IMG/VR virus record: IMGVR_UViG_3300035698_005399
Span: 19,495-83,494 of that record
DNA: 64,000 bases
Direction: 5' to 3' (one strand)
Source: a virus
Shown here: one piece after another, positions 1 through 64,000 of the stretch
Position numbering within the stretch: the stretch's first letter is position 1
Layout of the letters: every line of letters starts with the position of its first letter
Translations under genes and position numbers: made by a program
The notes under the pieces: model-generated
Databases searched by the model: none
The model's input: only the letters and a program-made list of their open reading frames with translations
Told to the model about the DNA's origin: nothing

Positions 1-2
1 GT

Positions 3-1280
3 TACGGTATAGATATTTCAACAGCTAGTCCTGGTGATTACTTGATTTACAGTGGAGATTCAGTAACATGGACAAGTGTTACACCAGGCGCTTATACATT
101 CCAGTGTTCTGAACTAGCTTCTTGTTCATTAACCGCGTTAGGTGACGTTACAGGCTCTCCTTCAGCAGGTCAGGCACTAGTTTATGATGCTGATTTTGGA
201 GTATGGTCTCCTGCTACTATTAGTGGAACCTTTGCGGGCATCACATTAGCTGCAGATTCAGGTACAAGCGAACTAGTAGAATCTGGTGATACCCTTACTC
301 TTGCTGGTGGTCTTGGTATTGATTCAGTTGTTAGTGCGTCAGACACAGTAACATTTAGTTTAAACGCATCTATAGATGATTTAACTGATGTAGATATCAC
401 AGGTGCTGCTAGTGGTGACATATTACAATTGAATGGTTCTGGTGATTGGGTACCACTTACTCCATCTACCATTACTGATACTAATATTGGACTAAATAAC
501 CTAACAGTACCTACTTTAACCAATAGGATATTATCAGGTACAACTACAACAAGTCTATTAACATTTAATAATTTTGGAACAATTAGTCTTCTTTCTATTA
601 ATGACTTAACTCTTGATTCTTCTTCTGGTGTAATTTCTATGGGTGATACAATTGTAACAGATGTATCAGCTATTAGATTTACAGATCGGTCAAATCCATC
701 AGATGCTTTTATGTGGAATATTGGTGAAGGTGGTAACAATACAGTCCAGACTCCTTATTCAGATGATCTATCTGTTCAATCAAGACTAGACTTTAATTAT
801 AATTCTGGAACATTACCACACCAATTTCAAATCTTTGAAGATGGTCATATTGGAATTAATCAAGCATACTACCTGCCAAATAATATTGTAGGAGCTTCTG
901 TTAATTATGTATTAACATTACTTGATGCTACTTCTGGCGAAACCGGATGGCAAGCAAGTTCGGGCTCAGGTGCAGTAGAACTATCAGATCTTACCGATGC
1001 TGATACTACTGGTTTAGCAGATGGAGACTTATTAGGATATGATGGTGCAAACTGGGTTCCAGTAACCCCATCACAATATGCAGTGGATTCAAGTACTGGA
1101 TTAACTTCTGGTACAATAGTTACTCTTTCTGCAGCTACAGTGAATTTAATCTTAGTGGCTAGAAATGGTCAAATTCTATATCCTGGAACAGACTATACCC
1201 ACACAACAGGATCAACAACTGTAACTTTTATACCAGCATTTTCTGGTGGAGAAGATGTAATAGTACATTACTTTAAATAA
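3..1280 (+). CDS. Tail fibre / virion appendage protein, 5'-truncated by the window edge
   Basis: Frame is open from nt 3, upstream of the TTG at 42. Thr/Ser/Gly/Asp-rich with four L-x-D-(L/V)...G(D/Q)-L-(Y/L)...W repeats; lies in the structural module. Confidence 0.7.
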   Translation, partial: YGIDISTASPGDYLIYSGDSVTWTSVTPGAYTFQCSELASCSLTALGDVTGSPSAGQALVYDADFGVWSPATISGTFAGITLAADSGTSELVESGDTLTLAGGLGIDSVVSASDTVTFSLNASIDDLTDVDITGAASGDILQLNGSGDWVPLTPSTITDTNIGLNNLTVPTLTNRILSGTTTTSLLTFNNFGTISLLSINDLTLDSSSGVISMGDTIVTDVSAIRFTDRSNPSDAFMWNIGEGGNNTVQTPYSDDLSVQSRLDFNYNSGTLPHQFQIFEDGHIGINQAYYLPNNIVGASVNYVLTLLDATSGETGWQASSGSGAVELSDLTDADTTGLADGDLLGYDGANWVPVTPSQYAVDSSTGLTSGTIVTLSAATVNLILVARNGQILYPGTDYTHTTGSTTVTFIPAFSGGEDVIVHYFK

Positions 1281-1286
1281 ATAAAT

Positions 1287-2744
1287 ATGTCAAGAATTAG
1301 ATTAGACATTCAATCAACATTATCTCCTGCAGCCAATCAGATAATGGCTACGGATTCTGGTGGTGCATTAATATTTGTTTCTGCGCCTACTGCTGATGGG
1401 CAATCTCTTATTAGAACAGGTGGTGTATTAGCATGGTCTACTATTGCTGGTTCATCTTATATTGGCGATGCTACAAGTCATACTGCAAACGGCAATCTAA
1501 ATATGAATACATTAAATATCAGTAATGCTGGTATTATTACTGCAGATAGAATTGCTCTAGCTGACCAAGGCGGAGATACACTTCCTTGGCTTATATACGA
1601 AGGACCAAGTAATGAATTTATTATTGAAAATAATTCTGCTCAAATGCTTAGTCTAACTACCAATTATGAATTAATTCTTGGCGGGTATGGTATTGGTGCT
1701 AGAACAGGAGCGGGTATAGCATATAATTTAGCAATAGATGGTAATGGTATGGTTATTGAAACTCCGGCTAGTGGGGTTGTGGGCGGAAGTACAGTATATG
1801 GTTCTGATGATGTACTTACTACAAACAGAATTGTATATACAAGAGATCTGGCGATATCTCCAACTGCTAATTTAACATTAACTTTTAGCGGATTAAACAA
1901 TGATATTGTTTTAGATGATGGTGTTATTTTTACTAATGCCATTACATTTAATGTAGCTGCTGCAGATAACTTAACCATTACTGAAGAAGAGGCGGCCAGC
2001 GTTAGTTATATAAGATTTAAAAAATCATCAACCGATTTACTATCTGTTGATGAAGATGGTAATATTCAATTTCATACATACACCTCTATAGGTAGTGTAG
2101 CAGGTACAGTAGTAAGCATATTAACCGCAGACAGTTCAGGTAATATTTTAAATACTGCTCCTGAAATTGATGTACTTGACAATGTTACTGCAGGATCACC
2201 TAGTAGTGGAGATGCTTTAATATATGATGGTGTTGATACATGGGTGTCACAACAAATTACTCCTATTGATATTAATGCATTAAGTGGTGGATCATTAATA
2301 TTACAAGCACAACTATCACCCGGAGACACAATAGGATTTCCTACAACTACTCAATCAAGTGGCAACTTATGGGGAATATATTTCATGCAAGGTACAGCTG
2401 TACCTTGGGCCAGCAATGTTACTACTGGTACAAAACTCACAGGAGTAATAGTTATACCTAGCACTCTTGCTGCTTATAAGATTTATGGGTATGGTATTTC
2501 AACTATTGCGTCAGGTGCAGCAGAAGATATAACTACTACTCTATTAGTAAATGGCGGAACCACTACAGGTTCTTCTTCATTAAGTACAGCTACTTCTGCT
2601 GGAGCAGGCAAATTAGCAGCAAGTATAGTATTAGGTACTCCTGAGACAATGATAGCAGGGGACATAATTCAAATAGATGTAACAACAGTCAATGGGACAA
2701 CACCTACTGGCTTAGCATTTTACATTGAACTAAGAAGAGTATAA
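1287..2744 (+). CDS. Tail fibre / virion structural protein
   Basis: 485 aa, Thr/Gly/Ser-rich, beta-rich; carries the same repeat (IDVLDNVTAGSPSSGDALIYDGVDTW). Confidence 0.65.
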   Translation: MSRIRLDIQSTLSPAANQIMATDSGGALIFVSAPTADGQSLIRTGGVLAWSTIAGSSYIGDATSHTANGNLNMNTLNISNAGIITADRIALADQGGDTLPWLIYEGPSNEFIIENNSAQMLSLTTNYELILGGYGIGARTGAGIAYNLAIDGNGMVIETPASGVVGGSTVYGSDDVLTTNRIVYTRDLAISPTANLTLTFSGLNNDIVLDDGVIFTNAITFNVAAADNLTITEEEAASVSYIRFKKSSTDLLSVDEDGNIQFHTYTSIGSVAGTVVSILTADSSGNILNTAPEIDVLDNVTAGSPSSGDALIYDGVDTWVSQQITPIDINALSGGSLILQAQLSPGDTIGFPTTTQSSGNLWGIYFMQGTAVPWASNVTTGTKLTGVIVIPSTLAAYKIYGYGISTIASGAAEDITTTLLVNGGTTTGSSSLSTATSAGAGKLAASIVLGTPETMIAGDIIQIDVTTVNGTTPTGLAFYIELRRV

Positions 2745-5380
2745 TGGCACTACACATAGTATCGGGAGTAGAAACAATTAACTCAACTACATCTTATCCA
2801 GATGGAATTTCAATTCCGACTGGTACAACATTAATCCTTGAAGATGGCACTGATCTAGATACACCATTTATTAATATAACAGGAACATTATCCGCCACAG
2901 GAATTGGCGTAAATGATTCAGTTAAAATTAAATTGGCTGGAGATAGAGCTGTACCAACATCTGGCAATGATCCTACAGAAGGTAGAATTATGGTTATGAC
3001 TGGTGGTAATCTTTTATTAAAAGGACCAGATGCTAATCTCAAAACACCATTTACTAGATTACTTAGTACAGTTAATATAACAGATGATACAATTGTAGTC
3101 GGCGGCGTAATTGGATGGAAGGTAGGAGATACTCTTGGTATCTCGCAATCTACAATGTATGCATGGGAAACTGAAGAAAGAACTATTATCGGAATTAGTA
3201 TTACTGCTGGTGTATATACTCTTACATTAAACTCAGCTTTATATTATTCCCATTATGGCTCAAACAGTTCTACGTATGATATTACCACAAATGGTAAGAC
3301 AAAAACTATGGATGTCCGTACAGTTGTATCTAACTTAAGCAGACCCATTGAAGTATATACAGATGCTGCTGATGCATATGGTGCTCATATTATGAAAATG
3401 ACTGATGCTAATTCATTAGTATTAATAGGAACACAACTAAGCAGACTAGGTATGAGTGAGCCATCTACATTTCCTTATCAGCCATTTGGAGATACTGGTG
3501 GGCCATATGATAGATTTGATTCGCCTTCTGGATCAGGTTTACCTGGAAAATATAGTGTTCATTGGCATCACAATGGAGATAATTCTATTGGAGACTATTG
3601 TAAAAATGTTGTTACATATCGAAGTAGACATAAGTCATTTGTAATTCATGATTCAAATGGTGTTCTATTAGAAGACAATGTTGCTTATAGAGGATGGAAT
3701 CATCAATTCAGTCTTGGTGAAGATGGTAGAGCACAAGATTGTGTAGTCAATAGAAACTTAGTACAATACTTTAGAAGGATGTACAATGGTAGTGATCCCG
3801 GCACAAATGATACAGACTTCGCATTTAAATCTAATGGTGGCTCTCTAAGAGAAAATAGAGTTGCCGGTGGGTCATGGCAAAATGAAATGCACCCCGGTGC
3901 TTTTTGGATTACTACACCCAGTATTACTATGAGAGATAATATTGTCTCTGGTGGTATTGCTGGTATTGGTTTCTATTTTGATTTTGTAGGTTCCAGAGAT
4001 GATGGTACATTCTTAGAATTAGATCCTTCTGTTGAATATGATACTATGATTTTTGAAAGAAATCAAGCATCTAGTATTATTGCTGAAGGCGGTCATAAAT
4101 TTGGAACCACAAATGATCTTATACAAGGTATAAATTATACCAGTGTTGCAATTGGATTTTCATATAGAACTTCTGGTTTTGCATTGTGGATGGATCAATT
4201 TGATCCTGATAGACCTACTACTGGAAGAGGCAGCTTTGAATATCTAGTGAATGATTTTAAAGCTTATTCTTGTACTGGGTTTGTTTGGAGTGAATCACCA
4301 GCATTTAGATTAAGTGATTTTGCAGGATTCCATATTGGAACTGCAGGAATGGCAATGGGTGGTTTTTGGGAAGACGGTGTAATACTTAAAAGAGATCTTC
4401 TTAAAGAAGATGAATCTATTATTGCGGATACTAGAAATCCTGCACTACATCCAAACTTTGGAAATTTGAGTGATGATACTGCTCATTATGAAGGATACTT
4501 TTTAAATAGAGGTCTAGTATCTGGTGCTACAGTTTTAACTGATATGACTAATGTTCGTACTGCAGCATTTAATGTATGGAGTACAGATAAAACTGGTGGT
4601 ATGAAATTATTCAAACGCATGCATAGCATTAAGAATGTATATGTTGATGGATATATAAATTATATTAGAATTACTCATGCTCACGAAGGACCATTTTATT
4701 TAACCGATTGGAACATTGATAATAAAGATCCGAACTTAAATGCTACATTTGATAGAAGTGATATTGTTGTAGATTTGGGCCAAGATGGTTTAGGTAATAC
4801 TGATGGTTTAACTTCTGGTAAAGGTCCAGCACCACATTCACAAACAAGTGATGACGGTCAAATTAAATACCAAAGCACTAATCAATTTAATGCTGGCCTA
4901 TTTGACTTAGATAATAATTTATTATATACTGGTGATGGTACTACTCTCGCTGCAGATAAATACTATGTTGTTCGAGTAACTTCTAGATCATCTGATGTAT
5001 TAGGTATAATTGCTAATAAAGCAGATGGTGCTGCTACATGGTATGATACTAATCATGCTCTTACTTATAGACAAGTACATGAGATGTATGATATTTCTTC
5101 TACAGCAATTAAAGCAATTGGTTCTAATTTAACATATACTTCTTCCGCAGTAGATATACAAATAGACGCATATGGTTCGTTCGATGGAGCAGAAGCTACT
5201 ATTAATAGTAATGCTGTTACATATAATGCAAACAACTATAGAGACGGATTTAATGTTAATTATCTCTTGGGAGATGTGCAACCCCCAGTAGGTACTAATA
5301 ACGCAACGAATGTTTTTGCTGCAGACTTATATGTTGATAGCATAATCATAAATACAGTTTCAACACCATTATTCACATGA
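2744..5380 (+). CDS. G8 domain + right-handed beta-helix protein (TMEM2/CEMIP/PKHD1-like), putative tailspike depolymerase
   Basis: Family motifs in order: FTRL..., GWKVGD.LGIS, ETEERTI, LYYSHYG, VRTVVSNLSRPI, GKYSVHWH, FVIHDSNGVLLEDNVAY..NH.F.LGEDG, AFWITTP...RDN..SG. Confidence 0.8.
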   Translation: MALHIVSGVETINSTTSYPDGISIPTGTTLILEDGTDLDTPFINITGTLSATGIGVNDSVKIKLAGDRAVPTSGNDPTEGRIMVMTGGNLLLKGPDANLKTPFTRLLSTVNITDDTIVVGGVIGWKVGDTLGISQSTMYAWETEERTIIGISITAGVYTLTLNSALYYSHYGSNSSTYDITTNGKTKTMDVRTVVSNLSRPIEVYTDAADAYGAHIMKMTDANSLVLIGTQLSRLGMSEPSTFPYQPFGDTGGPYDRFDSPSGSGLPGKYSVHWHHNGDNSIGDYCKNVVTYRSRHKSFVIHDSNGVLLEDNVAYRGWNHQFSLGEDGRAQDCVVNRNLVQYFRRMYNGSDPGTNDTDFAFKSNGGSLRENRVAGGSWQNEMHPGAFWITTPSITMRDNIVSGGIAGIGFYFDFVGSRDDGTFLELDPSVEYDTMIFERNQASSIIAEGGHKFGTTNDLIQGINYTSVAIGFSYRTSGFALWMDQFDPDRPTTGRGSFEYLVNDFKAYSCTGFVWSESPAFRLSDFAGFHIGTAGMAMGGFWEDGVILKRDLLKEDESIIADTRNPALHPNFGNLSDDTAHYEGYFLNRGLVSGATVLTDMTNVRTAAFNVWSTDKTGGMKLFKRMHSIKNVYVDGYINYIRITHAHEGPFYLTDWNIDNKDPNLNATFDRSDIVVDLGQDGLGNTDGLTSGKGPAPHSQTSDDGQIKYQSTNQFNAGLFDLDNNLLYTGDGTTLAADKYYVVRVTSRSSDVLGIIANKADGAATWYDTNHALTYRQVHEMYDISSTAIKAIGSNLTYTSSAVDIQIDAYGSFDGAEATINSNAVTYNANNYRDGFNVNYLLGDVQPPVGTNNATNVFAADLYVDSIIINTVSTPLFT

Positions 5381-7179
5381 GCGTAGTATTCACATTCAAC
5401 AATGTAGTAGTTGATAAAACCAAGAACATTTCCTTAATTGAAAATGGTTACTCTGAAGATATCCAGAATATATTTGGATTCTCTTTACAAGCATCTTTAG
5501 AAAGTACTTCAATAGGAACATTGGGCAACTATTTTCCTGATTCATCTGATGCACAAGCTATATTAACTGATTTACCAAGTCCTACATTTAGAACTCCTGG
5601 TGGAACAGATAGCTGGGCTACTTCTAGAAATGCTTCATATAATGGCGGAGGTAGTAGATATTTTGTTGATAATAATATTATGCCATTTGAAAGTAATGTT
5701 GTAGGCAATGTTATATATGACAATTCTATTGAAAAGGATAAAGTAGATAAATCTATTGATGATGAATTACAACCACACAATTTCTTTTTAAAATTTGAAG
5801 CTGGTATTGCTAGTATTAATGATTCTGGAAGCCACTCTTATGTAATTAATTATCATACTGATTGGAATGGTAGTAGCTATGACACAACTGAAATAGATGC
5901 TGCTTTAGCAATTGGCATATATGATTATGTAGAAATAGGAAACGAATTGAATGCTACAGGGTATGAGCTTACTTTTCCTACTGCAGATGAAACTTCTGAA
6001 GGCGGGCATGGATGGGATGTTGCAACACAAGATTATATCCAACAAAATAGAGATTTCTATAGAGATAGAACTACTTATTTGGAAACCCAAAAAGGAACTT
6101 ACGCTAATTTAAAGATACTAATGACGGCACCACCGCCACAATTTCTTTTATATCAGAAATTTAATGTCCCTCAAACATCATGGTCTAAAACTATTATTAG
6201 ACAAAAAGATTTTGTAGAAAAACTAGTAGCGGACCTTACCACTGGAGCTACTGTAATTGATGGATGGATTCATCATATCTATAATCAAGTAGGAGACTTT
6301 CTCTCTACTAGTACTCAGGGCACTCCTCCGGGAGTAAGAGATCCAAGTCAAACAATGGTTGAAAACGCATTAGCTTTTGTTAGTAAAGTAGATGTGTCAG
6401 GCCAACTAATTGGAGATTATCCTTATCATGGACTTAAAGGAAATTATGTAGAATACATTTTAAGGAATTACATTACTCCATATGAAGAAGCTTATCCAGG
6501 ATTAGACCATACAGTTACTGAATGGGCTTTTTCAAATGGTGGCACAGGTACAGTAGACACCATGCTTGCTGCAGCCAATGTAATGAAGTACTTATTGGCC
6601 TTCAATAGAATTAATGAAGTTATTGATGGTAAGATAACACTAGCAACATATCAAAAGTTTCTTTCTAAACCACCAGAACAACGTGTAGCAAACGATAGAG
6701 CCTATGCTTTATCAGTTATGTTTCCAGCACAAGCAACTAATTTCTGGAAGACTGCTGCTATTTATACAGCTACTGACTTTCAACCAAGTGTAGAACTTCA
6801 AGTATTCAAATTATTCAAGTCTGTAGAAGGCGGTACATTTATTGGAACCACAAAACATCTAGGCGATAACACAAGTTTAGTCATGGATGAAGATGTTGCT
6901 ATTGAACTATTTGAAGATAGTAGTAATAATCAATGGTTATACTACGTTAATGTAACAGATGAAGACATTACAATTAACATGTCTGGAACAAATACTTATG
7001 TTCAAGGTGACGGTGCAGCAGGCTTCTCTGCGAATTCAATCGCAGACGAATGGGTATCAGGCACTTATGCATATGATGGTATCAGCGCAGAGGTAACAAA
7101 CTACCCAATGATTTCAATTAATTCTGTTGGTTCAGATAACACTTTAAGGGCAAGAACTGTAGGAAGAATTGAACTTTAA
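5377..7179 (+). CDS. Clan GH-A glycoside hydrolase (GH51/GH79/GH39-like TIM barrel)
   Basis: FRTPGGT motif, acid/base motif YVEIGNE, HHIY, and nucleophile motif VTEW, with typical order and spacing. Confidence 0.7.
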   Translation: MSVVFTFNNVVVDKTKNISLIENGYSEDIQNIFGFSLQASLESTSIGTLGNYFPDSSDAQAILTDLPSPTFRTPGGTDSWATSRNASYNGGGSRYFVDNNIMPFESNVVGNVIYDNSIEKDKVDKSIDDELQPHNFFLKFEAGIASINDSGSHSYVINYHTDWNGSSYDTTEIDAALAIGIYDYVEIGNELNATGYELTFPTADETSEGGHGWDVATQDYIQQNRDFYRDRTTYLETQKGTYANLKILMTAPPPQFLLYQKFNVPQTSWSKTIIRQKDFVEKLVADLTTGATVIDGWIHHIYNQVGDFLSTSTQGTPPGVRDPSQTMVENALAFVSKVDVSGQLIGDYPYHGLKGNYVEYILRNYITPYEEAYPGLDHTVTEWAFSNGGTGTVDTMLAAANVMKYLLAFNRINEVIDGKITLATYQKFLSKPPEQRVANDRAYALSVMFPAQATNFWKTAAIYTATDFQPSVELQVFKLFKSVEGGTFIGTTKHLGDNTSLVMDEDVAIELFEDSSNNQWLYYVNVTDEDITINMSGTNTYVQGDGAAGFSANSIADEWVSGTYAYDGISAEVTNYPMISINSVGSDNTLRARTVGRIEL

Positions 7180-7204
7180 TGTTAAAAATATTGTTATAAT
7201 AGTT

Positions 7205-7501
7205 ATGGAAAACATTACACTTTCAAAAAGAAGCCAAGAAAAAATTCAATCTTTAATTGATAATAAAGATGGATTGGTAAAAGAATTACAAGACAAGGTT
7301 CAAAAGAACTATCAAGAAAATTTAAATGACCTTGAAAAAAGATTCTCTAGTCAGCTAGAAGCATTTATCAATGGCATTGTTAGTCAGTTGGCTGATGATG
7401 ATGGAGAATATGTTCTAACTAAAGAAGAGGATGAATTTGTCTTAAAACCTAAAACTCCAGAAGATGGCGATATTCAGCACGACGATAAGCAAAGCGAGTA
7501 A
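7205..7501 (+). CDS. Hypothetical coiled-coil protein
   Basis: ATG at 7205 preferred over TTG at 7169; helical and acidic. Confidence 0.6.
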   Translation: MENITLSKRSQEKIQSLIDNKDGLVKELQDKVQKNYQENLNDLEKRFSSQLEAFINGIVSQLADDDGEYVLTKEEDEFVLKPKTPEDGDIQHDDKQSE

Positions 7502-8024
7502 TTGTGATACAGTTACATTAACAGATACATTTACCAGTGGGGCATTTAAGCTTACTGGTTTTTCTGCTGTATCAGCAGAACTAAATGTATATAGTCATCT
7601 TGCATTAACAACAATTACAACATACGATGTTATTGATGATACTATAGCAGGTGCTTATGGCACATTAACAATTAGTGGCGATGACTTAATAGTAACTACA
7701 TCAGCTTTCGCAGATGGTATTTGGTTCTTTGAATTCGAATATACGTATACTGATGTTACATTAAAAACTGAAACCGTATGTATATGTATTAATATTGATT
7801 GCGACATGCAACAAGATATTGTACAAAACATTAATACAAGATCTTTAACTACAGCAACCAATTGTGATACTTGTGATGATGATTCTTCATTACCTATTAA
7901 GTATCCAATGATGCACCATGCATTAGAGATTGCAGTAGAATGCCAACTGTGTGAAAAAGCAATTGATATTTTTGATTACTTGACATACAAAGTTGATTCA
8001 AATCAAGATTGCTTAGGATGTTAA
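7464..8024 (+). CDS. Hypothetical virion protein with Cys-rich C-terminus
   Basis: 186 aa; C-terminal CDTC, CQLC and terminal CLGC; in the structural block. Confidence 0.55.
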   Translation: MAIFSTTISKASNCDTVTLTDTFTSGAFKLTGFSAVSAELNVYSHLALTTITTYDVIDDTIAGAYGTLTISGDDLIVTTSAFADGIWFFEFEYTYTDVTLKTETVCICINIDCDMQQDIVQNINTRSLTTATNCDTCDDDSSLPIKYPMMHHALEIAVECQLCEKAIDIFDYLTYKVDSNQDCLGC

Positions 8025-8218
8025 CACTTGAAAACTATACACTAAAACAACTACGGTTACAATACCCAACCGAATATAAAAAACAAATAGTTGATTTTGC
8101 CACACAATATATTTATTACGAAATGTATGGTTTGGAATCAAAATCAGAATTAATTTATGACTGTCTTGTTGAAAATACAGGATTGAATTATTTTATAGAA
8201 AACTATGCATTACTATAA
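8018..8218 (+). CDS. Hypothetical protein
   Basis: Short ORF coupled to its neighbours; ATG at 8018. Confidence 0.5.
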   Translation: MLTLENYTLKQLRLQYPTEYKKQIVDFATQYIYYEMYGLESKSELIYDCLVENTGLNYFIENYALL

Positions 8219-8220
8219 CA

Positions 8221-8577
8221 ATGACATCAATTTTATTAACAGCGACAGAAATATTAACCTATCTACCAGAAGGCATATTTGGATTAATAATTATTCTCTT
8301 AGTAATTGCTATTAGAGAATTATGGCAAAAAATTAATAAAAAAGAAGATTCGATTGCTATTTTAAATAGAGAACATACAAAACAAATGGCAGCAAAAGAT
8401 CAACTATATAAAGAAGCATTAGAGCATGTATTATTAGGATTAAAAGAATCCAACGAAATTGTTCATAAAATTACAATGAATATTAGTACAATGAACAAAC
8501 CATTAAGAGAAGATATAGCAGATCATGATAAACGAATATATACTCTAGTAACAGAAATTAAAAGCCTTATAAAATAA
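8221..8577 (+). CDS. Single-TM membrane protein with coiled coil (holin/antiholin-like)
   Basis: Hydrophobic segment GIFGLIIILLVIAI followed by a charged coiled coil. Confidence 0.55.
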   Translation: MTSILLTATEILTYLPEGIFGLIIILLVIAIRELWQKINKKEDSIAILNREHTKQMAAKDQLYKEALEHVLLGLKESNEIVHKITMNISTMNKPLREDIADHDKRIYTLVTEIKSLIK

Positions 8578-9038
8578 TGACCTATCAAAAAGAAATAGCA
8601 GAACAAATAAGTGATCTTATAGAAAAAAAAGGACTATTAGAATTATCTTATAAGGCATCTCAGGCATTCATTCAAGCTACCAAAGTATACTTGGTTATTT
8701 CAGATGCAAATGGCGGAAGGTTTATATGGATTAATCCAACATTAAAAGAAAAACTTGGTTTTGGATTCAAAGAACTAACTGAAAATAAAGCTATAGATTT
8801 TATTCATCCTGATGACGTACAAGCTACTATTAATGCACAAAATAAATTATATGGGAAAACAATTTCTCCTGTAGACGGATTTACAAATAGATACATTACC
8901 AAAAGAAAAAAAATTATTTATATTGAATGGGTTGAAAATATTCGTTTAAATGGTACATGGTTTTCTATTGCAATTGATTCAACTGAAGATAAGTATGTTG
9001 AACAGAAAAAACTATACCCTGAGTTATGGCAAGATTAA
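8577..9038 (+). CDS. Stand-alone PAS-domain protein
   Basis: FIWINP...LGF...EL....IDFIHPDD...FTNRYITK....YIEW matches the PAS_3/PAC consensus; no output domain. Confidence 0.8.
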   Translation: MTYQKEIAEQISDLIEKKGLLELSYKASQAFIQATKVYLVISDANGGRFIWINPTLKEKLGFGFKELTENKAIDFIHPDDVQATINAQNKLYGKTISPVDGFTNRYITKRKKIIYIEWVENIRLNGTWFSIAIDSTEDKYVEQKKLYPELWQD

Positions 9039-9628
9039 AAAGAAAAAACAGAATAGATACTGTCGTAGTAGAACCTGTTATAACAGAGCCTACTGAAGAT
9101 GCTCCATATGGCTATAAGAAGTCTGGTAAAGCTAAGAAACCACCATTAAAGGATAGAGAAGGCTGGCAGAAGTTTAAGGATGTCTTTCCTGATATAGGGG
9201 CAGGCATTTTTGATATTGCAGGAAACTTCATTCCGGGTGCAGATTCTATTGCTGATATGATTAGAGGATTAGATGGACCCTCTGAAGAAGATAAAGCAGC
9301 GGCATTAGCTTATGCTAAGCAACTAGAACTAGACATGTTTGAAGCAGAAGTTAAAGATAGGGATTCTGCTAGAACAATGAACACAGAGTCTTTAAAATCC
9401 ATAGACTCATTTGTTAGAAGATTTCCATATTACTTAGCAGCAGGTGTACTTTTGATAGCTATGGTATTCATGGGACTAATTCTATTTGGAGGATTTATTA
9501 TTGTGGGTGATGTAAGCTGGATGATTGTAGGCACACTGATGTCTGGATTCACAACCATTCTTGCATTCTTCTTTGGTAGCTCAATTGGTTCTAAGATGAA
9601 AGATGAGAAAGATAATATATTTAGATAA
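9026..9628 (+). CDS. Holin (3TM / GTA-holin-like)
   Basis: EVKDRDSAR motif, hydrophobic TM helices and C-terminal FFFGSSIGSKMKD, typical of this holin family. Confidence 0.7.
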   Translation: MARLKRKNRIDTVVVEPVITEPTEDAPYGYKKSGKAKKPPLKDREGWQKFKDVFPDIGAGIFDIAGNFIPGADSIADMIRGLDGPSEEDKAAALAYAKQLELDMFEAEVKDRDSARTMNTESLKSIDSFVRRFPYYLAAGVLLIAMVFMGLILFGGFIIVGDVSWMIVGTLMSGFTTILAFFFGSSIGSKMKDEKDNIFR

Positions 9629-10404
9629 TGAAACACACGGTAGAAACAACAAGGGAAATATTGGAAGAAACATTTAGCCAGTTAGTATTTGAAGAGGAGT
9701 TTCATACATACACTATAGGTGACAGAACATTACCCAGTGTATCAAAAAAACTTACAAGATTTTATGATGCTTTTGATTCAGATAAAGTAGCATTCTATTA
9801 TACAAAGAAATGGAATAAAAATAATCCAAATGAACAAAAGACAAAAGAACAAGTACTCCAAGAATGGAAAGATAAAAGCACTATTGCATTGGATAAAGGA
9901 AATGAAGTTCACGATTATGCTGAGTACTATCCTAAATTTCCAGAACCCGCCTACCTCGAACAAAGGGGTATCCTTGAATTCTTTAATAACTTACCCGATC
10001 ATTATGAAGTAGTTTATGTTGAGCTTAGAATGCACAATGATAGATTTGCAGGAACAGCCGACTTAATTCTATTGAATACAAAAACTAATAAACTAGTTAT
10101 TGTAGATTGGAAAACCAATAAGGATTTGTTTAAAAACTTTAAACGTAAGAAATTATTATATCCTTTTGAAGGATTATTAGATGCTCCTATTAATCGTTAT
10201 AAGATTCAACTGAATCATTATAAAATGTTAATAGAAGACATGACTGTCTTTGAAGTAGAAGACATGTGGGTTGCTTGGTTAACACAAAAAGAAGATCCTA
10301 CCAGAAAAGCTAAATATATTGGAGAGAATTACATCCTATATAAGGTTTACAACTGGAGTAAAAAACTAAAAAGGTATTATGAGCAGCTTGAAATCCATAT
10401 CTAG
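9628..10404 (+). CDS. PD-(D/E)XK nuclease (exonuclease-like)
   Basis: LPSVS, G.EVH, E.RM...AGTADL...IVDWKTN, and Y.IQL..Y motifs. Confidence 0.8.
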   Translation: MKHTVETTREILEETFSQLVFEEEFHTYTIGDRTLPSVSKKLTRFYDAFDSDKVAFYYTKKWNKNNPNEQKTKEQVLQEWKDKSTIALDKGNEVHDYAEYYPKFPEPAYLEQRGILEFFNNLPDHYEVVYVELRMHNDRFAGTADLILLNTKTNKLVIVDWKTNKDLFKNFKRKKLLYPFEGLLDAPINRYKIQLNHYKMLIEDMTVFEVEDMWVAWLTQKEDPTRKAKYIGENYILYKVYNWSKKLKRYYEQLEIHI

Positions 10405-11092
10405 TCACACCGATGCAATTAGAGCATTAGTTAAAGAAACATCAGATGATTCAATTTATTCTGATGAATTTTTATATAAGCTATTAGTTGATAGTAGAGC
10501 AACTATCCTTAGTCAAGAAATTACAAAGTATAAGTATATTTCTCAAGATAACTATCAGAGATTTTGCATGCCGCTTGATTCTACTAAGAATTCAGATTGT
10601 ATAGATTGCTTACCTATAGAAATTGCATGCGCAGGATTAGAAAATGTTTGGAAGAGTAGATATAAAATGCCTCTAGTAATTACTGGTAGAGATAAAGCTA
10701 TGCTATCAACATATAATGTAGATTTTACAATAAGTCTATCACCAAGTAACATGGAGCAAAGAAGTCTGCAGGAATATTCTAAAGTAAATCCTAATAGGGT
10801 TTCTTATGAAATGAATAATAACAGCTTCTTCTTATTTAATAGAGACTGGCTTGTTGTACAGTTTAAAGGAATTTTTCATGATCCATCTGAATTAAGTGAT
10901 ATTAGAGTATGTAATACAGAAGGTGTTGAAGGTGGAGGAAATTGTTTTGACCCAGACACAGACCATTTTCCATTAGATCCTACCTTGAACGATAGAGTTT
11001 ATAAATTCGTATTAGAAAAATTAGGATACTCCAAACAAATTCCAGATGACATTACTAATGACGGTAAATCTTCAATAAGCAATGAAGTCTGA
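10379..11092 (+). CDS. crAss-like neck/ring (head-tail adaptor) protein
   Basis: SDD...SDE...L.D.RA N-terminus and GIF.DP..L...C...D..FP C-terminus; precedes the IHF/tail-tube/muzzle genes as in crAss-like gene order. Confidence 0.6.
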   Translation: MSSLKSISSHTDAIRALVKETSDDSIYSDEFLYKLLVDSRATILSQEITKYKYISQDNYQRFCMPLDSTKNSDCIDCLPIEIACAGLENVWKSRYKMPLVITGRDKAMLSTYNVDFTISLSPSNMEQRSLQEYSKVNPNRVSYEMNNNSFFLFNRDWLVVQFKGIFHDPSELSDIRVCNTEGVEGGGNCFDPDTDHFPLDPTLNDRVYKFVLEKLGYSKQIPDDITNDGKSSISNEV

Positions 11093-11504
11093 AACACTAA
11101 CTACAGCCAAAACATATAAGACCTATCAAGGTAAGCTTTCTAAAGAAGAGTACCTTACTATTAACGATAAGTTTAATAATATTCTTTTTGAAGAATTATT
11201 ACACACAGGAGATGCTATTACTTTACCCAAAGGAATGGGCCAACTGCAAGTTGTAAAGTTCAAGCCTACTAAGAAGCGAGCTGTAGACTTCAATGCAACC
11301 AAAAAATATGGTAAAACTATTTACCATGATAATGTAGAAACTGATGGATATGCTGCTAGATTACACTGGCATAAAAAGTCTTATCGTTTTAAAAATAAGT
11401 ATTTTTTTAGTTTTAGATTTACAAGACATCGTGTTAGATATGATGATTTCTCACTAACAAAATACATTAGAGAAAATGGTTTATACCACCTAACTGAGTT
11501 ATGA
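11082..11504 (+). CDS. IHF/HU-like DNA-binding protein (crAss-like)
   Basis: Basic 140 aa with G..ITLP.GMG.L.V.K arm motif and VDF..TKKYGK.IYH.N. Confidence 0.65.
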   Translation: MKSETLTTAKTYKTYQGKLSKEEYLTINDKFNNILFEELLHTGDAITLPKGMGQLQVVKFKPTKKRAVDFNATKKYGKTIYHDNVETDGYAARLHWHKKSYRFKNKYFFSFRFTRHRVRYDDFSLTKYIRENGLYHLTEL

Positions 11505-12337
11505 CAAAAACCGTACAATACGTTCCATTAGAGGCTACACTACGACCAGTATATACTACGCTACCCAGCAGTAACATTGAATTTGATACCATCTTAGAAT
11601 GGGCCTATGATGCAATGGAAGCTATTGAAGTTAGATATACCTTCCAAGAAAATGTCGAATTCCTACAAGTTGTCAACCATAGAGCTATGGTGCCAGTTGG
11701 TTTAAAGTATATTGAACAATTACTATACAAGCTTAGTCTTGATAATGATGAAGAAGAAGTAATCTTGGACATCCTTAGACAAGACCAAGATGGTAATAAT
11801 GAAACACCAACCACAACTGCAGATCAATACTTCTTATCTCCTATAGTAAGAAGTAGCTGGAGTCCGCTTAGAGCTAGTACCAGCATCTGGACTAGACAAG
11901 TGCATTGTGCAGTTAGCCCAAATTTATATGCTACATCTGAACATGAATATACAATAGATCCAGGCGGTTGCATTACTACATCCTTTGAAGATGGGTTTAT
12001 AGCAATCGCTTGTTTGTCTCATCCTAAAAATTCCCAAGGTCAATTCCTTGTTCCTGATGAGAGAGATTATAGAAGGGCTGTTGAAAATTATATTCTATTC
12101 AAATATTGGGAGCTTAGATATAATATGAAAGAAGAAGGCGCAGATAAAAGAATGATGTATTACCAACAACAATGGGATATATTTGCTGCTAAAGTATCTG
12201 GAGATCTTATGTTATTCTCTTTAGATGGTTTACAGAACTTCCAAGATCAAATGTTACGTATTGGGCCAAACACAGATAGCTACCACTCAGGATATGGAAA
12301 TTTAGGTAGAAGAGAAGTGACAAAATTTCATAACTAA
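11501..12337 (+). CDS. Tail tubular / ring protein
   Basis: EW..DA...I, I.TSF..G.I.I and G..LVPD motifs; lies between the IHF-like and muzzle genes. Confidence 0.6.
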   Translation: MTKTVQYVPLEATLRPVYTTLPSSNIEFDTILEWAYDAMEAIEVRYTFQENVEFLQVVNHRAMVPVGLKYIEQLLYKLSLDNDEEEVILDILRQDQDGNNETPTTTADQYFLSPIVRSSWSPLRASTSIWTRQVHCAVSPNLYATSEHEYTIDPGGCITTSFEDGFIAIACLSHPKNSQGQFLVPDERDYRRAVENYILFKYWELRYNMKEEGADKRMMYYQQQWDIFAAKVSGDLMLFSLDGLQNFQDQMLRIGPNTDSYHSGYGNLGRREVTKFHN

Positions 12338-15300
12338 TGAATAATTTCAGTCAAGGAATGAATAGAGATGCAGGAGACAAGTTTAGGCCAAATTCATCTT
12401 GGCCTTTCGCATTGAATGCTGTTAATGTATCTCGTGATGGAAATAAATCTTCTATTATAAATGAAGAAGGTAATAAAACTTGTGGTGATTTACCAGAAGG
12501 ATTTGATATCATTGGCCATGCTGAATCTAATTCAGACCTGACCTATTTATTTTTAACTGATAATACAGTAAGTATAATTGCCACTATTGATAATAATTGC
12601 AATTATAATGAAATTGTTAGAAGTTCTTGTTTAAATTTTAAAGATTATCATGCTATCGATGCTCAATATAAAGAAGTAGATGGTTGTGAACCAGCTTTAT
12701 ATTGGGTAGATAATTTCAATTTAGATAAACAAGTTAATATTGCTGAACTTAGAACATACATTGATAATGATGCATTAGCAACTGCTTGGTTTGCTGCTAA
12801 TGGTACACCATTACCCAAAAGTTTTAAAGATGGATTTTATATTCAACAAGCAAATATATATGATGCTTGGAATTGTAATGCATTTAAACAAGTTAAAGAT
12901 ATTAAAGTTCCTGTAATTACATTCAATAAAATGCTAGATTCAGGTGGACAATTAGAAGCAGGTGCTTATCAAGTTGTTGTTAGATACATTGATTTAGATG
13001 ATAATAGAACAGATTGGTTTGCTCCTACATTACCTGTACCAATTATTGATGAGGATTATAATGGTCCTTATACATGTATTGATGGATGCCTAGCAGGTAC
13101 AACTACTAGTAAAGCACTTGAATATAATATTACTAATATAGATACATCATATCCTTATTTTGAAGTAGCTTATATTCATACTAGTGAAAATGTTGAAACT
13201 GCTTATATTGAAAGTAAGAATTCTACATTTAGTCTGACATTTTTACTTACTGGTACTGCAGAAGAACAACTTGATGTAGTTGATATCAATGTATCTACTG
13301 CAAAGTGGGCAGTGAGTAAAGGATTAATACAACATCACAATAAATTAATTAAATATGGTGTAAAGGAAAGAGATATTGATCACACGGCTTTTACTCGTAG
13401 TGCATTAAATATTAAAAGTAGATATTGGATATCTGATGTAGATCATGATCATAAAGAATTTGGTATTAAAACACCATATTATTACTCTAGAACTAGAGGT
13501 TATATGCGAGATGAAGTATATGCTTTTGCTGTAGTTTGGGTATTTAATGATGGTTCTAAAACAACACCTTATCATATTCCTGGTAGAGCTAAAGATACAA
13601 CTTCACAAGGAGTCGTAATGGGATATACAGGATTATTAAATACAAATGCTGGTGCCCATATAACAGGTGAATGGGATAGTACAACATATAGTGATGCATC
13701 ATCTTTCACAGGATGGTCTGCAGAAGACATTAAATATCTTCAAGACCAAGGTTATTCCGATACTGAAATTGAAAGATGGATGGTTTATAATACCGCATTA
13801 CCAGATGATACCCCCGCATCTGGTACTAATGGCTCAGGAGAGCTGGCCTTTTACGAATCCAAGGATTACACATATCCTGAAATCACTTCGTGTGATGGAA
13901 CCCGCGTATACGAGCAATTGTCTGGTACACCAATTCGCTACCATAAAATGCCTGATGCTACTCTTGAGCCGTTACACTATCAAGATACTAATGATAATAA
14001 TAATTTACTAACTAGAAGTTTAGGTATGGAATTTGATAATGTAGTACCCCCAGTAGAATATGCAGATCAAATCCAAGGTTATTATATTGTACGAGCTAAA
14101 GTTACACCAGAAAATCAAAGCATTATCTCCAAAGGAGTAATGTGGAATACTACTTATGTTGATCCATCATCAAATTTAAGATTTCCAAGACCTACTTACT
14201 GGTGGACTAGAAAAATAGCAACTACATTTGGTATTTCTGATTCTGAAAGAACCCATACTGAATTCTGGAGTAATGAATCAACATTTAATTCAGATGATTT
14301 GTCTAAAGCATCTCATTTTAAAATGGAAAATGAAATTTCGGGAGACAGAGGCGTTGTTTATTTAGGTAGTTGTGATGTTGGTGCTAGAGTAGCATTTCAG
14401 GATACTACATTTAATAAAAATCCATTAACTCCATCATACGGACATACCAATAGATCATTTAATACTAGTGGTTATCTTCCATTAAATTCCATTATTTCAG
14501 ATTTCTTTGGAGAAAATTTTTATAATGTAGGAAGAGAAACCAAATATCTTGTTCAATTTGAAGATGCCTATAGGCCACAAAGTCCTATAATATCTTCATC
14601 AGATAATTATGGAACCAATGAGACATTTGGTTATTATACTGCGGCTAAACAATTTCTACCAAATCAATATGGGAACATTGATGGTTTAATATACTACTCT
14701 TGTAGTACTATGCATTTAGCTACTGATCCTTTATATCATTTTAGAAGAATATTTGGTGGAGATACATTTATTAGTGAATTAAATTTTAGAAGATTTCAAG
14801 GTGAAAACCCTGCAGATTTTGATTTTAGTGGTTTGAGTGGATCTTGTGCTAGTCGTTCAGATATTATGGTAAGAGTAAATGCCGGATCTCATACTAAGTG
14901 CTATACTGAATCTAGAATTAATGCTGATCTACGGCATACATTAGGAGCAATAACAGTTGTAAATGATTCTAGTGGTGATCCAACTAATGTAGATGATGGG
15001 TATTTACCAAAAGCCATTTGTAAAAAATTACCATTTGACACAGATGATTACTATACAGAACAAATTGCTAAAGCTTGGGAAGTAGATAATACGTTTGAAT
15101 ATAATTCAGATTTTTCAAAAGAAAACGAATTGCTTCCAATATTTCCATTAAGTTTTACATTTGATTATTGTTCAGATTGTCAGGCCGAATATCCATATAG
15201 ATTTGTATGGAGTCAATCTGCATTTGGTCAAGAGCAAGTAGATAACTATAGTGTGTTCTTAGCTAATGATTTTAAAGATATTCCTCAACATAAAGGAAGA

Positions 15301-16698
15301 CTTGAAACAGCATTTATTAAATCACATCAGTTATATTTCTTAACTGAGCAAGCATTATTTATGCAACCTACTGATGATCAAGCCTTACAGACAAATGAAA
15401 ATGTTTTATACGTGGGCTCAGGAGCCTTTGGTAGACTTGATCCTAAAGAAGTAGTAAGTACTGATTATGGTTTTGCTGGTAGTGTTAGCCAATGGGCTGT
15501 AAAGACTACTGATGCCGGAACCTTCTGGCCTGATATTAATCAAGGTAAAGTATTTGTGTTATCCAATCAATTGAACGCCATATCAGAAGTTGGTATGGAA
15601 TCATGGTTTACAGAAAAAATGAATAATTCATTTGCTAATGCTTGGGAAAATAATGCTGGTAAACCATATCCTCTAGCTGATACACCACAAGCTTATAATG
15701 GTGTTGGTGCACAAATTAGTTATGACTTAAGATACAGACGACTCATATTAACATATAAAGACTGGGAAATTACACCTAGAGCACAAGCTCTAATTGGTAA
15801 TGGTAATCTAATTTATAATTTAGAAACAAGTAAATTTGAATTACTTGTACCTGATGCACTAATTGGTTTAGTGGGGAATAATAATCCTACTGAAATATCA
15901 ACCAGTAAATTTGCAGAAAGTACGGACGAAACATCAGAAACTCCACAAGCATTTGGTACTAGAGTATATGCCAGCTTTAATGTTGATGATATTAAAGAAT
16001 ACTTCCAGAACAAAAGCTTTACTGTAAGCTACAGTATGCATACCAATACATGGATTAGCTTTCATAGTTATATTCCATCTTATATCTTTAATACCAATCA
16101 ATTTTTCTTTACATCTGCTAATAATGGATTATGGAAGCATGATGAAAGAAATTTCCAAACTTTCTATGGCATCAAGAAAGACCATATCATTGAATATACA
16201 CATACAAGTAGTTTCCAAACACAGAAGTATGATAGTATTCATTATGTATCTGATGTACAAGACTATGATACAGCATTGAAGTCTTGGAAAGATGTTCCTG
16301 CTATTACGTTTGATAAAGTGATTGTATATACAGATACACAATCTACTGGTAAAACAGATATTATCAATGGTAGTGATAGTTACATTGAAGAACTCACATA
16401 CAACCCAGATAACATTACTGTACACAGGCATGATAGAACATGGAAGATGAATAAGATTAGAGATATGGTTGTGGACTATACTGTACCACTCTTTAGACTT
16501 AACGCTGCAGCATTAGAAGCTGATTACTTTATTGATAAAGTTCCTAATACAGCAGCTACATCAAGCACTAAAGATATCTATGAACAAGGTAGAATCAGGA
16601 ATAAATTTTGCAATACCAGATTGTTCTTTAATCCATTGAATGACTATCGTATTGTAACAGATATTGTAACAACAATGACTAGAAACTCTATTCGTTAA
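12337..16698 (+). CDS. Tail stabilisation / muzzle protein (P22 gp10-like, crAss-type)
   Basis: 1453 aa; N-terminal NNFSQGMNRD, GYMRDEVYAF.VVW..NDG, FGGDTFI, and FT.SYS.....WISFHSY.P. Confidence 0.75.
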   Translation: MNNFSQGMNRDAGDKFRPNSSWPFALNAVNVSRDGNKSSIINEEGNKTCGDLPEGFDIIGHAESNSDLTYLFLTDNTVSIIATIDNNCNYNEIVRSSCLNFKDYHAIDAQYKEVDGCEPALYWVDNFNLDKQVNIAELRTYIDNDALATAWFAANGTPLPKSFKDGFYIQQANIYDAWNCNAFKQVKDIKVPVITFNKMLDSGGQLEAGAYQVVVRYIDLDDNRTDWFAPTLPVPIIDEDYNGPYTCIDGCLAGTTTSKALEYNITNIDTSYPYFEVAYIHTSENVETAYIESKNSTFSLTFLLTGTAEEQLDVVDINVSTAKWAVSKGLIQHHNKLIKYGVKERDIDHTAFTRSALNIKSRYWISDVDHDHKEFGIKTPYYYSRTRGYMRDEVYAFAVVWVFNDGSKTTPYHIPGRAKDTTSQGVVMGYTGLLNTNAGAHITGEWDSTTYSDASSFTGWSAEDIKYLQDQGYSDTEIERWMVYNTALPDDTPASGTNGSGELAFYESKDYTYPEITSCDGTRVYEQLSGTPIRYHKMPDATLEPLHYQDTNDNNNLLTRSLGMEFDNVVPPVEYADQIQGYYIVRAKVTPENQSIISKGVMWNTTYVDPSSNLRFPRPTYWWTRKIATTFGISDSERTHTEFWSNESTFNSDDLSKASHFKMENEISGDRGVVYLGSCDVGARVAFQDTTFNKNPLTPSYGHTNRSFNTSGYLPLNSIISDFFGENFYNVGRETKYLVQFEDAYRPQSPIISSSDNYGTNETFGYYTAAKQFLPNQYGNIDGLIYYSCSTMHLATDPLYHFRRIFGGDTFISELNFRRFQGENPADFDFSGLSGSCASRSDIMVRVNAGSHTKCYTESRINADLRHTLGAITVVNDSSGDPTNVDDGYLPKAICKKLPFDTDDYYTEQIAKAWEVDNTFEYNSDFSKENELLPIFPLSFTFDYCSDCQAEYPYRFVWSQSAFGQEQVDNYSVFLANDFKDIPQHKGRLETAFIKSHQLYFLTEQALFMQPTDDQALQTNENVLYVGSGAFGRLDPKEVVSTDYGFAGSVSQWAVKTTDAGTFWPDINQGKVFVLSNQLNAISEVGMESWFTEKMNNSFANAWENNAGKPYPLADTPQAYNGVGAQISYDLRYRRLILTYKDWEITPRAQALIGNGNLIYNLETSKFELLVPDALIGLVGNNNPTEISTSKFAESTDETSETPQAFGTRVYASFNVDDIKEYFQNKSFTVSYSMHTNTWISFHSYIPSYIFNTNQFFFTSANNGLWKHDERNFQTFYGIKKDHIIEYTHTSSFQTQKYDSIHYVSDVQDYDTALKSWKDVPAITFDKVIVYTDTQSTGKTDIINGSDSYIEELTYNPDNITVHRHDRTWKMNKIRDMVVDYTVPLFRLNAAALEADYFIDKVPNTAATSSTKDIYEQGRIRNKFCNTRLFFNPLNDYRIVTDIVTTMTRNSIR

Positions 16699-16704
16699 CA
16701 TGCG

Positions 16705-16723
16705 TGTTAAAATAATTTTAACA
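16705..16723. promoter_or_regulatory. Perfect inverted repeat TGTTAAAAT-A-ATTTTAACA in the spacer before the cargo/RNAP genes
   Basis: 9-bp arms with a 1-nt spacer, in one of the few intergenic gaps. Function is inferred. Confidence 0.35.
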
Positions 16724-16759
16724 AAGGAAACTAAAACTTAAAAAAAATGGTTATATATT

Positions 16760-18058
16760 ATGATGCCTACTAACTATAATCGAATTAAGAAATTAGCCAA
16801 TGGTGGTGATACAGATGACCCACCTGCAAAAAGGTCTATGGCTACTGAACCAGGAGGCATACCTGCTAGATCAAGCCTATTACATCAAGGGATTCGTAGT
16901 ATGGCAGATGTAGCTCTCCCGCATAACGCTGCTCAACTCGTAGCACATTTGATTACTGGAGATCAAAACTATGGATTAAAAGATAGTACTCCGGGCGCAC
17001 GACATGCTTTAACTAGAGCCGCTTTAGCCTCAATGGCTAGAACTGGAAAGAATCAAGGCCAAATTACATATGAAGACTATGGCGAACAAATGCCATCTAC
17101 TATAGAACATTTTAATGCTTCAAAAGGAGAAGCAATGGGGGCTAGTGCTATGTCTATTGATTTTAGAGCAGCTACAGAATTTGGAAAAGCTGGTTACAGT
17201 TATGATCCAGAAACAGGCGATATTAAGTTTACAGATCGTTATGATTGGAATAAAGTAAAAGATCCCGGAGAAGGATATGGTGAAATACGAGCCATAGTAG
17301 GAGATATTGCTCCCAACATGGAGCAAGAAAAACAACCACCACAATACATTGGGCAAACTAATGTTAATGCATATAATCGTACTAAATTTTTATACCCTAA
17401 CACATATGATACATATAGCAGGTTTCATAAAGCTAATATGGGGCCAGTAGATAATGTTGTAGATGGTACAATAGATGGTGTAATAGACATATTTAAAGGT
17501 CGTTCAAATATAGTAAACAATGTACAAGAACAAATACAACAAGGTGCTGGGCAAGCACAAGAAGCAATTCAACAAGGAGCCAACCAATTGCAACAAGGTA
17601 TTGGTCAAGTCCGTAAACGATTAGGCTTTGAAGATGGTGGTAAAATAAATACTCCAATGAATCATAGATACAAGCGCGTTAAAAAAATGGCTGCTGGAGG
17701 TGGTATTGAACAAGGCATAAGTAGTATTGCTCCTTTGCTTAACTTTCTTCCTGGTGTTGGACAATTAGCAGCACCTATGATGGGTGCTCTTGCCCCTTTA
17801 TTTGGTGCAATGACTGAAACCAAACCCCTTATCCCATCCGCAGCACATTCAGCATCAAATCTGAACATAGCACCTAAGTCTTTAGCTAATGGTGGACCAA
17901 CACAATCACATAATGTTCATGGTGGTTTACTAAACTTTAATGGCCCATCACATGCTAAAGGAGGTATTCCTTTTCAAGGAGTAGAGGTTGAAGGTGGTGA
18001 AACTAATTGGAAAGATTATGTGTTTTCTGATAGACTAAAATACAAACATGCTAAATAA
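16760..18058 (+). CDS. Internal virion (ejection/cargo) protein with repeated xxGG motifs
   Basis: LANGG/FEDGG/MAAGG/LANGG repeats and C-terminal GPSH..GGI...VEVEGGE....YVFSDRL; lies between muzzle and RNAP genes. Confidence 0.6.
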   Translation: MMPTNYNRIKKLANGGDTDDPPAKRSMATEPGGIPARSSLLHQGIRSMADVALPHNAAQLVAHLITGDQNYGLKDSTPGARHALTRAALASMARTGKNQGQITYEDYGEQMPSTIEHFNASKGEAMGASAMSIDFRAATEFGKAGYSYDPETGDIKFTDRYDWNKVKDPGEGYGEIRAIVGDIAPNMEQEKQPPQYIGQTNVNAYNRTKFLYPNTYDTYSRFHKANMGPVDNVVDGTIDGVIDIFKGRSNIVNNVQEQIQQGAGQAQEAIQQGANQLQQGIGQVRKRLGFEDGGKINTPMNHRYKRVKKMAAGGGIEQGISSIAPLLNFLPGVGQLAAPMMGALAPLFGAMTETKPLIPSAAHSASNLNIAPKSLANGGPTQSHNVHGGLLNFNGPSHAKGGIPFQGVEVEGGETNWKDYVFSDRLKYKHAK

Positions 18059-20312
18059 GAAATATAACAAAATGACCTTTGCTGATGTTAGCAAGGTAAT
18101 GGCTCGTAAGTATAAGGGTCAAGACTTTGATCCTATTGCACAAAGGACATTAGACATGCAGATGCAAGAACTAATGGCTTTAAATGAAGCTGCTAAGCCA
18201 CCAGAACCACAAGGTATGCAATTTGCTAACGGTGGTTCTGTAGATGATACACAAGATAATAAGAAAAGTAAAGCTGAGCTTAAAAGAGAAGAAAGAAGCA
18301 GATTTTCTGCAAATAACCAAGCAATATTTAGTGAAGAATTAGATAATGCTGGAATATTTGGTCTTAAACGAGCACAGATACTAGCACAAACAGCATTAGA
18401 ATCTGGAAATTTTGGGGAAACATATGGTAATCTATCAGAATATGGGGGAAATACTGAAGCTGCTGCCAGAAAATATTTTAAAAGATATGATGGCAAAAAT
18501 GGAAATACAGAACCAGGTGATGGTTATCGCTATAGAGGTAGAGGTAATATAATGACTACTGGAAGAAAGGGGTACAGGGAAGCTGGTGAAAGATTAGGAT
18601 TAGATTTAGAAAACAATCCTGATCTATTATTAGACCCCCGTAATGCTGCTTTAGCCGCCATAGATTATTGGGAGACCAATGTTGATGCTAGAATGAAAGG
18701 AAACTATTCAGATACAGCAACAGCCACTAGGGCTATTAGAGGAGATACAGGAGATACATTTCCCGAAGAAGCTCATTTTGAAAAAAGAGAAGCTTATTTT
18801 GCTAAACTTTCAAAATCAAATTCTGATAAAGCGGTTATAGTAAAACCAGAACCAGGGGGATATAAATGGAATCCTCAACGTAAATATACAACACCTCAAG
18901 CAGAACAAGCAAAACCACCAATGATAATGAAATATGGAGGATATCACAGAAATGTAAATAGAAGAAGTCTATCAACTGGTGGAAATTTATCAAAGATGAG
19001 CCCGTTGTTTAATAAGCCTTGGTTAGATGGTATGGGACGTGGTGCTGTTAACAGTGTATTAGGGGAAGCAGATAATCAAATGCAAGCGACAATTAATAGT
19101 AGTCCTTATAGTAGAAATATTAGAGCTGCAAATCTAACAAATTCATTAGCTCCAGATGTTAGTAATATGAATTTTCAAGAATCACTTGAAACTGTAGCAA
19201 TGGCAAATATGAATTTTCCAAGATTGCAAAATTTTATTGGAACAGGAGGAATAAGTAACACAGTAGCACAACCTAGTCCAGGTAATATTAATAATCAAGG
19301 ACAAACGAGTCAAGCACAACAAGTTGCTATGAGGAATACACAAATACCTGGAGGGACTAATGGTCTTGGGAGCAATACATGGTATCCTCAACCAAATCAA
19401 AGAAGTGCACAAGCAGCACAACGTGTTCAAACAGGACCATTTCAAGATAATGCTCCAGCACCAATGCCAGCACCATCACAAGGTCCAGTTGTACAATTTC
19501 CACAACAATCTAATCTTTTAAACACACCTAATTATAATGCCTCATTGACTCCAGATTATAGCAATCCTCCTCCACAAGAAGCAGATCTAGCTGATCCCAC
19601 AACTCCACAACAACGTCAAGGATTGTTTGGTGATATTACTACCGGAGATAAAATGCAATTGGCAAGTAGTATTCCTAGTGCAGCATATAATTTAATGCAG
19701 TCCTTTAAACCAGCAGAACAATATTCTCCTACTGTAAATGAACAAGCTGGTAAAGCCATGTCTCAATTAGACAACCTTAGTATTGATATGCAACCATTAA
19801 TTAATCAAAATAATCTAGCATTTAATACTGCTAGAAGACAACTTGGTAATCAAATGGGCGGTGGAGCATTAGCAGCTAATTTAGCTAATTTGACTTCCAA
19901 TACTAATCAGAATATGAATCAGGCTCAATTGTCTGGTCAACAACTAAATAATCAGTATAAGACTCAAGCCGCATCTACACGCATGAACTTGGGTGAAGCT
20001 GATAGAGCAGCAGCAGAACAGTCTAGAGGACTTAACATTGCAGCTAAGGCTACTAAGCAGAACTTTGCAGCAACAGCAGCAGGTCAACTTGGAGAAGGAT
20101 TGAATCAATCTGGACAAGCTCTTAACTCAGGCAAGTTTAATAAACTAGTAACAGGCTTGGCTAAATCTGCCAACTTCTACTTTAATTCAAATACTAATAC
20201 AATTGATATAGCATCATATAAAACAGATCACCCAGATGAATACGCTGCTGTTCTAGCACAATTTGGTGGTGATGAAAAGAAAGTAATAGCATACTTCCAA
20301 AAGAAAGGATAA
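18048..20312 (+). CDS. Internal virion protein with GH19 (chitinase/lysozyme-like) peptidoglycan hydrolase domain
   Basis: AQILAQTALESG.F, NGN..PGDGYRYRGRG.I..TGR..Y, NPDLL and A..AIDYW; followed by a Gln/Asn/Pro-rich region. Confidence 0.8.
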   Translation: MLNKKYNKMTFADVSKVMARKYKGQDFDPIAQRTLDMQMQELMALNEAAKPPEPQGMQFANGGSVDDTQDNKKSKAELKREERSRFSANNQAIFSEELDNAGIFGLKRAQILAQTALESGNFGETYGNLSEYGGNTEAAARKYFKRYDGKNGNTEPGDGYRYRGRGNIMTTGRKGYREAGERLGLDLENNPDLLLDPRNAALAAIDYWETNVDARMKGNYSDTATATRAIRGDTGDTFPEEAHFEKREAYFAKLSKSNSDKAVIVKPEPGGYKWNPQRKYTTPQAEQAKPPMIMKYGGYHRNVNRRSLSTGGNLSKMSPLFNKPWLDGMGRGAVNSVLGEADNQMQATINSSPYSRNIRAANLTNSLAPDVSNMNFQESLETVAMANMNFPRLQNFIGTGGISNTVAQPSPGNINNQGQTSQAQQVAMRNTQIPGGTNGLGSNTWYPQPNQRSAQAAQRVQTGPFQDNAPAPMPAPSQGPVVQFPQQSNLLNTPNYNASLTPDYSNPPPQEADLADPTTPQQRQGLFGDITTGDKMQLASSIPSAAYNLMQSFKPAEQYSPTVNEQAGKAMSQLDNLSIDMQPLINQNNLAFNTARRQLGNQMGGGALAANLANLTSNTNQNMNQAQLSGQQLNNQYKTQAASTRMNLGEADRAAAEQSRGLNIAAKATKQNFAATAAGQLGEGLNQSGQALNSGKFNKLVTGLAKSANFYFNSNTNTIDIASYKTDHPDEYAAVLAQFGGDEKKVIAYFQKKG

Positions 20313-20313
20313 T

Positions 20314-22308
20314 ATGATCTCACCAGGAATGCAACCCGCACAAGGGCCAAGTCAACATAAATTCTATGAATTACCAGCTAATGAAATATTTAAGCTGGTT
20401 AATCAAAGACAATCAACTTATGACGTACAAGCAGAAAAACTTGGTGCCATGAGTGATATGATGAGTGCGTTAGACATTCATGAAAATTATCATCCAGAAT
20501 ATGGTAAGCAGGTAGAGGCTATTACTAGTGAAATTGATAGATTAACTAATGGTCAACATGACCTAACACAACCAGATGGGATTCGTTCACTAAACATGCT
20601 TAAGCGCCGTGTAGGTAGACAGTTTGGTCCAGATGGTGACTTTGGCATTATGGCGCAAGCAACTAGTCAATATAGAAAACAAGCTGCTCAATATGATGAA
20701 ACTTATAAAGATAATCAGAGATGGGCCGCTGCTTATAAAGAAGGATTATCACCCGCAGGATTAGAAAAAGATCCCATTACAGGACTTAGAAATCTTACAC
20801 CCTCACAGTCTTTATTTGCTGCCGAACCCGTAACACAAGAAGCCATAAATAAAGCTAGTATACAAGCCATCAGCGCGGTTGCTTCTAGTACTATTGGTCA
20901 AGAACTTGGAATTGTGGATGTTGAAGGTTTAGTTAAAGTCCTTAAATCAAGTTCAACCGAAGCCGTTCAAAAAAAGGAATTAATGAGGATATTGGATACA
21001 TATCTAGATGGTAATGGTGAATTGACTAAAAGTAGAATGATTGAAAATTTGATTGATATGAAGGGAAATCCTATATTTGATCAAATGTCTGAACAAGAAA
21101 GATTAGAAGATGCTGAAGAAATGGCTAGAGAAGATGTGCTATCTATAATTACAGGCATAGCAGATCCCGCAGCATGGGAGAAAATTAATAATTCAATCAG
21201 TGTGCTTAGTGGAGATGACAAAGACGACGGGAATAATATAAATGATCCTAGTGCAAAATATGAACCGGCTAAACCTGGAAATAAGGATGATGAACTAACT
21301 GGAAAAAAAGGACAAGAAGCACTAGGTCTTGTTAATTGGGACGGAAAAAATAATTCTATTCCTCCTGATTTTATGGAATATCACGATAAGGTTGAAGAAC
21401 GTATTCTAAATGGTGGTGGCCATAATACAGTAGAAATAAGAATGCAACAAACATATGATAGATATGAGCGTGAAGGTAATGAAAAAGGTGCCGCTAAAAT
21501 GTTAGAGAATATAAAATCACATGCTCAAGAAAGATATGATAAAGAATATGGTGGTAATAGAAAAAAATATGAAGAAATCACAACTAGATTAAATGACAAC
21601 GGGATTACATTTGCTACACCTGAAGAAGAAATTGCATTTGTACAAGAAGCTTATACAAATGTGTCTAGACAACTAAGTGCTCCTGTATTCATACCTAGAA
21701 ATCAATTAAAAGATAGTTGGTCAGGATTAAAAACTTCACTTGAAGAGGTTATGACTGTTAATCTTGATATGATGGTTACTCCTCACGATAGTTATTCTAA
21801 TGAACCACAAAAAATACATAAGTTTATTGCTGGGCCAGAAGGATTAGGACATGGGGTAGAACCATACGAAGCAAAAAGATTTACAAATCCACAAATTACT
21901 GGTATTCGAGATGATGGAAAGATAATAATGAAAGTTACTGTAAAGCACGGTAAAGTTCAAGAAGACGTATCATTTGCAACGAAAAGTAATATGGAAGCAT
22001 TTACCGAATCCACACGATTAAATAGTCAAGTATATGACATTCTTAATGATGAAGATAACAAATTAGCATTGAGCATGGGGGAGGCAATTGATCTGTATAC
22101 TCCCGCAACATATATGGTTACTGATACTGAATCAGGTGAACAAATTATGTTAGAAGAACCAAAAGTACAATTGGTATTAATTAATCCAGAAACACATGAG
22201 TTGTTTAGTGAGCCCCATGTCATAATGGATGGTGAATATGATATGCCATTATCAAGCTATAGAAGGCAAAACGAACAATACTTGATGGAAGTATTATCAC
22301 AATATTAA
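20314..22308 (+). CDS. Internal virion (cargo) protein
   Basis: 664 aa, helical, directly upstream of the vRNAP gene; no motif recognised. Confidence 0.55.
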   Translation: MISPGMQPAQGPSQHKFYELPANEIFKLVNQRQSTYDVQAEKLGAMSDMMSALDIHENYHPEYGKQVEAITSEIDRLTNGQHDLTQPDGIRSLNMLKRRVGRQFGPDGDFGIMAQATSQYRKQAAQYDETYKDNQRWAAAYKEGLSPAGLEKDPITGLRNLTPSQSLFAAEPVTQEAINKASIQAISAVASSTIGQELGIVDVEGLVKVLKSSSTEAVQKKELMRILDTYLDGNGELTKSRMIENLIDMKGNPIFDQMSEQERLEDAEEMAREDVLSIITGIADPAAWEKINNSISVLSGDDKDDGNNINDPSAKYEPAKPGNKDDELTGKKGQEALGLVNWDGKNNSIPPDFMEYHDKVEERILNGGGHNTVEIRMQQTYDRYEREGNEKGAAKMLENIKSHAQERYDKEYGGNRKKYEEITTRLNDNGITFATPEEEIAFVQEAYTNVSRQLSAPVFIPRNQLKDSWSGLKTSLEEVMTVNLDMMVTPHDSYSNEPQKIHKFIAGPEGLGHGVEPYEAKRFTNPQITGIRDDGKIIMKVTVKHGKVQEDVSFATKSNMEAFTESTRLNSQVYDILNDEDNKLALSMGEAIDLYTPATYMVTDTESGEQIMLEEPKVQLVLINPETHELFSEPHVIMDGEYDMPLSSYRRQNEQYLMEVLSQY

Positions 22309-22312
22309 AATT

Positions 22313-25300
22313 ATGAGATCAGTTAATGCTGGTGGTTCTAAAGAGCCAATTAAAACAGGAGAAGTAGTTAATTCAGGTAATACTGATAATTCAATTGAAT
22401 TTAAAAAATTAAGATCTGTAAACCCCTCATCGGGTACAAGTTTTTATGCTCCTGATCCAAAAGGGCAACATCAAGGATTAAATCTAGAAGATACTTATAA
22501 TCAAGAATTAGTAAATAAGGTTATTGCAAATAATCAATCAGGTTATGATAAAGCATTTAATGCTATTGTTGGTGGTATTGCATCTGGTGGTTTAACTGCT
22601 GTTGAAGACTTGAGTTATATGGCTCAATCTGCCGCAGACCTTCTCAGTAAAGGTAAATTGATTGATGAGTGGGAAAGAAATGCTGTTGCTGAAGCAATGC
22701 AAAAAGCTAAAGAAAACTTATCAGAAGCGTTACCTATTTATGGTAATCCTATGGGATTTTGGAATTCTACTAAATCAGTACTTGATTCAGCTATTGGATT
22801 TGCATTACCCGGCGCTTTGGCTATTAAAGGTGTGTCTGCTATTCAGAAACTACCAAGAGCCTTACAGCTCGCAACACGTTCTAAGAGAGCACATGCTTAT
22901 TTAGAAATGATGCGAGCTAGTGGTGGAGTAGAAAGAATTACTAATGCTCTTGCCGCAGGTACTTTACAGAACCATGCTGAAGGTGTTATGATGGGAATGG
23001 AGGTATATGAAAATACTTTAAATAATCAATTAGAAGCAAATCCTAATGCTACAAAAGAACAAACAGATAGATATGAATTAGCAGCTAATGATGCTGCTGA
23101 TAGATTTTTAGTGGCTAACAGAGCAATGATTTTAAGTGACGCGTTTAGTTTACATGGTATTTATCAAGGTAAACAAATGGTGCGTAATTTAATGAATGCT
23201 CCAGGTTGGCAAAATAGATTTCGTCAATTTGGTACAAGCTTAGTTAAACCTAATGCTGACAACCTAATTTTACAAAATGCTAAAGAAGGCGTTGAAGAAA
23301 TCTATCAAGGTGTACAACAAAAGGAACAAGAATATCAAGCTTTAAAGAGTGCTAATTTAGATATTAGTACATATGAAGCAGAAACGTTTGATAGAATTTG
23401 GGGCTTTATTACAGAACCCACTACATTATATGAAGGACTATTAGGATTTGTTGGCGGTGGCGCACAGAGAATTATAACAGAGGCCGCAGCAGGCAAATTC
23501 TCTTCATCATCTAGAGCACAAAAGGCTCAAGCATATGAACAACAACAAGCAGTAATTCAAGCATCACAAGAATATCTAGATGGTTCATTGCGTGATGTTA
23601 GAAAAGTTGTAAATTTTGTAGAGCAAGCATCAGGAACAGAGTCTAGTGTACTAGGCGAAACAGTAATGGATAAAAAATTCATTGAAATTGCTGTAATGAA
23701 CTTTGAAGCAGGTACCACGGAATCATTAGAAAGACAATTAGATGCTATTATTGAGAATGAAGAAGGTACTTATGAAAAAGAAGCTATTAGTGATGCTAGA
23801 CGACATAAAGAATTATTAGGCAAATTAGAAACTCAATATATTAAATTTGCTAAGTATGAAAATCAATTAACTTTATTTGATAATAGACAAGCATACGATC
23901 TAACTAATAGATATGCTGATGATGTTAACAAGAGAAAGCAAATAGCATTTACAACATTACAAAAAGAAGCTGCCTTATTAGTTGAAGGACAAACTATTGC
24001 TCAAGATGAAAATGGTGTTATTAAAAATGCTCCATTCATACTTGATCCTACTTCAGATACTTTAATAGGTGTTGATGATGCAGCTAAAGAAAAATATGAA
24101 AAGGCTCTAAATCAATTAAAAGATACAGAAGCTTACAAAGAGTGGAAGGCTTTAAGTAATCAACATGATAAATTACTTGGTAAAAGAAAACTATTAAATG
24201 ATGCATATAAAAGAGATATTGATCCAACCAGACAAGTAGATTTATACAGAGTTAGAAAAGAAAAGGAAGAAAAAATTGTTAAAAGGGCTGCAGAAATTGT
24301 TCAAGAAGAAATTGATGCTGCACAAGAAGCAGCAGTAAATGAAAGTATAGAGAAGAAAAAAGCAGATGCTCCAACAAAAGCAAAAGCTAAGCCTACAGAA
24401 ACCACTGAAGAAAAAACTACTCCTCTTAGTGAACAAGAAGAAGCTGAACAATCATTTCTACCAGTACCTCTTGCTACTAATGAAGATGGTACTACACAAG
24501 AAGGACAAGATGAATCTACTACTGAATCATCATTAGAGGCCATGTCTAAAGAATTGACATCTACTGGTCTTATGACTGCTCCTGAACTTGATAGAGTTGA
24601 TGAGGCTAGAAAGATATTAGCTAAAATTAAAGCTGATATTGCAGAAGGTATTAAGAATGGTTTAACTGTAGAACAAATTGTAGCTCAGGTATTGTCTAAA
24701 GGATATAATTTTAGTTCAGATCAAATTGATAGTTTATATGATTATATTGAATCGCGTATTGAAAGATATAATAGATTAGGCGCACGAGATTCTTTAGATC
24801 CAATTGGTGATCTTAGAGAATTACATGAGGCTGAAGCATTAGCTGAAACAGAAGAAGAAAAAGGCGAAGTTGAAATTGCAATTGCAGAAATAAACAAGCC
24901 TTCGGTATTTGCACCAGTTGATGCTCAACAATTATTTGATCATTACATAGAAACTATTAAAGGAGCAATTACTCCTTGGAGTACAATAGAAGATATTATT
25001 GAAGCTCTTAAAGCTTCTGATGCTGATTTTGCTGATAGATATGAAAGAACTGATAAAGAAACTTTTCATGCTAAAATTGATAACTTAGTTACTGAATTTC
25101 TTAATGATGCGTTTGAAGAAGAAGTTGACCAAAATCAAAGACGTTTAGAAGACGATAGACAGAAAGATGAAGTTACTCAAGAAAAAGAAGATGCTGTTGA
25201 AAAAATTGATGAAAAAACCAAAGAAAGTACTGTTCTTAATTTGGAAGGTGCTGTTATTGGATTAACATATAGAGCTAGTATTTCGAGTAGTGGTGATGTT

Positions 25301-28300
25301 AATGCTGAAACAATTGAAGACTTAGAGGCATTTATTTTTGATAACCCTTGGTATAATAGTCTTATTCTTGACAGAGAGCATATTAAGGTTGGTTCAAAGC
25401 TTACATTAAGAGTAATAGACCATCGTAGAGATGGTAAAAAATGGACACATAAAGTAAAAGGCGTTGATGTAAACCAAGATGTATTTAAGGAAGAAGTTCC
25501 TATTGAAGAATATATGGACAAAGTATACATTGGTGCTTTTGATAGCAATGATGAAATGATTGGTTTAGTATATGCTCCATTCCAAGTATCAAATTTTAAA
25601 GGCAAGCAAGCTAATAGAAAAATTAGACAGGCTGTTGTTGAAAATGGTGATGTTGAAATGGAAGTAGATACTATTACGGCTGGTGCGATAGCTCGTATGG
25701 GCAAAAGGGCTGCTTTCGCAACTAATATGCCAGATAGTCCTATTTTATTAAATGATGGTACTATATTTACAGGCGATCACCCTCCTAAAGGATTTCCATT
25801 ATTATTTAAAGGAGAAGATATTAAGTCATATAGAGGTACTACATTTACTTATATTCAAACAGTGGATGGGCCAATTCCAATTCCTTTAAACGTAAATAAA
25901 GCTAGAAATATAGATGGCGTTATAGACATCTTGATTAAAGCTACAGAAAGCTTTTTCACACAAGATACTAAATCAGCAACAGAATTTAGAGACACCATTA
26001 AAGAAAAAACCAATATTGATATATTTAGTGAAGCAGGATTAAGAGCTTTCTTTAACAGATATGTATATGCTGCTGATGGCGGTATTATGAGCGATATGGC
26101 AAAAAGAAAATCTACATATGGTGGAGTTTCTATTTGGAATAGAGAAGGAGTATCTATTGTTGAATATGGTTTAGGTGGTGAAAAGAAAACAAATAGTTTC
26201 AGTGCTGCAAGAATGGAATCTAATCCAGAAAACTTGGGTGTGGCTATGAAATCTTTAAGAAATGCATTAGCTCATACTTTCCTTAAAGTAAATAAAGCTA
26301 ATCTGGATGGGTTAGATAGCAAATATACTGTATTAACTCTTGACAAAAATGGTAGCATTCATGATATAAATGAAGGAAAAACATATAGAGAATTTCTTGC
26401 AGAAAAAGTATTTGCAACAAATGTTGCTACACCTAAGCTAAGCAATGGTAAGAGAGCACACACCATTAGTGATGTGATTACATTGAAACCTGTAGGAGAG
26501 CAGCTTAAAAGAGCTGTAGAGAATCCTACTGTAGAAGTAAATGAAAAAGAAGAAGAAGCTATAGAAAATACTGCTGAAACTAGAGCAAAAGCAATCTTGG
26601 CCAAAAGGAAAGCTAAAAAAGCTAATACTGACTTAGATGATTATCTACCAGATTTTGATTCTGATAAATCTGATACTAAATCATCACCAGACATTATAAC
26701 TATAGATAATGACGATTTATTAATTGAACATCTTACTTCTACGGAACAGATTCAAATTATAGATTATCTTGCTTCTGAAATTGCTAATCTGGCATTACAA
26801 AGTGATAATCTTAAAGCACAAGATGCTGATATAAGTGAAGTATTTAGAGGTTTTGAAAAAAAGCTTAGAGATTCTGTTGAGACACAAGAATGGTTGGCTG
26901 GAATAGATGACACATTTAATTTAGAAGCAGCTAAAGCCAAAGTTAAATCTCTTATTGCTAGAATTGATTTTCTTGAAAAATTAGTTAAAAATAGATTATC
27001 TGTTATTGGTGTTGTTAATGAAAATAACACAGAAGTTGCCGATACTTTAATAGAACGTAATACTTATAGTGAAGGATTTAGTCTTACATTAAATCCTAAA
27101 GATACTGCGGGTGCTAAGCTTAAGTATTGGTTGATGCGAATCAAGATGGAAGCCAATGGAGAGACTGTTCAATCAGATTTTACAGAAACCACAGGTGTAG
27201 AATTTGATAGATATATCCCATATGATCATGCTTTTGAAGTATTGAGTGAAATTACTGCAGGACATCCTGCTGATTGGGATACTATGTTAGAAGTCATTAG
27301 AATAAATCAAGGTAATCTTGTTTGGTTACCAGGTTTATATAATGAGATAAAAGATGTAAAAGACGAACAATTACAGAATCAGTTTATTACTGCTATGACC
27401 AAGCGTAATACAAACATGAAGAAAGCAGCATTTCGTCGTAATGCAGAAAATGAATTCTTCTTTTCTGTTATAGATGAAAACTCTAACTCTGTCACACAAG
27501 CTACTTTGGAAAAATGGCAAATTAACTTCTTGAATAATGAAAAAATGTTCATTCATAAAGAAGGCAAAAAGACATTAGATAAAGATCGTTTAAAAGAATT
27601 AGAAAGAATTCATGATGCATTAACTCTTCGTTTGATTAAAAGTGAAAATGTGCCACTAGCAGAAATCAATGAGTTGTTAGGAGAATTTGGTATCTCTATA
27701 TCTAAAAAGATTTATGATAAGCTTGCTTCTAAAAATAAAGATGGTCATTTAACTCTTTTTAGAAATGGTGAAAAATACACTTATAATATAGCTCAAGTTT
27801 TTCAAGGATTTGGTCCATTTAGTAAAAAAATATTAATTGCCCCATTAGCAAAAGATGATAGTATTACTGACGAGTTTAACTTGTTTAGTGATAACAGTTT
27901 ATTTTCAATGGCTAGATATGTTGGTCAACATGATCCAACACTTTCTTCTAACAGTTTTAGAGTAGGTGATAAAAGTATTTATGCATATCGCCTAAACAAC
28001 TTGATTACTGAAAGAATAGAAGAATTAAAAGACCCGCGTAAAGCTTTGCCATTAATGAAAATGGCTTACAACAAACACGCCGGTATTTTAGAACACATGT
28101 ATAAAAAAGAAAAAGGTGAATTTGTCTTTGATGAAAACGGATTACCCATTATCAAAGATGAATCATTTGTTGACTTGTTTCAAATATCAGACTTATCACT
28201 AGAAGCATTAAAAGACCTAACCTCTTCATTAGAAGGTGCTGGTCTTATAGATCTAGATGAAGGTAGTCATGAATTTGCTAAAGTTATTTTATACCAAGCT

Positions 28301-31300
28301 AAACAAAGAAGACTCAAGCACTCTCAAAAAAGAGTTGGTACTATGTTATTTCCAACTTTTTCTGATAAGACTGGAGCAGACATGGTGCAAACTTATCTTG
28401 AAGATGTAGTTTTAAATGATGATGGTACTTTATCAGATCAAACTGCAGAACTAATCTATCAAAGAGTAGTTAGACCTGAAGTAAATAGAATTAAAGCAAA
28501 TGCGAATCGTAAAGAAAAATATAACATCAAGTCATATAATGCTGGTGCCGCGTTATTCTATGCGTTTCCAGAACTAAATGATAGAGAAGCATTCCCAGAA
28601 CTATATGATAAGGGTATACTTAAGCCTATGGATATAGTTTCAAAGGCCGCTATTAGAAGTGCTATTAAAGCGCACTATCAAAAACTAATTGATAATAAAG
28701 TAGCGGACTGGAAGAAGCATGGGTTAGATGATAAAATGGATAAAAACTATAAGAAATTATTAAGAGAATCTATTGCCCAAAAAAATATCACTCCAGAACA
28801 TATGCTTAGGGCTGCTGCCGCTGATTTTGAAGTAAACTATACATTGAACACAGCAGATATGTTCAAATTGTTTCATGGTGATCCAGCATTATATTTTAAA
28901 ATTAGCGATAAGGATGTCAAAAACAAACAAAAAAACAAAAAGAATTTAAATGCTGCTGACTATATACAAATTGTAAAAGATACATTTACTAACGTTGGTA
29001 AACGTCTAGCTGCAGATATTGCACCGGGTCAAAACATTGCATATGATTTCAAATCAAGTTTCAGAATGGTATTGTTACCAGATCAGAAAAGGGAATCAAC
29101 GTCTTTACCTTATTACGCAAGACTTAAGATCAAAGGACTCAATGACTACAAAGAAATTGAAGGCGCAGATGCTCAAGAATTTACTACATTCGCTGAGCAC
29201 TTGGAGATACTTTTCAAAATGGGTAAGCTACCTACTGGAGTTTATAAAAATGCGTTAGAGAAATATACCACCTGGGTCAAAAAAGAAAAGGCTGGAATAC
29301 CTCTTACAAAAGATGATTATATTAGTAAGAAAGATTTAGGATTGGTGATGCAACCACTTAAACCAGTATATACTAATAACATCGCAACCGATGGTGTTTA
29401 TCGTAGAATTTATATCAAGTCTTCATCCATTCCATTACTTCCACAGTTAACCAACGGTTTAGAAATAGACAAGTTGCGTAAAGCTATGGAAAGAGATGGT
29501 ATTGATAGAGCTGCATTTGGTACTGCGTTTAAAGTAGGTGCTCCACTTAATCCTATTGAGGGCATGTGGAATCCCGATAGTACAATTAATGAAGATACAC
29601 TTAGCTTCAAAGATTCTCCTGCAGTATTAGTTCTTCCTAGAAAAGGATTTAGAATTCAACAAGAGATTCCTGATAAGGATGAACAGGTTAACCCTGGTTC
29701 ACAGGAAAGAAAGCTTCTATTCACTGACCTATTGCATATAGATGGAATGAAAGAGTTGAAAAATGAATTTAATTCCGCTTGGGATTCATTATTTGAATTG
29801 CGTAAAAAGGTATTGTATAACGAACTAAATGATGAAAATAATAAACTAGATTTCAATAAGCTTCAGACAATGTTAAAGGAAGAAGCTGTATCTCGCAACT
29901 GGCCTATCAATGATAGACTAGCATTAGAAGTAATGAATGATCAGTTCACACTGCCTCTATGGGCAATGCAGTCTAGAGGACGTATTGAAGCATTACTTAA
30001 TAGTATTATTGACAATAAAATTCGTAAGATTAAGTTTCCAGGCAAATCATTTGTACTTGCCACAGAAGAAGGTTTTAGACAACTACAGGGAACTGATTTA
30101 AAAAACAGTGGTATTAAGTTTAATAAATATTGGAAGGGCGAATTAACACATACTTCTGCTGACAAACAAACAACTGATGTAATTGTTCCTTGGAAATATA
30201 CTAATGATAAAGGTGAAAAAATACCCATCCCTTTAACTTCAGAAGGACTGGTTGATACTGATAAATTAGGTGATGAAGATTTAGGTAGAATGTTTGGATT
30301 CCGTATCCCAACACAAGGCTTGAATTCAATGGCTAACATTCGTGTAGTAGGGTATTTACCTGCTGAAATGGGTGATGTTATTATTGCATCTAGAGATTTT
30401 ACAAAGCAAATGGGTTCTGACTTTGATGTTGATAAATTATATTCATACAGAAAGCATTACTATACTGATAATCAAGGTAAGATAAGAACCATTACAGAAA
30501 AGACTATTGCTGCAGATCTCCCCAAACATATGCAAAACAAGCTTGTAGAAATGAAGTTGATTAATAAAATAATTGACATTCACTATCAAGTAATGGATAA
30601 TTCAGATGTGGAAATCCAAAAAAGAATTGCAGAACCACTATCTTTTCAAGAACTTAAAAAACAAGACGCTGAAGGTAATGAAATTGGTCTTGCTAAAAAA
30701 CATGATGATTTAAGAAATCAAAATACTGATAAGAGTTTCTTCTCACCAATGTCAAGTAATTATCAAAGAGGTAAATTGATTAATGGTACTGCTGGTAAAG
30801 CTGGTGTTGGCGCATTCTCGTTAGACTCTGTGTTTAATGCTATGATTCAAGGTAGAAATGTAACTGTTACTAATTTCCAAAAGACTATGTTTGGAATTAC
30901 AACTAATGGTGATTTAAGTAGTCCGTTTGTTCTATCAGATAATGGTAGAACTAAAGGAGAAGTTGTATCAGGATATCAGTCTGCTGCAGTTGATAATGAA
31001 AACGAACAGATTCTTGACAAGTTAAATATTAATAAACATACATTTGCTTTCATTCGTGCAATGAATCAATTAGGGTATGAAGAATCTCATGCGGCAGCTA
31101 TTTTAAATCAGCCAATTATTAGAAAACTGGTTGCGAGATTAGGTGCAGCAGAATCTCCTTTGTCTGATGATCAAGTAAATGATGATAGTGTATTACTAGA
31201 CGAACTTACAAAAGAATTTGAAGAAATCAAAATAAACCCAGATATAAACTTATCTGTTGAAGAATATGAAAAGGCTATCCCAGGTGATAAGAGTGTTCCA

Positions 31301-34300
31301 TACTATGCACAAATTCAAATAGAGGCTATTGAAAACTTTCTTACTATACGTAAATTAGGTAGAAGATTAGGTACCTTTCAAGGCTTAATGAATACAGACT
31401 CTGCAGGTATTGGTAAGAACATGATGTTTACTTTTACCAAGTATAATGATGCTCAACAAGCGGCCAAGCAATCTATTACTTTAGATGGAGAAAAAGGTAA
31501 TATTACGAATATGGATTCGTTAATTAATCCCAATGCAGAAACTCCTACTAATGAATTTTCTAGTATGTCTAACAGACATATATTAAAGACTGCCTATGAA
31601 CTGTTTGGAGTATTTTTTCCATATAATACACCAGGCTTTAGAGAAATGGTTCACCAAACTAGTACTGTGTCCAATGAAGACTTTGATAGTAGTTTGAACC
31701 AGAAGACTAATAATAGAAATAAATTATTTAGTCACTTTATGAGCTATACATATAGTGCAATGTTTGAAGATAATGAAAAATTATATTTTGATTCAAAAGA
31801 TAAAAATGCACTAGGACAGAATATTTTAAAGTTACAACAATCTGAAATCAAAGGAAATAAATTCTTACGAAAACTTAAGGTTAGGTTACAGAGAGGAATA
31901 ATTCCAACAACCATTACTATTAATGCTACTAAAGAAGATTCAAGTCAAGATCTTGACACTCACATTGCATTTACTGAGCTATTAAATTCTACACAAGAAA
32001 TTGATGGGGTTAGGGTCAGTGATATGGCTAGAGATCTTATTAGTTACGCATACTTAACTGGTGGACATCAACAAGCCACACAGTTTACAAAATATATTCC
32101 TGTATCATATTTAGTGAATACAGATTTTGCTGACAAATTGAACAAATTAGATTTCAATAACAAGGCCGCTTTATTAAATATGAATCCCAATATTCCAATA
32201 GAAGAACCCTTCTATAAAAGATTGGCCGGATTTACTATTCAATATGCTCAACATAATCCTTGGGTGCTTACACAAGATTCTACATTAGATCATAACAAAG
32301 AAGTTATCTACGATAAAACTATTGTAGATGAAGCTCCTAGTATTGTATCAAAAAGAGTAGAAGAACCCAGTGGTAAAGCCAAATGGGTAATCTTCATAAA
32401 GACTGATATTAATGGTGAACCCGCGCTTATGCGTACTGATAAACTTGGTGGTTCTCAAACAAGAGAATATAACAAGAATGAACCCACATCTAACAATACT
32501 AAATTTGATAAGACTAAGAATAAGAAAGTCCTTCAACCTAGTCCTAAAAAAGTTGATTCTACACAACCTAAATTGGTTGAACCAGCAAATAAAACTAATC
32601 CATTAAATATTACTGCAGGCAAGAATACTGATAATATATTAATTAGTATCTTATCACATCCTGATATTTCACCAGAACTAAAAGCATACGCACAAGAGCT
32701 TGCCGAACTGGGTATTCTTAATGACAATATTACATGGAAGATACTTGATAAAAGTAATCCGGCTAAAGGAAAGCATCACGGAAATGCTAAAGGTTCTACT
32801 ATATTTATTAATCCTGATAGACATGCTACTGCAGAAGACTTAGCAGAAACCATATTACATGAATTGACACATGCTATTACAGCATATCAGATTCACTCAT
32901 ATGAAAAGAATAAAAACTCTGTATCACCTAAGATGCAAGAGTCAATGGCTAAGCTGGAACAATTCATGGATAAAGCTCAAGAAATATTTAAAGAGCAAAA
33001 AGAAGAATTAAAGAAGAAACTAAGTACTGAGGAATTTAATAAATTAGAATATGCGTTAGGATTAAATGCGGCTAATAAAACACCTTTATCTGGGGTAAGA
33101 GAATTACTTGCTACAGCACGTACTAATAAGACTGTAAAAGACTTTCTTAATAATAATATATGGCAAGGTAAGAAATCTTTAATGGAAAGATTCTTAGAAC
33201 TAATTAGTAGAATCTGGAAAGACCTTGGTATTAAAAATGGTGGTGATGTGAGCAAAGGAGTATTGGCAGAGATGTATAATATTGTTCAAGAAAGTAATAA
33301 TGTAGCAAAAAAGCCAGATATTAATGATTCAGCATTAGGAATTAAAGATGATGCTTATTCTGATAAATTACCAGCTTTTACTGGAGATCAATGGAATGCT
33401 AAGAATGCTGCTGAGATTGAATTAGGCATGCGTCACAAAGATGGTGCACCTAAGAGATATTCTAATTACGAAAGAGCGTTAGCTAGGCTACAGGCATTAC
33501 GCAAGAAGCACCCACATAAGAAGATGAAGATGGCCAAGGTCATGGGTGAACCAGGAGATAATAGAGTCTATTATTCACCAGCTTTAGAAAATGAAATGTA
33601 TGATGATTATCTTCCAATGTTTGATTTGGATGAAGAATCAAGAGTATATGCAGACTTAGAATCTGTTATCAAGTCACAATTACAAGAGGTTAATAGAAGA
33701 ATTGGTGAATATAAGAACATTCTTAGGAATGAGCATATGTCTATAGCAGATAAGAGAGATGCTGTTGCTGCAATGGATAGGTTAAACACTAGAAGAAAAG
33801 ATTTAGCTGAGTCAGTTAAAGCTTCTAAAAAACTAATCTCACCAAGAGAATTAGGTCCATTTGGAGAAAAGCATTTACAAGAGATTGAAGAAATTGTTGA
33901 TAAGGATGATATGAATGCTTCTGAGATAGAATATGCAAATAGACTAATTCACTTATGGCAAGCTGCTGGCAAGAGAGATTTAAGACCAGATGAAGAACAT
34001 GTCTTCTTAACAAGAGAAGAATTAGAAAACGATATGTGGTTTGATGGTGATGAAACTTTTGCTGGATTCAATTATTATGCTAATAAAGCTGCTAAGTTTA
34101 AAAGTAAGCTGGCTAATAGAGAACGCGCTATTGTTGGAAATTTTGTAAGAAAGTATACTAGAACTGAATTATCAGATGATGATATTTTTGGTGCTATTAC
34201 TGATGCATACTTATTATCCTCAATGACATTAGATGTATCTAGACATAATGATCCAATGCTTAATGCAATCTTTATTGGAATTAAATCTAAGATAAAAGCT

Positions 34301-37114
34301 GCTAACTTAGAATATGACCGCAAAGTAAAAGAATTTACAAAACTTATCAAAGTTGCTTTACCTGAGTTAAAGAAATTATCAGAAGGAAATAACCCTTATG
34401 AAATTTTCCTACAAAAGGATAAAGATGGTGAACTTACTGGGGGATTAATTTTTCCATTTAGTCAAGACTTCTTTGATAAAAGATCTGAACTAAGACATAA
34501 AAGTCTTAAATCTGATAAAGGATATGAGCAATTTGTAGATTGGAAGAGATCTAATCTAATGATAATGGACCCAAGGATTCTATTTCCAGATGTTGAATTA
34601 TTCAAGCGTCAACAATATAGTGATGCTATGCGCGAAAAACATATTGCTGAACTAAAAGAACAAATGGGAGAAGAAGTATATGAAAAGTATTACAAAGAAT
34701 TAGAAAATAAAATTGGTCAATTCAAAGCTACCTACGAATATAAGAAGATGACTTCTACTGATGAAGAATTTGAAAATTGGAATAAAGAAAATTCACCATA
34801 CTGGTATGCTAGACTAATCAATGATAAGAATAAAATTACAGGTTCTGATGGTAAGAATATCTATTCATATGGATGGGAATATACTGTAGAGATTCCTAGA
34901 AAAACTAATAAAGTTGGTAAAGAAACAGGCTGGTATGATAAGAACTATGATAAAGTTCATCAGAATAAAGCTGTTAGTGAGTTGTATGAATTTATATCAA
35001 GTCAATTGACTGAAATGACCTCATATTTACCACCACACATTACCAAAGATATGCGTATTAATACCCTACCAGACTTAGAAGCAGCATGGTTAGAAGAAGT
35101 AAATGGTAGTGGAATGTCTGCAGCAGTAGGCATGGGTCGTATGATGGATGATTTAAAAAGAGTACTACGTTCTGAAGATAACTTAGAACAAATCAATCAA
35201 CCATTAGATCCATTAACAAAGCAACAAGAACGTTTTGTTCATGCTAGAAATCCAAGTATGTTGGAAAGTAAAGCTACTCAAAAATTAAATATTGCCAAAG
35301 CTAAATATCTAGCGGATACAGGAAAGAACATGCCATTCAAAGTGCAAGTTGCTACCAAGAAAAAGATTGTTGATGAATTAGTAAGAAGCTCAAGAAGATC
35401 CTTAGATTTGGAAAAAATCCTAAGAGGATATATTGCATCATCTACATTGTTTAAGCATAAATCATCTTTACAAGATGAAGTCAAGCTTGTTGAGAATGTA
35501 TTTATGAAACGAGTGGAATATGAAACAAATTCTGTTGGTGATAAAGTAACAGATGGCTATGGTAGAGATATCTTATCTCGTGCTAATCTAGCAAACTATA
35601 AGTCAATGCTACAATATCACTTGGATCATTTCTACAATCTTCCTGCTGAAAAAATTATGGGTAAGACCAATAAAAAACTATTGCTCACTGAAGAAAAAGC
35701 GGTTAAGCAAAGTATTGATGAAGCACAAACTGCATTAAATGAATCTTTAGCAGCAGGCTCTATTGAGCAAGAAGAATATGATGTACAATCTAAATACTTA
35801 GAAGAACAACTTAAAGGACTTGGTGGTGTAGTAACTGGTTCTGGTATGGTAAATCTAGTATTGCGTTATATCCACTTTAAAGGTATGGGTTGGAACGTAT
35901 TCTCTGCATTTTCTAACATGGGATTTGGTGTAATGGCCAACCTAGTAGAAGCAGCAGATGGTAGAACATTTACTACAAAAGAATTCTGGCAGGCAATGAA
36001 AATTGTTAAAGGTAGTATATTTAAAAATGCTACATTTAATCAAATGCAAACTGCAGATGCCATTAAGATTAGAAGCATCATGGATAAATATGACTTCTTA
36101 AAGACAAGCAAGAACGAAGTATATCGTTCACAACTGCATAATCAATTTGAAAAAGGTAGATTTTTATCTCCATATAACTTAACTGATAGATCAGAATACT
36201 TTAACCAAGCACCTGTTGTTGTAGCTATTATGTTACATCAAAAGATTAAGAATCTTAAAGGAGAAGAAGTTAGTCTATGGGAAGCTTTTGATAAGAATGG
36301 TGAATTCAATACTGCAGAATATGGAACAAATTGGCTGGTAGAAAAAAAGGGGGGAAGTCCCAGCCCTGAGATATCTTTCAGTATTCAGGTTGACCAAGCA
36401 ATTAAGAGAATTCATGGTAACTATGATCCAGAGAGTCCTTTGCAACTTAAAGAAACAGCTTTAGGTAGAGCATCTGCACAATTTAGAACATGGTTGTTTG
36501 AAGGTATGGCTGGTAGATTTGATACAAGAGGTGATAAAAATGGCATCTATGATGATGCTGCTGGAATTTATCTTAAAGGTCGTTATGTTTCATTATTTCA
36601 AGTAATGAGAGGTAATGAGGAACATAGCGGAATTAGTAATCTACTATTTACTACAAAACAATTATTTAGAAAACTTGCATCTGCTGCTCCATTTGTAGAT
36701 ATGCCTACAGAATTTGATAAAAGATTCAGTGAGGTAGATGCTGCTAACATGAGAGGCAACTTACAAGAGCTTGTTACATATGGTGTCTTATTAGGTCTTG
36801 CTGCGCTTCTAAAAGGTGCTGCTGGAGATGATGATGATATGGCAATTGCCAATTTATTACTCAATCAACTTAATAGATTACAAACGGATGTTGAAATGTA
36901 TATTAATCCTGCCACTTGGACTAAAACTGTATTAGATGATCCAATTCCTGGTACAAAAGTAATATCAGATTTTAGCAGATGGATGATTTCAGCAACTGAA
37001 TTTGTTCAAGGTAAAGATGGTTCTGGAGAAAAAATGTTTGATAATACACTCAAAATGACTCCGGGTCCTGGTCAAATTAAAAGATTATTTGACGCATCAG
37101 AACAAGTATATTAA
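22313..37114 (+). CDS. Giant virion-packaged DNA-dependent RNA polymerase (crAss-like) with zincin protease motif
   Basis: 4933 aa; FRIPTQG and catalytic GSDFDVDKL (nt ~30413-30439); KRL.A.IAPG; DAQ.F; HELTH zincin motif at 32858-32872. Confidence 0.85.
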   Translation: MRSVNAGGSKEPIKTGEVVNSGNTDNSIEFKKLRSVNPSSGTSFYAPDPKGQHQGLNLEDTYNQELVNKVIANNQSGYDKAFNAIVGGIASGGLTAVEDLSYMAQSAADLLSKGKLIDEWERNAVAEAMQKAKENLSEALPIYGNPMGFWNSTKSVLDSAIGFALPGALAIKGVSAIQKLPRALQLATRSKRAHAYLEMMRASGGVERITNALAAGTLQNHAEGVMMGMEVYENTLNNQLEANPNATKEQTDRYELAANDAADRFLVANRAMILSDAFSLHGIYQGKQMVRNLMNAPGWQNRFRQFGTSLVKPNADNLILQNAKEGVEEIYQGVQQKEQEYQALKSANLDISTYEAETFDRIWGFITEPTTLYEGLLGFVGGGAQRIITEAAAGKFSSSSRAQKAQAYEQQQAVIQASQEYLDGSLRDVRKVVNFVEQASGTESSVLGETVMDKKFIEIAVMNFEAGTTESLERQLDAIIENEEGTYEKEAISDARRHKELLGKLETQYIKFAKYENQLTLFDNRQAYDLTNRYADDVNKRKQIAFTTLQKEAALLVEGQTIAQDENGVIKNAPFILDPTSDTLIGVDDAAKEKYEKALNQLKDTEAYKEWKALSNQHDKLLGKRKLLNDAYKRDIDPTRQVDLYRVRKEKEEKIVKRAAEIVQEEIDAAQEAAVNESIEKKKADAPTKAKAKPTETTEEKTTPLSEQEEAEQSFLPVPLATNEDGTTQEGQDESTTESSLEAMSKELTSTGLMTAPELDRVDEARKILAKIKADIAEGIKNGLTVEQIVAQVLSKGYNFSSDQIDSLYDYIESRIERYNRLGARDSLDPIGDLRELHEAEALAETEEEKGEVEIAIAEINKPSVFAPVDAQQLFDHYIETIKGAITPWSTIEDIIEALKASDADFADRYERTDKETFHAKIDNLVTEFLNDAFEEEVDQNQRRLEDDRQKDEVTQEKEDAVEKIDEKTKESTVLNLEGAVIGLTYRASISSSGDVNAETIEDLEAFIFDNPWYNSLILDREHIKVGSKLTLRVIDHRRDGKKWTHKVKGVDVNQDVFKEEVPIEEYMDKVYIGAFDSNDEMIGLVYAPFQVSNFKGKQANRKIRQAVVENGDVEMEVDTITAGAIARMGKRAAFATNMPDSPILLNDGTIFTGDHPPKGFPLLFKGEDIKSYRGTTFTYIQTVDGPIPIPLNVNKARNIDGVIDILIKATESFFTQDTKSATEFRDTIKEKTNIDIFSEAGLRAFFNRYVYAADGGIMSDMAKRKSTYGGVSIWNREGVSIVEYGLGGEKKTNSFSAARMESNPENLGVAMKSLRNALAHTFLKVNKANLDGLDSKYTVLTLDKNGSIHDINEGKTYREFLAEKVFATNVATPKLSNGKRAHTISDVITLKPVGEQLKRAVENPTVEVNEKEEEAIENTAETRAKAILAKRKAKKANTDLDDYLPDFDSDKSDTKSSPDIITIDNDDLLIEHLTSTEQIQIIDYLASEIANLALQSDNLKAQDADISEVFRGFEKKLRDSVETQEWLAGIDDTFNLEAAKAKVKSLIARIDFLEKLVKNRLSVIGVVNENNTEVADTLIERNTYSEGFSLTLNPKDTAGAKLKYWLMRIKMEANGETVQSDFTETTGVEFDRYIPYDHAFEVLSEITAGHPADWDTMLEVIRINQGNLVWLPGLYNEIKDVKDEQLQNQFITAMTKRNTNMKKAAFRRNAENEFFFSVIDENSNSVTQATLEKWQINFLNNEKMFIHKEGKKTLDKDRLKELERIHDALTLRLIKSENVPLAEINELLGEFGISISKKIYDKLASKNKDGHLTLFRNGEKYTYNIAQVFQGFGPFSKKILIAPLAKDDSITDEFNLFSDNSLFSMARYVGQHDPTLSSNSFRVGDKSIYAYRLNNLITERIEELKDPRKALPLMKMAYNKHAGILEHMYKKEKGEFVFDENGLPIIKDESFVDLFQISDLSLEALKDLTSSLEGAGLIDLDEGSHEFAKVILYQAKQRRLKHSQKRVGTMLFPTFSDKTGADMVQTYLEDVVLNDDGTLSDQTAELIYQRVVRPEVNRIKANANRKEKYNIKSYNAGAALFYAFPELNDREAFPELYDKGILKPMDIVSKAAIRSAIKAHYQKLIDNKVADWKKHGLDDKMDKNYKKLLRESIAQKNITPEHMLRAAAADFEVNYTLNTADMFKLFHGDPALYFKISDKDVKNKQKNKKNLNAADYIQIVKDTFTNVGKRLAADIAPGQNIAYDFKSSFRMVLLPDQKRESTSLPYYARLKIKGLNDYKEIEGADAQEFTTFAEHLEILFKMGKLPTGVYKNALEKYTTWVKKEKAGIPLTKDDYISKKDLGLVMQPLKPVYTNNIATDGVYRRIYIKSSSIPLLPQLTNGLEIDKLRKAMERDGIDRAAFGTAFKVGAPLNPIEGMWNPDSTINEDTLSFKDSPAVLVLPRKGFRIQQEIPDKDEQVNPGSQERKLLFTDLLHIDGMKELKNEFNSAWDSLFELRKKVLYNELNDENNKLDFNKLQTMLKEEAVSRNWPINDRLALEVMNDQFTLPLWAMQSRGRIEALLNSIIDNKIRKIKFPGKSFVLATEEGFRQLQGTDLKNSGIKFNKYWKGELTHTSADKQTTDVIVPWKYTNDKGEKIPIPLTSEGLVDTDKLGDEDLGRMFGFRIPTQGLNSMANIRVVGYLPAEMGDVIIASRDFTKQMGSDFDVDKLYSYRKHYYTDNQGKIRTITEKTIAADLPKHMQNKLVEMKLINKIIDIHYQVMDNSDVEIQKRIAEPLSFQELKKQDAEGNEIGLAKKHDDLRNQNTDKSFFSPMSSNYQRGKLINGTAGKAGVGAFSLDSVFNAMIQGRNVTVTNFQKTMFGITTNGDLSSPFVLSDNGRTKGEVVSGYQSAAVDNENEQILDKLNINKHTFAFIRAMNQLGYEESHAAAILNQPIIRKLVARLGAAESPLSDDQVNDDSVLLDELTKEFEEIKINPDINLSVEEYEKAIPGDKSVPYYAQIQIEAIENFLTIRKLGRRLGTFQGLMNTDSAGIGKNMMFTFTKYNDAQQAAKQSITLDGEKGNITNMDSLINPNAETPTNEFSSMSNRHILKTAYELFGVFFPYNTPGFREMVHQTSTVSNEDFDSSLNQKTNNRNKLFSHFMSYTYSAMFEDNEKLYFDSKDKNALGQNILKLQQSEIKGNKFLRKLKVRLQRGIIPTTITINATKEDSSQDLDTHIAFTELLNSTQEIDGVRVSDMARDLISYAYLTGGHQQATQFTKYIPVSYLVNTDFADKLNKLDFNNKAALLNMNPNIPIEEPFYKRLAGFTIQYAQHNPWVLTQDSTLDHNKEVIYDKTIVDEAPSIVSKRVEEPSGKAKWVIFIKTDINGEPALMRTDKLGGSQTREYNKNEPTSNNTKFDKTKNKKVLQPSPKKVDSTQPKLVEPANKTNPLNITAGKNTDNILISILSHPDISPELKAYAQELAELGILNDNITWKILDKSNPAKGKHHGNAKGSTIFINPDRHATAEDLAETILHELTHAITAYQIHSYEKNKNSVSPKMQESMAKLEQFMDKAQEIFKEQKEELKKKLSTEEFNKLEYALGLNAANKTPLSGVRELLATARTNKTVKDFLNNNIWQGKKSLMERFLELISRIWKDLGIKNGGDVSKGVLAEMYNIVQESNNVAKKPDINDSALGIKDDAYSDKLPAFTGDQWNAKNAAEIELGMRHKDGAPKRYSNYERALARLQALRKKHPHKKMKMAKVMGEPGDNRVYYSPALENEMYDDYLPMFDLDEESRVYADLESVIKSQLQEVNRRIGEYKNILRNEHMSIADKRDAVAAMDRLNTRRKDLAESVKASKKLISPRELGPFGEKHLQEIEEIVDKDDMNASEIEYANRLIHLWQAAGKRDLRPDEEHVFLTREELENDMWFDGDETFAGFNYYANKAAKFKSKLANRERAIVGNFVRKYTRTELSDDDIFGAITDAYLLSSMTLDVSRHNDPMLNAIFIGIKSKIKAANLEYDRKVKEFTKLIKVALPELKKLSEGNNPYEIFLQKDKDGELTGGLIFPFSQDFFDKRSELRHKSLKSDKGYEQFVDWKRSNLMIMDPRILFPDVELFKRQQYSDAMREKHIAELKEQMGEEVYEKYYKELENKIGQFKATYEYKKMTSTDEEFENWNKENSPYWYARLINDKNKITGSDGKNIYSYGWEYTVEIPRKTNKVGKETGWYDKNYDKVHQNKAVSELYEFISSQLTEMTSYLPPHITKDMRINTLPDLEAAWLEEVNGSGMSAAVGMGRMMDDLKRVLRSEDNLEQINQPLDPLTKQQERFVHARNPSMLESKATQKLNIAKAKYLADTGKNMPFKVQVATKKKIVDELVRSSRRSLDLEKILRGYIASSTLFKHKSSLQDEVKLVENVFMKRVEYETNSVGDKVTDGYGRDILSRANLANYKSMLQYHLDHFYNLPAEKIMGKTNKKLLLTEEKAVKQSIDEAQTALNESLAAGSIEQEEYDVQSKYLEEQLKGLGGVVTGSGMVNLVLRYIHFKGMGWNVFSAFSNMGFGVMANLVEAADGRTFTTKEFWQAMKIVKGSIFKNATFNQMQTADAIKIRSIMDKYDFLKTSKNEVYRSQLHNQFEKGRFLSPYNLTDRSEYFNQAPVVVAIMLHQKIKNLKGEEVSLWEAFDKNGEFNTAEYGTNWLVEKKGGSPSPEISFSIQVDQAIKRIHGNYDPESPLQLKETALGRASAQFRTWLFEGMAGRFDTRGDKNGIYDDAAGIYLKGRYVSLFQVMRGNEEHSGISNLLFTTKQLFRKLASAAPFVDMPTEFDKRFSEVDAANMRGNLQELVTYGVLLGLAALLKGAAGDDDDMAIANLLLNQLNRLQTDVEMYINPATWTKTVLDDPIPGTKVISDFSRWMISATEFVQGKDGSGEKMFDNTLKMTPGPGQIKRLFDASEQVY

Positions 37115-37117
37115 TAA

Positions 37118-37160
37118 AAACAAAGGGACTACAGAAATGTAAATCCCTTTGTTTCTTTTT
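37118..37160. terminator. Probable bidirectional intrinsic terminator at the convergence of the two gene blocks
   Basis: Stem AAACAAAGGGA (37118-37128) / TCCCTTTGTTT (37144-37154), inner TACA-GAAA-TGTA hairpin, T-rich tails on both strands. Confidence 0.75.
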
Positions 37161-37380
37161 CAAATTTATGGCCAAGATATTTAACAATATCTGTCTGACC
37201 ATAATATATACCATCACGAATTGATTGTTGATTATTGAGAAGTAGGCTAAGTAATTGGTCTACTTCTTGTTCATTTAGGTCTGACTCTAATTGACTTTCA
37301 AATTCACATTTATATGTTTCATCAAAAATACTACAATTTATTAAACGTTGGAGATTTGAAATATCATAAAGATCTAACAT
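37129..37380 (-). CDS. Hypothetical protein
   Basis: 83-aa ORF coupled to the upstream gene (TAATG); its 3' end overlaps the terminator. Confidence 0.55.
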   Translation of the reverse strand: MLDLYDISNLQRLINCSIFDETYKCEFESQLESDLNEQEVDQLLSLLLNNQQSIRDGIYYGQTDIVKYLGHKFEKETKGFTFL

Positions 37381-37817
37381 TACTTAATCTTATTAAATTC
37401 GTCTGCTAAAAGTTCAGCTTCACTTTTTTGATGCGCTGCATCCCATCTTTGTATACCACTATGATTGGTTGCTCGAGTAGGCTGATATGGTTCATTACTT
37501 AGATCATCCATATTCCAACCATATAATTTCTCATTCTGCTTTATATCTATGTCCCGTGGTGCTGTATTCATTTTTCGAAATTCTGCATCTATAGCATGTA
37601 TATCAAGAATTGAAACATCATTTCCTGGTGTAGTACTTTCAACTTCTTCTGCAAAACTCCACAACTTGTTAGAACTAGTTTCTACAAGATTATAAAGAAC
37701 ATCTAATTCTGTTTCTGATATTTTACCAGACATCTCGCGTAAAGGATCATACAACGAATATGTAAGTTTGTCAATCATCACAATGACATCTTTTATCTTT
37801 TTTAAATTTTCATTCAT
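37380..37817 (-). CDS. Hypothetical protein
   Basis: ATG at 37817 preferred over TTG at 37850. Confidence 0.55.
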   Translation of the reverse strand: MNENLKKIKDVIVMIDKLTYSLYDPLREMSGKISETELDVLYNLVETSSNKLWSFAEEVESTTPGNDVSILDIHAIDAEFRKMNTAPRDIDIKQNEKLYGWNMDDLSNEPYQPTRATNHSGIQRWDAAHQKSEAELLADEFNKIK

Positions 37818-37995
37818 CTTTTTCTCTTTTACTATATAATTCTCGGACAAATTCTCCTAGTTCAATATCAGAACCTTCTTTTTTAACATTCAATATTTTA
37901 TTCATTGTTGCTAAAATTTGAGCTTGTCTAAGTGTCATTCTATCAAATACCACATGTCCAAAATCTGGGTGGTCTACTATTACTTCATAACTCAT
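37810..37995 (-). CDS. Hypothetical protein
   Basis: Short ORF overlapping both neighbours. Confidence 0.5.
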   Translation of the reverse strand: MSYEVIVDHPDFGHVVFDRMTLRQAQILATMNKILNVKKEGSDIELGEFVRELYSKREKDE

Positions 37996-38278
37996 GATCA
38001 ATTCTATTTAAATACGATTCTACTATTCTTGCACAACCAAATATATACATACCAAGTTCAACTATAGTATTCCAAAATACTTGTAATTCTTCTAGTGTAT
38101 AATATGCGTCTTCTTCCCCTAGTTGTTCTAAGTGTAATAAGTATATAAAATATTGATATTCTAATACATTTTTAATATCTAGTTGTTCAGCTTCGCATAA
38201 TTCGTTTAAGCTAGTGCAATACATGTCTATATTTGGGATTGCATATACATCATCTTCAGCGAAGCAACGATATTCCAT
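37985..38278 (-). CDS. Hypothetical protein
   Basis: 97-aa acidic ORF, TAATG-coupled. Confidence 0.55.
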   Translation of the reverse strand: MEYRCFAEDDVYAIPNIDMYCTSLNELCEAEQLDIKNVLEYQYFIYLLHLEQLGEEDAYYTLEELQVFWNTIVELGMYIFGCARIVESYLNRIDHEL

Positions 38279-38658
38279 TAAAGTATATTATTTTGTTTTA
38301 GGAGTTTTTCCACACCATTCCAATTAACATATGGTCTTCTATTATTATCTACTGGATGAAACAAAGGTACTCCAATTGCAGCATCATCAATATAATAATT
38401 GGCATATGCTTTTGGAGAATCTGTCCATTCATGTTGTGAAGGATTTGCGTTTACACCAAACAAAGGAACCCCAATAGTTTCTTTCATAAATGCAACTGCT
38501 TCCTTCAATTCTTTTCCGCTACGCATCGTGTATAGGATAAGGTGATGTCCTTTTACTACTAATGCTTTTAATACACGTCTACAATGGGGAATTTCTGTAC
38601 CTATTTCTGGGTACACATGTTCCACTACTGTTCCGTCAAAATCTACTGCTATAATCAT
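38278..38658 (-). CDS. HAD-superfamily hydrolase/phosphatase
   Basis: IIAVDFDGT motif I, LILYTMR motif II, K..A.YYIDD motifs III/IV; ATG overlaps the RNR stop. Confidence 0.8.
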   Translation of the reverse strand: MIIAVDFDGTVVEHVYPEIGTEIPHCRRVLKALVVKGHHLILYTMRSGKELKEAVAFMKETIGVPLFGVNANPSQHEWTDSPKAYANYYIDDAAIGVPLFHPVDNNRRPYVNWNGVEKLLKQNNIL

Positions 38659-41183
38659 TAACATTTGCTTTCTCCACAAGCCTTACATATTTGACAACCT
38701 TCTTCAAACACTACTTGATCACTACCACAGTTATCACAAACTACAGTAGACTTACTTCCATCAGGAATATATTTCTTTAGACATCGTGCAATTGCTTTAC
38801 TGAATGAAGTAATTCCACCTTTTGTTTTGTTTAATTGTTCGACAACAAATTTAATATCTGCACCATGTCTAAGAGCAGTTGATACCAATCTTGCAATAGC
38901 TTCTTGTTCGTCTGACATTGCGCTTGCAAAATCAAATGAATGTACACTACCAGATTGATATGTGTATCTACCTCTAGTTTCCTTTAAAAGTTCACCTTTG
39001 CCTGCTTTAAAATGTTCACCATGCATTACGAATACTTCGTATGGTTTACCATCAAATAAGCCAACCACAACATTATATGTATCTCCTTTAACACTTGTTA
39101 TATGAGATTCTGCAACTAATGCTTTAGGTCGTTTGGGCGCATCATTATAATCAAACGCAATCTGTTTAGATTCATCACTGATTAATACACCATCTCTACA
39201 ACCATCCCTATATATTGTTACACCTTTAAGGTTTTTCTTCCATGCTTCAATATAAATTTTAGCAACTTCATCTTTTGTTACATCTTTGGGAAGATTGATA
39301 GTAGAACTAATACTATGTGATGTATATTTTTGAATTACAGCTTGCATGTCTAACCTAGCCATCCAATTAATATCATTTGCTGTAGAACCAAACCAAGGAG
39401 ATTTTTCAAATAATTTTTGAACATTTTCTTTGCTTAGAGCAGCTACATTAATTCCTGGGTCTTTTTCAATCCAAAATTTAAATTGTGGATGTAATATTGG
39501 AAATTCTTGCCATTGATCACCATTCTTATCAGTAAAATCTACTCTTGTATTTTTATCTATAGGATTGATTTTCTTACGTCTTAAATAATAAGGCAAAAAT
39601 AATGGTTCGATTCCACTACTGGTCTGTGTTAAAATACTCATAGAACCGGCTGGTGCTACAGTAGACCAACTTACATTCCGTCTACCATATTTGATCATCC
39701 TTTCAACTTGTTCTGGAAATTCTTCCACAAGCATTTGATAGAAATCATTACGACCTTTAGTAAATCCGCCTCTATCTGTAAAGAATTCTAAATTAGAATC
39801 ATATCCTTCAAAACTACCTTTAAGAATAGCAAGATCAGTCATACAATCTAATTCAGCTTTCATCTTAAGCTTCATTATACTTTCTACTTTGGCCAATGCT
39901 TCTTTACTATCGTATTGAAGTCCCATTAAAGCAAGCATATCAGCTAGTGCGGTAAGACCACTACCAGTTCTACGCGAAGCTTTAGCAGTAGTATAAATAT
40001 TCTCCCATAGTTCTAATTCTGTAAGTTTAGAATCTTCAGGATCAGTTTTAATCTTTTCAATAATTCTAAGAACATAATCCAATTCCAAGTCTACAATTAA
40101 GTCAGACATGTATTGTAATTCATAGAATAAGCGATAGATCATAGCATCATCATGTCCAACAAGTGAAAGTAAATTCCGTAGAATGAGTCTGCACGCATCA
40201 TAAATCTGCATAAATATTTCCCCGCATGGATTTGTAGTAACTCCACGAAATTGGGGATAAACTCCATCAGGAGAATAATTCCAGTGTTTATCAATAAATA
40301 TTTGGCCCGGTTCAGCATTGTCCCAAGCATTTTCAACGATTTGTTCATATAATTCTTTTGCTTTAATTTTTTTGTAATATCCTAATGCTCCTTCTGTTAA
40401 TGTATTGTATTCAATAGAATCCAATTTAACACCAGAATCAAGATTTGGTGCTATATCACAAGGAAATCTTAAGATATAATCCTTATCTGCTAATACTGCC
40501 TCCATGAAATCATCACGAAGCATTACAGAAATGTTTGCGCCAGTAACTTTAGTTCGATCCTTCTTAATGTTTACAAATTCAAAGACATCTGGATGCCTAC
40601 AATCCATTGTAATCATTAATGCTCCCCTGCGTCCATTCTGAGCTACCTCTCGCGTGGTATTAGAAAATCTATGTGTGAAACTAACAGCTCCAGTAGAAGT
40701 CCTCGCAGCATTGGTCGTAGGAGTTTGTGATGGCCTTAGTGTAGATATATCAATGCCTACTCCACCACGCCTTTTCATAAGTTGAGCTAATTGCTCATCC
40801 TTTTTCATAATACCTCCATAACTATCTTCTGGTTGACCTACCACAAAACAATTACTCAAAGAACCAATCATATCAGTTCCTAATATTGCCATAATGCTTC
40901 CTTGTGGAACAATATGGTCAAAGTTTGTTAGATTGCTAAAGAAATAATCTTGGCCGTAATGATTAATTCTTGGGTATAACATTTTACCAAAACCTGATAA
41001 ATCATTAAAGTTTTTTTTAAACTTTTTTTGGTTAAACGTTTCAGTATGTTTTCTTAAAAACTCATGTGCCATCCTTTCATGGGTAGCATCAGGAGTTAGT
41101 TCGTTTTGATCAGCATACTTCGATATAAATACCGAGGCTGCTAATTCATCTTCTTTAAAATAATGTAATAATTCTTTGTTCAT
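38658..41183 (-). CDS. nrdJ: Class II (adenosylcobalamin-dependent) ribonucleotide reductase
   Basis: SLSNCF, GGVG.D.S.LRP, AQNGRRGA, TNPCGEI, TVAPAG..S, SISSTINLP, KG.TIYRDG, C-terminal TSCPD-like domain and CxxC...CxxC..SKC; no small-subunit gene nearby. Confidence 0.9.
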   Translation of the reverse strand: MNKELLHYFKEDELAASVFISKYADQNELTPDATHERMAHEFLRKHTETFNQKKFKKNFNDLSGFGKMLYPRINHYGQDYFFSNLTNFDHIVPQGSIMAILGTDMIGSLSNCFVVGQPEDSYGGIMKKDEQLAQLMKRRGGVGIDISTLRPSQTPTTNAARTSTGAVSFTHRFSNTTREVAQNGRRGALMITMDCRHPDVFEFVNIKKDRTKVTGANISVMLRDDFMEAVLADKDYILRFPCDIAPNLDSGVKLDSIEYNTLTEGALGYYKKIKAKELYEQIVENAWDNAEPGQIFIDKHWNYSPDGVYPQFRGVTTNPCGEIFMQIYDACRLILRNLLSLVGHDDAMIYRLFYELQYMSDLIVDLELDYVLRIIEKIKTDPEDSKLTELELWENIYTTAKASRRTGSGLTALADMLALMGLQYDSKEALAKVESIMKLKMKAELDCMTDLAILKGSFEGYDSNLEFFTDRGGFTKGRNDFYQMLVEEFPEQVERMIKYGRRNVSWSTVAPAGSMSILTQTSSGIEPLFLPYYLRRKKINPIDKNTRVDFTDKNGDQWQEFPILHPQFKFWIEKDPGINVAALSKENVQKLFEKSPWFGSTANDINWMARLDMQAVIQKYTSHSISSTINLPKDVTKDEVAKIYIEAWKKNLKGVTIYRDGCRDGVLISDESKQIAFDYNDAPKRPKALVAESHITSVKGDTYNVVVGLFDGKPYEVFVMHGEHFKAGKGELLKETRGRYTYQSGSVHSFDFASAMSDEQEAIARLVSTALRHGADIKFVVEQLNKTKGGITSFSKAIARCLKKYIPDGSKSTVVCDNCGSDQVVFEEGCQICKACGESKC

Positions 41184-41233
41184 AAACTATCTAAGCTTTG
41201 AGTAATATATAACGCTCAGATTTGTAAAAAGTT

Positions 41234-41542
41234 TCACGTAGGAAGAGTAATTTCAATTTGTTTTTTTAGCACGACTTCTTGATAATAATACGCCATTGCA
41301 TTGAACATAATGCCTCCAACATGATGTATGTTGTTTTCTGGATCTAGTTCTTCTCCATTACTTAGGGCATGTGCGTGTCGTAATAAGCTATCTATAAGCT
41401 TTTCCTTTGGGAATCCATCTTTCCAGTTGTCACGTTCATATTTTTGACAACCAAACATCATTACTTCAACCAAAGGAGTTAATGCTTCATAGTCTAATAA
41501 TGACCATTCTAATTTTCCTTCATTAAATCTTTGTGCACCCAT
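41234..41542 (-). CDS. dATP/dGTP diphosphohydrolase-domain protein (DUF5664-like)
   Basis: RFNEGK..W.LL...AL..L.EV..FG..KY...NW..G, SLLRH and DPE....H motifs. Confidence 0.75.
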   Translation of the reverse strand: MGAQRFNEGKLEWSLLDYEALTPLVEVMMFGCQKYERDNWKDGFPKEKLIDSLLRHAHALSNGEELDPENNIHHVGGIMFNAMAYYYQEVVLKKQIEITLPT

Positions 41543-42069
41543 AATAATGATTTATTAAATGTTTCTTCTTTCACGTTAATAAGAGAATCATATTCTTCTG
41601 CTTCAAAGTCATCTTTTAAGCCTAGATCTTTTATAATCTCTTCTCTTTTTTCCTCTGTTTTAGCTAAAATATGATATGCTTGTACAGGTCTACTACGAAC
41701 TTTAAAATTATCTTTTAAAAATTTAATAGTATACATCTCACTATACTTACTTTCTATAAAGGCTTCATATGCTTTTATATCAACTACTTTTATAACAATG
41801 ATAAAATGATCATTGCCAACCTCATAGTGGGTATCATAAATATCACATTCTACAATAGTTGGTAAAAGGAGATCCAAAATATTATTGCTATTCGTTTTCA
41901 CTAAAATAAATAACTTTTCTTTTGGGTCTCCTTGGTAATCAACATCGTTAATATAAGCATTAAACAAACAATCTTTTTGAGCAAGTTTATCCATTGCGTG
42001 AGATATACAACCATTCTCACTAAAATATACAGAAGGAAACAAGTATTTAAATGTTCTTGTTTTTTGCAT
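41509..42069 (-). CDS. Hypothetical protein
   Basis: 186 aa; YLFP and F..SKYSEMY motifs resemble a conserved crAss-like hypothetical protein. Confidence 0.6.
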   Translation of the reverse strand: MQKTRTFKYLFPSVYFSENGCISHAMDKLAQKDCLFNAYINDVDYQGDPKEKLFILVKTNSNNILDLLLPTIVECDIYDTHYEVGNDHFIIVIKVVDIKAYEAFIESKYSEMYTIKFLKDNFKVRSRPVQAYHILAKTEEKREEIIKDLGLKDDFEAEEYDSLINVKEETFNKSLLWVHKDLMKEN

Positions 42070-42424
42070 TTTGTAACAATTCTACAAAGTCTTTTGCTTT
42101 CATAACAATTAACTCTTCTTCTTCTTTTTTCCCTTTCCTGTGTGCGATTATTACAGGATACTCCGATTCGGGACTATTTGGAGGTAGCATTGTACTAATT
42201 CTTGTTTCAATTTCATGTATTAGCTTAGGATAATTAATCCCGCTTGCTACATGTTTACATTGAAACAAGTAAGGTATAAATGCTAGGTCAACGCCGCAGT
42301 CGTCTAATAATCTGCTGGCATGTCTGGTTGTTTTGCAATGTTCGTGTCCTAATTGTCTGAATATTTTTGCCCATTTACGTTCATATCTATGACCTACTTC
42401 TCTATTTCTTTTTCCATTTATCAT
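42047..42424 (-). CDS. Holliday-junction resolvase-like PD-(D/E)XK nuclease
   Basis: GKRNR..G..YER...K.FR.LG, D..GVDL and FQCK motifs. Confidence 0.7.
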   Translation of the reverse strand: MINGKRNREVGHRYERKWAKIFRQLGHEHCKTTRHASRLLDDCGVDLAFIPYLFQCKHVASGINYPKLIHEIETRISTMLPPNSPESEYPVIIAHRKGKKEEEELIVMKAKDFVELLQNAKNKNI

Positions 42425-43152
42425 AAATATGGAGTAGTTTTAACTAACTCCTTTATTGTTTTTACTTTATTTACGATTTCGTTCAATCCTAAATTTGCAA
42501 TTACATTTTCATCATTGTGCCAAAAATTATTAAGTTCTGTTAATGGTAAGCATCTAGTACGAATGCCTAAATTTTCAACATTGTTCAACAATTCTCTAAA
42601 TTTATTCTTATAGGTACTACTTTTTGTAGTATTATAAAACTCATCATTATACCAATATTCAAATGCTTCTACATCTATAGGCATATAATTATCAATAACA
42701 ATCCTATTTATAATATACTTTCGAAATTCCGGCTTAACCATTAAATTAGAATGAATAATCTTTTTATCTAAAATAGAACTACTATTCAAAATTTGAATTC
42801 CTGCATTTATCAATAAACTATAATTTATCCCATTAGATGAAAACTCATTACTCAAACTAAATCGCTGTTTTATTGGAACTATACCGTGCATCTCCTTTAT
42901 TTCAAATGTATTTGCATTTACATATTGATGTGTTATATAATTTTCAAGATTTGTTAAATGATCATATAGATCCACATCAATATTATTAGTAAAAGCAAGC
43001 AACTTAATACCCCGCTCAACACTACCACTTTCATAGAATTCATGATGCAAACCATCGTTAAGAATAATAGTTTTAAACATACTTCCTATTTGATTACTAA
43101 TAGTGTTAATATCAATATTTTCTTCAAATATATCATACATATTATTATGCAC
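42421..43152 (-). CDS. Hypothetical protein downstream of E1 (start uncertain; frame open to 43356)
   Basis: At least 243 aa, Asn/Ile-rich; no stop for a further 68 codons upstream of the GTG. Confidence 0.55.
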   Translation of the reverse strand: MHNNMYDIFEENIDINTISNQIGSMFKTIILNDGLHHEFYESGSVERGIKLLAFTNNIDVDLYDHLTNLENYITHQYVNANTFEIKEMHGIVPIKQRFSLSNEFSSNGINYSLLINAGIQILNSSSILDKKIIHSNLMVKPEFRKYIINRIVIDNYMPIDVEAFEYWYNDEFYNTTKSSTYKNKFRELLNNVENLGIRTRCLPLTELNNFWHNDENVIANLGLNEIVNKVKTIKELVKTTPYL

Positions 43153-43339
43153 TGCTTTTTGAATTTTATTATTATAAGATTCTAATAAATGAGAAAATAC
43201 ATTATATGGAAAAGGAATTAATTTATCAAAATTAATACAGTTTAGAATATCTTTTTTGAAAAGATAACCTCGAAAATTTTCAAATTTATTATCGGCTTGT
43301 GTTTTTGTAATATCAATAATGATATCAATTCTAGAATTT

Positions 43340-44089
43340 TTAATTTTTCGTCTCCGTTAATACACACGGTTCGCAACTATTGTTCCCATCTATAATTATA
43401 TTTTCTTGTGTTGTAAAAGTAAACATTGGTAATTCATAGCAAGTTTTAACTGGAAAACTAAACATTTCAACTTGAAGATTCTGATTTGCGATAATATTCA
43501 AATATAACTGTAACATATAAGCGCCAATAATGGCTCCATTATGAGATGTTGCCTTATAAGAACATGGTGCATCTTGTACCTCAGAATCATCAAAGAATTC
43601 AGCTTCATATTGTTCGATCTTATCTGGTGTAACACAATAAACAATACCTGTTTCTGCACTCATTCTACCATCTATAAACAAACAATTTTCACCACCATTA
43701 CTTTTAGTATGTTTTTTCCATGCATCAAACATTAAACGTCTTGCTTTCATGTTATCAAATGCTGAAAATACTACATCTGTTACAGTTGATTCTTCTACAA
43801 ATTCACCAACAGGAGTAATTTTCATTTCATCACACATTTTATCACAAACATCCATGACAGAATCTGATTTTAATGAACCAATATGATCTGTAAAATAAGC
43901 TTGTCCTCCAATATTATGCGTCTCAATGGTATCCATTTCATATAAATAAATGTTATACCCTACTCTACTTAAAAATATGGCAAGCCAGCTACCAATACCC
44001 CCGGCACCACCCAGAGTGACATGATTGTCACCTGAGTTGTACCAGTTAGCATCGGTAAATCTAGCATGCATTTCGTTTTTTTCACTCAT
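43340..44089 (-). CDS. E1-like ThiF/MoeB-family adenylyltransferase
   Basis: GGAGGIGSW nucleotide-binding loop, D.IE.HN..GQ, K, FDN..AR, FIDGRM, and candidate catalytic Cys in APCSYK. Confidence 0.9.
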   Translation of the reverse strand: MSEKNEMHARFTDANWYNSGDNHVTLGGAGGIGSWLAIFLSRVGYNIYLYEMDTIETHNIGGQAYFTDHIGSLKSDSVMDVCDKMCDEMKITPVGEFVEESTVTDVVFSAFDNMKARRLMFDAWKKHTKSNGGENCLFIDGRMSAETGIVYCVTPDKIEQYEAEFFDDSEVQDAPCSYKATSHNGAIIGAYMLQLYLNIIANQNLQVEMFSFPVKTCYELPMFTFTTQENIIIDGNNSCEPCVLTETKN

Positions 44090-45276
44090 ATTGTCGATGT
44101 TGATAGTTTATATTTTGCGATTAAATCATCAAAAAATAATACTAAATCTTCTAATTTTTCTTTAGTAGCATTATCATAAATATTAATAGTAAGAAGCTGA
44201 CTTCTACAATTTGTAGCAAGAGCCAAATAATCAGCATCTTGATCAGCATCTACTGGGGAAATATTAAAATAATCTTGCGCTTCGTTTTCGAAACTATCTG
44301 CTAAAGCTTGAAAATAAGTATCAGTATTTTTAAGTGTAATTTTTCCAACTTTTAATACAGCATCATAAAGCAATAAAGCATGATATCCTGTTGCTGATAA
44401 TGTAATAAATTTACCTAAAAACTTTTTAACATCATAAGAAATATTTATTTGCGCCGCCAACGCCGGTGATTTTTCTTTTTGTGTTTTCCCTTCTTCTGAT
44501 GTGATTTTCCCTGCTGGGAAACCTGGTGTGTATCGAAATGTACCTTGTGTTCCTCCTCCAGCACCTCCATAGCTAGGATACTTCGGATAAGTCTTAACTA
44601 CTGGGATTAAATCTTGGAATCTTTCCTCCAATTTATCCCCAATATTAAAATTTGGTACTGGTTTTTCAATATCACAATTAACATAATAAATCAAATCTTT
44701 TTCTGGAACCTCTTTTGTAGTTGACCCAAAGATAGAAGTTGTTACTACACTAGTAGCTTCTTGTTTACCAGTAACACATAGTTTTGCAACAGGAGTATTA
44801 TTATAATTTACAATAAGCGATACATAATATTTGTGATTTGGAGCATTAATTCGAAGCTCATCCATATCAGTTCCGCTAAAGAAAGCTTCCATGTTATGAT
44901 GTGTATGAATATGACCCATAATCCAACGATCATCATCTGCTGTCTCCATTGGATCAGATTGAGGATACTCATCCCACATTTCGCTTAAATCTTTTGGATT
45001 ATATTCGTATTCAGTATAAGCAGCAGTTCCAATATTCATAAGATGAATAGCTTGTGCTTCTAATACCAAAGTTTTTGGGTCTAAGATGTCTCCTTCTTTA
45101 AAAGACCACAATAAAATACCAGACCACTCCAATCCTTTAATTCTACTTTGTGAATGCAACCATTTGACTTGATCCCATAGCTTAGGTGTAATAATTAATT
45201 TACACTTATCTACAATTGTTTGTTCTACAAACTCTTTCTTAACGGGTATTACCGCTACTGGTGTTTTTGTTGTCAT
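44086..45276 (-). CDS. JAB/MPN+ metalloprotease (isopeptidase-like) with C-terminal helical extension
   Basis: EWSGIL plus GHIHTHH.M..FFSGTD gives the complete E...HxH...S..D JAMM motif. Confidence 0.85.
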   Translation of the reverse strand: MTTKTPVAVIPVKKEFVEQTIVDKCKLIITPKLWDQVKWLHSQSRIKGLEWSGILLWSFKEGDILDPKTLVLEAQAIHLMNIGTAAYTEYEYNPKDLSEMWDEYPQSDPMETADDDRWIMGHIHTHHNMEAFFSGTDMDELRINAPNHKYYVSLIVNYNNTPVAKLCVTGKQEATSVVTTSIFGSTTKEVPEKDLIYYVNCDIEKPVPNFNIGDKLEERFQDLIPVVKTYPKYPSYGGAGGGTQGTFRYTPGFPAGKITSEEGKTQKEKSPALAAQINISYDVKKFLGKFITLSATGYHALLLYDAVLKVGKITLKNTDTYFQALADSFENEAQDYFNISPVDADQDADYLALATNCRSQLLTINIYDNATKEKLEDLVLFFDDLIAKYKLSTSTI

Positions 45277-46279
45277 GTTTTAAATAAATATAATTTATGT
45301 ATTCTTCAAATAAATCTACAAATGATGGATTTAATTCGTAAATGATTTCTTGTTGTTCTTTAGTATCTTCTTTAAAAATACAAGGTTGAATATTTTTTCC
45401 TTTAAAATTTACCGATGCGGTTTCATTAATAAAATGATTTGCTTGTGCTTCTATATCTGCATGATTATATGAATTATTAGAACTACTGTTAAATTTTCGG
45501 TATGTATTGTTTTGTTTAATTAATAATACGTCATTCGATAGATCTTCATAATTTTCTTTACTAAGCTTCCAAGAAATAATTTTAAATCTATTCTTGGTTG
45601 CTATATAATTAATCTTAAATTTATCAATATGAGTCATTATATATGGAATACTATTGTGATAATAACCAGACAACGTGGTAATATTTTCTTTAAAATGATT
45701 ATAAGAAAAAGGAGCACCATATGATATCTTATTATTTAAACTTAAAATATTTCTAAGTTTGAAATAGGGCATTCCTTCAAGACTTTCCCATGATACATAA
45801 GAATTAACGGTATATAAAAAACTATAAAATGCGTTAATAAAATCATCATTGTTATCAATAGCTTTACCATTTTCCATGGAGTGTTCGTTAAACAATACTG
45901 CAATTGGACCAGAGCCCAAACAAAACTCATTATTAAATTCACGAATTATAGTTCCGGGATGCAAATGAGAATGACTATATCCAGAAGCACATTCTTCTAA
46001 TGTAAAAGTTGTTCTTGTTCCACTAAAATTATTATTTTTGCCAAACCAATATCTATAAGGATTAAGTAATATTACTGTACGTACATATAAGTCTCGTATA
46101 ATATGACTTTCTCCTTGAGAATTTGTAATGTTAATTTCAGGAAAGTGAATAATTAAATAATAGTCTTTATTATTTTTCTTATTATTTATTGGAGAAAGTT
46201 CATATCGTTCCGATGTATAAATTTCATCCAAAATTCGAACAGCATTTTCTAAAGTTTGATTTGTTGCTACATTAATCAT
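45239..46279 (-). CDS. Prokaryotic E2-like (UBC-fold) protein
   Basis: Beta-rich N-half ending in GYSHSHL....NEFCLGSGP, analogous to the E2 HPN...xCL active-site signature; lies between Ubl and JAB/E1 genes. Confidence 0.6.
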   Translation of the reverse strand: MINVATNQTLENAVRILDEIYTSERYELSPINNKKNNKDYYLIIHFPEINITNSQGESHIIRDLYVRTVILLNPYRYWFGKNNNFSGTRTTFTLEECASGYSHSHLHPGTIIREFNNEFCLGSGPIAVLFNEHSMENGKAIDNNDDFINAFYSFLYTVNSYVSWESLEGMPYFKLRNILSLNNKISYGAPFSYNHFKENITTLSGYYHNSIPYIMTHIDKFKINYIATKNRFKIISWKLSKENYEDLSNDVLLIKQNNTYRKFNSSSNNSYNHADIEAQANHFINETASVNFKGKNIQPCIFKEDTKEQQEIIYELNPSFVDLFEEYINYIYLKHDNKNTSSGNTR

Positions 46280-46671
46280 AATTTAAATTTTTGAAATTCA
46301 GTTAATAAATCGGCTTCTTCTTTGCTTAAATTATGGGTTGGTGGAACTTGTGCTTTCGCCGCAGGTTTCGGAGGTTCTACATATATTAATTTAGGCAATG
46401 GTTGTTGTTCTTGTGTTGATTCATTTGGGGAATAAGCATTTATTAATGTCTTGTATTTATCAATATTTGATTGCAGACTAGCCGCATCTTGAACGCATCT
46501 ATTATAATTATCAACATAATTATTATATTTGTCTTTTAGGTTTGATGAAGTTTTTTGTCTGACACTATTAATAACAGCAATCATATATTTTTTTTGCTTA
46601 TCAACCTGTGTTTCGCCAATAGTCTTTAAATCTTCATCCAACCTTGTGTATAAAGCATTTAAATTTTGCAT
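46276..46671 (-). CDS. Hypothetical coiled-coil protein in the Ubl operon
   Basis: 131 aa, helical with a Pro-rich linker; stop/start-coupled to Ubl and E2. Confidence 0.6.
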   Translation of the reverse strand: MQNLNALYTRLDEDLKTIGETQVDKQKKYMIAVINSVRQKTSSNLKDKYNNYVDNYNRCVQDAASLQSNIDKYKTLINAYSPNESTQEQQPLPKLIYVEPPKPAAKAQVPPTHNLSKEEADLLTEFQKFKL

Positions 46672-46901
46672 TATTCTCCACTTTTTACTTTAGCGGGCAC
46701 CAAGAAAATAATCAAATCTCCATCTGGAAGTTGTGATTCGTTTGTTTCATATGAATTTTGATTTGCGCGGTTGATACCTTTCATACCATCTTCATAACCA
46801 GTAATAGATCCAATTAGGTTTCCCCAAGTCAAACCGTTCGACATACTAGTTAGCTCTTGTAGAGCATTTGTCTTACTATTAAAAAGTTTAATCGTTCTCA
46901 T
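46671..46901 (-). CDS. Ubiquitin-like (beta-grasp) small protein
   Basis: 76 aa; strand-strand-helix (TWGNL) pattern, LPDGDLIIFLV final strand, C-terminal KVKSG-E; first gene of the E2-JAB-E1 operon. Confidence 0.65.
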   Translation of the reverse strand: MRTIKLFNSKTNALQELTSMSNGLTWGNLIGSITGYEDGMKGINRANQNSYETNESQLPDGDLIIFLVPAKVKSGE

Positions 46902-46909
46902 AATTTATT

Positions 46910-47620
46910 TTAAATTTTACCTTGCCAGTTTATTACTGACATTTTCATCTCTTGCAAAGCATTATTTATTTTTAAAAATACTTTACTACCTCTAAATTTC
47001 CTATTGTTATTGAAAGTATCTGCTGCAGGATGAGCCACTTTAATCTTATGTTTTGCTTTTGTAAAACAATGTGAGTGGGCCTGTGCCTGATTCCCTGTCA
47101 TAACAACAATAAGGTTTTCTTTATCCAATTGTACCAATAATTTTTCCATAAACGGCTTCCATAATTTCTTATGTGCGCCAGGTTGATTTAACCTTGTGGT
47201 CAAACTAGTATTTAGCAGTAAGACTCCTTGTTCACACCAGTGTAATAAATCAATATTTTGAAAAAAATTAAATTCATTTGTAATTAATTCAGTTTCAATT
47301 AATTCATCCATTATAATTGATAAAGATGGACTAAGTTCGGGTGATGTAATTACATTACCATATGCGATACCAGTAGCTACATTTGGTTGAGGATATGGTC
47401 CTTGCCCCAATATGATTACGCGAATATCTTGAACAGCAATGTATCTAAATACAGCAAATATATCTTCTGTTGCTGGAGTTACATTTGGCATATCATTTGA
47501 AATACCTGATAGAATTTGATAGAAATCATCTTCCGTTACAATTGGTTTTAATAACTCATACCATGAAGGTAATATGTTATTTTTAACAAGTAGTCTTTCT
47601 GCTAAACTTAGTTCACTCAT
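46910..47620 (-). CDS. ung: Uracil-DNA glycosylase family 1 (catalytic GQDPY changed to GQGPY)
   Basis: VIILGQGPYP, ATGIAY, SPSL, W.EQGVLLLNT.LT, H...W, HPAA, F...N. Confidence 0.85.
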   Translation of the reverse strand: MSELSLAERLLVKNNILPSWYELLKPIVTEDDFYQILSGISNDMPNVTPATEDIFAVFRYIAVQDIRVIILGQGPYPQPNVATGIAYGNVITSPELSPSLSIIMDELIETELITNEFNFFQNIDLLHWCEQGVLLLNTSLTTRLNQPGAHKKLWKPFMEKLLVQLDKENLIVVMTGNQAQAHSHCFTKAKHKIKVAHPAADTFNNNRKFRGSKVFLKINNALQEMKMSVINWQGKI

Positions 47621-48864
47621 AGTTTATGAATAATATTTGTTGTTTTCTTTTCTGCTGCCATCTTTACACCTGCTAAATCAGTTTCATAAATGTCATCATA
47701 TCTATCTTGCAAATCAATTTTAATACTATCAATTCCTGAAGAATCTAGTATGTGTATATTTTGAGATGCTCTAGATGCAAATTGTAATGCTTTATCACTA
47801 TATGTGTTTCCGCCAGATAATGATGATGCTCTAGCAAATGTATCACTAATATAAGCCGAATGAATATGTCCCATAATAACAAGGTCTATATTCACATCAT
47901 ACTGATTAGCATACTTACCCATAATTGACTGCACATCTTTTTGTGCAAGGTTGGATTTATTCAATCCATTTTGATGACCATGAATTAATAATATTTTATA
48001 TCCTATTAAATCTACAACCAGTTCTAAAGGATCACCTTGAATAAAATTAATTCCTTCTACATCTGCTAATAATAATTTAAGAGTATTAAATATATTAAAA
48101 TCATAATTATCAGTCACTAAGAATTCAGACCAATGAATATTTTCTGTTATTCTAGATTCGTTTCCAGTAACAAATGCTACATCAATAGGCCAATACTTAT
48201 TAAGATCAAATAAACATTGCTTGATAAGATCCACTGCAATAAAGGTAGCCTTTGCTCTATTAACTGCGGCATTCAATAATTCATCTAGCCTTCTATCACT
48301 ATTAATAATATCTCCAGTGCAAGCAAAGAATACTTTATCTACACCTAATGCTCTAAAATATTGAATCGCTTTTTGTGTAAAATATTTTAATCTACCAGAT
48401 GCAATTTTAAAATCATATTGATTATTATACATCTCAATGATTTCATTAAAATGAGCATCAGTAAAGTGAAATATTCCTACTACCTGTCCGTTTTGTTGTT
48501 CTATAGAATATGTATTAAACTTAGCACTCAGTTTATGTTCAGATAAACATTCTGTTAAGTTTTGTTGATATTCATCCAATGCCGCAATTATACGAGCATC
48601 ATCTCTAAACAATTTCTTTTCAATTCGTGAATGATCTTGCAGTTTTTGGATTTTAACAGCCATTTTACTTGCCTCATCATTCTCTTCTTTGTTAACTTTT
48701 CTGTCAATATCACTGATATAACGACATAAAGTTCTCTCTGATAAACCTAATTTATATTCTGTGATTAGTTTTCTTGCAACGTTTGTATAATATTTTTCTT
48801 CTTCAATGTATTGTAATACTATTTCTGTTAAATTAAGCTCAACAAGAGTATTGGTTTCTACCAC
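47617..48864 (-). CDS. Calcineurin-like metallophosphoesterase with N-terminal HTH/coiled coil
   Basis: DAH, GD.I, GNE, HGH and GHIH motifs in order. Confidence 0.75.
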   Translation of the reverse strand: MVETNTLVELNLTEIVLQYIEEEKYYTNVARKLITEYKLGLSERTLCRYISDIDRKVNKEENDEASKMAVKIQKLQDHSRIEKKLFRDDARIIAALDEYQQNLTECLSEHKLSAKFNTYSIEQQNGQVVGIFHFTDAHFNEIIEMYNNQYDFKIASGRLKYFTQKAIQYFRALGVDKVFFACTGDIINSDRRLDELLNAAVNRAKATFIAVDLIKQCLFDLNKYWPIDVAFVTGNESRITENIHWSEFLVTDNYDFNIFNTLKLLLADVEGINFIQGDPLELVVDLIGYKILLIHGHQNGLNKSNLAQKDVQSIMGKYANQYDVNIDLVIMGHIHSAYISDTFARASSLSGGNTYSDKALQFASRASQNIHILDSSGIDSIKIDLQDRYDDIYETDLAGVKMAAEKKTTNIIHKL

Positions 48865-49863
48865 TTATTTTATATTCTTTTCTAAAAACTCCATTAAAGC
48901 TTCTTTACCATACGACTTGTAAAAGTCAGATGGATCTTTTACCAAACCTTCTGTTGTAGAAGTTATAGGTAAAGATATCATATTGAATCCACAACAATCT
49001 GATAATAATTGTGCATGCTTTAAGCCTGGCTCATCATTATCGTAAAAAATTGTAATATTTGCAAATCTATGTTCAAATTGCTCAATTAAATTTTCTGGAA
49101 TTATTGTATTTTCACTTTGCGGAGCTATTGCTGAATAGCCACATTCATATAGGGTCATAGCATCTTTCATAGAAGATGTAATGATTAGGTGTTCTCCATA
49201 TCCAGGTAATTGTTCATAACCTTGGATAACATGTGGAGGGCAATTGGTACGAAACTTAAATTCTTTATTTGTTACTTTTGGACGATACACTTTTACATGA
49301 TCGTCTGGAAATATATATGCATATTGCGGGTCAACTAAAGTATACTGATAATATAAAACTTGGTTTATCCAAGATCTATAACATGAGTATACATTAAATT
49401 TTTCTAACGTGGATTGTTTAATCCCAAAAAGGTTCCAGTATGCCAAATCTTCTGCCAGGAAAGGCATGTGTTCAATTTGAATGCGAACTTTTTTATGTTT
49501 GCTTATTCGTTGATTTGGTAAAAAAACATTACCGTTTGCAGGTTGTCCTTTATATTGAAGTTGTTCAATGTACTTGTCTTCTAGGCCCAAGTCGAAGTCA
49601 ATATTAATGATTTGTAAAGCCGCATAGAAATCACAATTGTTTATAATCTGAATGATTCTAAAACAATCTCCACTATATTCTCGATGAGCATAGTCACAAA
49701 AATATAATCTATCATATGTTTCTTTAAAGAAACACCCAGCATTGTCATCTGGTCGTAATGGATTTCTATATTTAGTATTAAGAGAGACTGAAAAGCCCAG
49801 ATATCTTTCGAATATCTTAGCTTGATCCAGCCTCTCTAATACAGTCTCTTTACTAAGCTGCAA
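48865..49863 (-). CDS. DNA primase (TOPRIM)
   Basis: NPLR.D..AGC.F N-terminus, IITSSMKDAM.L, APQSE, YDND.PG and KDPSD. Confidence 0.85.
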   Translation of the reverse strand: MQLSKETVLERLDQAKIFERYLGFSVSLNTKYRNPLRPDDNAGCFFKETYDRLYFCDYAHREYSGDCFRIIQIINNCDFYAALQIINIDFDLGLEDKYIEQLQYKGQPANGNVFLPNQRISKHKKVRIQIEHMPFLAEDLAYWNLFGIKQSTLEKFNVYSCYRSWINQVLYYQYTLVDPQYAYIFPDDHVKVYRPKVTNKEFKFRTNCPPHVIQGYEQLPGYGEHLIITSSMKDAMTLYECGYSAIAPQSENTIIPENLIEQFEHRFANITIFYDNDEPGLKHAQLLSDCCGFNMISLPITSTTEGLVKDPSDFYKSYGKEALMEFLEKNIK

Positions 49864-49866
49864 TCA

Positions 49867-50697
49867 TTAGATATTTAATGCCCCACGGACATCAGCTTGG
49901 CTTGCAGGTTGTGTAGTCTGTGATGGCACAGCTTGAGTAGGATCAAATTCTTCTACTGCTAATGTATCTTGATAATTTCCTTTATAAGGATATCCGTTTT
50001 CTACATCTTTTTTAAGCAATGTGGTCATCCGTCTTGGAGAATCTCCTTCAGATAGAACAACTTTACGGTAGAAATCAACATTCCATACAGTATTGCCATC
50101 ATCCAGTTCTTTAGGTAGTTGTGCTACAAGTAATTGTACTTTCATTGTGCCGTCAGTACGTAGTCCAGATAATTCTGAAATATCACCAGCAACAAAGTCA
50201 GACCAATCAGTATCAACAACAATAGTATTGTTAGGATTCCGAGTATCAGACTTATACAACGCAATTAACATTGCATATAGATCAGCTTCACCAACATGAG
50301 CTGGTCTGAAATCAACTACACCATCTCTGGTATCTGGAAAAATCCATTTGTTGAATTTAGGACCAGCTAATTCTGCTACATCCGTAGCGTATGTACTAAG
50401 TCCATTGACACCCATAAATTGTGTCTTGCCTTTGGCAGAAGGATTTACTACAGAATCTGTCAGCCAAACTGGAAAATTCTTTACAATACCATACTGCTCA
50501 TTTTTAAACCAAAAATCTAATCGAATTCTAGGAGTACCTTCTCTGTCTGTATCGACATATGATGGTTCTCTTTCAATATCAAGTCCTAAAATATCACTCA
50601 ATTCATCTGTATCTGGGTTAAGTCCTACTAGTTCAAAGGTCATCACACCAGTATACATTTTTTTACTCTTTCGTTGTGTTGTTACATCAATACTCAT
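49867..50697 (-). CDS. Putative single-stranded DNA-binding protein (crAss-like)
   Basis: YTG...F..VG.NP...EL and RLDFW motifs; lies between primase and the recombinase-like ATPase. Confidence 0.5.
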   Translation of the reverse strand: MSIDVTTQRKSKKMYTGVMTFELVGLNPDTDELSDILGLDIEREPSYVDTDREGTPRIRLDFWFKNEQYGIVKNFPVWLTDSVVNPSAKGKTQFMGVNGLSTYATDVAELAGPKFNKWIFPDTRDGVVDFRPAHVGEADLYAMLIALYKSDTRNPNNTIVVDTDWSDFVAGDISELSGLRTDGTMKVQLLVAQLPKELDDGNTVWNVDFYRKVVLSEGDSPRRMTTLLKKDVENGYPYKGNYQDTLAVEEFDPTQAVPSQTTQPASQADVRGALNI

Positions 50698-50699
50698 AT

Positions 50700-51197
50700 C
50701 TAATCTGTATTTAATTCTACTTGCTCTGCAGGTTCAGTTGCCATCAGTGCTTCTCTTACTCTCTTGCCCAATACATTGGCAAGATGATATACTTCTATTT
50801 CTTTATCTCCTACTGTAATCTTAGTTTTAACTAAACCAATATAATTATCTTCAATTGTATTTAAAGAGAATTTGGTAATTAAATATTCATATACTTGCTT
50901 ATTACGAAGAATATGATTACTGTTAAAATTATGACTGGGACAATCATATGTTTTCTTATTCTGATTGAAAAAGAAATATGTCTCAGTGGATTCGTTATCT
51001 GTAATGAAACTAATTTCATTATTATTTTCGTTGATTGCTAAGTCGGCCATTGCCTTCATGTTAACACTCAACGTATTTGTCTTTCTTTTTGCATTGGGAT
51101 CACGCGCAATCAAATGAATAGCGGGTGTCTCAGGATACATCTGTAGTTCTGGTTCTACGAATTTTTTAATATTCAATCCGAATGTAAAACTGCTCAT
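50700..51197 (-). CDS. Hypothetical protein
   Basis: 165-aa ORF coupled to its neighbours; TAG stop. Confidence 0.55.
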   Translation of the reverse strand: MSSFTFGLNIKKFVEPELQMYPETPAIHLIARDPNAKRKTNTLSVNMKAMADLAINENNNEISFITDNESTETYFFFNQNKKTYDCPSHNFNSNHILRNKQVYEYLITKFSLNTIEDNYIGLVKTKITVGDKEIEVYHLANVLGKRVREALMATEPAEQVELNTD

Positions 51198-51976
51198 AAT
51201 TCTAAATAAATTTTATTCCAATATGTCTCAAGGCTTCCGTCATCTAAAGTTTTAGAAATTAGCATGTCTTCACCACCACCTAGATGGCTACATCTTCCTC
51301 CACAAACCTTATCTTTATCTCCATCAAAAGAAATATATCCTTCGCTACCTTTTCTATGAAAGTAACCAATGACATCTACTCGTGATGCTATAATCTTAGC
51401 CAGTTTCCCAGTTAAGTTAATATCAATTGATTGGACAGCATCGCCGGTTTTGCTTGCGATAAATTTGTCTTTTACGTGGCAAATGAAAATAATTTCATCA
51501 GCCCAATTTGCCATGTCGTCGTATAATTCTAATACCCAATTACGGGAATGACGATATCCATACCCATCGGGTAATTCATGAACAGTTTGCCAACTTGGAT
51601 CTGCTGGTCCACTCAAGCCAAGATTAAATTTCTTACCTTGTGGTGTGTTCATATAACGATAAGTGCCTGCTAATTCGGCCCACTCATCTACTTTGGTTAA
51701 CGTATCAATTACAATACGCTTATATGGCCTCTCAGCCTTTAACTTATCACCCAGTGCTCTTAGTGTTACTAAGTTCTGAGTGGTATTTCCAGTATTAATG
51801 TCATACCTTAAAGCATTGACATAATCTGCTCCGCCAGGTTCTAATTCAATTATTAGAGTGTCGGGCAATGCTGCACAAATTGCAGTTTTTCCTGATTTTG
51901 GTATACCATAAATCAAAAATGTATTAGGGCTAGAAACATTAGCTTCAGCCGCTTGTGTAGGTAAAATAATATCCAT
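51194..51976 (-). CDS. AAA_24 / Sak4-like P-loop ATPase (recombination)
   Basis: Walker A GIPKSGKT, Walker B IVIDT, G.GY and I.ICH.KD. Confidence 0.8.
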   Translation of the reverse strand: MDIILPTQAAEANVSSPNTFLIYGIPKSGKTAICAALPDTLIIELEPGGADYVNALRYDINTGNTTQNLVTLRALGDKLKAERPYKRIVIDTLTKVDEWAELAGTYRYMNTPQGKKFNLGLSGPADPSWQTVHELPDGYGYRHSRNWVLELYDDMANWADEIIFICHVKDKFIASKTGDAVQSIDINLTGKLAKIIASRVDVIGYFHRKGSEGYISFDGDKDKVCGGRCSHLGGGEDMLISKTLDDGSLETYWNKIYLEL

Positions 51977-53143
51977 TTATTTCATTGATCTTAAATATTC
52001 TGGGTAATCTGGTATATTTGTAGGTAATTCAGCAAAGACATTTACAGCACCATTATAATATAATGCTAGTCTATGATGAGAAGGTCCGAATCTATTTTTT
52101 AAAATTTTAGCATTTCTATAATTATCTTGCATTTGTGATACATCATAACCACGATGATTTTGTATTTCAAAGCGATTTGGTGCAAATATGCCAATAACTA
52201 TATGTGCGTCTCGTTGAGTTTTCTTATTATCACCAAGACCATCTAGACTTGGTTCCAATTTAGATTCAATGCTGTTTCCACCAAATGTAAATTGTTGTTT
52301 CTCTTGATCTGCTGCTTGTTGTTGTACTAATACAGAAGCATATTTCCAATGCTTAGTAATTTGTTTACGACTGTAATCACTACTCCAAGATTGTATGGCT
52401 TGCATGGTGCTACCGCCACGTTCTCCTTGTAATAAGGATATGTGATCTACAATAACAATTTCATACTTATTAGCATTGGTGGGTACATAGTGAGAATATT
52501 TCCAAATATTTCTTTGTCCTTCAGATAAAGCATAATATTCGGTATGAGGAATAAAAACGCCATCACTAACTTTTAATTTAGTATAATAATGAATTCCATT
52601 ATCTTGACTGTATTCTCTCAAATACTTATATATCCCATACGGATTATCAATACTATCTACCAAATCTAAATAAGGTAAATAATCACGTTCAATTATTACA
52701 GCAATACTTTCAATAATGTTTAAATCTTCTGGACTTAAAGTAGAATTGGCATGTCTGCTAAATAAATCATCTTGACTATAAATTTTTCCATAATCAATAT
52801 ATGCCTTGTTTATAATTAAACTATTTACAAATTCTTCTGCACTTTCTTCCAATGCAAAGTAATGTATTTTTAGATCTAATACATTTGTATCGGCAATACC
52901 TAATACAAATTCTATAGCATCTAATACATACATCCTTTTCGTAAGTTGTGTTTTACCAACACCACTATTAGCTGTAATAATTGTTTGAGAACCTTTTACT
53001 ACACCTGGTAATAATTGATTCAGTTTTGGGAATGACTTAAAGGGGATTGCGTTAAATCCTCCTGTCTCCCTGATTTGATGATTGCTTCTAATTTGATTTA
53101 ATGTTCTTTGAACAATATTAATTCCTTGTTGTTCTTGACTCAT
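51977..53143 (-). CDS. DnaB-like replicative helicase
   Basis: Walker A ANSGVGKT, YFALEES, VDHISLL, QQ and KNRFG. Confidence 0.8.
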   Translation of the reverse strand: MSQEQQGINIVQRTLNQIRSNHQIRETGGFNAIPFKSFPKLNQLLPGVVKGSQTIITANSGVGKTQLTKRMYVLDAIEFVLGIADTNVLDLKIHYFALEESAEEFVNSLIINKAYIDYGKIYSQDDLFSRHANSTLSPEDLNIIESIAVIIERDYLPYLDLVDSIDNPYGIYKYLREYSQDNGIHYYTKLKVSDGVFIPHTEYYALSEGQRNIWKYSHYVPTNANKYEIVIVDHISLLQGERGGSTMQAIQSWSSDYSRKQITKHWKYASVLVQQQAADQEKQQFTFGGNSIESKLEPSLDGLGDNKKTQRDAHIVIGIFAPNRFEIQNHRGYDVSQMQDNYRNAKILKNRFGPSHHRLALYYNGAVNVFAELPTNIPDYPEYLRSMK

Positions 53144-53625
53144 AAATCTACATCAAATGGGTTTTCTATAAAAGTTTTATAAGCACCATTGTTTTTTATG
53201 TCTTCACATAATGCTGCTAACTTACTTCTACTTACTTTTCGTGCTGATGGATCTTGTTTGAATATAAAATAATCTGCTTGCATTAAAAAAGTAAAACTAC
53301 CTTCCATGCTATTAATATAAGCATCTCTAGCAAGATAAATTAAATCTTTATCATATTGGGGATATTCGGATAAAAATTGCTTCATCTTTTGTAGACATGC
53401 ATTTCTATCACCCATCGCACCAATCTTTTTACCTTTCCAAGCATTTCTCCAATCATCAATCCAGGCTTCAATATCACCTGTACTTTTTTTTACAAAATAT
53501 GCTTTTCCAACATTTGAAAAATATTTACCACTTTCTTCTATTAATAATCCAAGAGTTACGAATCGTTCAAAATCTTTTTCGGGGATTTGTATTTCTACAC
53601 CGGATTCATAAAACGTAACTTTCAT
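53140..53625 (-). CDS. Hypothetical replication-associated protein
   Basis: 161 aa, between the two helicase genes. Confidence 0.55.
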   Translation of the reverse strand: MKVTFYESGVEIQIPEKDFERFVTLGLLIEESGKYFSNVGKAYFVKKSTGDIEAWIDDWRNAWKGKKIGAMGDRNACLQKMKQFLSEYPQYDKDLIYLARDAYINSMEGSFTFLMQADYFIFKQDPSARKVSRSKLAALCEDIKNNGAYKTFIENPFDVDL

Positions 53626-54746
53626 ATATGTTCGCTCAAAATTATTGTTGGATCTCTAAGATCCAATCCTTCATTTGTTAAGGATTCTAACCACTTCTCT
53701 TCTTGTGTTGTCAATGTAACGATAATAAATATCTCTGCTACATGTCCTTCACGCCATCTCACAGCACGACCAATGCGTTGTACTGTATTGAGTAGTCTTC
53801 CATTATAACTATGTATAATGAGAGCGTCTACGTCTGTTAGATTAGCTCCTTCTTTAATCTTCTTCGCCGCACCAATTACAGAAATCTTTTTGTCATTAAA
53901 ATCTGTATATATCTTATTATTTGCTGGAGCTTTCTTGTTTGAATGTATAGCATATCTGGTAATCTTATCTAGCGCACTAGTAGATTCACCAAATAATACA
54001 ATTCGTTGACCTTTTAAACTTTTTAATATGTTCTTTGTAACAGGAACTTTACTGGGCAGGTTGTGTAAGAATCTCATTCGTCCAAATATAGCAAACCTTT
54101 CTTGGTCTGGGTTATTACTATATCTAAACATGCCAATTTTCTTTGTTAAAAAATCGTATTGTTTTTGTTCGGTTTGTTTAAAATATCCTTTTGCTTTGCT
54201 ACCGGCTTTCATTACTTTAGCTTTGTTATCTAATCTATGATAAACTAAAGTAATATTATACGGGGAGACGACTTTTTCTTCAATTGCTGTAGTAAAATCA
54301 TATTCAAATATCACAGGACATTTAATATCTACTAATAAAGGTTTTCTATCACTTTCAATTGTTGCACTTAATCCAATAATCTTATCGAAGGTGTTATTTT
54401 CAAAAAATTTGATATAACTTTCACTAAGACCATTATGAATTTCATCTGCAATAATTAAATTGTAATGTTCATTCTTTATTTTATAAGCTGATGCATAACA
54501 TACAGCTTCAATTGATTCAAAATCCTCTCCCCACTTTTCAAATTCTTTTCTCCAATCTACATCACGTAATTTTTCTGTTGGAACTAGTAGAATATTTCTA
54601 CCAGGATATTTGGCATGTGCCATAATTCCAACACGAGATTTACCTGATCCAGTACACATTGCCAATGTGCCTTTTCCTATACTGTCCCAAATATCAAAAG
54701 CTTCATTCTGAATCTGATCCTGACGAGTGTTCAACTTCGTCATCAT
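53622..54746 (-). CDS. SF2 (DExH) helicase
   Basis: TGSGKS, DEIH, SAT, EG.N and QRIGRAVR. Confidence 0.85.
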   Translation of the reverse strand: MMTKLNTRQDQIQNEAFDIWDSIGKGTLAMCTGSGKSRVGIMAHAKYPGRNILLVPTEKLRDVDWRKEFEKWGEDFESIEAVCYASAYKIKNEHYNLIIADEIHNGLSESYIKFFENNTFDKIIGLSATIESDRKPLLVDIKCPVIFEYDFTTAIEEKVVSPYNITLVYHRLDNKAKVMKAGSKAKGYFKQTEQKQYDFLTKKIGMFRYSNNPDQERFAIFGRMRFLHNLPSKVPVTKNILKSLKGQRIVLFGESTSALDKITRYAIHSNKKAPANNKIYTDFNDKKISVIGAAKKIKEGANLTDVDALIIHSYNGRLLNTVQRIGRAVRWREGHVAEIFIIVTLTTQEEKWLESLTNEGLDLRDPTIILSEHI

Positions 54747-54903
54747 CTAAATTATGTTTATCTATTGATAAATTTAAATCATATTCTTGAGCAATCCATT
54801 CAATAACTCTATGACCATTAGCAAATGCTGTTAATGTATCATCATTCAAGCCTTTTAAATAATCCTCTAATGATTCTATATCTATTGCTGTTTTATCACT
54901 CAT
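54703..54903 (-). CDS. Hypothetical protein
   Basis: 66-aa acidic ORF. Confidence 0.45.
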   Translation of the reverse strand: MSDKTAIDIESLEDYLKGLNDDTLTAFANGHRVIEWIAQEYDLNLSIDKHNLDDDEVEHSSGSDSE

Positions 54904-55411
54904 CTTTATCTACAATATTATCTTCGATTAAACTATCTAATGTAATTTTATTTACATTAGTTGTTTTGTTATAAGAAGCTTCAATTCTTTTTACAACTTC
55001 ATCATCAAGTTCAATTTCAATTTCATCTGCATATGTTACCTCTAATATTTCTAAAGCGGCTTCCTGCTCATCAATACTATTAAGGTGTTTATTAAATTGT
55101 GGATGCCCGTGTTCATTAAACCATTTTTTAAAATGTCTAATTTCATGCTCATCAAAAGCACCACCAATAATAATTAATGTTTCAGGATCTTGTTCTTCAA
55201 TGTGTAATGTGCTTACTTCATAAAGCATTCTTGGACCATTAGCATATGCTGCTGCTACATGATCAGCAAAATCATCTTGTCCACAATGTTCCCACCAATC
55301 ATTAAATTCTTCAGCATGTATTGGTTGGAATCCTTTTAAGAGTATGCTATCGTTATAATTTGCTGTCATTTTTTTATTATTTGCCTGTGCTTCCAAATCC
55401 ATCTTCGCCAC
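54896..55411 (-). CDS. Hypothetical acidic protein
   Basis: 171-aa ORF with an internally repeated F..W(W/F).(H)..G segment. Confidence 0.5.
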   Translation of the reverse strand: MAKMDLEAQANNKKMTANYNDSILLKGFQPIHAEEFNDWWEHCGQDDFADHVAAAYANGPRMLYEVSTLHIEEQDPETLIIIGGAFDEHEIRHFKKWFNEHGHPQFNKHLNSIDEQEAALEILEVTYADEIEIELDDEVVKRIEASYNKTTNVNKITLDSLIEDNIVDKDE

Positions 55412-55796
55412 GTTCAGTGGTACTTAATTCTTCAACTTCTTCATATTCAACAAGAGGAAGTGGTAAAATAACTAATTGTCCAATACGATCACCAACGTTA
55501 TAAGCAACTTGATAATAACCTCTGAAACGAAATGTAAGTTCACCACGATATCCACTGTCAATAACACCAACTGAATTTGTTAAACTCAAACTAGTTTTAT
55601 AAATAGAACTGCGTGGAAAAATTAATCCAACATGTCCTTCTGGAATTTCAACCGCAATGCCAGTCCTATATATAATTTGACCAGAATAATTATCCATCTC
55701 TTTTTCAATAGCAGTTAAATCTGCTCCAGCATCTCCTACTTTAGCAATCTTTGGAATTACTGCAGCAGGATGTAATTTTTTAAATTTAATTGTCAT
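55377..55796 (-). CDS. dut: dUTPase (trimeric)
   Basis: AGADL, PRSS, GVIDSGYRGE, RIGQL and RGEDGFGSTG; ATG at 55796. Confidence 0.95.
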   Translation of the reverse strand: MTIKFKKLHPAAVIPKIAKVGDAGADLTAIEKEMDNYSGQIIYRTGIAVEIPEGHVGLIFPRSSIYKTSLSLTNSVGVIDSGYRGELTFRFRGYYQVAYNVGDRIGQLVILPLPLVEYEEVEELSTTERGEDGFGSTGK

Positions 55797-56016
55797 CTGC
55801 TTCAAAGTTTTCATCAAAATAATCTTTTGCAATTAACCAAATATCATCATGATTTTTTGGATTTCTTGCAATCATATCTCCAGTTTTAGGAGAACCATTT
55901 TCTTTACCTGTTTCTGAAATAGATAATCTACTCATAAACGATTCAGAATATAATGCATTAGGGTCATACTCGTGTAATTCAGCAACCTGAACCCTTTTAT
56001 ATTTCTTAAATTTCAT
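55786..56016 (-). CDS. Hypothetical protein
   Basis: 76 aa; GDMIARNP.N..D.WL....YF..NF. Confidence 0.6.
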   Translation of the reverse strand: MKFKKYKRVQVAELHEYDPNALYSESFMSRLSISETGKENGSPKTGDMIARNPKNHDDIWLIAKDYFDENFEADDN

Positions 56017-56287
56017 AATGTTATTTCTTTCCAGTGACTTGGTATCTGATTCATTGCTGATGAATCTTCAAATTGTTCGTCATCCAACATACTGTCTCTT
56101 GTGTGATATTCATCATGTGTATTACACCAATATGCTGATACCCATCCAGAAACATCATCTAAGAAACCTATTCTTATACCTCTGGGATTCCAATCAGGAT
56201 GTTTCCAATTTTCATTAAATAACAAGACTTCTATTCCTGGCTCGGGGGTTCCCATTTTTATTGATTTCCAGTCTTTCATAATGTTAT
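56011..56287. repeat. 14-bp direct repeat TTTCATAATGTTAT at 56011-56024 and 56274-56287
   Basis: Exact copies at both junctions of the 88-aa ORF. Confidence 0.7.
56013..56279 (-). CDS. Hypothetical protein (DUF551-like)
   Basis: W.SIK...P....EVL N-terminus and PSHW..I C-terminus; flanked by a 14-bp direct repeat. Confidence 0.55.
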   Translation of the reverse strand: MKDWKSIKMGTPEPGIEVLLFNENWKHPDWNPRGIRIGFLDDVSGWVSAYWCNTHDEYHTRDSMLDDEQFEDSSAMNQIPSHWKEITL

Positions 56288-57364
56288 ATTTTCTCCTTTA
56301 AATGTTTTACGAAGTTGAATGAATCCTCTGAAATTACCAGACCATCCTAAATTATCATTATGGCTTTCAACAAATTTACTACCATCAGTATCTGTAGCAA
56401 CATAAGCACCCCCTCTTATGTTATCATTATATTCATTACCTGTCATAACCTTAGCACAATGTTCAAATGGACTCCAATGACCTGATGTAGATAAGCGTTC
56501 ATAAAGTTTAAGATCAGCTTCATAATCATCTTTACCTTCGAAGTTATTATAGCTAATTCTAGCACATCGTGCTGTAGCTATTTTAATTCGCACCGCATCC
56601 ATGTCTGAACGATTTGCTAAATTATTCCCCATTAATTTAACTAAACTAGCAGTAGCATGAATGCCATCACCAAAAGGAATATGCCATTCTCCAGATTTAA
56701 GCTCTTTAGGAGTAGACTCATTACGAGCATCCCACATAGCTTCAGCTACAGCTTGAATATGAATTTCAGCTTCTGATTTATTGATTTCTAACCATTCGAT
56801 TGGTGTGTAATTATCAATATCATCTGAATAAACTGCCATCTTTAAATCTTTCTTACTTCTAAAAGTATGATCTTGCCAATTACTGCCTCTATCAGATATA
56901 TCTTCGGATAGACTAATCGTATACTGAGGACATCTAAGAGCAAAGAAATTCTCCCACTCAGTAGCTGTTACAATAACTTTGTGATACATAAATGGTTCAA
57001 GTAATCTATTGCAAAGTTGTTTAGTTGCACCTTGACCATTTAATTCATGACTAGTGCTAACAGCTCTATCTCTTCCTTGTAACCAAGAATTTTCTAAATA
57101 TGTTATTTCTCTTTCGTTAGTTATATATTCAGTTCCTTGCATCCCTTTATGATCCTTTTGCCAAGCAATAGGAATAAAAGGATTCTCTTGTACTAACTCA
57201 AGCATCTTCTTAAAAGGAATCGCCCTACTACTTCCGCTGTTTCTAGAGAACCTTCTGTGAGTATTGAACTCAGCTAAAACGATTCTAGGAAAATTGAGTA
57301 CCATTGTGGTAATTCTATCTCCTTGTGGATTCCTTGAGTCTGCTATTACTTTGGCGTTAATCAT
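56276..57364 (-). CDS. thyX: Flavin-dependent thymidylate synthase (ThyX-like)
   Basis: PR...AEFNTHR.FSRNS.SSRAIP, KQ..NRLLEP, NFF.LR and H.SPFEH. Confidence 0.85.
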   Translation of the reverse strand: MINAKVIADSRNPQGDRITTMVLNFPRIVLAEFNTHRRFSRNSGSSRAIPFKKMLELVQENPFIPIAWQKDHKGMQGTEYITNEREITYLENSWLQGRDRAVSTSHELNGQGATKQLCNRLLEPFMYHKVIVTATEWENFFALRCPQYTISLSEDISDRGSNWQDHTFRSKKDLKMAVYSDDIDNYTPIEWLEINKSEAEIHIQAVAEAMWDARNESTPKELKSGEWHIPFGDGIHATASLVKLMGNNLANRSDMDAVRIKIATARCARISYNNFEGKDDYEADLKLYERLSTSGHWSPFEHCAKVMTGNEYNDNIRGGAYVATDTDGSKFVESHNDNLGWSGNFRGFIQLRKTFKGENITL

Positions 57365-57554
57365 GGTTTTTTTTTGTTATATATAATGCCCAATTACCAA
57401 TTACTATTGAAATTGGCCAGAGGAATGCTCCTATAATTGAAATAAAAACAGATAATGCTGTAGTGGGTTCATCAAGTATTCTTTTGGTTAATAACACAGA
57501 CGTTATTGAATTTAGTACCATATATAGGTACATTATAATAAATAAAGTTGTCAT
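57357..57554 (-). CDS. Small membrane protein
   Basis: 65 aa with two hydrophobic segments. Confidence 0.5.
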   Translation of the reverse strand: MTTLFIIMYLYMVLNSITSVLLTKRILDEPTTALSVFISIIGAFLWPISIVIGNWALYITKKNHD

Positions 57555-57556
57555 AA

Positions 57557-57850
57557 TTATGTTTGAATTTTAAGTGTTTTTTGTTTGCATTTTGGAAACA
57601 AGGGCCTTGCAATTCTGACAATATCAACTAAACAAGAATGTTTGATATTTTCACCAATTGTCATACAACCTAATCGTATTGCACCAGATCCAGTAAAAAG
57701 TTCATGTAAACGTTCAATTTCTTTCTTGGCTCCTTTTTTAGTAAATGATTTAGCAGGTGTATATATAAAATGGCGATCTTCAAATCCACATTCGTCTGGT
57801 AAATATACTGTTGCTTCTAAATGATAATTTTTTTTCTCTTTCTTTTTCAT
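57557..57850 (-). CDS. Hypothetical protein
   Basis: 97 aa, basic, TAATG-coupled to polB. Confidence 0.5.
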   Translation of the reverse strand: MKKKEKKNYHLEATVYLPDECGFEDRHFIYTPAKSFTKKGAKKEIERLHELFTGSGAIRLGCMTIGENIKHSCLVDIVRIARPLFPKCKQKTLKIQT

Positions 57851-58914
57851 TAAAATAAAGTTTTTTGAAAATTGTTATTTAGCTTTAAGATAATGTCATT
57901 TGCACGTTTAGTATAATAACCATAATTAATATTATAGTCGTCTGAACCAAAAAAATCATTAAATAATGTAATCTTGAATCCTGCTACCAAACTTACTCTT
58001 TTATCTTGAGCTTTATATTTTTTATATAGATACCCTCCAGTATTACTAACGTAATATCTATTGTTTTTTTGGAGATTGTCTATTTTATAATTACCATCAT
58101 TAAAATAATGATGTTCTGTTTGAAATTGTGGTCCTGTTTTTTGAGCCATACAAAAATCATAAATATTATCATGATTCTTAAAGAACTCTAATATATCAGC
58201 ACCATTAATTAAATGCTCGTATATAGCTTTTGCTATAACTGGAGCATCATACCCACCACTTAAATTTTCACTTGTTGAAAAGTCACCTTTAATTTTAACA
58301 TTATCATATTCGTCTACAATAAGATAATTATTAACATCTTTAATGTACATTTTCTTGTACTCAACAAATTCTAAAATAAATCCGGTCTCTTCTTGCCACT
58401 CTTTAGAAATCTGATAATACGTATCAGTTAATGAACGATCAAATAGACAAGTTATACCATCAGTATTACTATAAACACATTTGATACCAGCTAGACTTAG
58501 CTTTTCAACAAGCATAAGTAAGAATAGTTGACCATTAAGTGTCACACTATACATTGCTTGTTTGTCTAATAAATAACTATAATCATTACCTAGCTTACCA
58601 TATATACTGTTGATGGCTATCTTTAAAGCTTCTGCTTTAAGCGCCATCTTGGGGTCTTCCTTCTTGAGAACTTTAGCTTTAAGCCGCTGCTGCATAATAT
58701 CATTAACAATATGATAAAAATCTTTACCTAAATGTTCTGGATAAATGCCCAATTCTACAAGAATAGCTGGATAGAACGAACTTGCATCCGCATCCAGTAT
58801 AATTTCATTTGCTTTAGGAATAATAATTCCAGGTTTGCTTTCACTATGTAGACCTCCCTTTGCCATAGTATGCATCAAACCATCTATCGCTATTCTTCGT
58901 TTAAAGTCAAGCAT
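57850..58914 (-). CDS. Family B DNA polymerase, polymerase part (-1 frame relative to the exonuclease part)
   Basis: GGLHS, motif A D.SSFYP, motif B KIAINSIYGK and motif C NTDG. Confidence 0.9.
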   Translation of the reverse strand: MLDFKRRIAIDGLMHTMAKGGLHSESKPGIIIPKANEIILDADASSFYPAILVELGIYPEHLGKDFYHIVNDIMQQRLKAKVLKKEDPKMALKAEALKIAINSIYGKLGNDYSYLLDKQAMYSVTLNGQLFLLMLVEKLSLAGIKCVYSNTDGITCLFDRSLTDTYYQISKEWQEETGFILEFVEYKKMYIKDVNNYLIVDEYDNVKIKGDFSTSENLSGGYDAPVIAKAIYEHLINGADILEFFKNHDNIYDFCMAQKTGPQFQTEHHYFNDGNYKIDNLQKNNRYYVSNTGGYLYKKYKAQDKRVSLVAGFKITLFNDFFGSDDYNINYGYYTKRANDIILKLNNNFQKTLF

Positions 58915-59669
58915 TGTATTTCAATTGTTTTTAAATCATCGAGTAGATGTTTTAATTGATCTGTTTGAAATACGATTTTGTCTGATATACAATCTTTAAA
59001 GTGTACTGTTTGTCTTTTAGTGCTAAGATATCTAAACCTTCTTGGTTCCAATCCTGTGGCGTCAGCATAAAGCTTTTCCATTAATTTATCTCCAACACCG
59101 GCTCTACTTTTGTTAATTACATTTACATTGTAATTTGCACCAACGTCTATTCTAAGGTTTATTTCTGGTAAAATTCTAAAAAATAATTTCTTAGTAATTA
59201 ATACATCGTTTAAATTATATTGTAGGATTTCCTCAATTTGGTTTTCAGAAATGATACTTTCGTGATGTAAAGGAAAGTCTTGAATTTTAGGCCATTGCAT
59301 ATTAATGGCGCATTGTTTCAAACTAATACCTTTTGCGTCGTGGTGTAATATCTTATATAAATCTACAGTCAAATATCCAAGTTTAGCTTGTTGCTTCTTT
59401 TCACTTTCGATAATTTTCTGTGTTGTTTTATATAATTGTTGATTAGACTGCCCTTGGTTAAATGCTTTTAATAAAACATCATCAAATTCTAGATTATTAT
59501 AACCTACAAGTGATGTAATTGTTTCATAAAATGAATTGTAATTTGCTATACTTTCACTATATTCATCATTCAATTTGTATATTGTAAAGCTATCTTCAGA
59601 ATGAAGGTCTACAAATATAATTGAAAAAAAATTGGGGAATACTTCAATATCATAAGCATAAGAACTCAT
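58890..59669 (-). CDS. Family B DNA polymerase, N-terminal 3'-5' exonuclease part
   Basis: ExoI YDIEV, ExoII GYNN..FD, SLK and ExoIII YNLNDV; ATG at 59669. Confidence 0.85.
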   Translation of the reverse strand: MSSYAYDIEVFPNFFSIIFVDLHSEDSFTIYKLNDEYSESIANYNSFYETITSLVGYNNLEFDDVLLKAFNQGQSNQQLYKTTQKIIESEKKQQAKLGYLTVDLYKILHHDAKGISLKQCAINMQWPKIQDFPLHHESIISENQIEEILQYNLNDVLITKKLFFRILPEINLRIDVGANYNVNVINKSRAGVGDKLMEKLYADATGLEPRRFRYLSTKRQTVHFKDCISDKIVFQTDQLKHLLDDLKTIEIQCLTLNEE

Positions 59670-59672
59670 AAT

Positions 59673-59706
59673 AAAAAAGGGGAGTAACAAATTAATGTCA
59701 CTCCCC
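59673..59706 (-). terminator. Intrinsic terminator
   Basis: Minus strand reads GGGGAGTGACA-TTAATT-TGTTACTCCCC followed by TTTTTT. Confidence 0.8.
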
Positions 59707-59712
59707 AATTAT

Positions 59713-60006
59713 TTAGGCTTTGGCTGCGCCAAAATCCATTTGCAGACCTAGTTCTTCTGCAGCAGCTTGATATGCTTCCAAATCATCTTTAGCATCTGCT
59801 AAATCACGTTGGGCTTCTACATAACGTGCTGGATTGAAAGGTACGCTTACAGCTTTAACCAAAGCACTTTGTGCTCGGCTTACTGCACGTCCTGCAGTTG
59901 CAATTGCGTTAATCATTTCACCAGCAGCTTCTTGTACTTGGTATTCTACTAATCCGGCCTCTTTTTGCTCTTTGCTACGACCGATGGTTTCTCTAAATGT
60001 TGCCAT
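59713..60006 (-). CDS. Small Ala-rich helical protein
   Basis: 97 aa, visibly higher GC than its neighbours, followed by a terminator. Confidence 0.65.
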   Translation of the reverse strand: MATFRETIGRSKEQKEAGLVEYQVQEAAGEMINAIATAGRAVSRAQSALVKAVSVPFNPARYVEAQRDLADAKDDLEAYQAAAEELGLQMDFGAAKA

Positions 60007-60017
60007 GTTAAATTAAA

Positions 60018-60296
60018 TTAAAAGGGGTGTTTTGCAACCCCATATTTTGGAATATAATTCCTAATGTTGCGATTTTTATCGCGTCTTCTTCTTAATTGGA
60101 ATCTCTCTGTTGGAGGAGCATTGAATTCTTGTGAATCATTCAGCTTCATACTACTACGATATTCACGCATTAAATCATCTGGTGATAATATTTTTGCGTT
60201 CATATAATGCTTTGCTTGTTTAATCTGCGCTTCATTGATTAATGCATCTTCCGCCATCCTCAAGAGATCTTCCAAACTATCCTTGGTTTTACTCAT
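60018..60296 (-). CDS. Hypothetical protein
   Basis: 92 aa with a basic C-terminus. Confidence 0.55.
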   Translation of the reverse strand: MSKTKDSLEDLLRMAEDALINEAQIKQAKHYMNAKILSPDDLMREYRSSMKLNDSQEFNAPPTERFQLRRRRDKNRNIRNYIPKYGVAKHPF

Positions 60297-61734
60297 TGTT
60301 CATCTCTTTTAAAAATTTGTCCAGACTATAATTATTCAATATTTCTTCAAATGTATAATCTTTAACTAGTTCTCCAGTATCAAAAACAGTTTCAAGAGTA
60401 TCCTTATATCCATCATAAGCTAGGTCCATGTGATTGACTGTCATGTAATTAGTTAATTTATTACTGGTATACCCAGGTACTAACTTCATTTGACCAGTTT
60501 TACTTTTTTTACCGCTTGATGTTACAGGATTCTTTTGAATATTAATTGGTCCATCTGAATATTCAGCATAAGACGCTTTAATAGCAAAAGAGATATCATC
60601 CCTTGTGTGTTCTCTCAATAAACCTCCTCCAGAACCTACTACGATATTTGCAGCAGACCAACCATCATTGCAGACAGCTTTATATAATTCTGTAATACTA
60701 TTAATATTCATGCCATCTCCTTGAATAAGACCCACATTGTGATTTATAACTTTATATCCGTTATGAAAAATATATCCAAAAACTTCCGCTAATATAGGCA
60801 ATAAAGTGAGATTAACTTCAATAGGATTGCCGCTGTCTGGACGTAGTACAAATCTACCTGTTCTAGCAATAATTTTACTTTTCACCTCTTCGTGACCTAA
60901 TACGTTACGTGCGAAATTATATATATCGTAACTGTCACCTACACAACTGATGATGGCATCATCTGGTGTTACATCTAATAAATGTAACACATATTCAACT
61001 TCCTTATCTGGTCCAAAGGATGTGGGCACACTATGCTCAGAAGCTAATACAGATATTAGTCGGGGATGATTCTTATGATAATAAATATCTAAAGCTCTAT
61101 CTCCAACTGTTGTATCTGAACCATACCCATTAAGCAATTGTGCTGCTCCACCTCTATATGCTTCTTGAAAGCAACTTGTTCCTCTGAAACCAAAATCATT
61201 AATTGCATACATCAACATATCCAATGCATTAGAATCCCTATAATAAGGATAAATATTCTTTAAGATATGTAATCCATGCGTCGCTACTACGATAGGATAC
61301 CACGTATGTGTAATTAAAGTCTCCATACTATTCAGCAAAGGTGCGAACAAAGGGTCCAGACTTTCCATAGTGAAAAGCACATTAGACTTGTTTACAATCT
61401 TTCCTTCTGGTACAGCCTTAATTTTCATAGGCAATTTCCCATCATATCGTTTGAGAATTTCAACCCAAGCAGTTTTATTGAAATAGTTGTAATCTTTTCC
61501 AAACCAAAAACTTGCATATCGTTCTGCTTCTTCAATCTTCTCTAAAGTTATTACTTGTCCTACAAAGTGATCTTTTAAGACCATCTGTAATCCAAAAAAA
61601 GTAATCCAGTCGTATTTTGAACCTGTTCTAGCTTCGCCATAACTGTACATCTTTTGCAAATTACTTAGATGCTGTTTCCAGTGAGTAAGTTTATAAGCAT
61701 CTGTATCTATAATAATATTTTCTTGTAATATCAT
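60289..61734 (-). CDS. nadV: Nicotinamide phosphoribosyltransferase (NAMPT)
   Basis: DTDAYK..H..Q, DFG.RG, ASEHS, DSYD, RPDSG, IQGDG, GSGGGLL and K.SK.G. Confidence 0.9.
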   Translation of the reverse strand: MILQENIIIDTDAYKLTHWKQHLSNLQKMYSYGEARTGSKYDWITFFGLQMVLKDHFVGQVITLEKIEEAERYASFWFGKDYNYFNKTAWVEILKRYDGKLPMKIKAVPEGKIVNKSNVLFTMESLDPLFAPLLNSMETLITHTWYPIVVATHGLHILKNIYPYYRDSNALDMLMYAINDFGFRGTSCFQEAYRGGAAQLLNGYGSDTTVGDRALDIYYHKNHPRLISVLASEHSVPTSFGPDKEVEYVLHLLDVTPDDAIISCVGDSYDIYNFARNVLGHEEVKSKIIARTGRFVLRPDSGNPIEVNLTLLPILAEVFGYIFHNGYKVINHNVGLIQGDGMNINSITELYKAVCNDGWSAANIVVGSGGGLLREHTRDDISFAIKASYAEYSDGPINIQKNPVTSSGKKSKTGQMKLVPGYTSNKLTNYMTVNHMDLAYDGYKDTLETVFDTGELVKDYTFEEILNNYSLDKFLKEMNNE

Positions 61735-62231
61735 CGTGTTAATCTATAAATATCTCTTTCTTTAATTGCCCGCTTCATTAAAATTTCATGATTGGGAATT
61801 AACTTGCCTATCGAATTATAAGGTCTACGAGGAATTAAATATGAGCCATCAGTATTAAATTCAAATTCTTCAAGTTTATCTAAATCATCAAATGCAGTAG
61901 GAGTTCCAACAAAACGCCCACACATAAATACATGAGTAATCATTGAATGTGGAGTGTCTCTATATCTACTATCATCAATACGCATATTAAATGCATATCT
62001 TAGGTCAGTAGCATGACATCCAGTTTCTTCAAAGAATTCTCTATACGCTGCTTCTTCAATAGAAACATCTTCGGGATCAACAAATCCACCAGGAAATCTT
62101 CGAAGATTACCATCTTCTTTCTTTTGACCAAGTAAAATTTTACCATCCCTAATGCAAATAATATCTACTGTATTAAAAGCAGTAGGAAATTTGACAAAAT
62201 GATCTGGATTTGTTATAATATTACTGTTCAT
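61731..62231 (-). CDS. NUDIX hydrolase (ADP-ribose pyrophosphatase-like)
   Basis: Nudix box GGFVD...SIEEAAYREFFEETG, plus TVD and D.R. Confidence 0.85.
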   Translation of the reverse strand: MNSNIITNPDHFVKFPTAFNTVDIICIRDGKILLGQKKEDGNLRRFPGGFVDPEDVSIEEAAYREFFEETGCHATDLRYAFNMRIDDSRYRDTPHSMITHVFMCGRFVGTPTAFDDLDKLEEFEFNTDGSYLIPRRPYNSIGKLIPNHEILMKRAIKERDIYRLTR

Positions 62232-63387
62232 AGTTAAAATCTAATTTTTCTGTAGTACTAGTTTCACACCCACTAATGTATTTAGTACATTCCTCATAGG
62301 ATTTAGCACAACTACAAGGATTGCTTCTTTCTTCTGTAGAACTTTTACCATCTCTAGTAAATACAATAGTGGTAAGTTTTTTAAAATGTTCATCAGAAAT
62401 CTTCTCCCTGACATCTTCGCCCATAACAAATACAGGTGTAAAATCAAGAATTCTTTCTTTAAACATGGTGTGGTTATTCATAAACATTGAAGAATCTGTT
62501 ACCATAATATAATCTGCGTCTGCAGTATTACGTAACATATTAATTCGTTTATGGATTTCGGCCACGCTAAGTTTTGCTTTATCGTAATTATAAATACTCA
62601 ATAACAATACTGTAATATTTTCTTCAGATACATCGTCTAATACTTTAGCATGTCCTGAATGCCAAGGATTAAAGCTACCTTTGTATACTACAGCCTTAGT
62701 AGTACCACGCAAAGCCTCTTCCATTCTAACAAACTTGTTTTGCTTTACATCAAATGTTACAAAAGAATGTGTTAGATTCTTAAACATTAATTCAAAGTCA
62801 ACTGTTAATTCGGGCTCACCATAATTGAAATTACCAGTATAAGCCATGTCAACATATCCTAAAATAGTATCAGAATTACCAGTAATCATGTAATGGAGCA
62901 ATCCCAAATGGTAATAGCTTGCATTAGCTGCACCAAATACTCGATCTGCTTTAATGTTACGACTAACACCAGTATTGACATAAGGTGGTGCTGTTACATG
63001 AAACAATCCAATACGTTCTTTGTAATAGATACAAATCCATCCATGATTAGCTACACCACGTCCTACTTGCCATGATGCCGCAAAACATAAATTTTCATCT
63101 TTAATTCTTGCAAAATTAAATTTATCGGTATACCACTTACCTACGAGACGCATAACTCTTTCATCTGAAACAGAACGAACTATTTTATCAGATGGTACTT
63201 CGTGTTCTTGGCGGTCCTTACCATAGTAACTTATATATTGTGCAATAGTCTTACTTGCTCCAGGCTCACTCCACAAGGCTCTATAGAGCCCCATGTCTGT
63301 ACCTAAATCATAGAAGCTACCATATGCATCCGAGTTATGGATTTGTTGTATAAGTTCTGATTCGATTAAGTTATTGGGATTATCCAT
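62221..63387 (-). CDS. Nucleotidyltransferase (NMN adenylyltransferase-like) with CinA-like N-terminal domain
   Basis: C-terminal GSFNPWHSGH (HxGH), LS..N.DK..L...R and FVMG.D; N-terminal PGAS.T...Y motif. Confidence 0.7.
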   Translation of the reverse strand: MDNPNNLIESELIQQIHNSDAYGSFYDLGTDMGLYRALWSEPGASKTIAQYISYYGKDRQEHEVPSDKIVRSVSDERVMRLVGKWYTDKFNFARIKDENLCFAASWQVGRGVANHGWICIYYKERIGLFHVTAPPYVNTGVSRNIKADRVFGAANASYYHLGLLHYMITGNSDTILGYVDMAYTGNFNYGEPELTVDFELMFKNLTHSFVTFDVKQNKFVRMEEALRGTTKAVVYKGSFNPWHSGHAKVLDDVSEENITVLLLSIYNYDKAKLSVAEIHKRINMLRNTADADYIMVTDSSMFMNNHTMFKERILDFTPVFVMGEDVREKISDEHFKKLTTIVFTRDGKSSTEERSNPCSCAKSYEECTKYISGCETSTTEKLDFNYEQ

Positions 63388-63601
63388 ATATTTTAATTGT
63401 TATTGGTTGTAATTTAAAAAATCCAGGGTACTTTGTAAATTCATCATTGGTTATTTTATTTGCGATTTCTTCAGCAGCTAATAAATCATTTGTCCTTATA
63501 TAAGATCCACCACTAAAACCAATTCTGTCTTCTGATCGCATTAGCTTATATAAATTTAGTGTTTCAATAATCATAATTCTAATATTTAGTTTGGGGTACA
63601 A
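63380..63601 (-). CDS. Hypothetical protein
   Basis: 73-aa ORF, start uncertain. Confidence 0.45.
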   Translation of the reverse strand: MYPKLNIRIMIIETLNLYKLMRSEDRIGFSGGSYIRTNDLLAAEEIANKITNDEFTKYPGFFKLQPITIKIYG

Positions 63602-63607
63602 GGCTAG

Positions 63608-63901
63608 TTATTCCTCATAATTATCTTTAGTCAAAAATTCAACAAAAGAATCTAATTCTTTGTGGGCCAATACAATGTCACATACAGGTAAATCTCCATG
63701 TACCAACACGTAAATTGCATCTTTAATCCGTTTCCAAACGTTGTGTCTATTGCCACCAAGATAACTAATATAGACCTCATTTCTTTTATTATAGGTTACT
63801 GTTTGGACCAGCACCCCTTCAGTACCACAATCACATAGAAAAAACTTATTCCTTATTTGTATTTTTTTTTTTTTTTTTTTTAAGATATTTTGTTTTAGCA
63901 T
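63608..63901 (-). CDS. Hypothetical protein (CDC motif), start uncertain because of the poly-A run
   Basis: 97-aa ORF containing an A20 tract near its 5' end. Confidence 0.45.
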   Translation of the reverse strand: MLKQNILKKKKKKIQIRNKFFLCDCGTEGVLVQTVTYNKRNEVYISYLGGNRHNVWKRIKDAIYVLVHGDLPVCDIVLAHKELDSFVEFLTKDNYEE

Positions 63902-63998
63902 TAACCATACCAGGATAATTTTTATAAGCTATTTTACTTAAATTATACTTGCCAGTATCAACATTCATAATAAAAGCATTACCTTTATTACCATAACC
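63846..63998 (-). CDS. 3' end of a hypothetical ORF running off the window
   Basis: Manual translation: ...GYGNKGNAFIMNVDTGKYNLSKIAYKNYPGMVNAKTKYLKKKKKKNTNKE*. Confidence 0.45.
   Translation of the reverse strand, partial: GYGNKGNAFIMNVDTGKYNLSKIAYKNYPGMVNAKTKYLKKKKKKNTNKE
63862..63881. repeat. T20 homopolymer (A20 on the coding strand)
   Basis: Counted directly. Confidence 0.85.
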
Positions 63999-64000
63999 AG

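Follow-up and report, generated by a model that had tools for sequence, protein, structure and literature searches.

A candidate ubiquitin-like protein-conjugation cassette in the replication module of a crAss-like phage

The crAss-like phage considered here, from a salt lake (IMG/VR record IMGVR_UViG_3300035698_005399), carries five coupled minus-strand genes at 43340–46901 of the window, the 64,000-nucleotide stretch analysed (positions 19,495 to 83,494 of the record). They encode a 76-aa ubiquitin-like protein (Ubl; 46671–46901), a 131-aa protein, X, in a different reading frame (46276–46671), a 346-aa E2-like protein (45239–46279), a 396-aa JAB/JAMM metallopeptidase (44086–45276) and a 249-aa E1-like ThiF-family adenylyltransferase (43340–44089), with successive overlaps of 1, 4, 38 and 4 nt. 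The Ubl gene starts 8 nt past the end of a UDG gene, and a further minus-strand ORF of 243 aa (42421–43152) lies 187 nt past the E1 gene. A first-pass annotation had described these five ORFs from the letters alone; all were recovered at these coordinates, the E2, JAB, E1 and Ubl motifs that it quoted are present, as a check of their codons confirmed, and the replication module in which it placed them is borne out by the genes around them, which serve nucleotide and DNA metabolism (RNR, UDG, primase, thymidylate synthase).

As that annotation proposed, the 76-aa ORF is modelled as a ubiquitin-like protein: its AF2 model (pLDDT 84.2) has a bb-a-bbb beta-grasp followed by a flexible tail, and its best Foldseek matches are ubiquitin and ubiquitin-like proteins (TM 0.62–0.72, prob 1.00), while no match was found in Pfam, ThiS included. 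Its C-terminus reads K71-V-K73-S-G75-E76, with the single residue Glu76 capping it before the stop. Gly75 (codon 46679–46677), inside the motif K[IV][KR]SG, is the sole invariant column of the Ubl across 92 relatives; the next residue is Ala in 59 and Ser in 10 of them. Most relatives encode the Ubl as the N-terminal part of a ~200-aa protein, in which a tail of ~126 aa (median) follows the Gly; this extension matches SAP in two of the 92 members, and its C-terminal end, ...EIDxMFxF-like, is conserved. Stand-alone Ubls that stop 1–3 residues past the Gly occur in several lineages, and in three lineages the gene is split exactly at the Gly: in this window (KSG-E, then X), in L013, which has the same layout as here (KAG-K, a 78-aa Ubl, then an overlapping 127-aa ORF), and in cr106_1 (KSG-KF), where an HNH gene comes before a 130-aa ORF with a match to the extension profile (E 1.3e-8). 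These splits argue for processing by the JAB peptidase. X occupies the position at which the Ubl precursors of relatives have their C-terminal extension; it matches no family and its Atlas model has a mean pLDDT of 0.41. A profile built from 81 extensions fails to recover X (E=5), so that its equivalence to the extension is positional only.

The E2-like protein (phrog_15310, E 7.5e-16; 3295 cluster representatives in its family) appears in its AF2 model (pLDDT 79.6, pTM 0.70) as two domains: a UBC-like N-terminal one (~1–180), which runs from a helix through a four-strand meander and the Cys loop to helices, and a second, alpha/beta one (~200–340). The motif residues Y101, H103-S-H105 and C120-L-G122 lie in the first domain, and Y101, H103, S104, H105, C120, G122, E165, S166, G169 and P171 are invariant among 144 relatives. 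By VIA, 44 solved chains match the model at Z≥5 (top Z 6.3), and all 50 matches listed are E2, UEV or E2-variant proteins, with which a wide structural search agrees; Z-scores of this size are moderate, and may reflect a common arrangement only. At the sequence level the protein matched nothing in Pfam, no E2 HMM of NCBIfam or PADLOC and no PDB sequence; its nearest named clusters in the Atlas carry Prok-E2_D, which we treat as a lead only. The UBC fold suggested by the first-pass annotation is thus found in the model, if only at Z 5–6.3, and with its invariant His...Cys the 346-aa protein is probably the transfer enzyme (E2).

The other two enzymes have recognizable sequence families. The JAB protein scores 27 bits against Pfam Prok-JAB (cut-off 25). 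To its catalytic domain, at ~25–170, a C-terminal part of ~200 aa without assignment is joined, and its JAMM motif E50, H124-x-H126, S134 and D137 (E...HxHx7SxxD) is invariant in 13 homologues. The E1 matches Pfam ThiF (E 6.2e-17, 62 bits, cut-off 28.1) and phrog_15670 (E 1e-47), and consists of a single adenylation domain with the motifs G27-x-G-G-I-G, D112-N...R117 and C176 in APCSYK (Cys176 codon 43564–43562). This Cys, within C[ST]xK.T, does not vary among 12 homologues, in which D-N...R and the glycines that bind the nucleotide are conserved too. The closest solved chains, TcdA (E 4e-6) and MoeB (E 3e-4), align over the Rossmann part only. The 243-aa downstream ORF matches no family; in relatives the gene directly past E1 is fast-evolving and forms at least three groups that look unrelated, to one of which the 243-aa ORF has a marginal profile match (E 0.018, 10 bits). 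This ORF may be the counterpart of that gene, and its membership in the cassette is uncertain.

The order Ubl–E2–JAB–E1 is kept in all 11 of the independent IMG/VR loci, as well as in crAss001, cr111_1, cr85_1, cr128_1, cr106_1, bajarodcaudo virus 1 and Flavobacterium phage FpV4, a set that includes four Steigviridae besides crAss001, so that the synteny in relatives anticipated by the first-pass annotation was indeed seen. Because this order recurs across 11/11 loci and cultured phages, and because the ThiF and Prok-JAB matches exceed their cut-offs, we regard the cassette as beyond chance. In these relatives it always adjoins the primase and UDG genes, outside the variable islands. Three genomes of Suoliviridae and one of Steigviridae lack the cassette, though close relatives have it, and it is therefore an accessory module; the E2-like and E1 genes are jointly absent from all four.

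Among known systems the closest is BilABCD, the Type I/II Bil or bacterial ISG15-like anti-phage ubiquitination operons (doi 10.1101/2023.09.26.559546, PMC11601596). Both have the gene order Ubl–E2–JAB–E1, a single beta-grasp Ubl with extra residues past the conserved Gly, and separate E1 and E2 proteins of which the E2 bears a Cys; the Bil JAB cleaves at Gly97|Ala98 (doi 10.1101/2023.09.26.559546), the same Gly|Ala context that prevails among the phage Ubls. In contrast to Bil, which lies in bacterial defence islands, the cassette is phage-encoded among replication genes, its E1 is a single ThiF domain whereas BilD is multi-domain (IAD-AAD-CYS), the His residues of its E2 precede the Cys (H103, H105...C120, compared with C138-E144-H146-H151 in Type II BilB), this E2 has an extra C-terminal domain, and the Ubl tails are far longer (median 126 aa vs up to 9). 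No match to Bil was found at the sequence level, and the structural Z to the Bil chain 8tyz_C is only 4.5. The Bub systems (6E/DUF6527; PMC11601596) likewise combine a Ubl, an E2-like protein, a JAB and an E1, with a JAB that cleaves a pre-protein made up of the Ubl and a fusion partner (PMC11601596), and the E2-like model aligns with chain D of the Citrobacter Bub complex 9eav (Z 4.6, 108 residues, 15% identity). However, Bub E1 and E2 lack a catalytic Cys and form oxyesters (Ser, Tyr), whereas the phage proteins keep theirs invariantly; Bub also has Ubl-E2 and JAB-E1 fusions and the DUF6527 protease BubE, and a Pfam search of the phage cassette gave no DUF6527 match.

Type II CBASS Cap2/Cap3 and PRTRC operons resemble the cassette in that mobile or conflict-related DNA encodes proteins of the E1, E2 and JAB types, but Cap2 unites E2 and E1 in one protein and uses a CD-NTase as the tag, without a Ubl. 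The matches of the phage E1 to the PADLOC ‘E1-E2’ models (weak, best E 2.8e-8) and to PRTRC_ThiF (E 5e-7, 29 bits against a cut-off of 144.75) cover the Rossmann part only. The cassette is not a member of Bil, CBASS or PRTRC. Its likeness to the Bil and CBASS parts stops at the superfamily level. Among phages, the lambda/T1 tail-assembly proteins TAPI (Ubl) and TAPK (JAB) offer a parallel: TAPI is a Ubl encoded by the phage, its beta-grasp domain ends in a conserved Gly, and it is fused to a C-terminal domain from which release by the neighbouring JAB peptidase is predicted (PMC1779556). Unlike the present cassette, with its E1 and E2-like protein in a replication module, TAPI and TAPK lack E1 and E2, belong to a tail-assembly module, and pair the JAB with NlpC/P60.

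We consider it fairly probable that the cassette is a phage-encoded ubiquitin-like protein-conjugation cascade. The analysis shows the folds, as models, the catalytic motifs with their invariance, the Gly that bounds the Ubl in all relatives and a gene order that is kept; the chemical steps and the target are inferred. The Ubl would be made with one surplus residue here (KVKSG-E) and as a precursor with a ~126-aa tail in most relatives; the JAB would cleave behind Gly75 and expose it; the small ThiF-type E1 would adenylate the Gly75 carboxylate and probably load the Ubl on its invariant Cys176 as a thioester; and the UBC-fold E2-like protein would then receive the Ubl on its invariant Cys120 and pass it on to a lysine of one or more phage or host proteins. 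Target choice may fall to the second domain of the E2, the C-terminal part of the JAB or neighbouring small genes, and the JAB may also remove the tag.

An unlikely alternative is that the Ubl is activated without tagging proteins, the E1 making a thiocarboxylate or other activated acyl carrier for a small-molecule, nucleotide, DNA or tRNA modification needed in phage replication, with the Cys-bearing E2-like protein a relay or scaffold and the JAB only maturing the carrier. Minimal single-domain E1s of the ThiF/MoeB/TcdA type usually serve sulfur-carrier or non-protein chemistry, and the phage E1 resembles those of ThiS–ThiF, MoaD–MoeB and TcdA in size, single-domain architecture and a Cys past the adenylation core; these enzymes are its best sequence matches, with ThiF equivalogs at the top in NCBIfam. 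The location among RNR, UDG, primase and thymidylate synthase genes would suit such a role, and some Ubls (Urm1, TtuB, SAMPs) have both sulfur-carrier-type and tagging roles. Yet the E1 scores far under every ThiF and MoeB equivalog cut-off (e.g. 61 vs 159 bits), and the absence of thiamine and Moco genes reported in the first-pass annotation extends to the 83.5-kb record, in which ThiS, ThiG, MoaE, PP-loop ATPase and rhodanese were not found, the last two being missing also from five complete cassette-bearing genomes, although host enzymes could serve. Moreover, a UBC-like protein with an invariant His...Cys, which sulfur-carrier pathways do not need, is always present, as is the JAB.

A role in counter-defence against host Ubl immunity, such as Bil and type II CBASS, seems similarly doubtful: the JAB would strip host tags off phage proteins, and the Ubl, E1 and E2 would serve as decoys or competitors or else disable host defence proteins by tagging them. 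Bil systems do tag phage proteins and JAB enzymes undo such tags (PMC11601596; doi 10.1101/2023.09.26.559546), and both the patchy accessory distribution, typical of host-interaction genes, and the fast-evolving genes that adjoin the cassette are consistent with this. However, tag stripping needs the eraser alone, yet invariant catalytic residues are retained in all four parts, the order of which is fixed; the likeness to defence components is superfamily-level at most; and the cassette stays beside primase and UDG rather than in variable islands. This reading also overlaps with the conjugation cascade, because a working cascade would still be required. It is quite improbable, finally, that there is no cascade and that the Ubl, rather than being conjugated, is a module for folding or docking within a larger replication-associated protein, comparable to Ubl-domain adaptor proteins, with the JAB merely processing it and the ThiF-like and UBC-like proteins having unrelated or structural jobs. 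The ~200-aa fusions with their occasional SAP matches and conserved end, together with the moderate support for the E2 fold, point in this direction; against it stand the stand-alone Ubls ending just past the Gly, the Gly as the only invariant Ubl column, the invariant catalytic residues of E1, E2-like protein and JAB, and the co-occurrence of the four genes, of which E2-like and E1 are also absent together in all four negative genomes.

Because the proposed conjugation module lies in the replication block and is accessory, we expect it to act early or midway through infection, on replication, host-takeover or defence-related proteins and not on virion parts. We found no published account of this phage cassette in the literature, and earlier studies of such kits concern cells and bacterial anti-phage defence only; here the kit is borne by a phage, in which it would tag proteins.

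The five minus-strand open reading frames that the first-pass annotation placed at 43340–46901 were all found there, and every motif quoted for them is present and confirmed at codon level. They encode a ubiquitin-like protein (Ubl; 46671–46901, 76 aa), a second small protein (X131; 46276–46671, 131 aa), an E2-like protein (45239–46279, 346 aa), a JAB protease (44086–45276, 396 aa) and an E1 (43340–44089, 249 aa), with overlaps of 1, 4, 38 and 4 nt between consecutive genes and 8 nt between the UDG gene and the start of the Ubl gene. As claimed, the cassette is embedded in the replication module: it is surrounded by a crAss-type block that encodes RNR, a RusA-like resolvase, UDG, an Mre11-like exonuclease, primase, Sak4, thymidylate synthase and DNA polymerase, as well as DnaB-like and other helicases. 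A promoter and terminator scan returned sites no more numerous than in shuffled sequence. Two salt-lake metagenome runs contain over 70% of the words sampled from the cassette, and none of the runs listed for it is of RNA. The linear 83,494-base IMG/VR virus record, of which the window is bases 19495–83494, has a CheckV completeness estimate of only 45%, pointing to a genome considerably longer than 100 kb.

On the opposite strand to the cassette, a single plus-strand ORF of 4933 aa (22313–37114) matches in size class the giant virion RNA polymerase proteins that crAss-like phages encode. The DNA polymerase (57850–59708, minus strand) is encoded by two ORFs (58890–59708, 272 aa; 57850–58914, 354 aa) that overlap by 25 nt and match the N- and C-terminal halves of phrog_1252, an arrangement that may reflect gene splitting, a frameshift or an error in the sequencing. 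A nicotinamide phosphoribosyltransferase gene (60289–61734, minus strand; phrog_448, E = 1e-118) gives the phage an NAD+ salvage gene beside its replication block.

The assignment of the last gene of the cassette as a ThiF/E1 enzyme is upheld by a single ThiF domain (residues 21–203) that scores 62 bits against Pfam ThiF (PF00899; gathering cut-off 28.1) and by a match to phrog_15670 (E = 1e-47). Across 12 E1 homologues (the window, nine IMG/VR loci, crAss001 and FpV4) the nucleotide-binding glycines and the D-N...R residues (D112-N...R117) are kept, and the Cys of the C[ST]xK.T motif, Cys176 in the window's E1, is invariant; these homologues are 219–249 aa long, with crAss001 gp76, extended at its N terminus, as the one exception. 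Among solved chains the closest are TcdA and MoeB, matched in the Rossmann part only. In two IMG/VR loci the E1 gene occurs as pieces of 141 and 95 aa about 540 nt apart (L007, 9067–10316; L008, 6991–8240), with no long ORF in that frame in the gap, and could there carry an intron or an insertion or be a broken gene. The JAB protein passes the Pfam Prok-JAB cut-off narrowly (PF14464; 27 bits against 25), and the intact motif reported for it, JAMM residues E50, H124, H126, S134 and D137 (E...HxHx7SxxD), is invariant in 13 JAB homologues; against solved chains it gave no significant match, with an Rpn11-like chain at E = 0.72.

The 76-aa protein had been called beta-grasp-like, and its AF2 model, built with a 92-sequence alignment (pLDDT 84.2), has the bb-a-bbb order of a beta-grasp fold followed by a flexible tail; the best Foldseek matches are of the ubiquitin type, namely ubiquitin, ubiquitin variants and a Bacteroides fragilis ubiquitin-like protein (TM 0.62–0.72, rmsd 2.0–3.9 Å, probability 1.00). 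Pfam, NCBIfam and PADLOC gave no match to the Ubl, a word-based search for relatives of near length returned only itself, and tblastn against phage records returned none. Relatives were gathered by reading the neighbourhoods of E2-like genes and then by profile search: in all 11 IMG/VR loci the gene directly upstream of the E2-like gene starts with about 75 residues alignable to the Ubl, and a profile of these neighbourhood-derived sequences retrieved 1548 longer proteins. A Pfam scan of 92 Ubl-family members found no family, except SAP in the extensions of two (best E = 3e-4). The sole invariant column of the 92-sequence alignment is Gly75, within K[IV][KR]SG, and stand-alone forms stop 1–3 residues beyond this domain-end Gly while fused forms run on. 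Four and two residues before the Gly stand basic residues that mirror R72 and R74 of ubiquitin.

These sequences suggest that in relatives the Ubl is usually made as a precursor with a tail: the part beyond the Gly has a median length of 126 aa across the 92 sequences, and directly after the Gly 59 of them have Ala, 10 Ser, six Val and five Cys. In three lineages the split of the gene falls exactly at the Gly. The window has KSG-E, a stop, and X131 in a different frame; relative locus L013 has KAG-K, a stop, and an overlapping 127-aa ORF; and cr106_1 (Steigviridae) has KSG-KF, a stop, an HNH endonuclease gene and a 130-aa ORF. This last ORF matches a profile of the tails (hmmsearch, E = 1.3e-8) and, judging from that similarity, is the former C-terminal extension of the Ubl precursor. 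A further relative, L010, has a 77-aa Ubl that ends KSG-TSI and no tail gene. Together, the gene splits and the tail-less form indicate a functional boundary at the Gly, in keeping with cleavage there by the adjoining JAB.

The HNH gene of cr106_1 (L017, NC_055871.1, 1872–3075) lies exactly between the 92-aa Ubl and the 130-aa ORF, and a homing endonuclease appears to have split this precursor gene at the Gly boundary. Homology of X131 to the precursor tail was considered and given up: the tail profile does not detect X131 (E = 5), the Atlas offered no usable match to it, and its link to the tail is positional only. At the start of the tail, crAss001 gp79 and its homologues in cr85_1, cr128_1 and cr111_1 (L001, L016–L019) carry a SAP/HeH-like helix motif, and gp79-type members close with an acidic-hydrophobic motif that is conserved (...SPYSDDEIDxMFxF); to the eye, and as pure speculation, the latter looks like a docking peptide, for instance of the clamp- or SSB-type tail kind.

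The 346-aa protein is a more complicated case: the UBC-like fold of its model and an invariant His...Cys pair agree with the E2-like label it had been given, but no E2 sequence model matches it. The AF2 model (pLDDT 79.6, pTM 0.70) runs from a helix through a four-strand antiparallel meander and a loop with the His motif and Cys120 to further helices, which is the UBC order, and adds a second alpha/beta domain at about residues 200–340. Foldseek returned nothing at E ≤ 1e-3, with mostly E2, UEV and RWD chains at the top of its list; an unbiased VIA-align comparison with 48,161 representative chains again brought up mainly chains of the E2, UEV and RWD types, at Z 4.2–6.3, including 9eav chain D from a Bub complex (Z 4.6), 8tyz_C from Bil (Z 4.5) and the ASFV E2 I215L. 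When Foldseek's best 1000 chains were re-aligned, 44 reached Z ≥ 5 (maximum 6.3, about 120–143 residues aligned), and all 50 matches listed are E2, UEV or E2-variant proteins, at Z values that, being below 8, are moderate. We therefore hold with fair confidence that the modelled fold is UBC-like. C120, H103 and H105 sit in the stretch of the model expected for the Cys loop and upstream His motif, a placement by stretch rather than by superposed residues, and a putative catalytic role of Cys120 is likely.

The E2-like family comprises 3295 representatives of 50%-identity clusters (3045 at E ≤ 1e-10), and Y101, H103, S104, H105, C120, G122, E165, S166, G169 and P171 are invariant in 144 of its sequences. 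Pfam matched none of 14 family members at E ≤ 1 (UQ_con and Prok-E2_A–E included), the 144-sequence profile found no sequence match among PDB chains, and neither Pfam, NCBIfam nor PADLOC recognized the window's protein; the nearest named Atlas clusters, mostly viral, carry Prok-E2_D (score 0.87), which is a lead only. One E2 pattern, run over genome contigs of bacteria and archaea, brought up no relative, which is weak evidence given how narrow that pattern is. An N-terminal stretch of 60–100 residues common to most relatives is absent from the window's protein. Its second domain (45239–45680) gave weak matches (Z 4.3–4.7) to winged-helix repressors of the ArsR/SmtB type, and might serve in DNA binding or target choice.

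The expectation that the genes would be syntenic in relatives is borne out: the order Ubl-E2-JAB-E1 is kept in all 11 IMG/VR loci, which were fetched via the E2-like gene with a five-sequence alignment, and likewise in named phages. It is found in crAss001 (gp79–gp76), in cr111_1, cr106_1, cr85_1 and cr128_1 (all Steigviridae/Asinivirinae), in bajarodcaudo virus 1 and in Flavobacterium phage FpV4 (gp53–gp50), and tblastn located the E2-like gene in 69 phage records and the E1 in 82. Neither the E2 profile nor Pfam ThiF had a match anywhere in the whole records of Suoliviridae cr118_1, cr4_1 and cr130_1 and of Steigviridae cr108_1, while the positive control crAss001 was detected by both (1e-126 and 1e-17, respectively). 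With many carriers but four genomes that lack both E2-like and ThiF genes, the cassette is widespread but accessory. Its layout also varies: compared with the gut phages, the window has the Ubl alone with a one-residue cap and X131 as a separate gene, and the UDG gene lies upstream of the cassette in the window, as in FpV4, but downstream in Steigviridae. In public annotation the E1 goes under 'thiamine biosynthesis protein' and in a single case under 'E1 enzyme family protein'; the JAB is labelled 'metalloprotease', and the remaining cassette genes are 'hypothetical'.

A gene of 210–380 aa stands right after E1 in every relative (L001, L014, L016, L018, L019 and L003–L013). These genes form at least three groups without detectable mutual similarity (the crAss001 gp75 group, L003/L009 and L007/L010/L013), and the position either houses a rapidly evolving fifth component or is a slot in which variable genes settle. 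The window's own downstream 243-aa ORF matches one of the groups marginally (E = 0.018).

The best-supported reading of the cassette, and one that we consider probable, is a Ubl conjugation cascade, whose chemical steps we infer throughout. JAB would expose Gly75 of the Ubl; E1 would adenylate Gly75 and probably form a thioester at Cys176; the Ubl would then pass to Cys120 of the E2-like protein and be attached to a lysine of some target, a covalent linkage predicted to run through the Gly; and JAB may take the tag off again. A role in which the Ubl is activated as a sulfur carrier, rather than as a protein tag, loses weight when the genomes are searched for its partners. The claim that the window holds no thiamine or Moco genes agrees with searches of the whole record, a fragment at 45% completeness by CheckV, in which there is no ThiS, ThiG or MoaE, nor any PP-loop ATPase or rhodanese, and the latter two are likewise absent from five complete cassette-bearing genomes. 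Host enzymes could nevertheless stand in for these missing partners, and the E1 does belong to the minimal ThiF type. Counter-defence against host Ubl immunity fits alongside the conjugation cascade, as it specifies a target and does not propose a separate mechanism, and agrees with the patchy distribution of the cassette.

Among known systems, the phage cassette would by analogy work most like BilABCD, with which it has in common the gene order Ubl-E2-JAB-E1, a single beta-grasp Ubl, predicted processing after a conserved Gly, and separate E1 and E2 proteins. The Bil JAB, BilC, cuts its own Ubl between Gly97 and Ala98 (doi 10.1101/2023.09.26.559546), and Ala is the commonest residue after the Gly in the phage relatives (59 of 92). 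However, BilD is a multi-domain E1 (IAD-AAD-CYS) with its Cys in a mobile inserted domain, whereas the 249-aa phage E1 has one ThiF domain, and type II BilB has the motif order C138-E144-H146-H151 (CEHH), whereas the His motif of the phage E2-like protein precedes the Cys, as in canonical HPN...C E2s. PADLOC, in a release that may lack Bil models, matched the E1 weakly to CBASS 'E1-E2' and returned nothing for the remaining four proteins. Since the E1 architecture and the order of the E2 motif are different, and no match exists at sequence level, we do not regard the phage cassette as a member of Bil.

Nor is it Bub, which has Ser/Tyr oxyester active sites and a DUF6527 protease (PMC11601596): the phage E1 and E2-like proteins keep invariant Cys residues, and Pfam found no DUF6527 among 10 local ORFs. 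PRTRC cassettes and type II CBASS Cap2/Cap3 were set aside on scores far under cut-off (PRTRC_ThiF 29.2 bits against 144.75 in NCBIfam; PRTRC_A 16 bits against 101.8, in the JAB motif only; PADLOC E1-E2 matches ≤ 30.7 bits, in the Rossmann part only) and on gene structure, as Cap2/Cap3 has an E2-E1 fusion that acts on a CD-NTase while the phage E1 and E2-like proteins are separate genes. The lambda TAPI/TAPK pair belongs to a tail module and comes without E1 or E2 (PMC1779556), and is therefore not the same system either. A ThiS-ThiF/MoaD-MoeB pair was also rejected, the best equivalog score being 61.4 bits against 159.

To our knowledge, prokaryotic Ubl tagging has so far been characterized as cellular, in sulfur carriers, archaeal SAMPs, and the anti-phage Bil, Bub and type II CBASS systems. 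In the phage cassette it is the virus itself that encodes the tag, a trimming and perhaps tag-removing protease, an activator and a probable transfer enzyme. A search for literature linking crAss-like phages or Crassvirales to Ubl, E1, E2 or JAB, whose coverage excludes subscription journals, found none; an earlier description in print is possible. We see evenly balanced odds for the broader proposal that many crAss-like phages, including the cultured gut phages crAss001 and DAC15, run their own ubiquitination-like pathway, in which a JAB-cut Ubl precursor, a minimal E1 and a diverged E2 tag proteins of the host or the phage and so steer replication or disarm the host. The question is directly testable, since cultured, tractable phage–host pairs have the E2-like gene: Bacteroides with crAss001 or DAC15, and Flavobacterium psychrophilum with FpV4.

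Such a pathway, if real, would be the first protein-tagging cascade known in complete form from a bacterial virus, and a lineage apart from Bil, Bub and CBASS. A working cascade would provide a phage-side counterpart of Ubl-based immunity in hosts, a new and minimal E1/E2 pair with which to study the evolution of ubiquitination, and a function for four genes now called 'hypothetical' or mis-annotated as 'thiamine biosynthesis', in phages that are among the most abundant gut virus groups and with an E2-like family as large as the 3295 representatives counted here.
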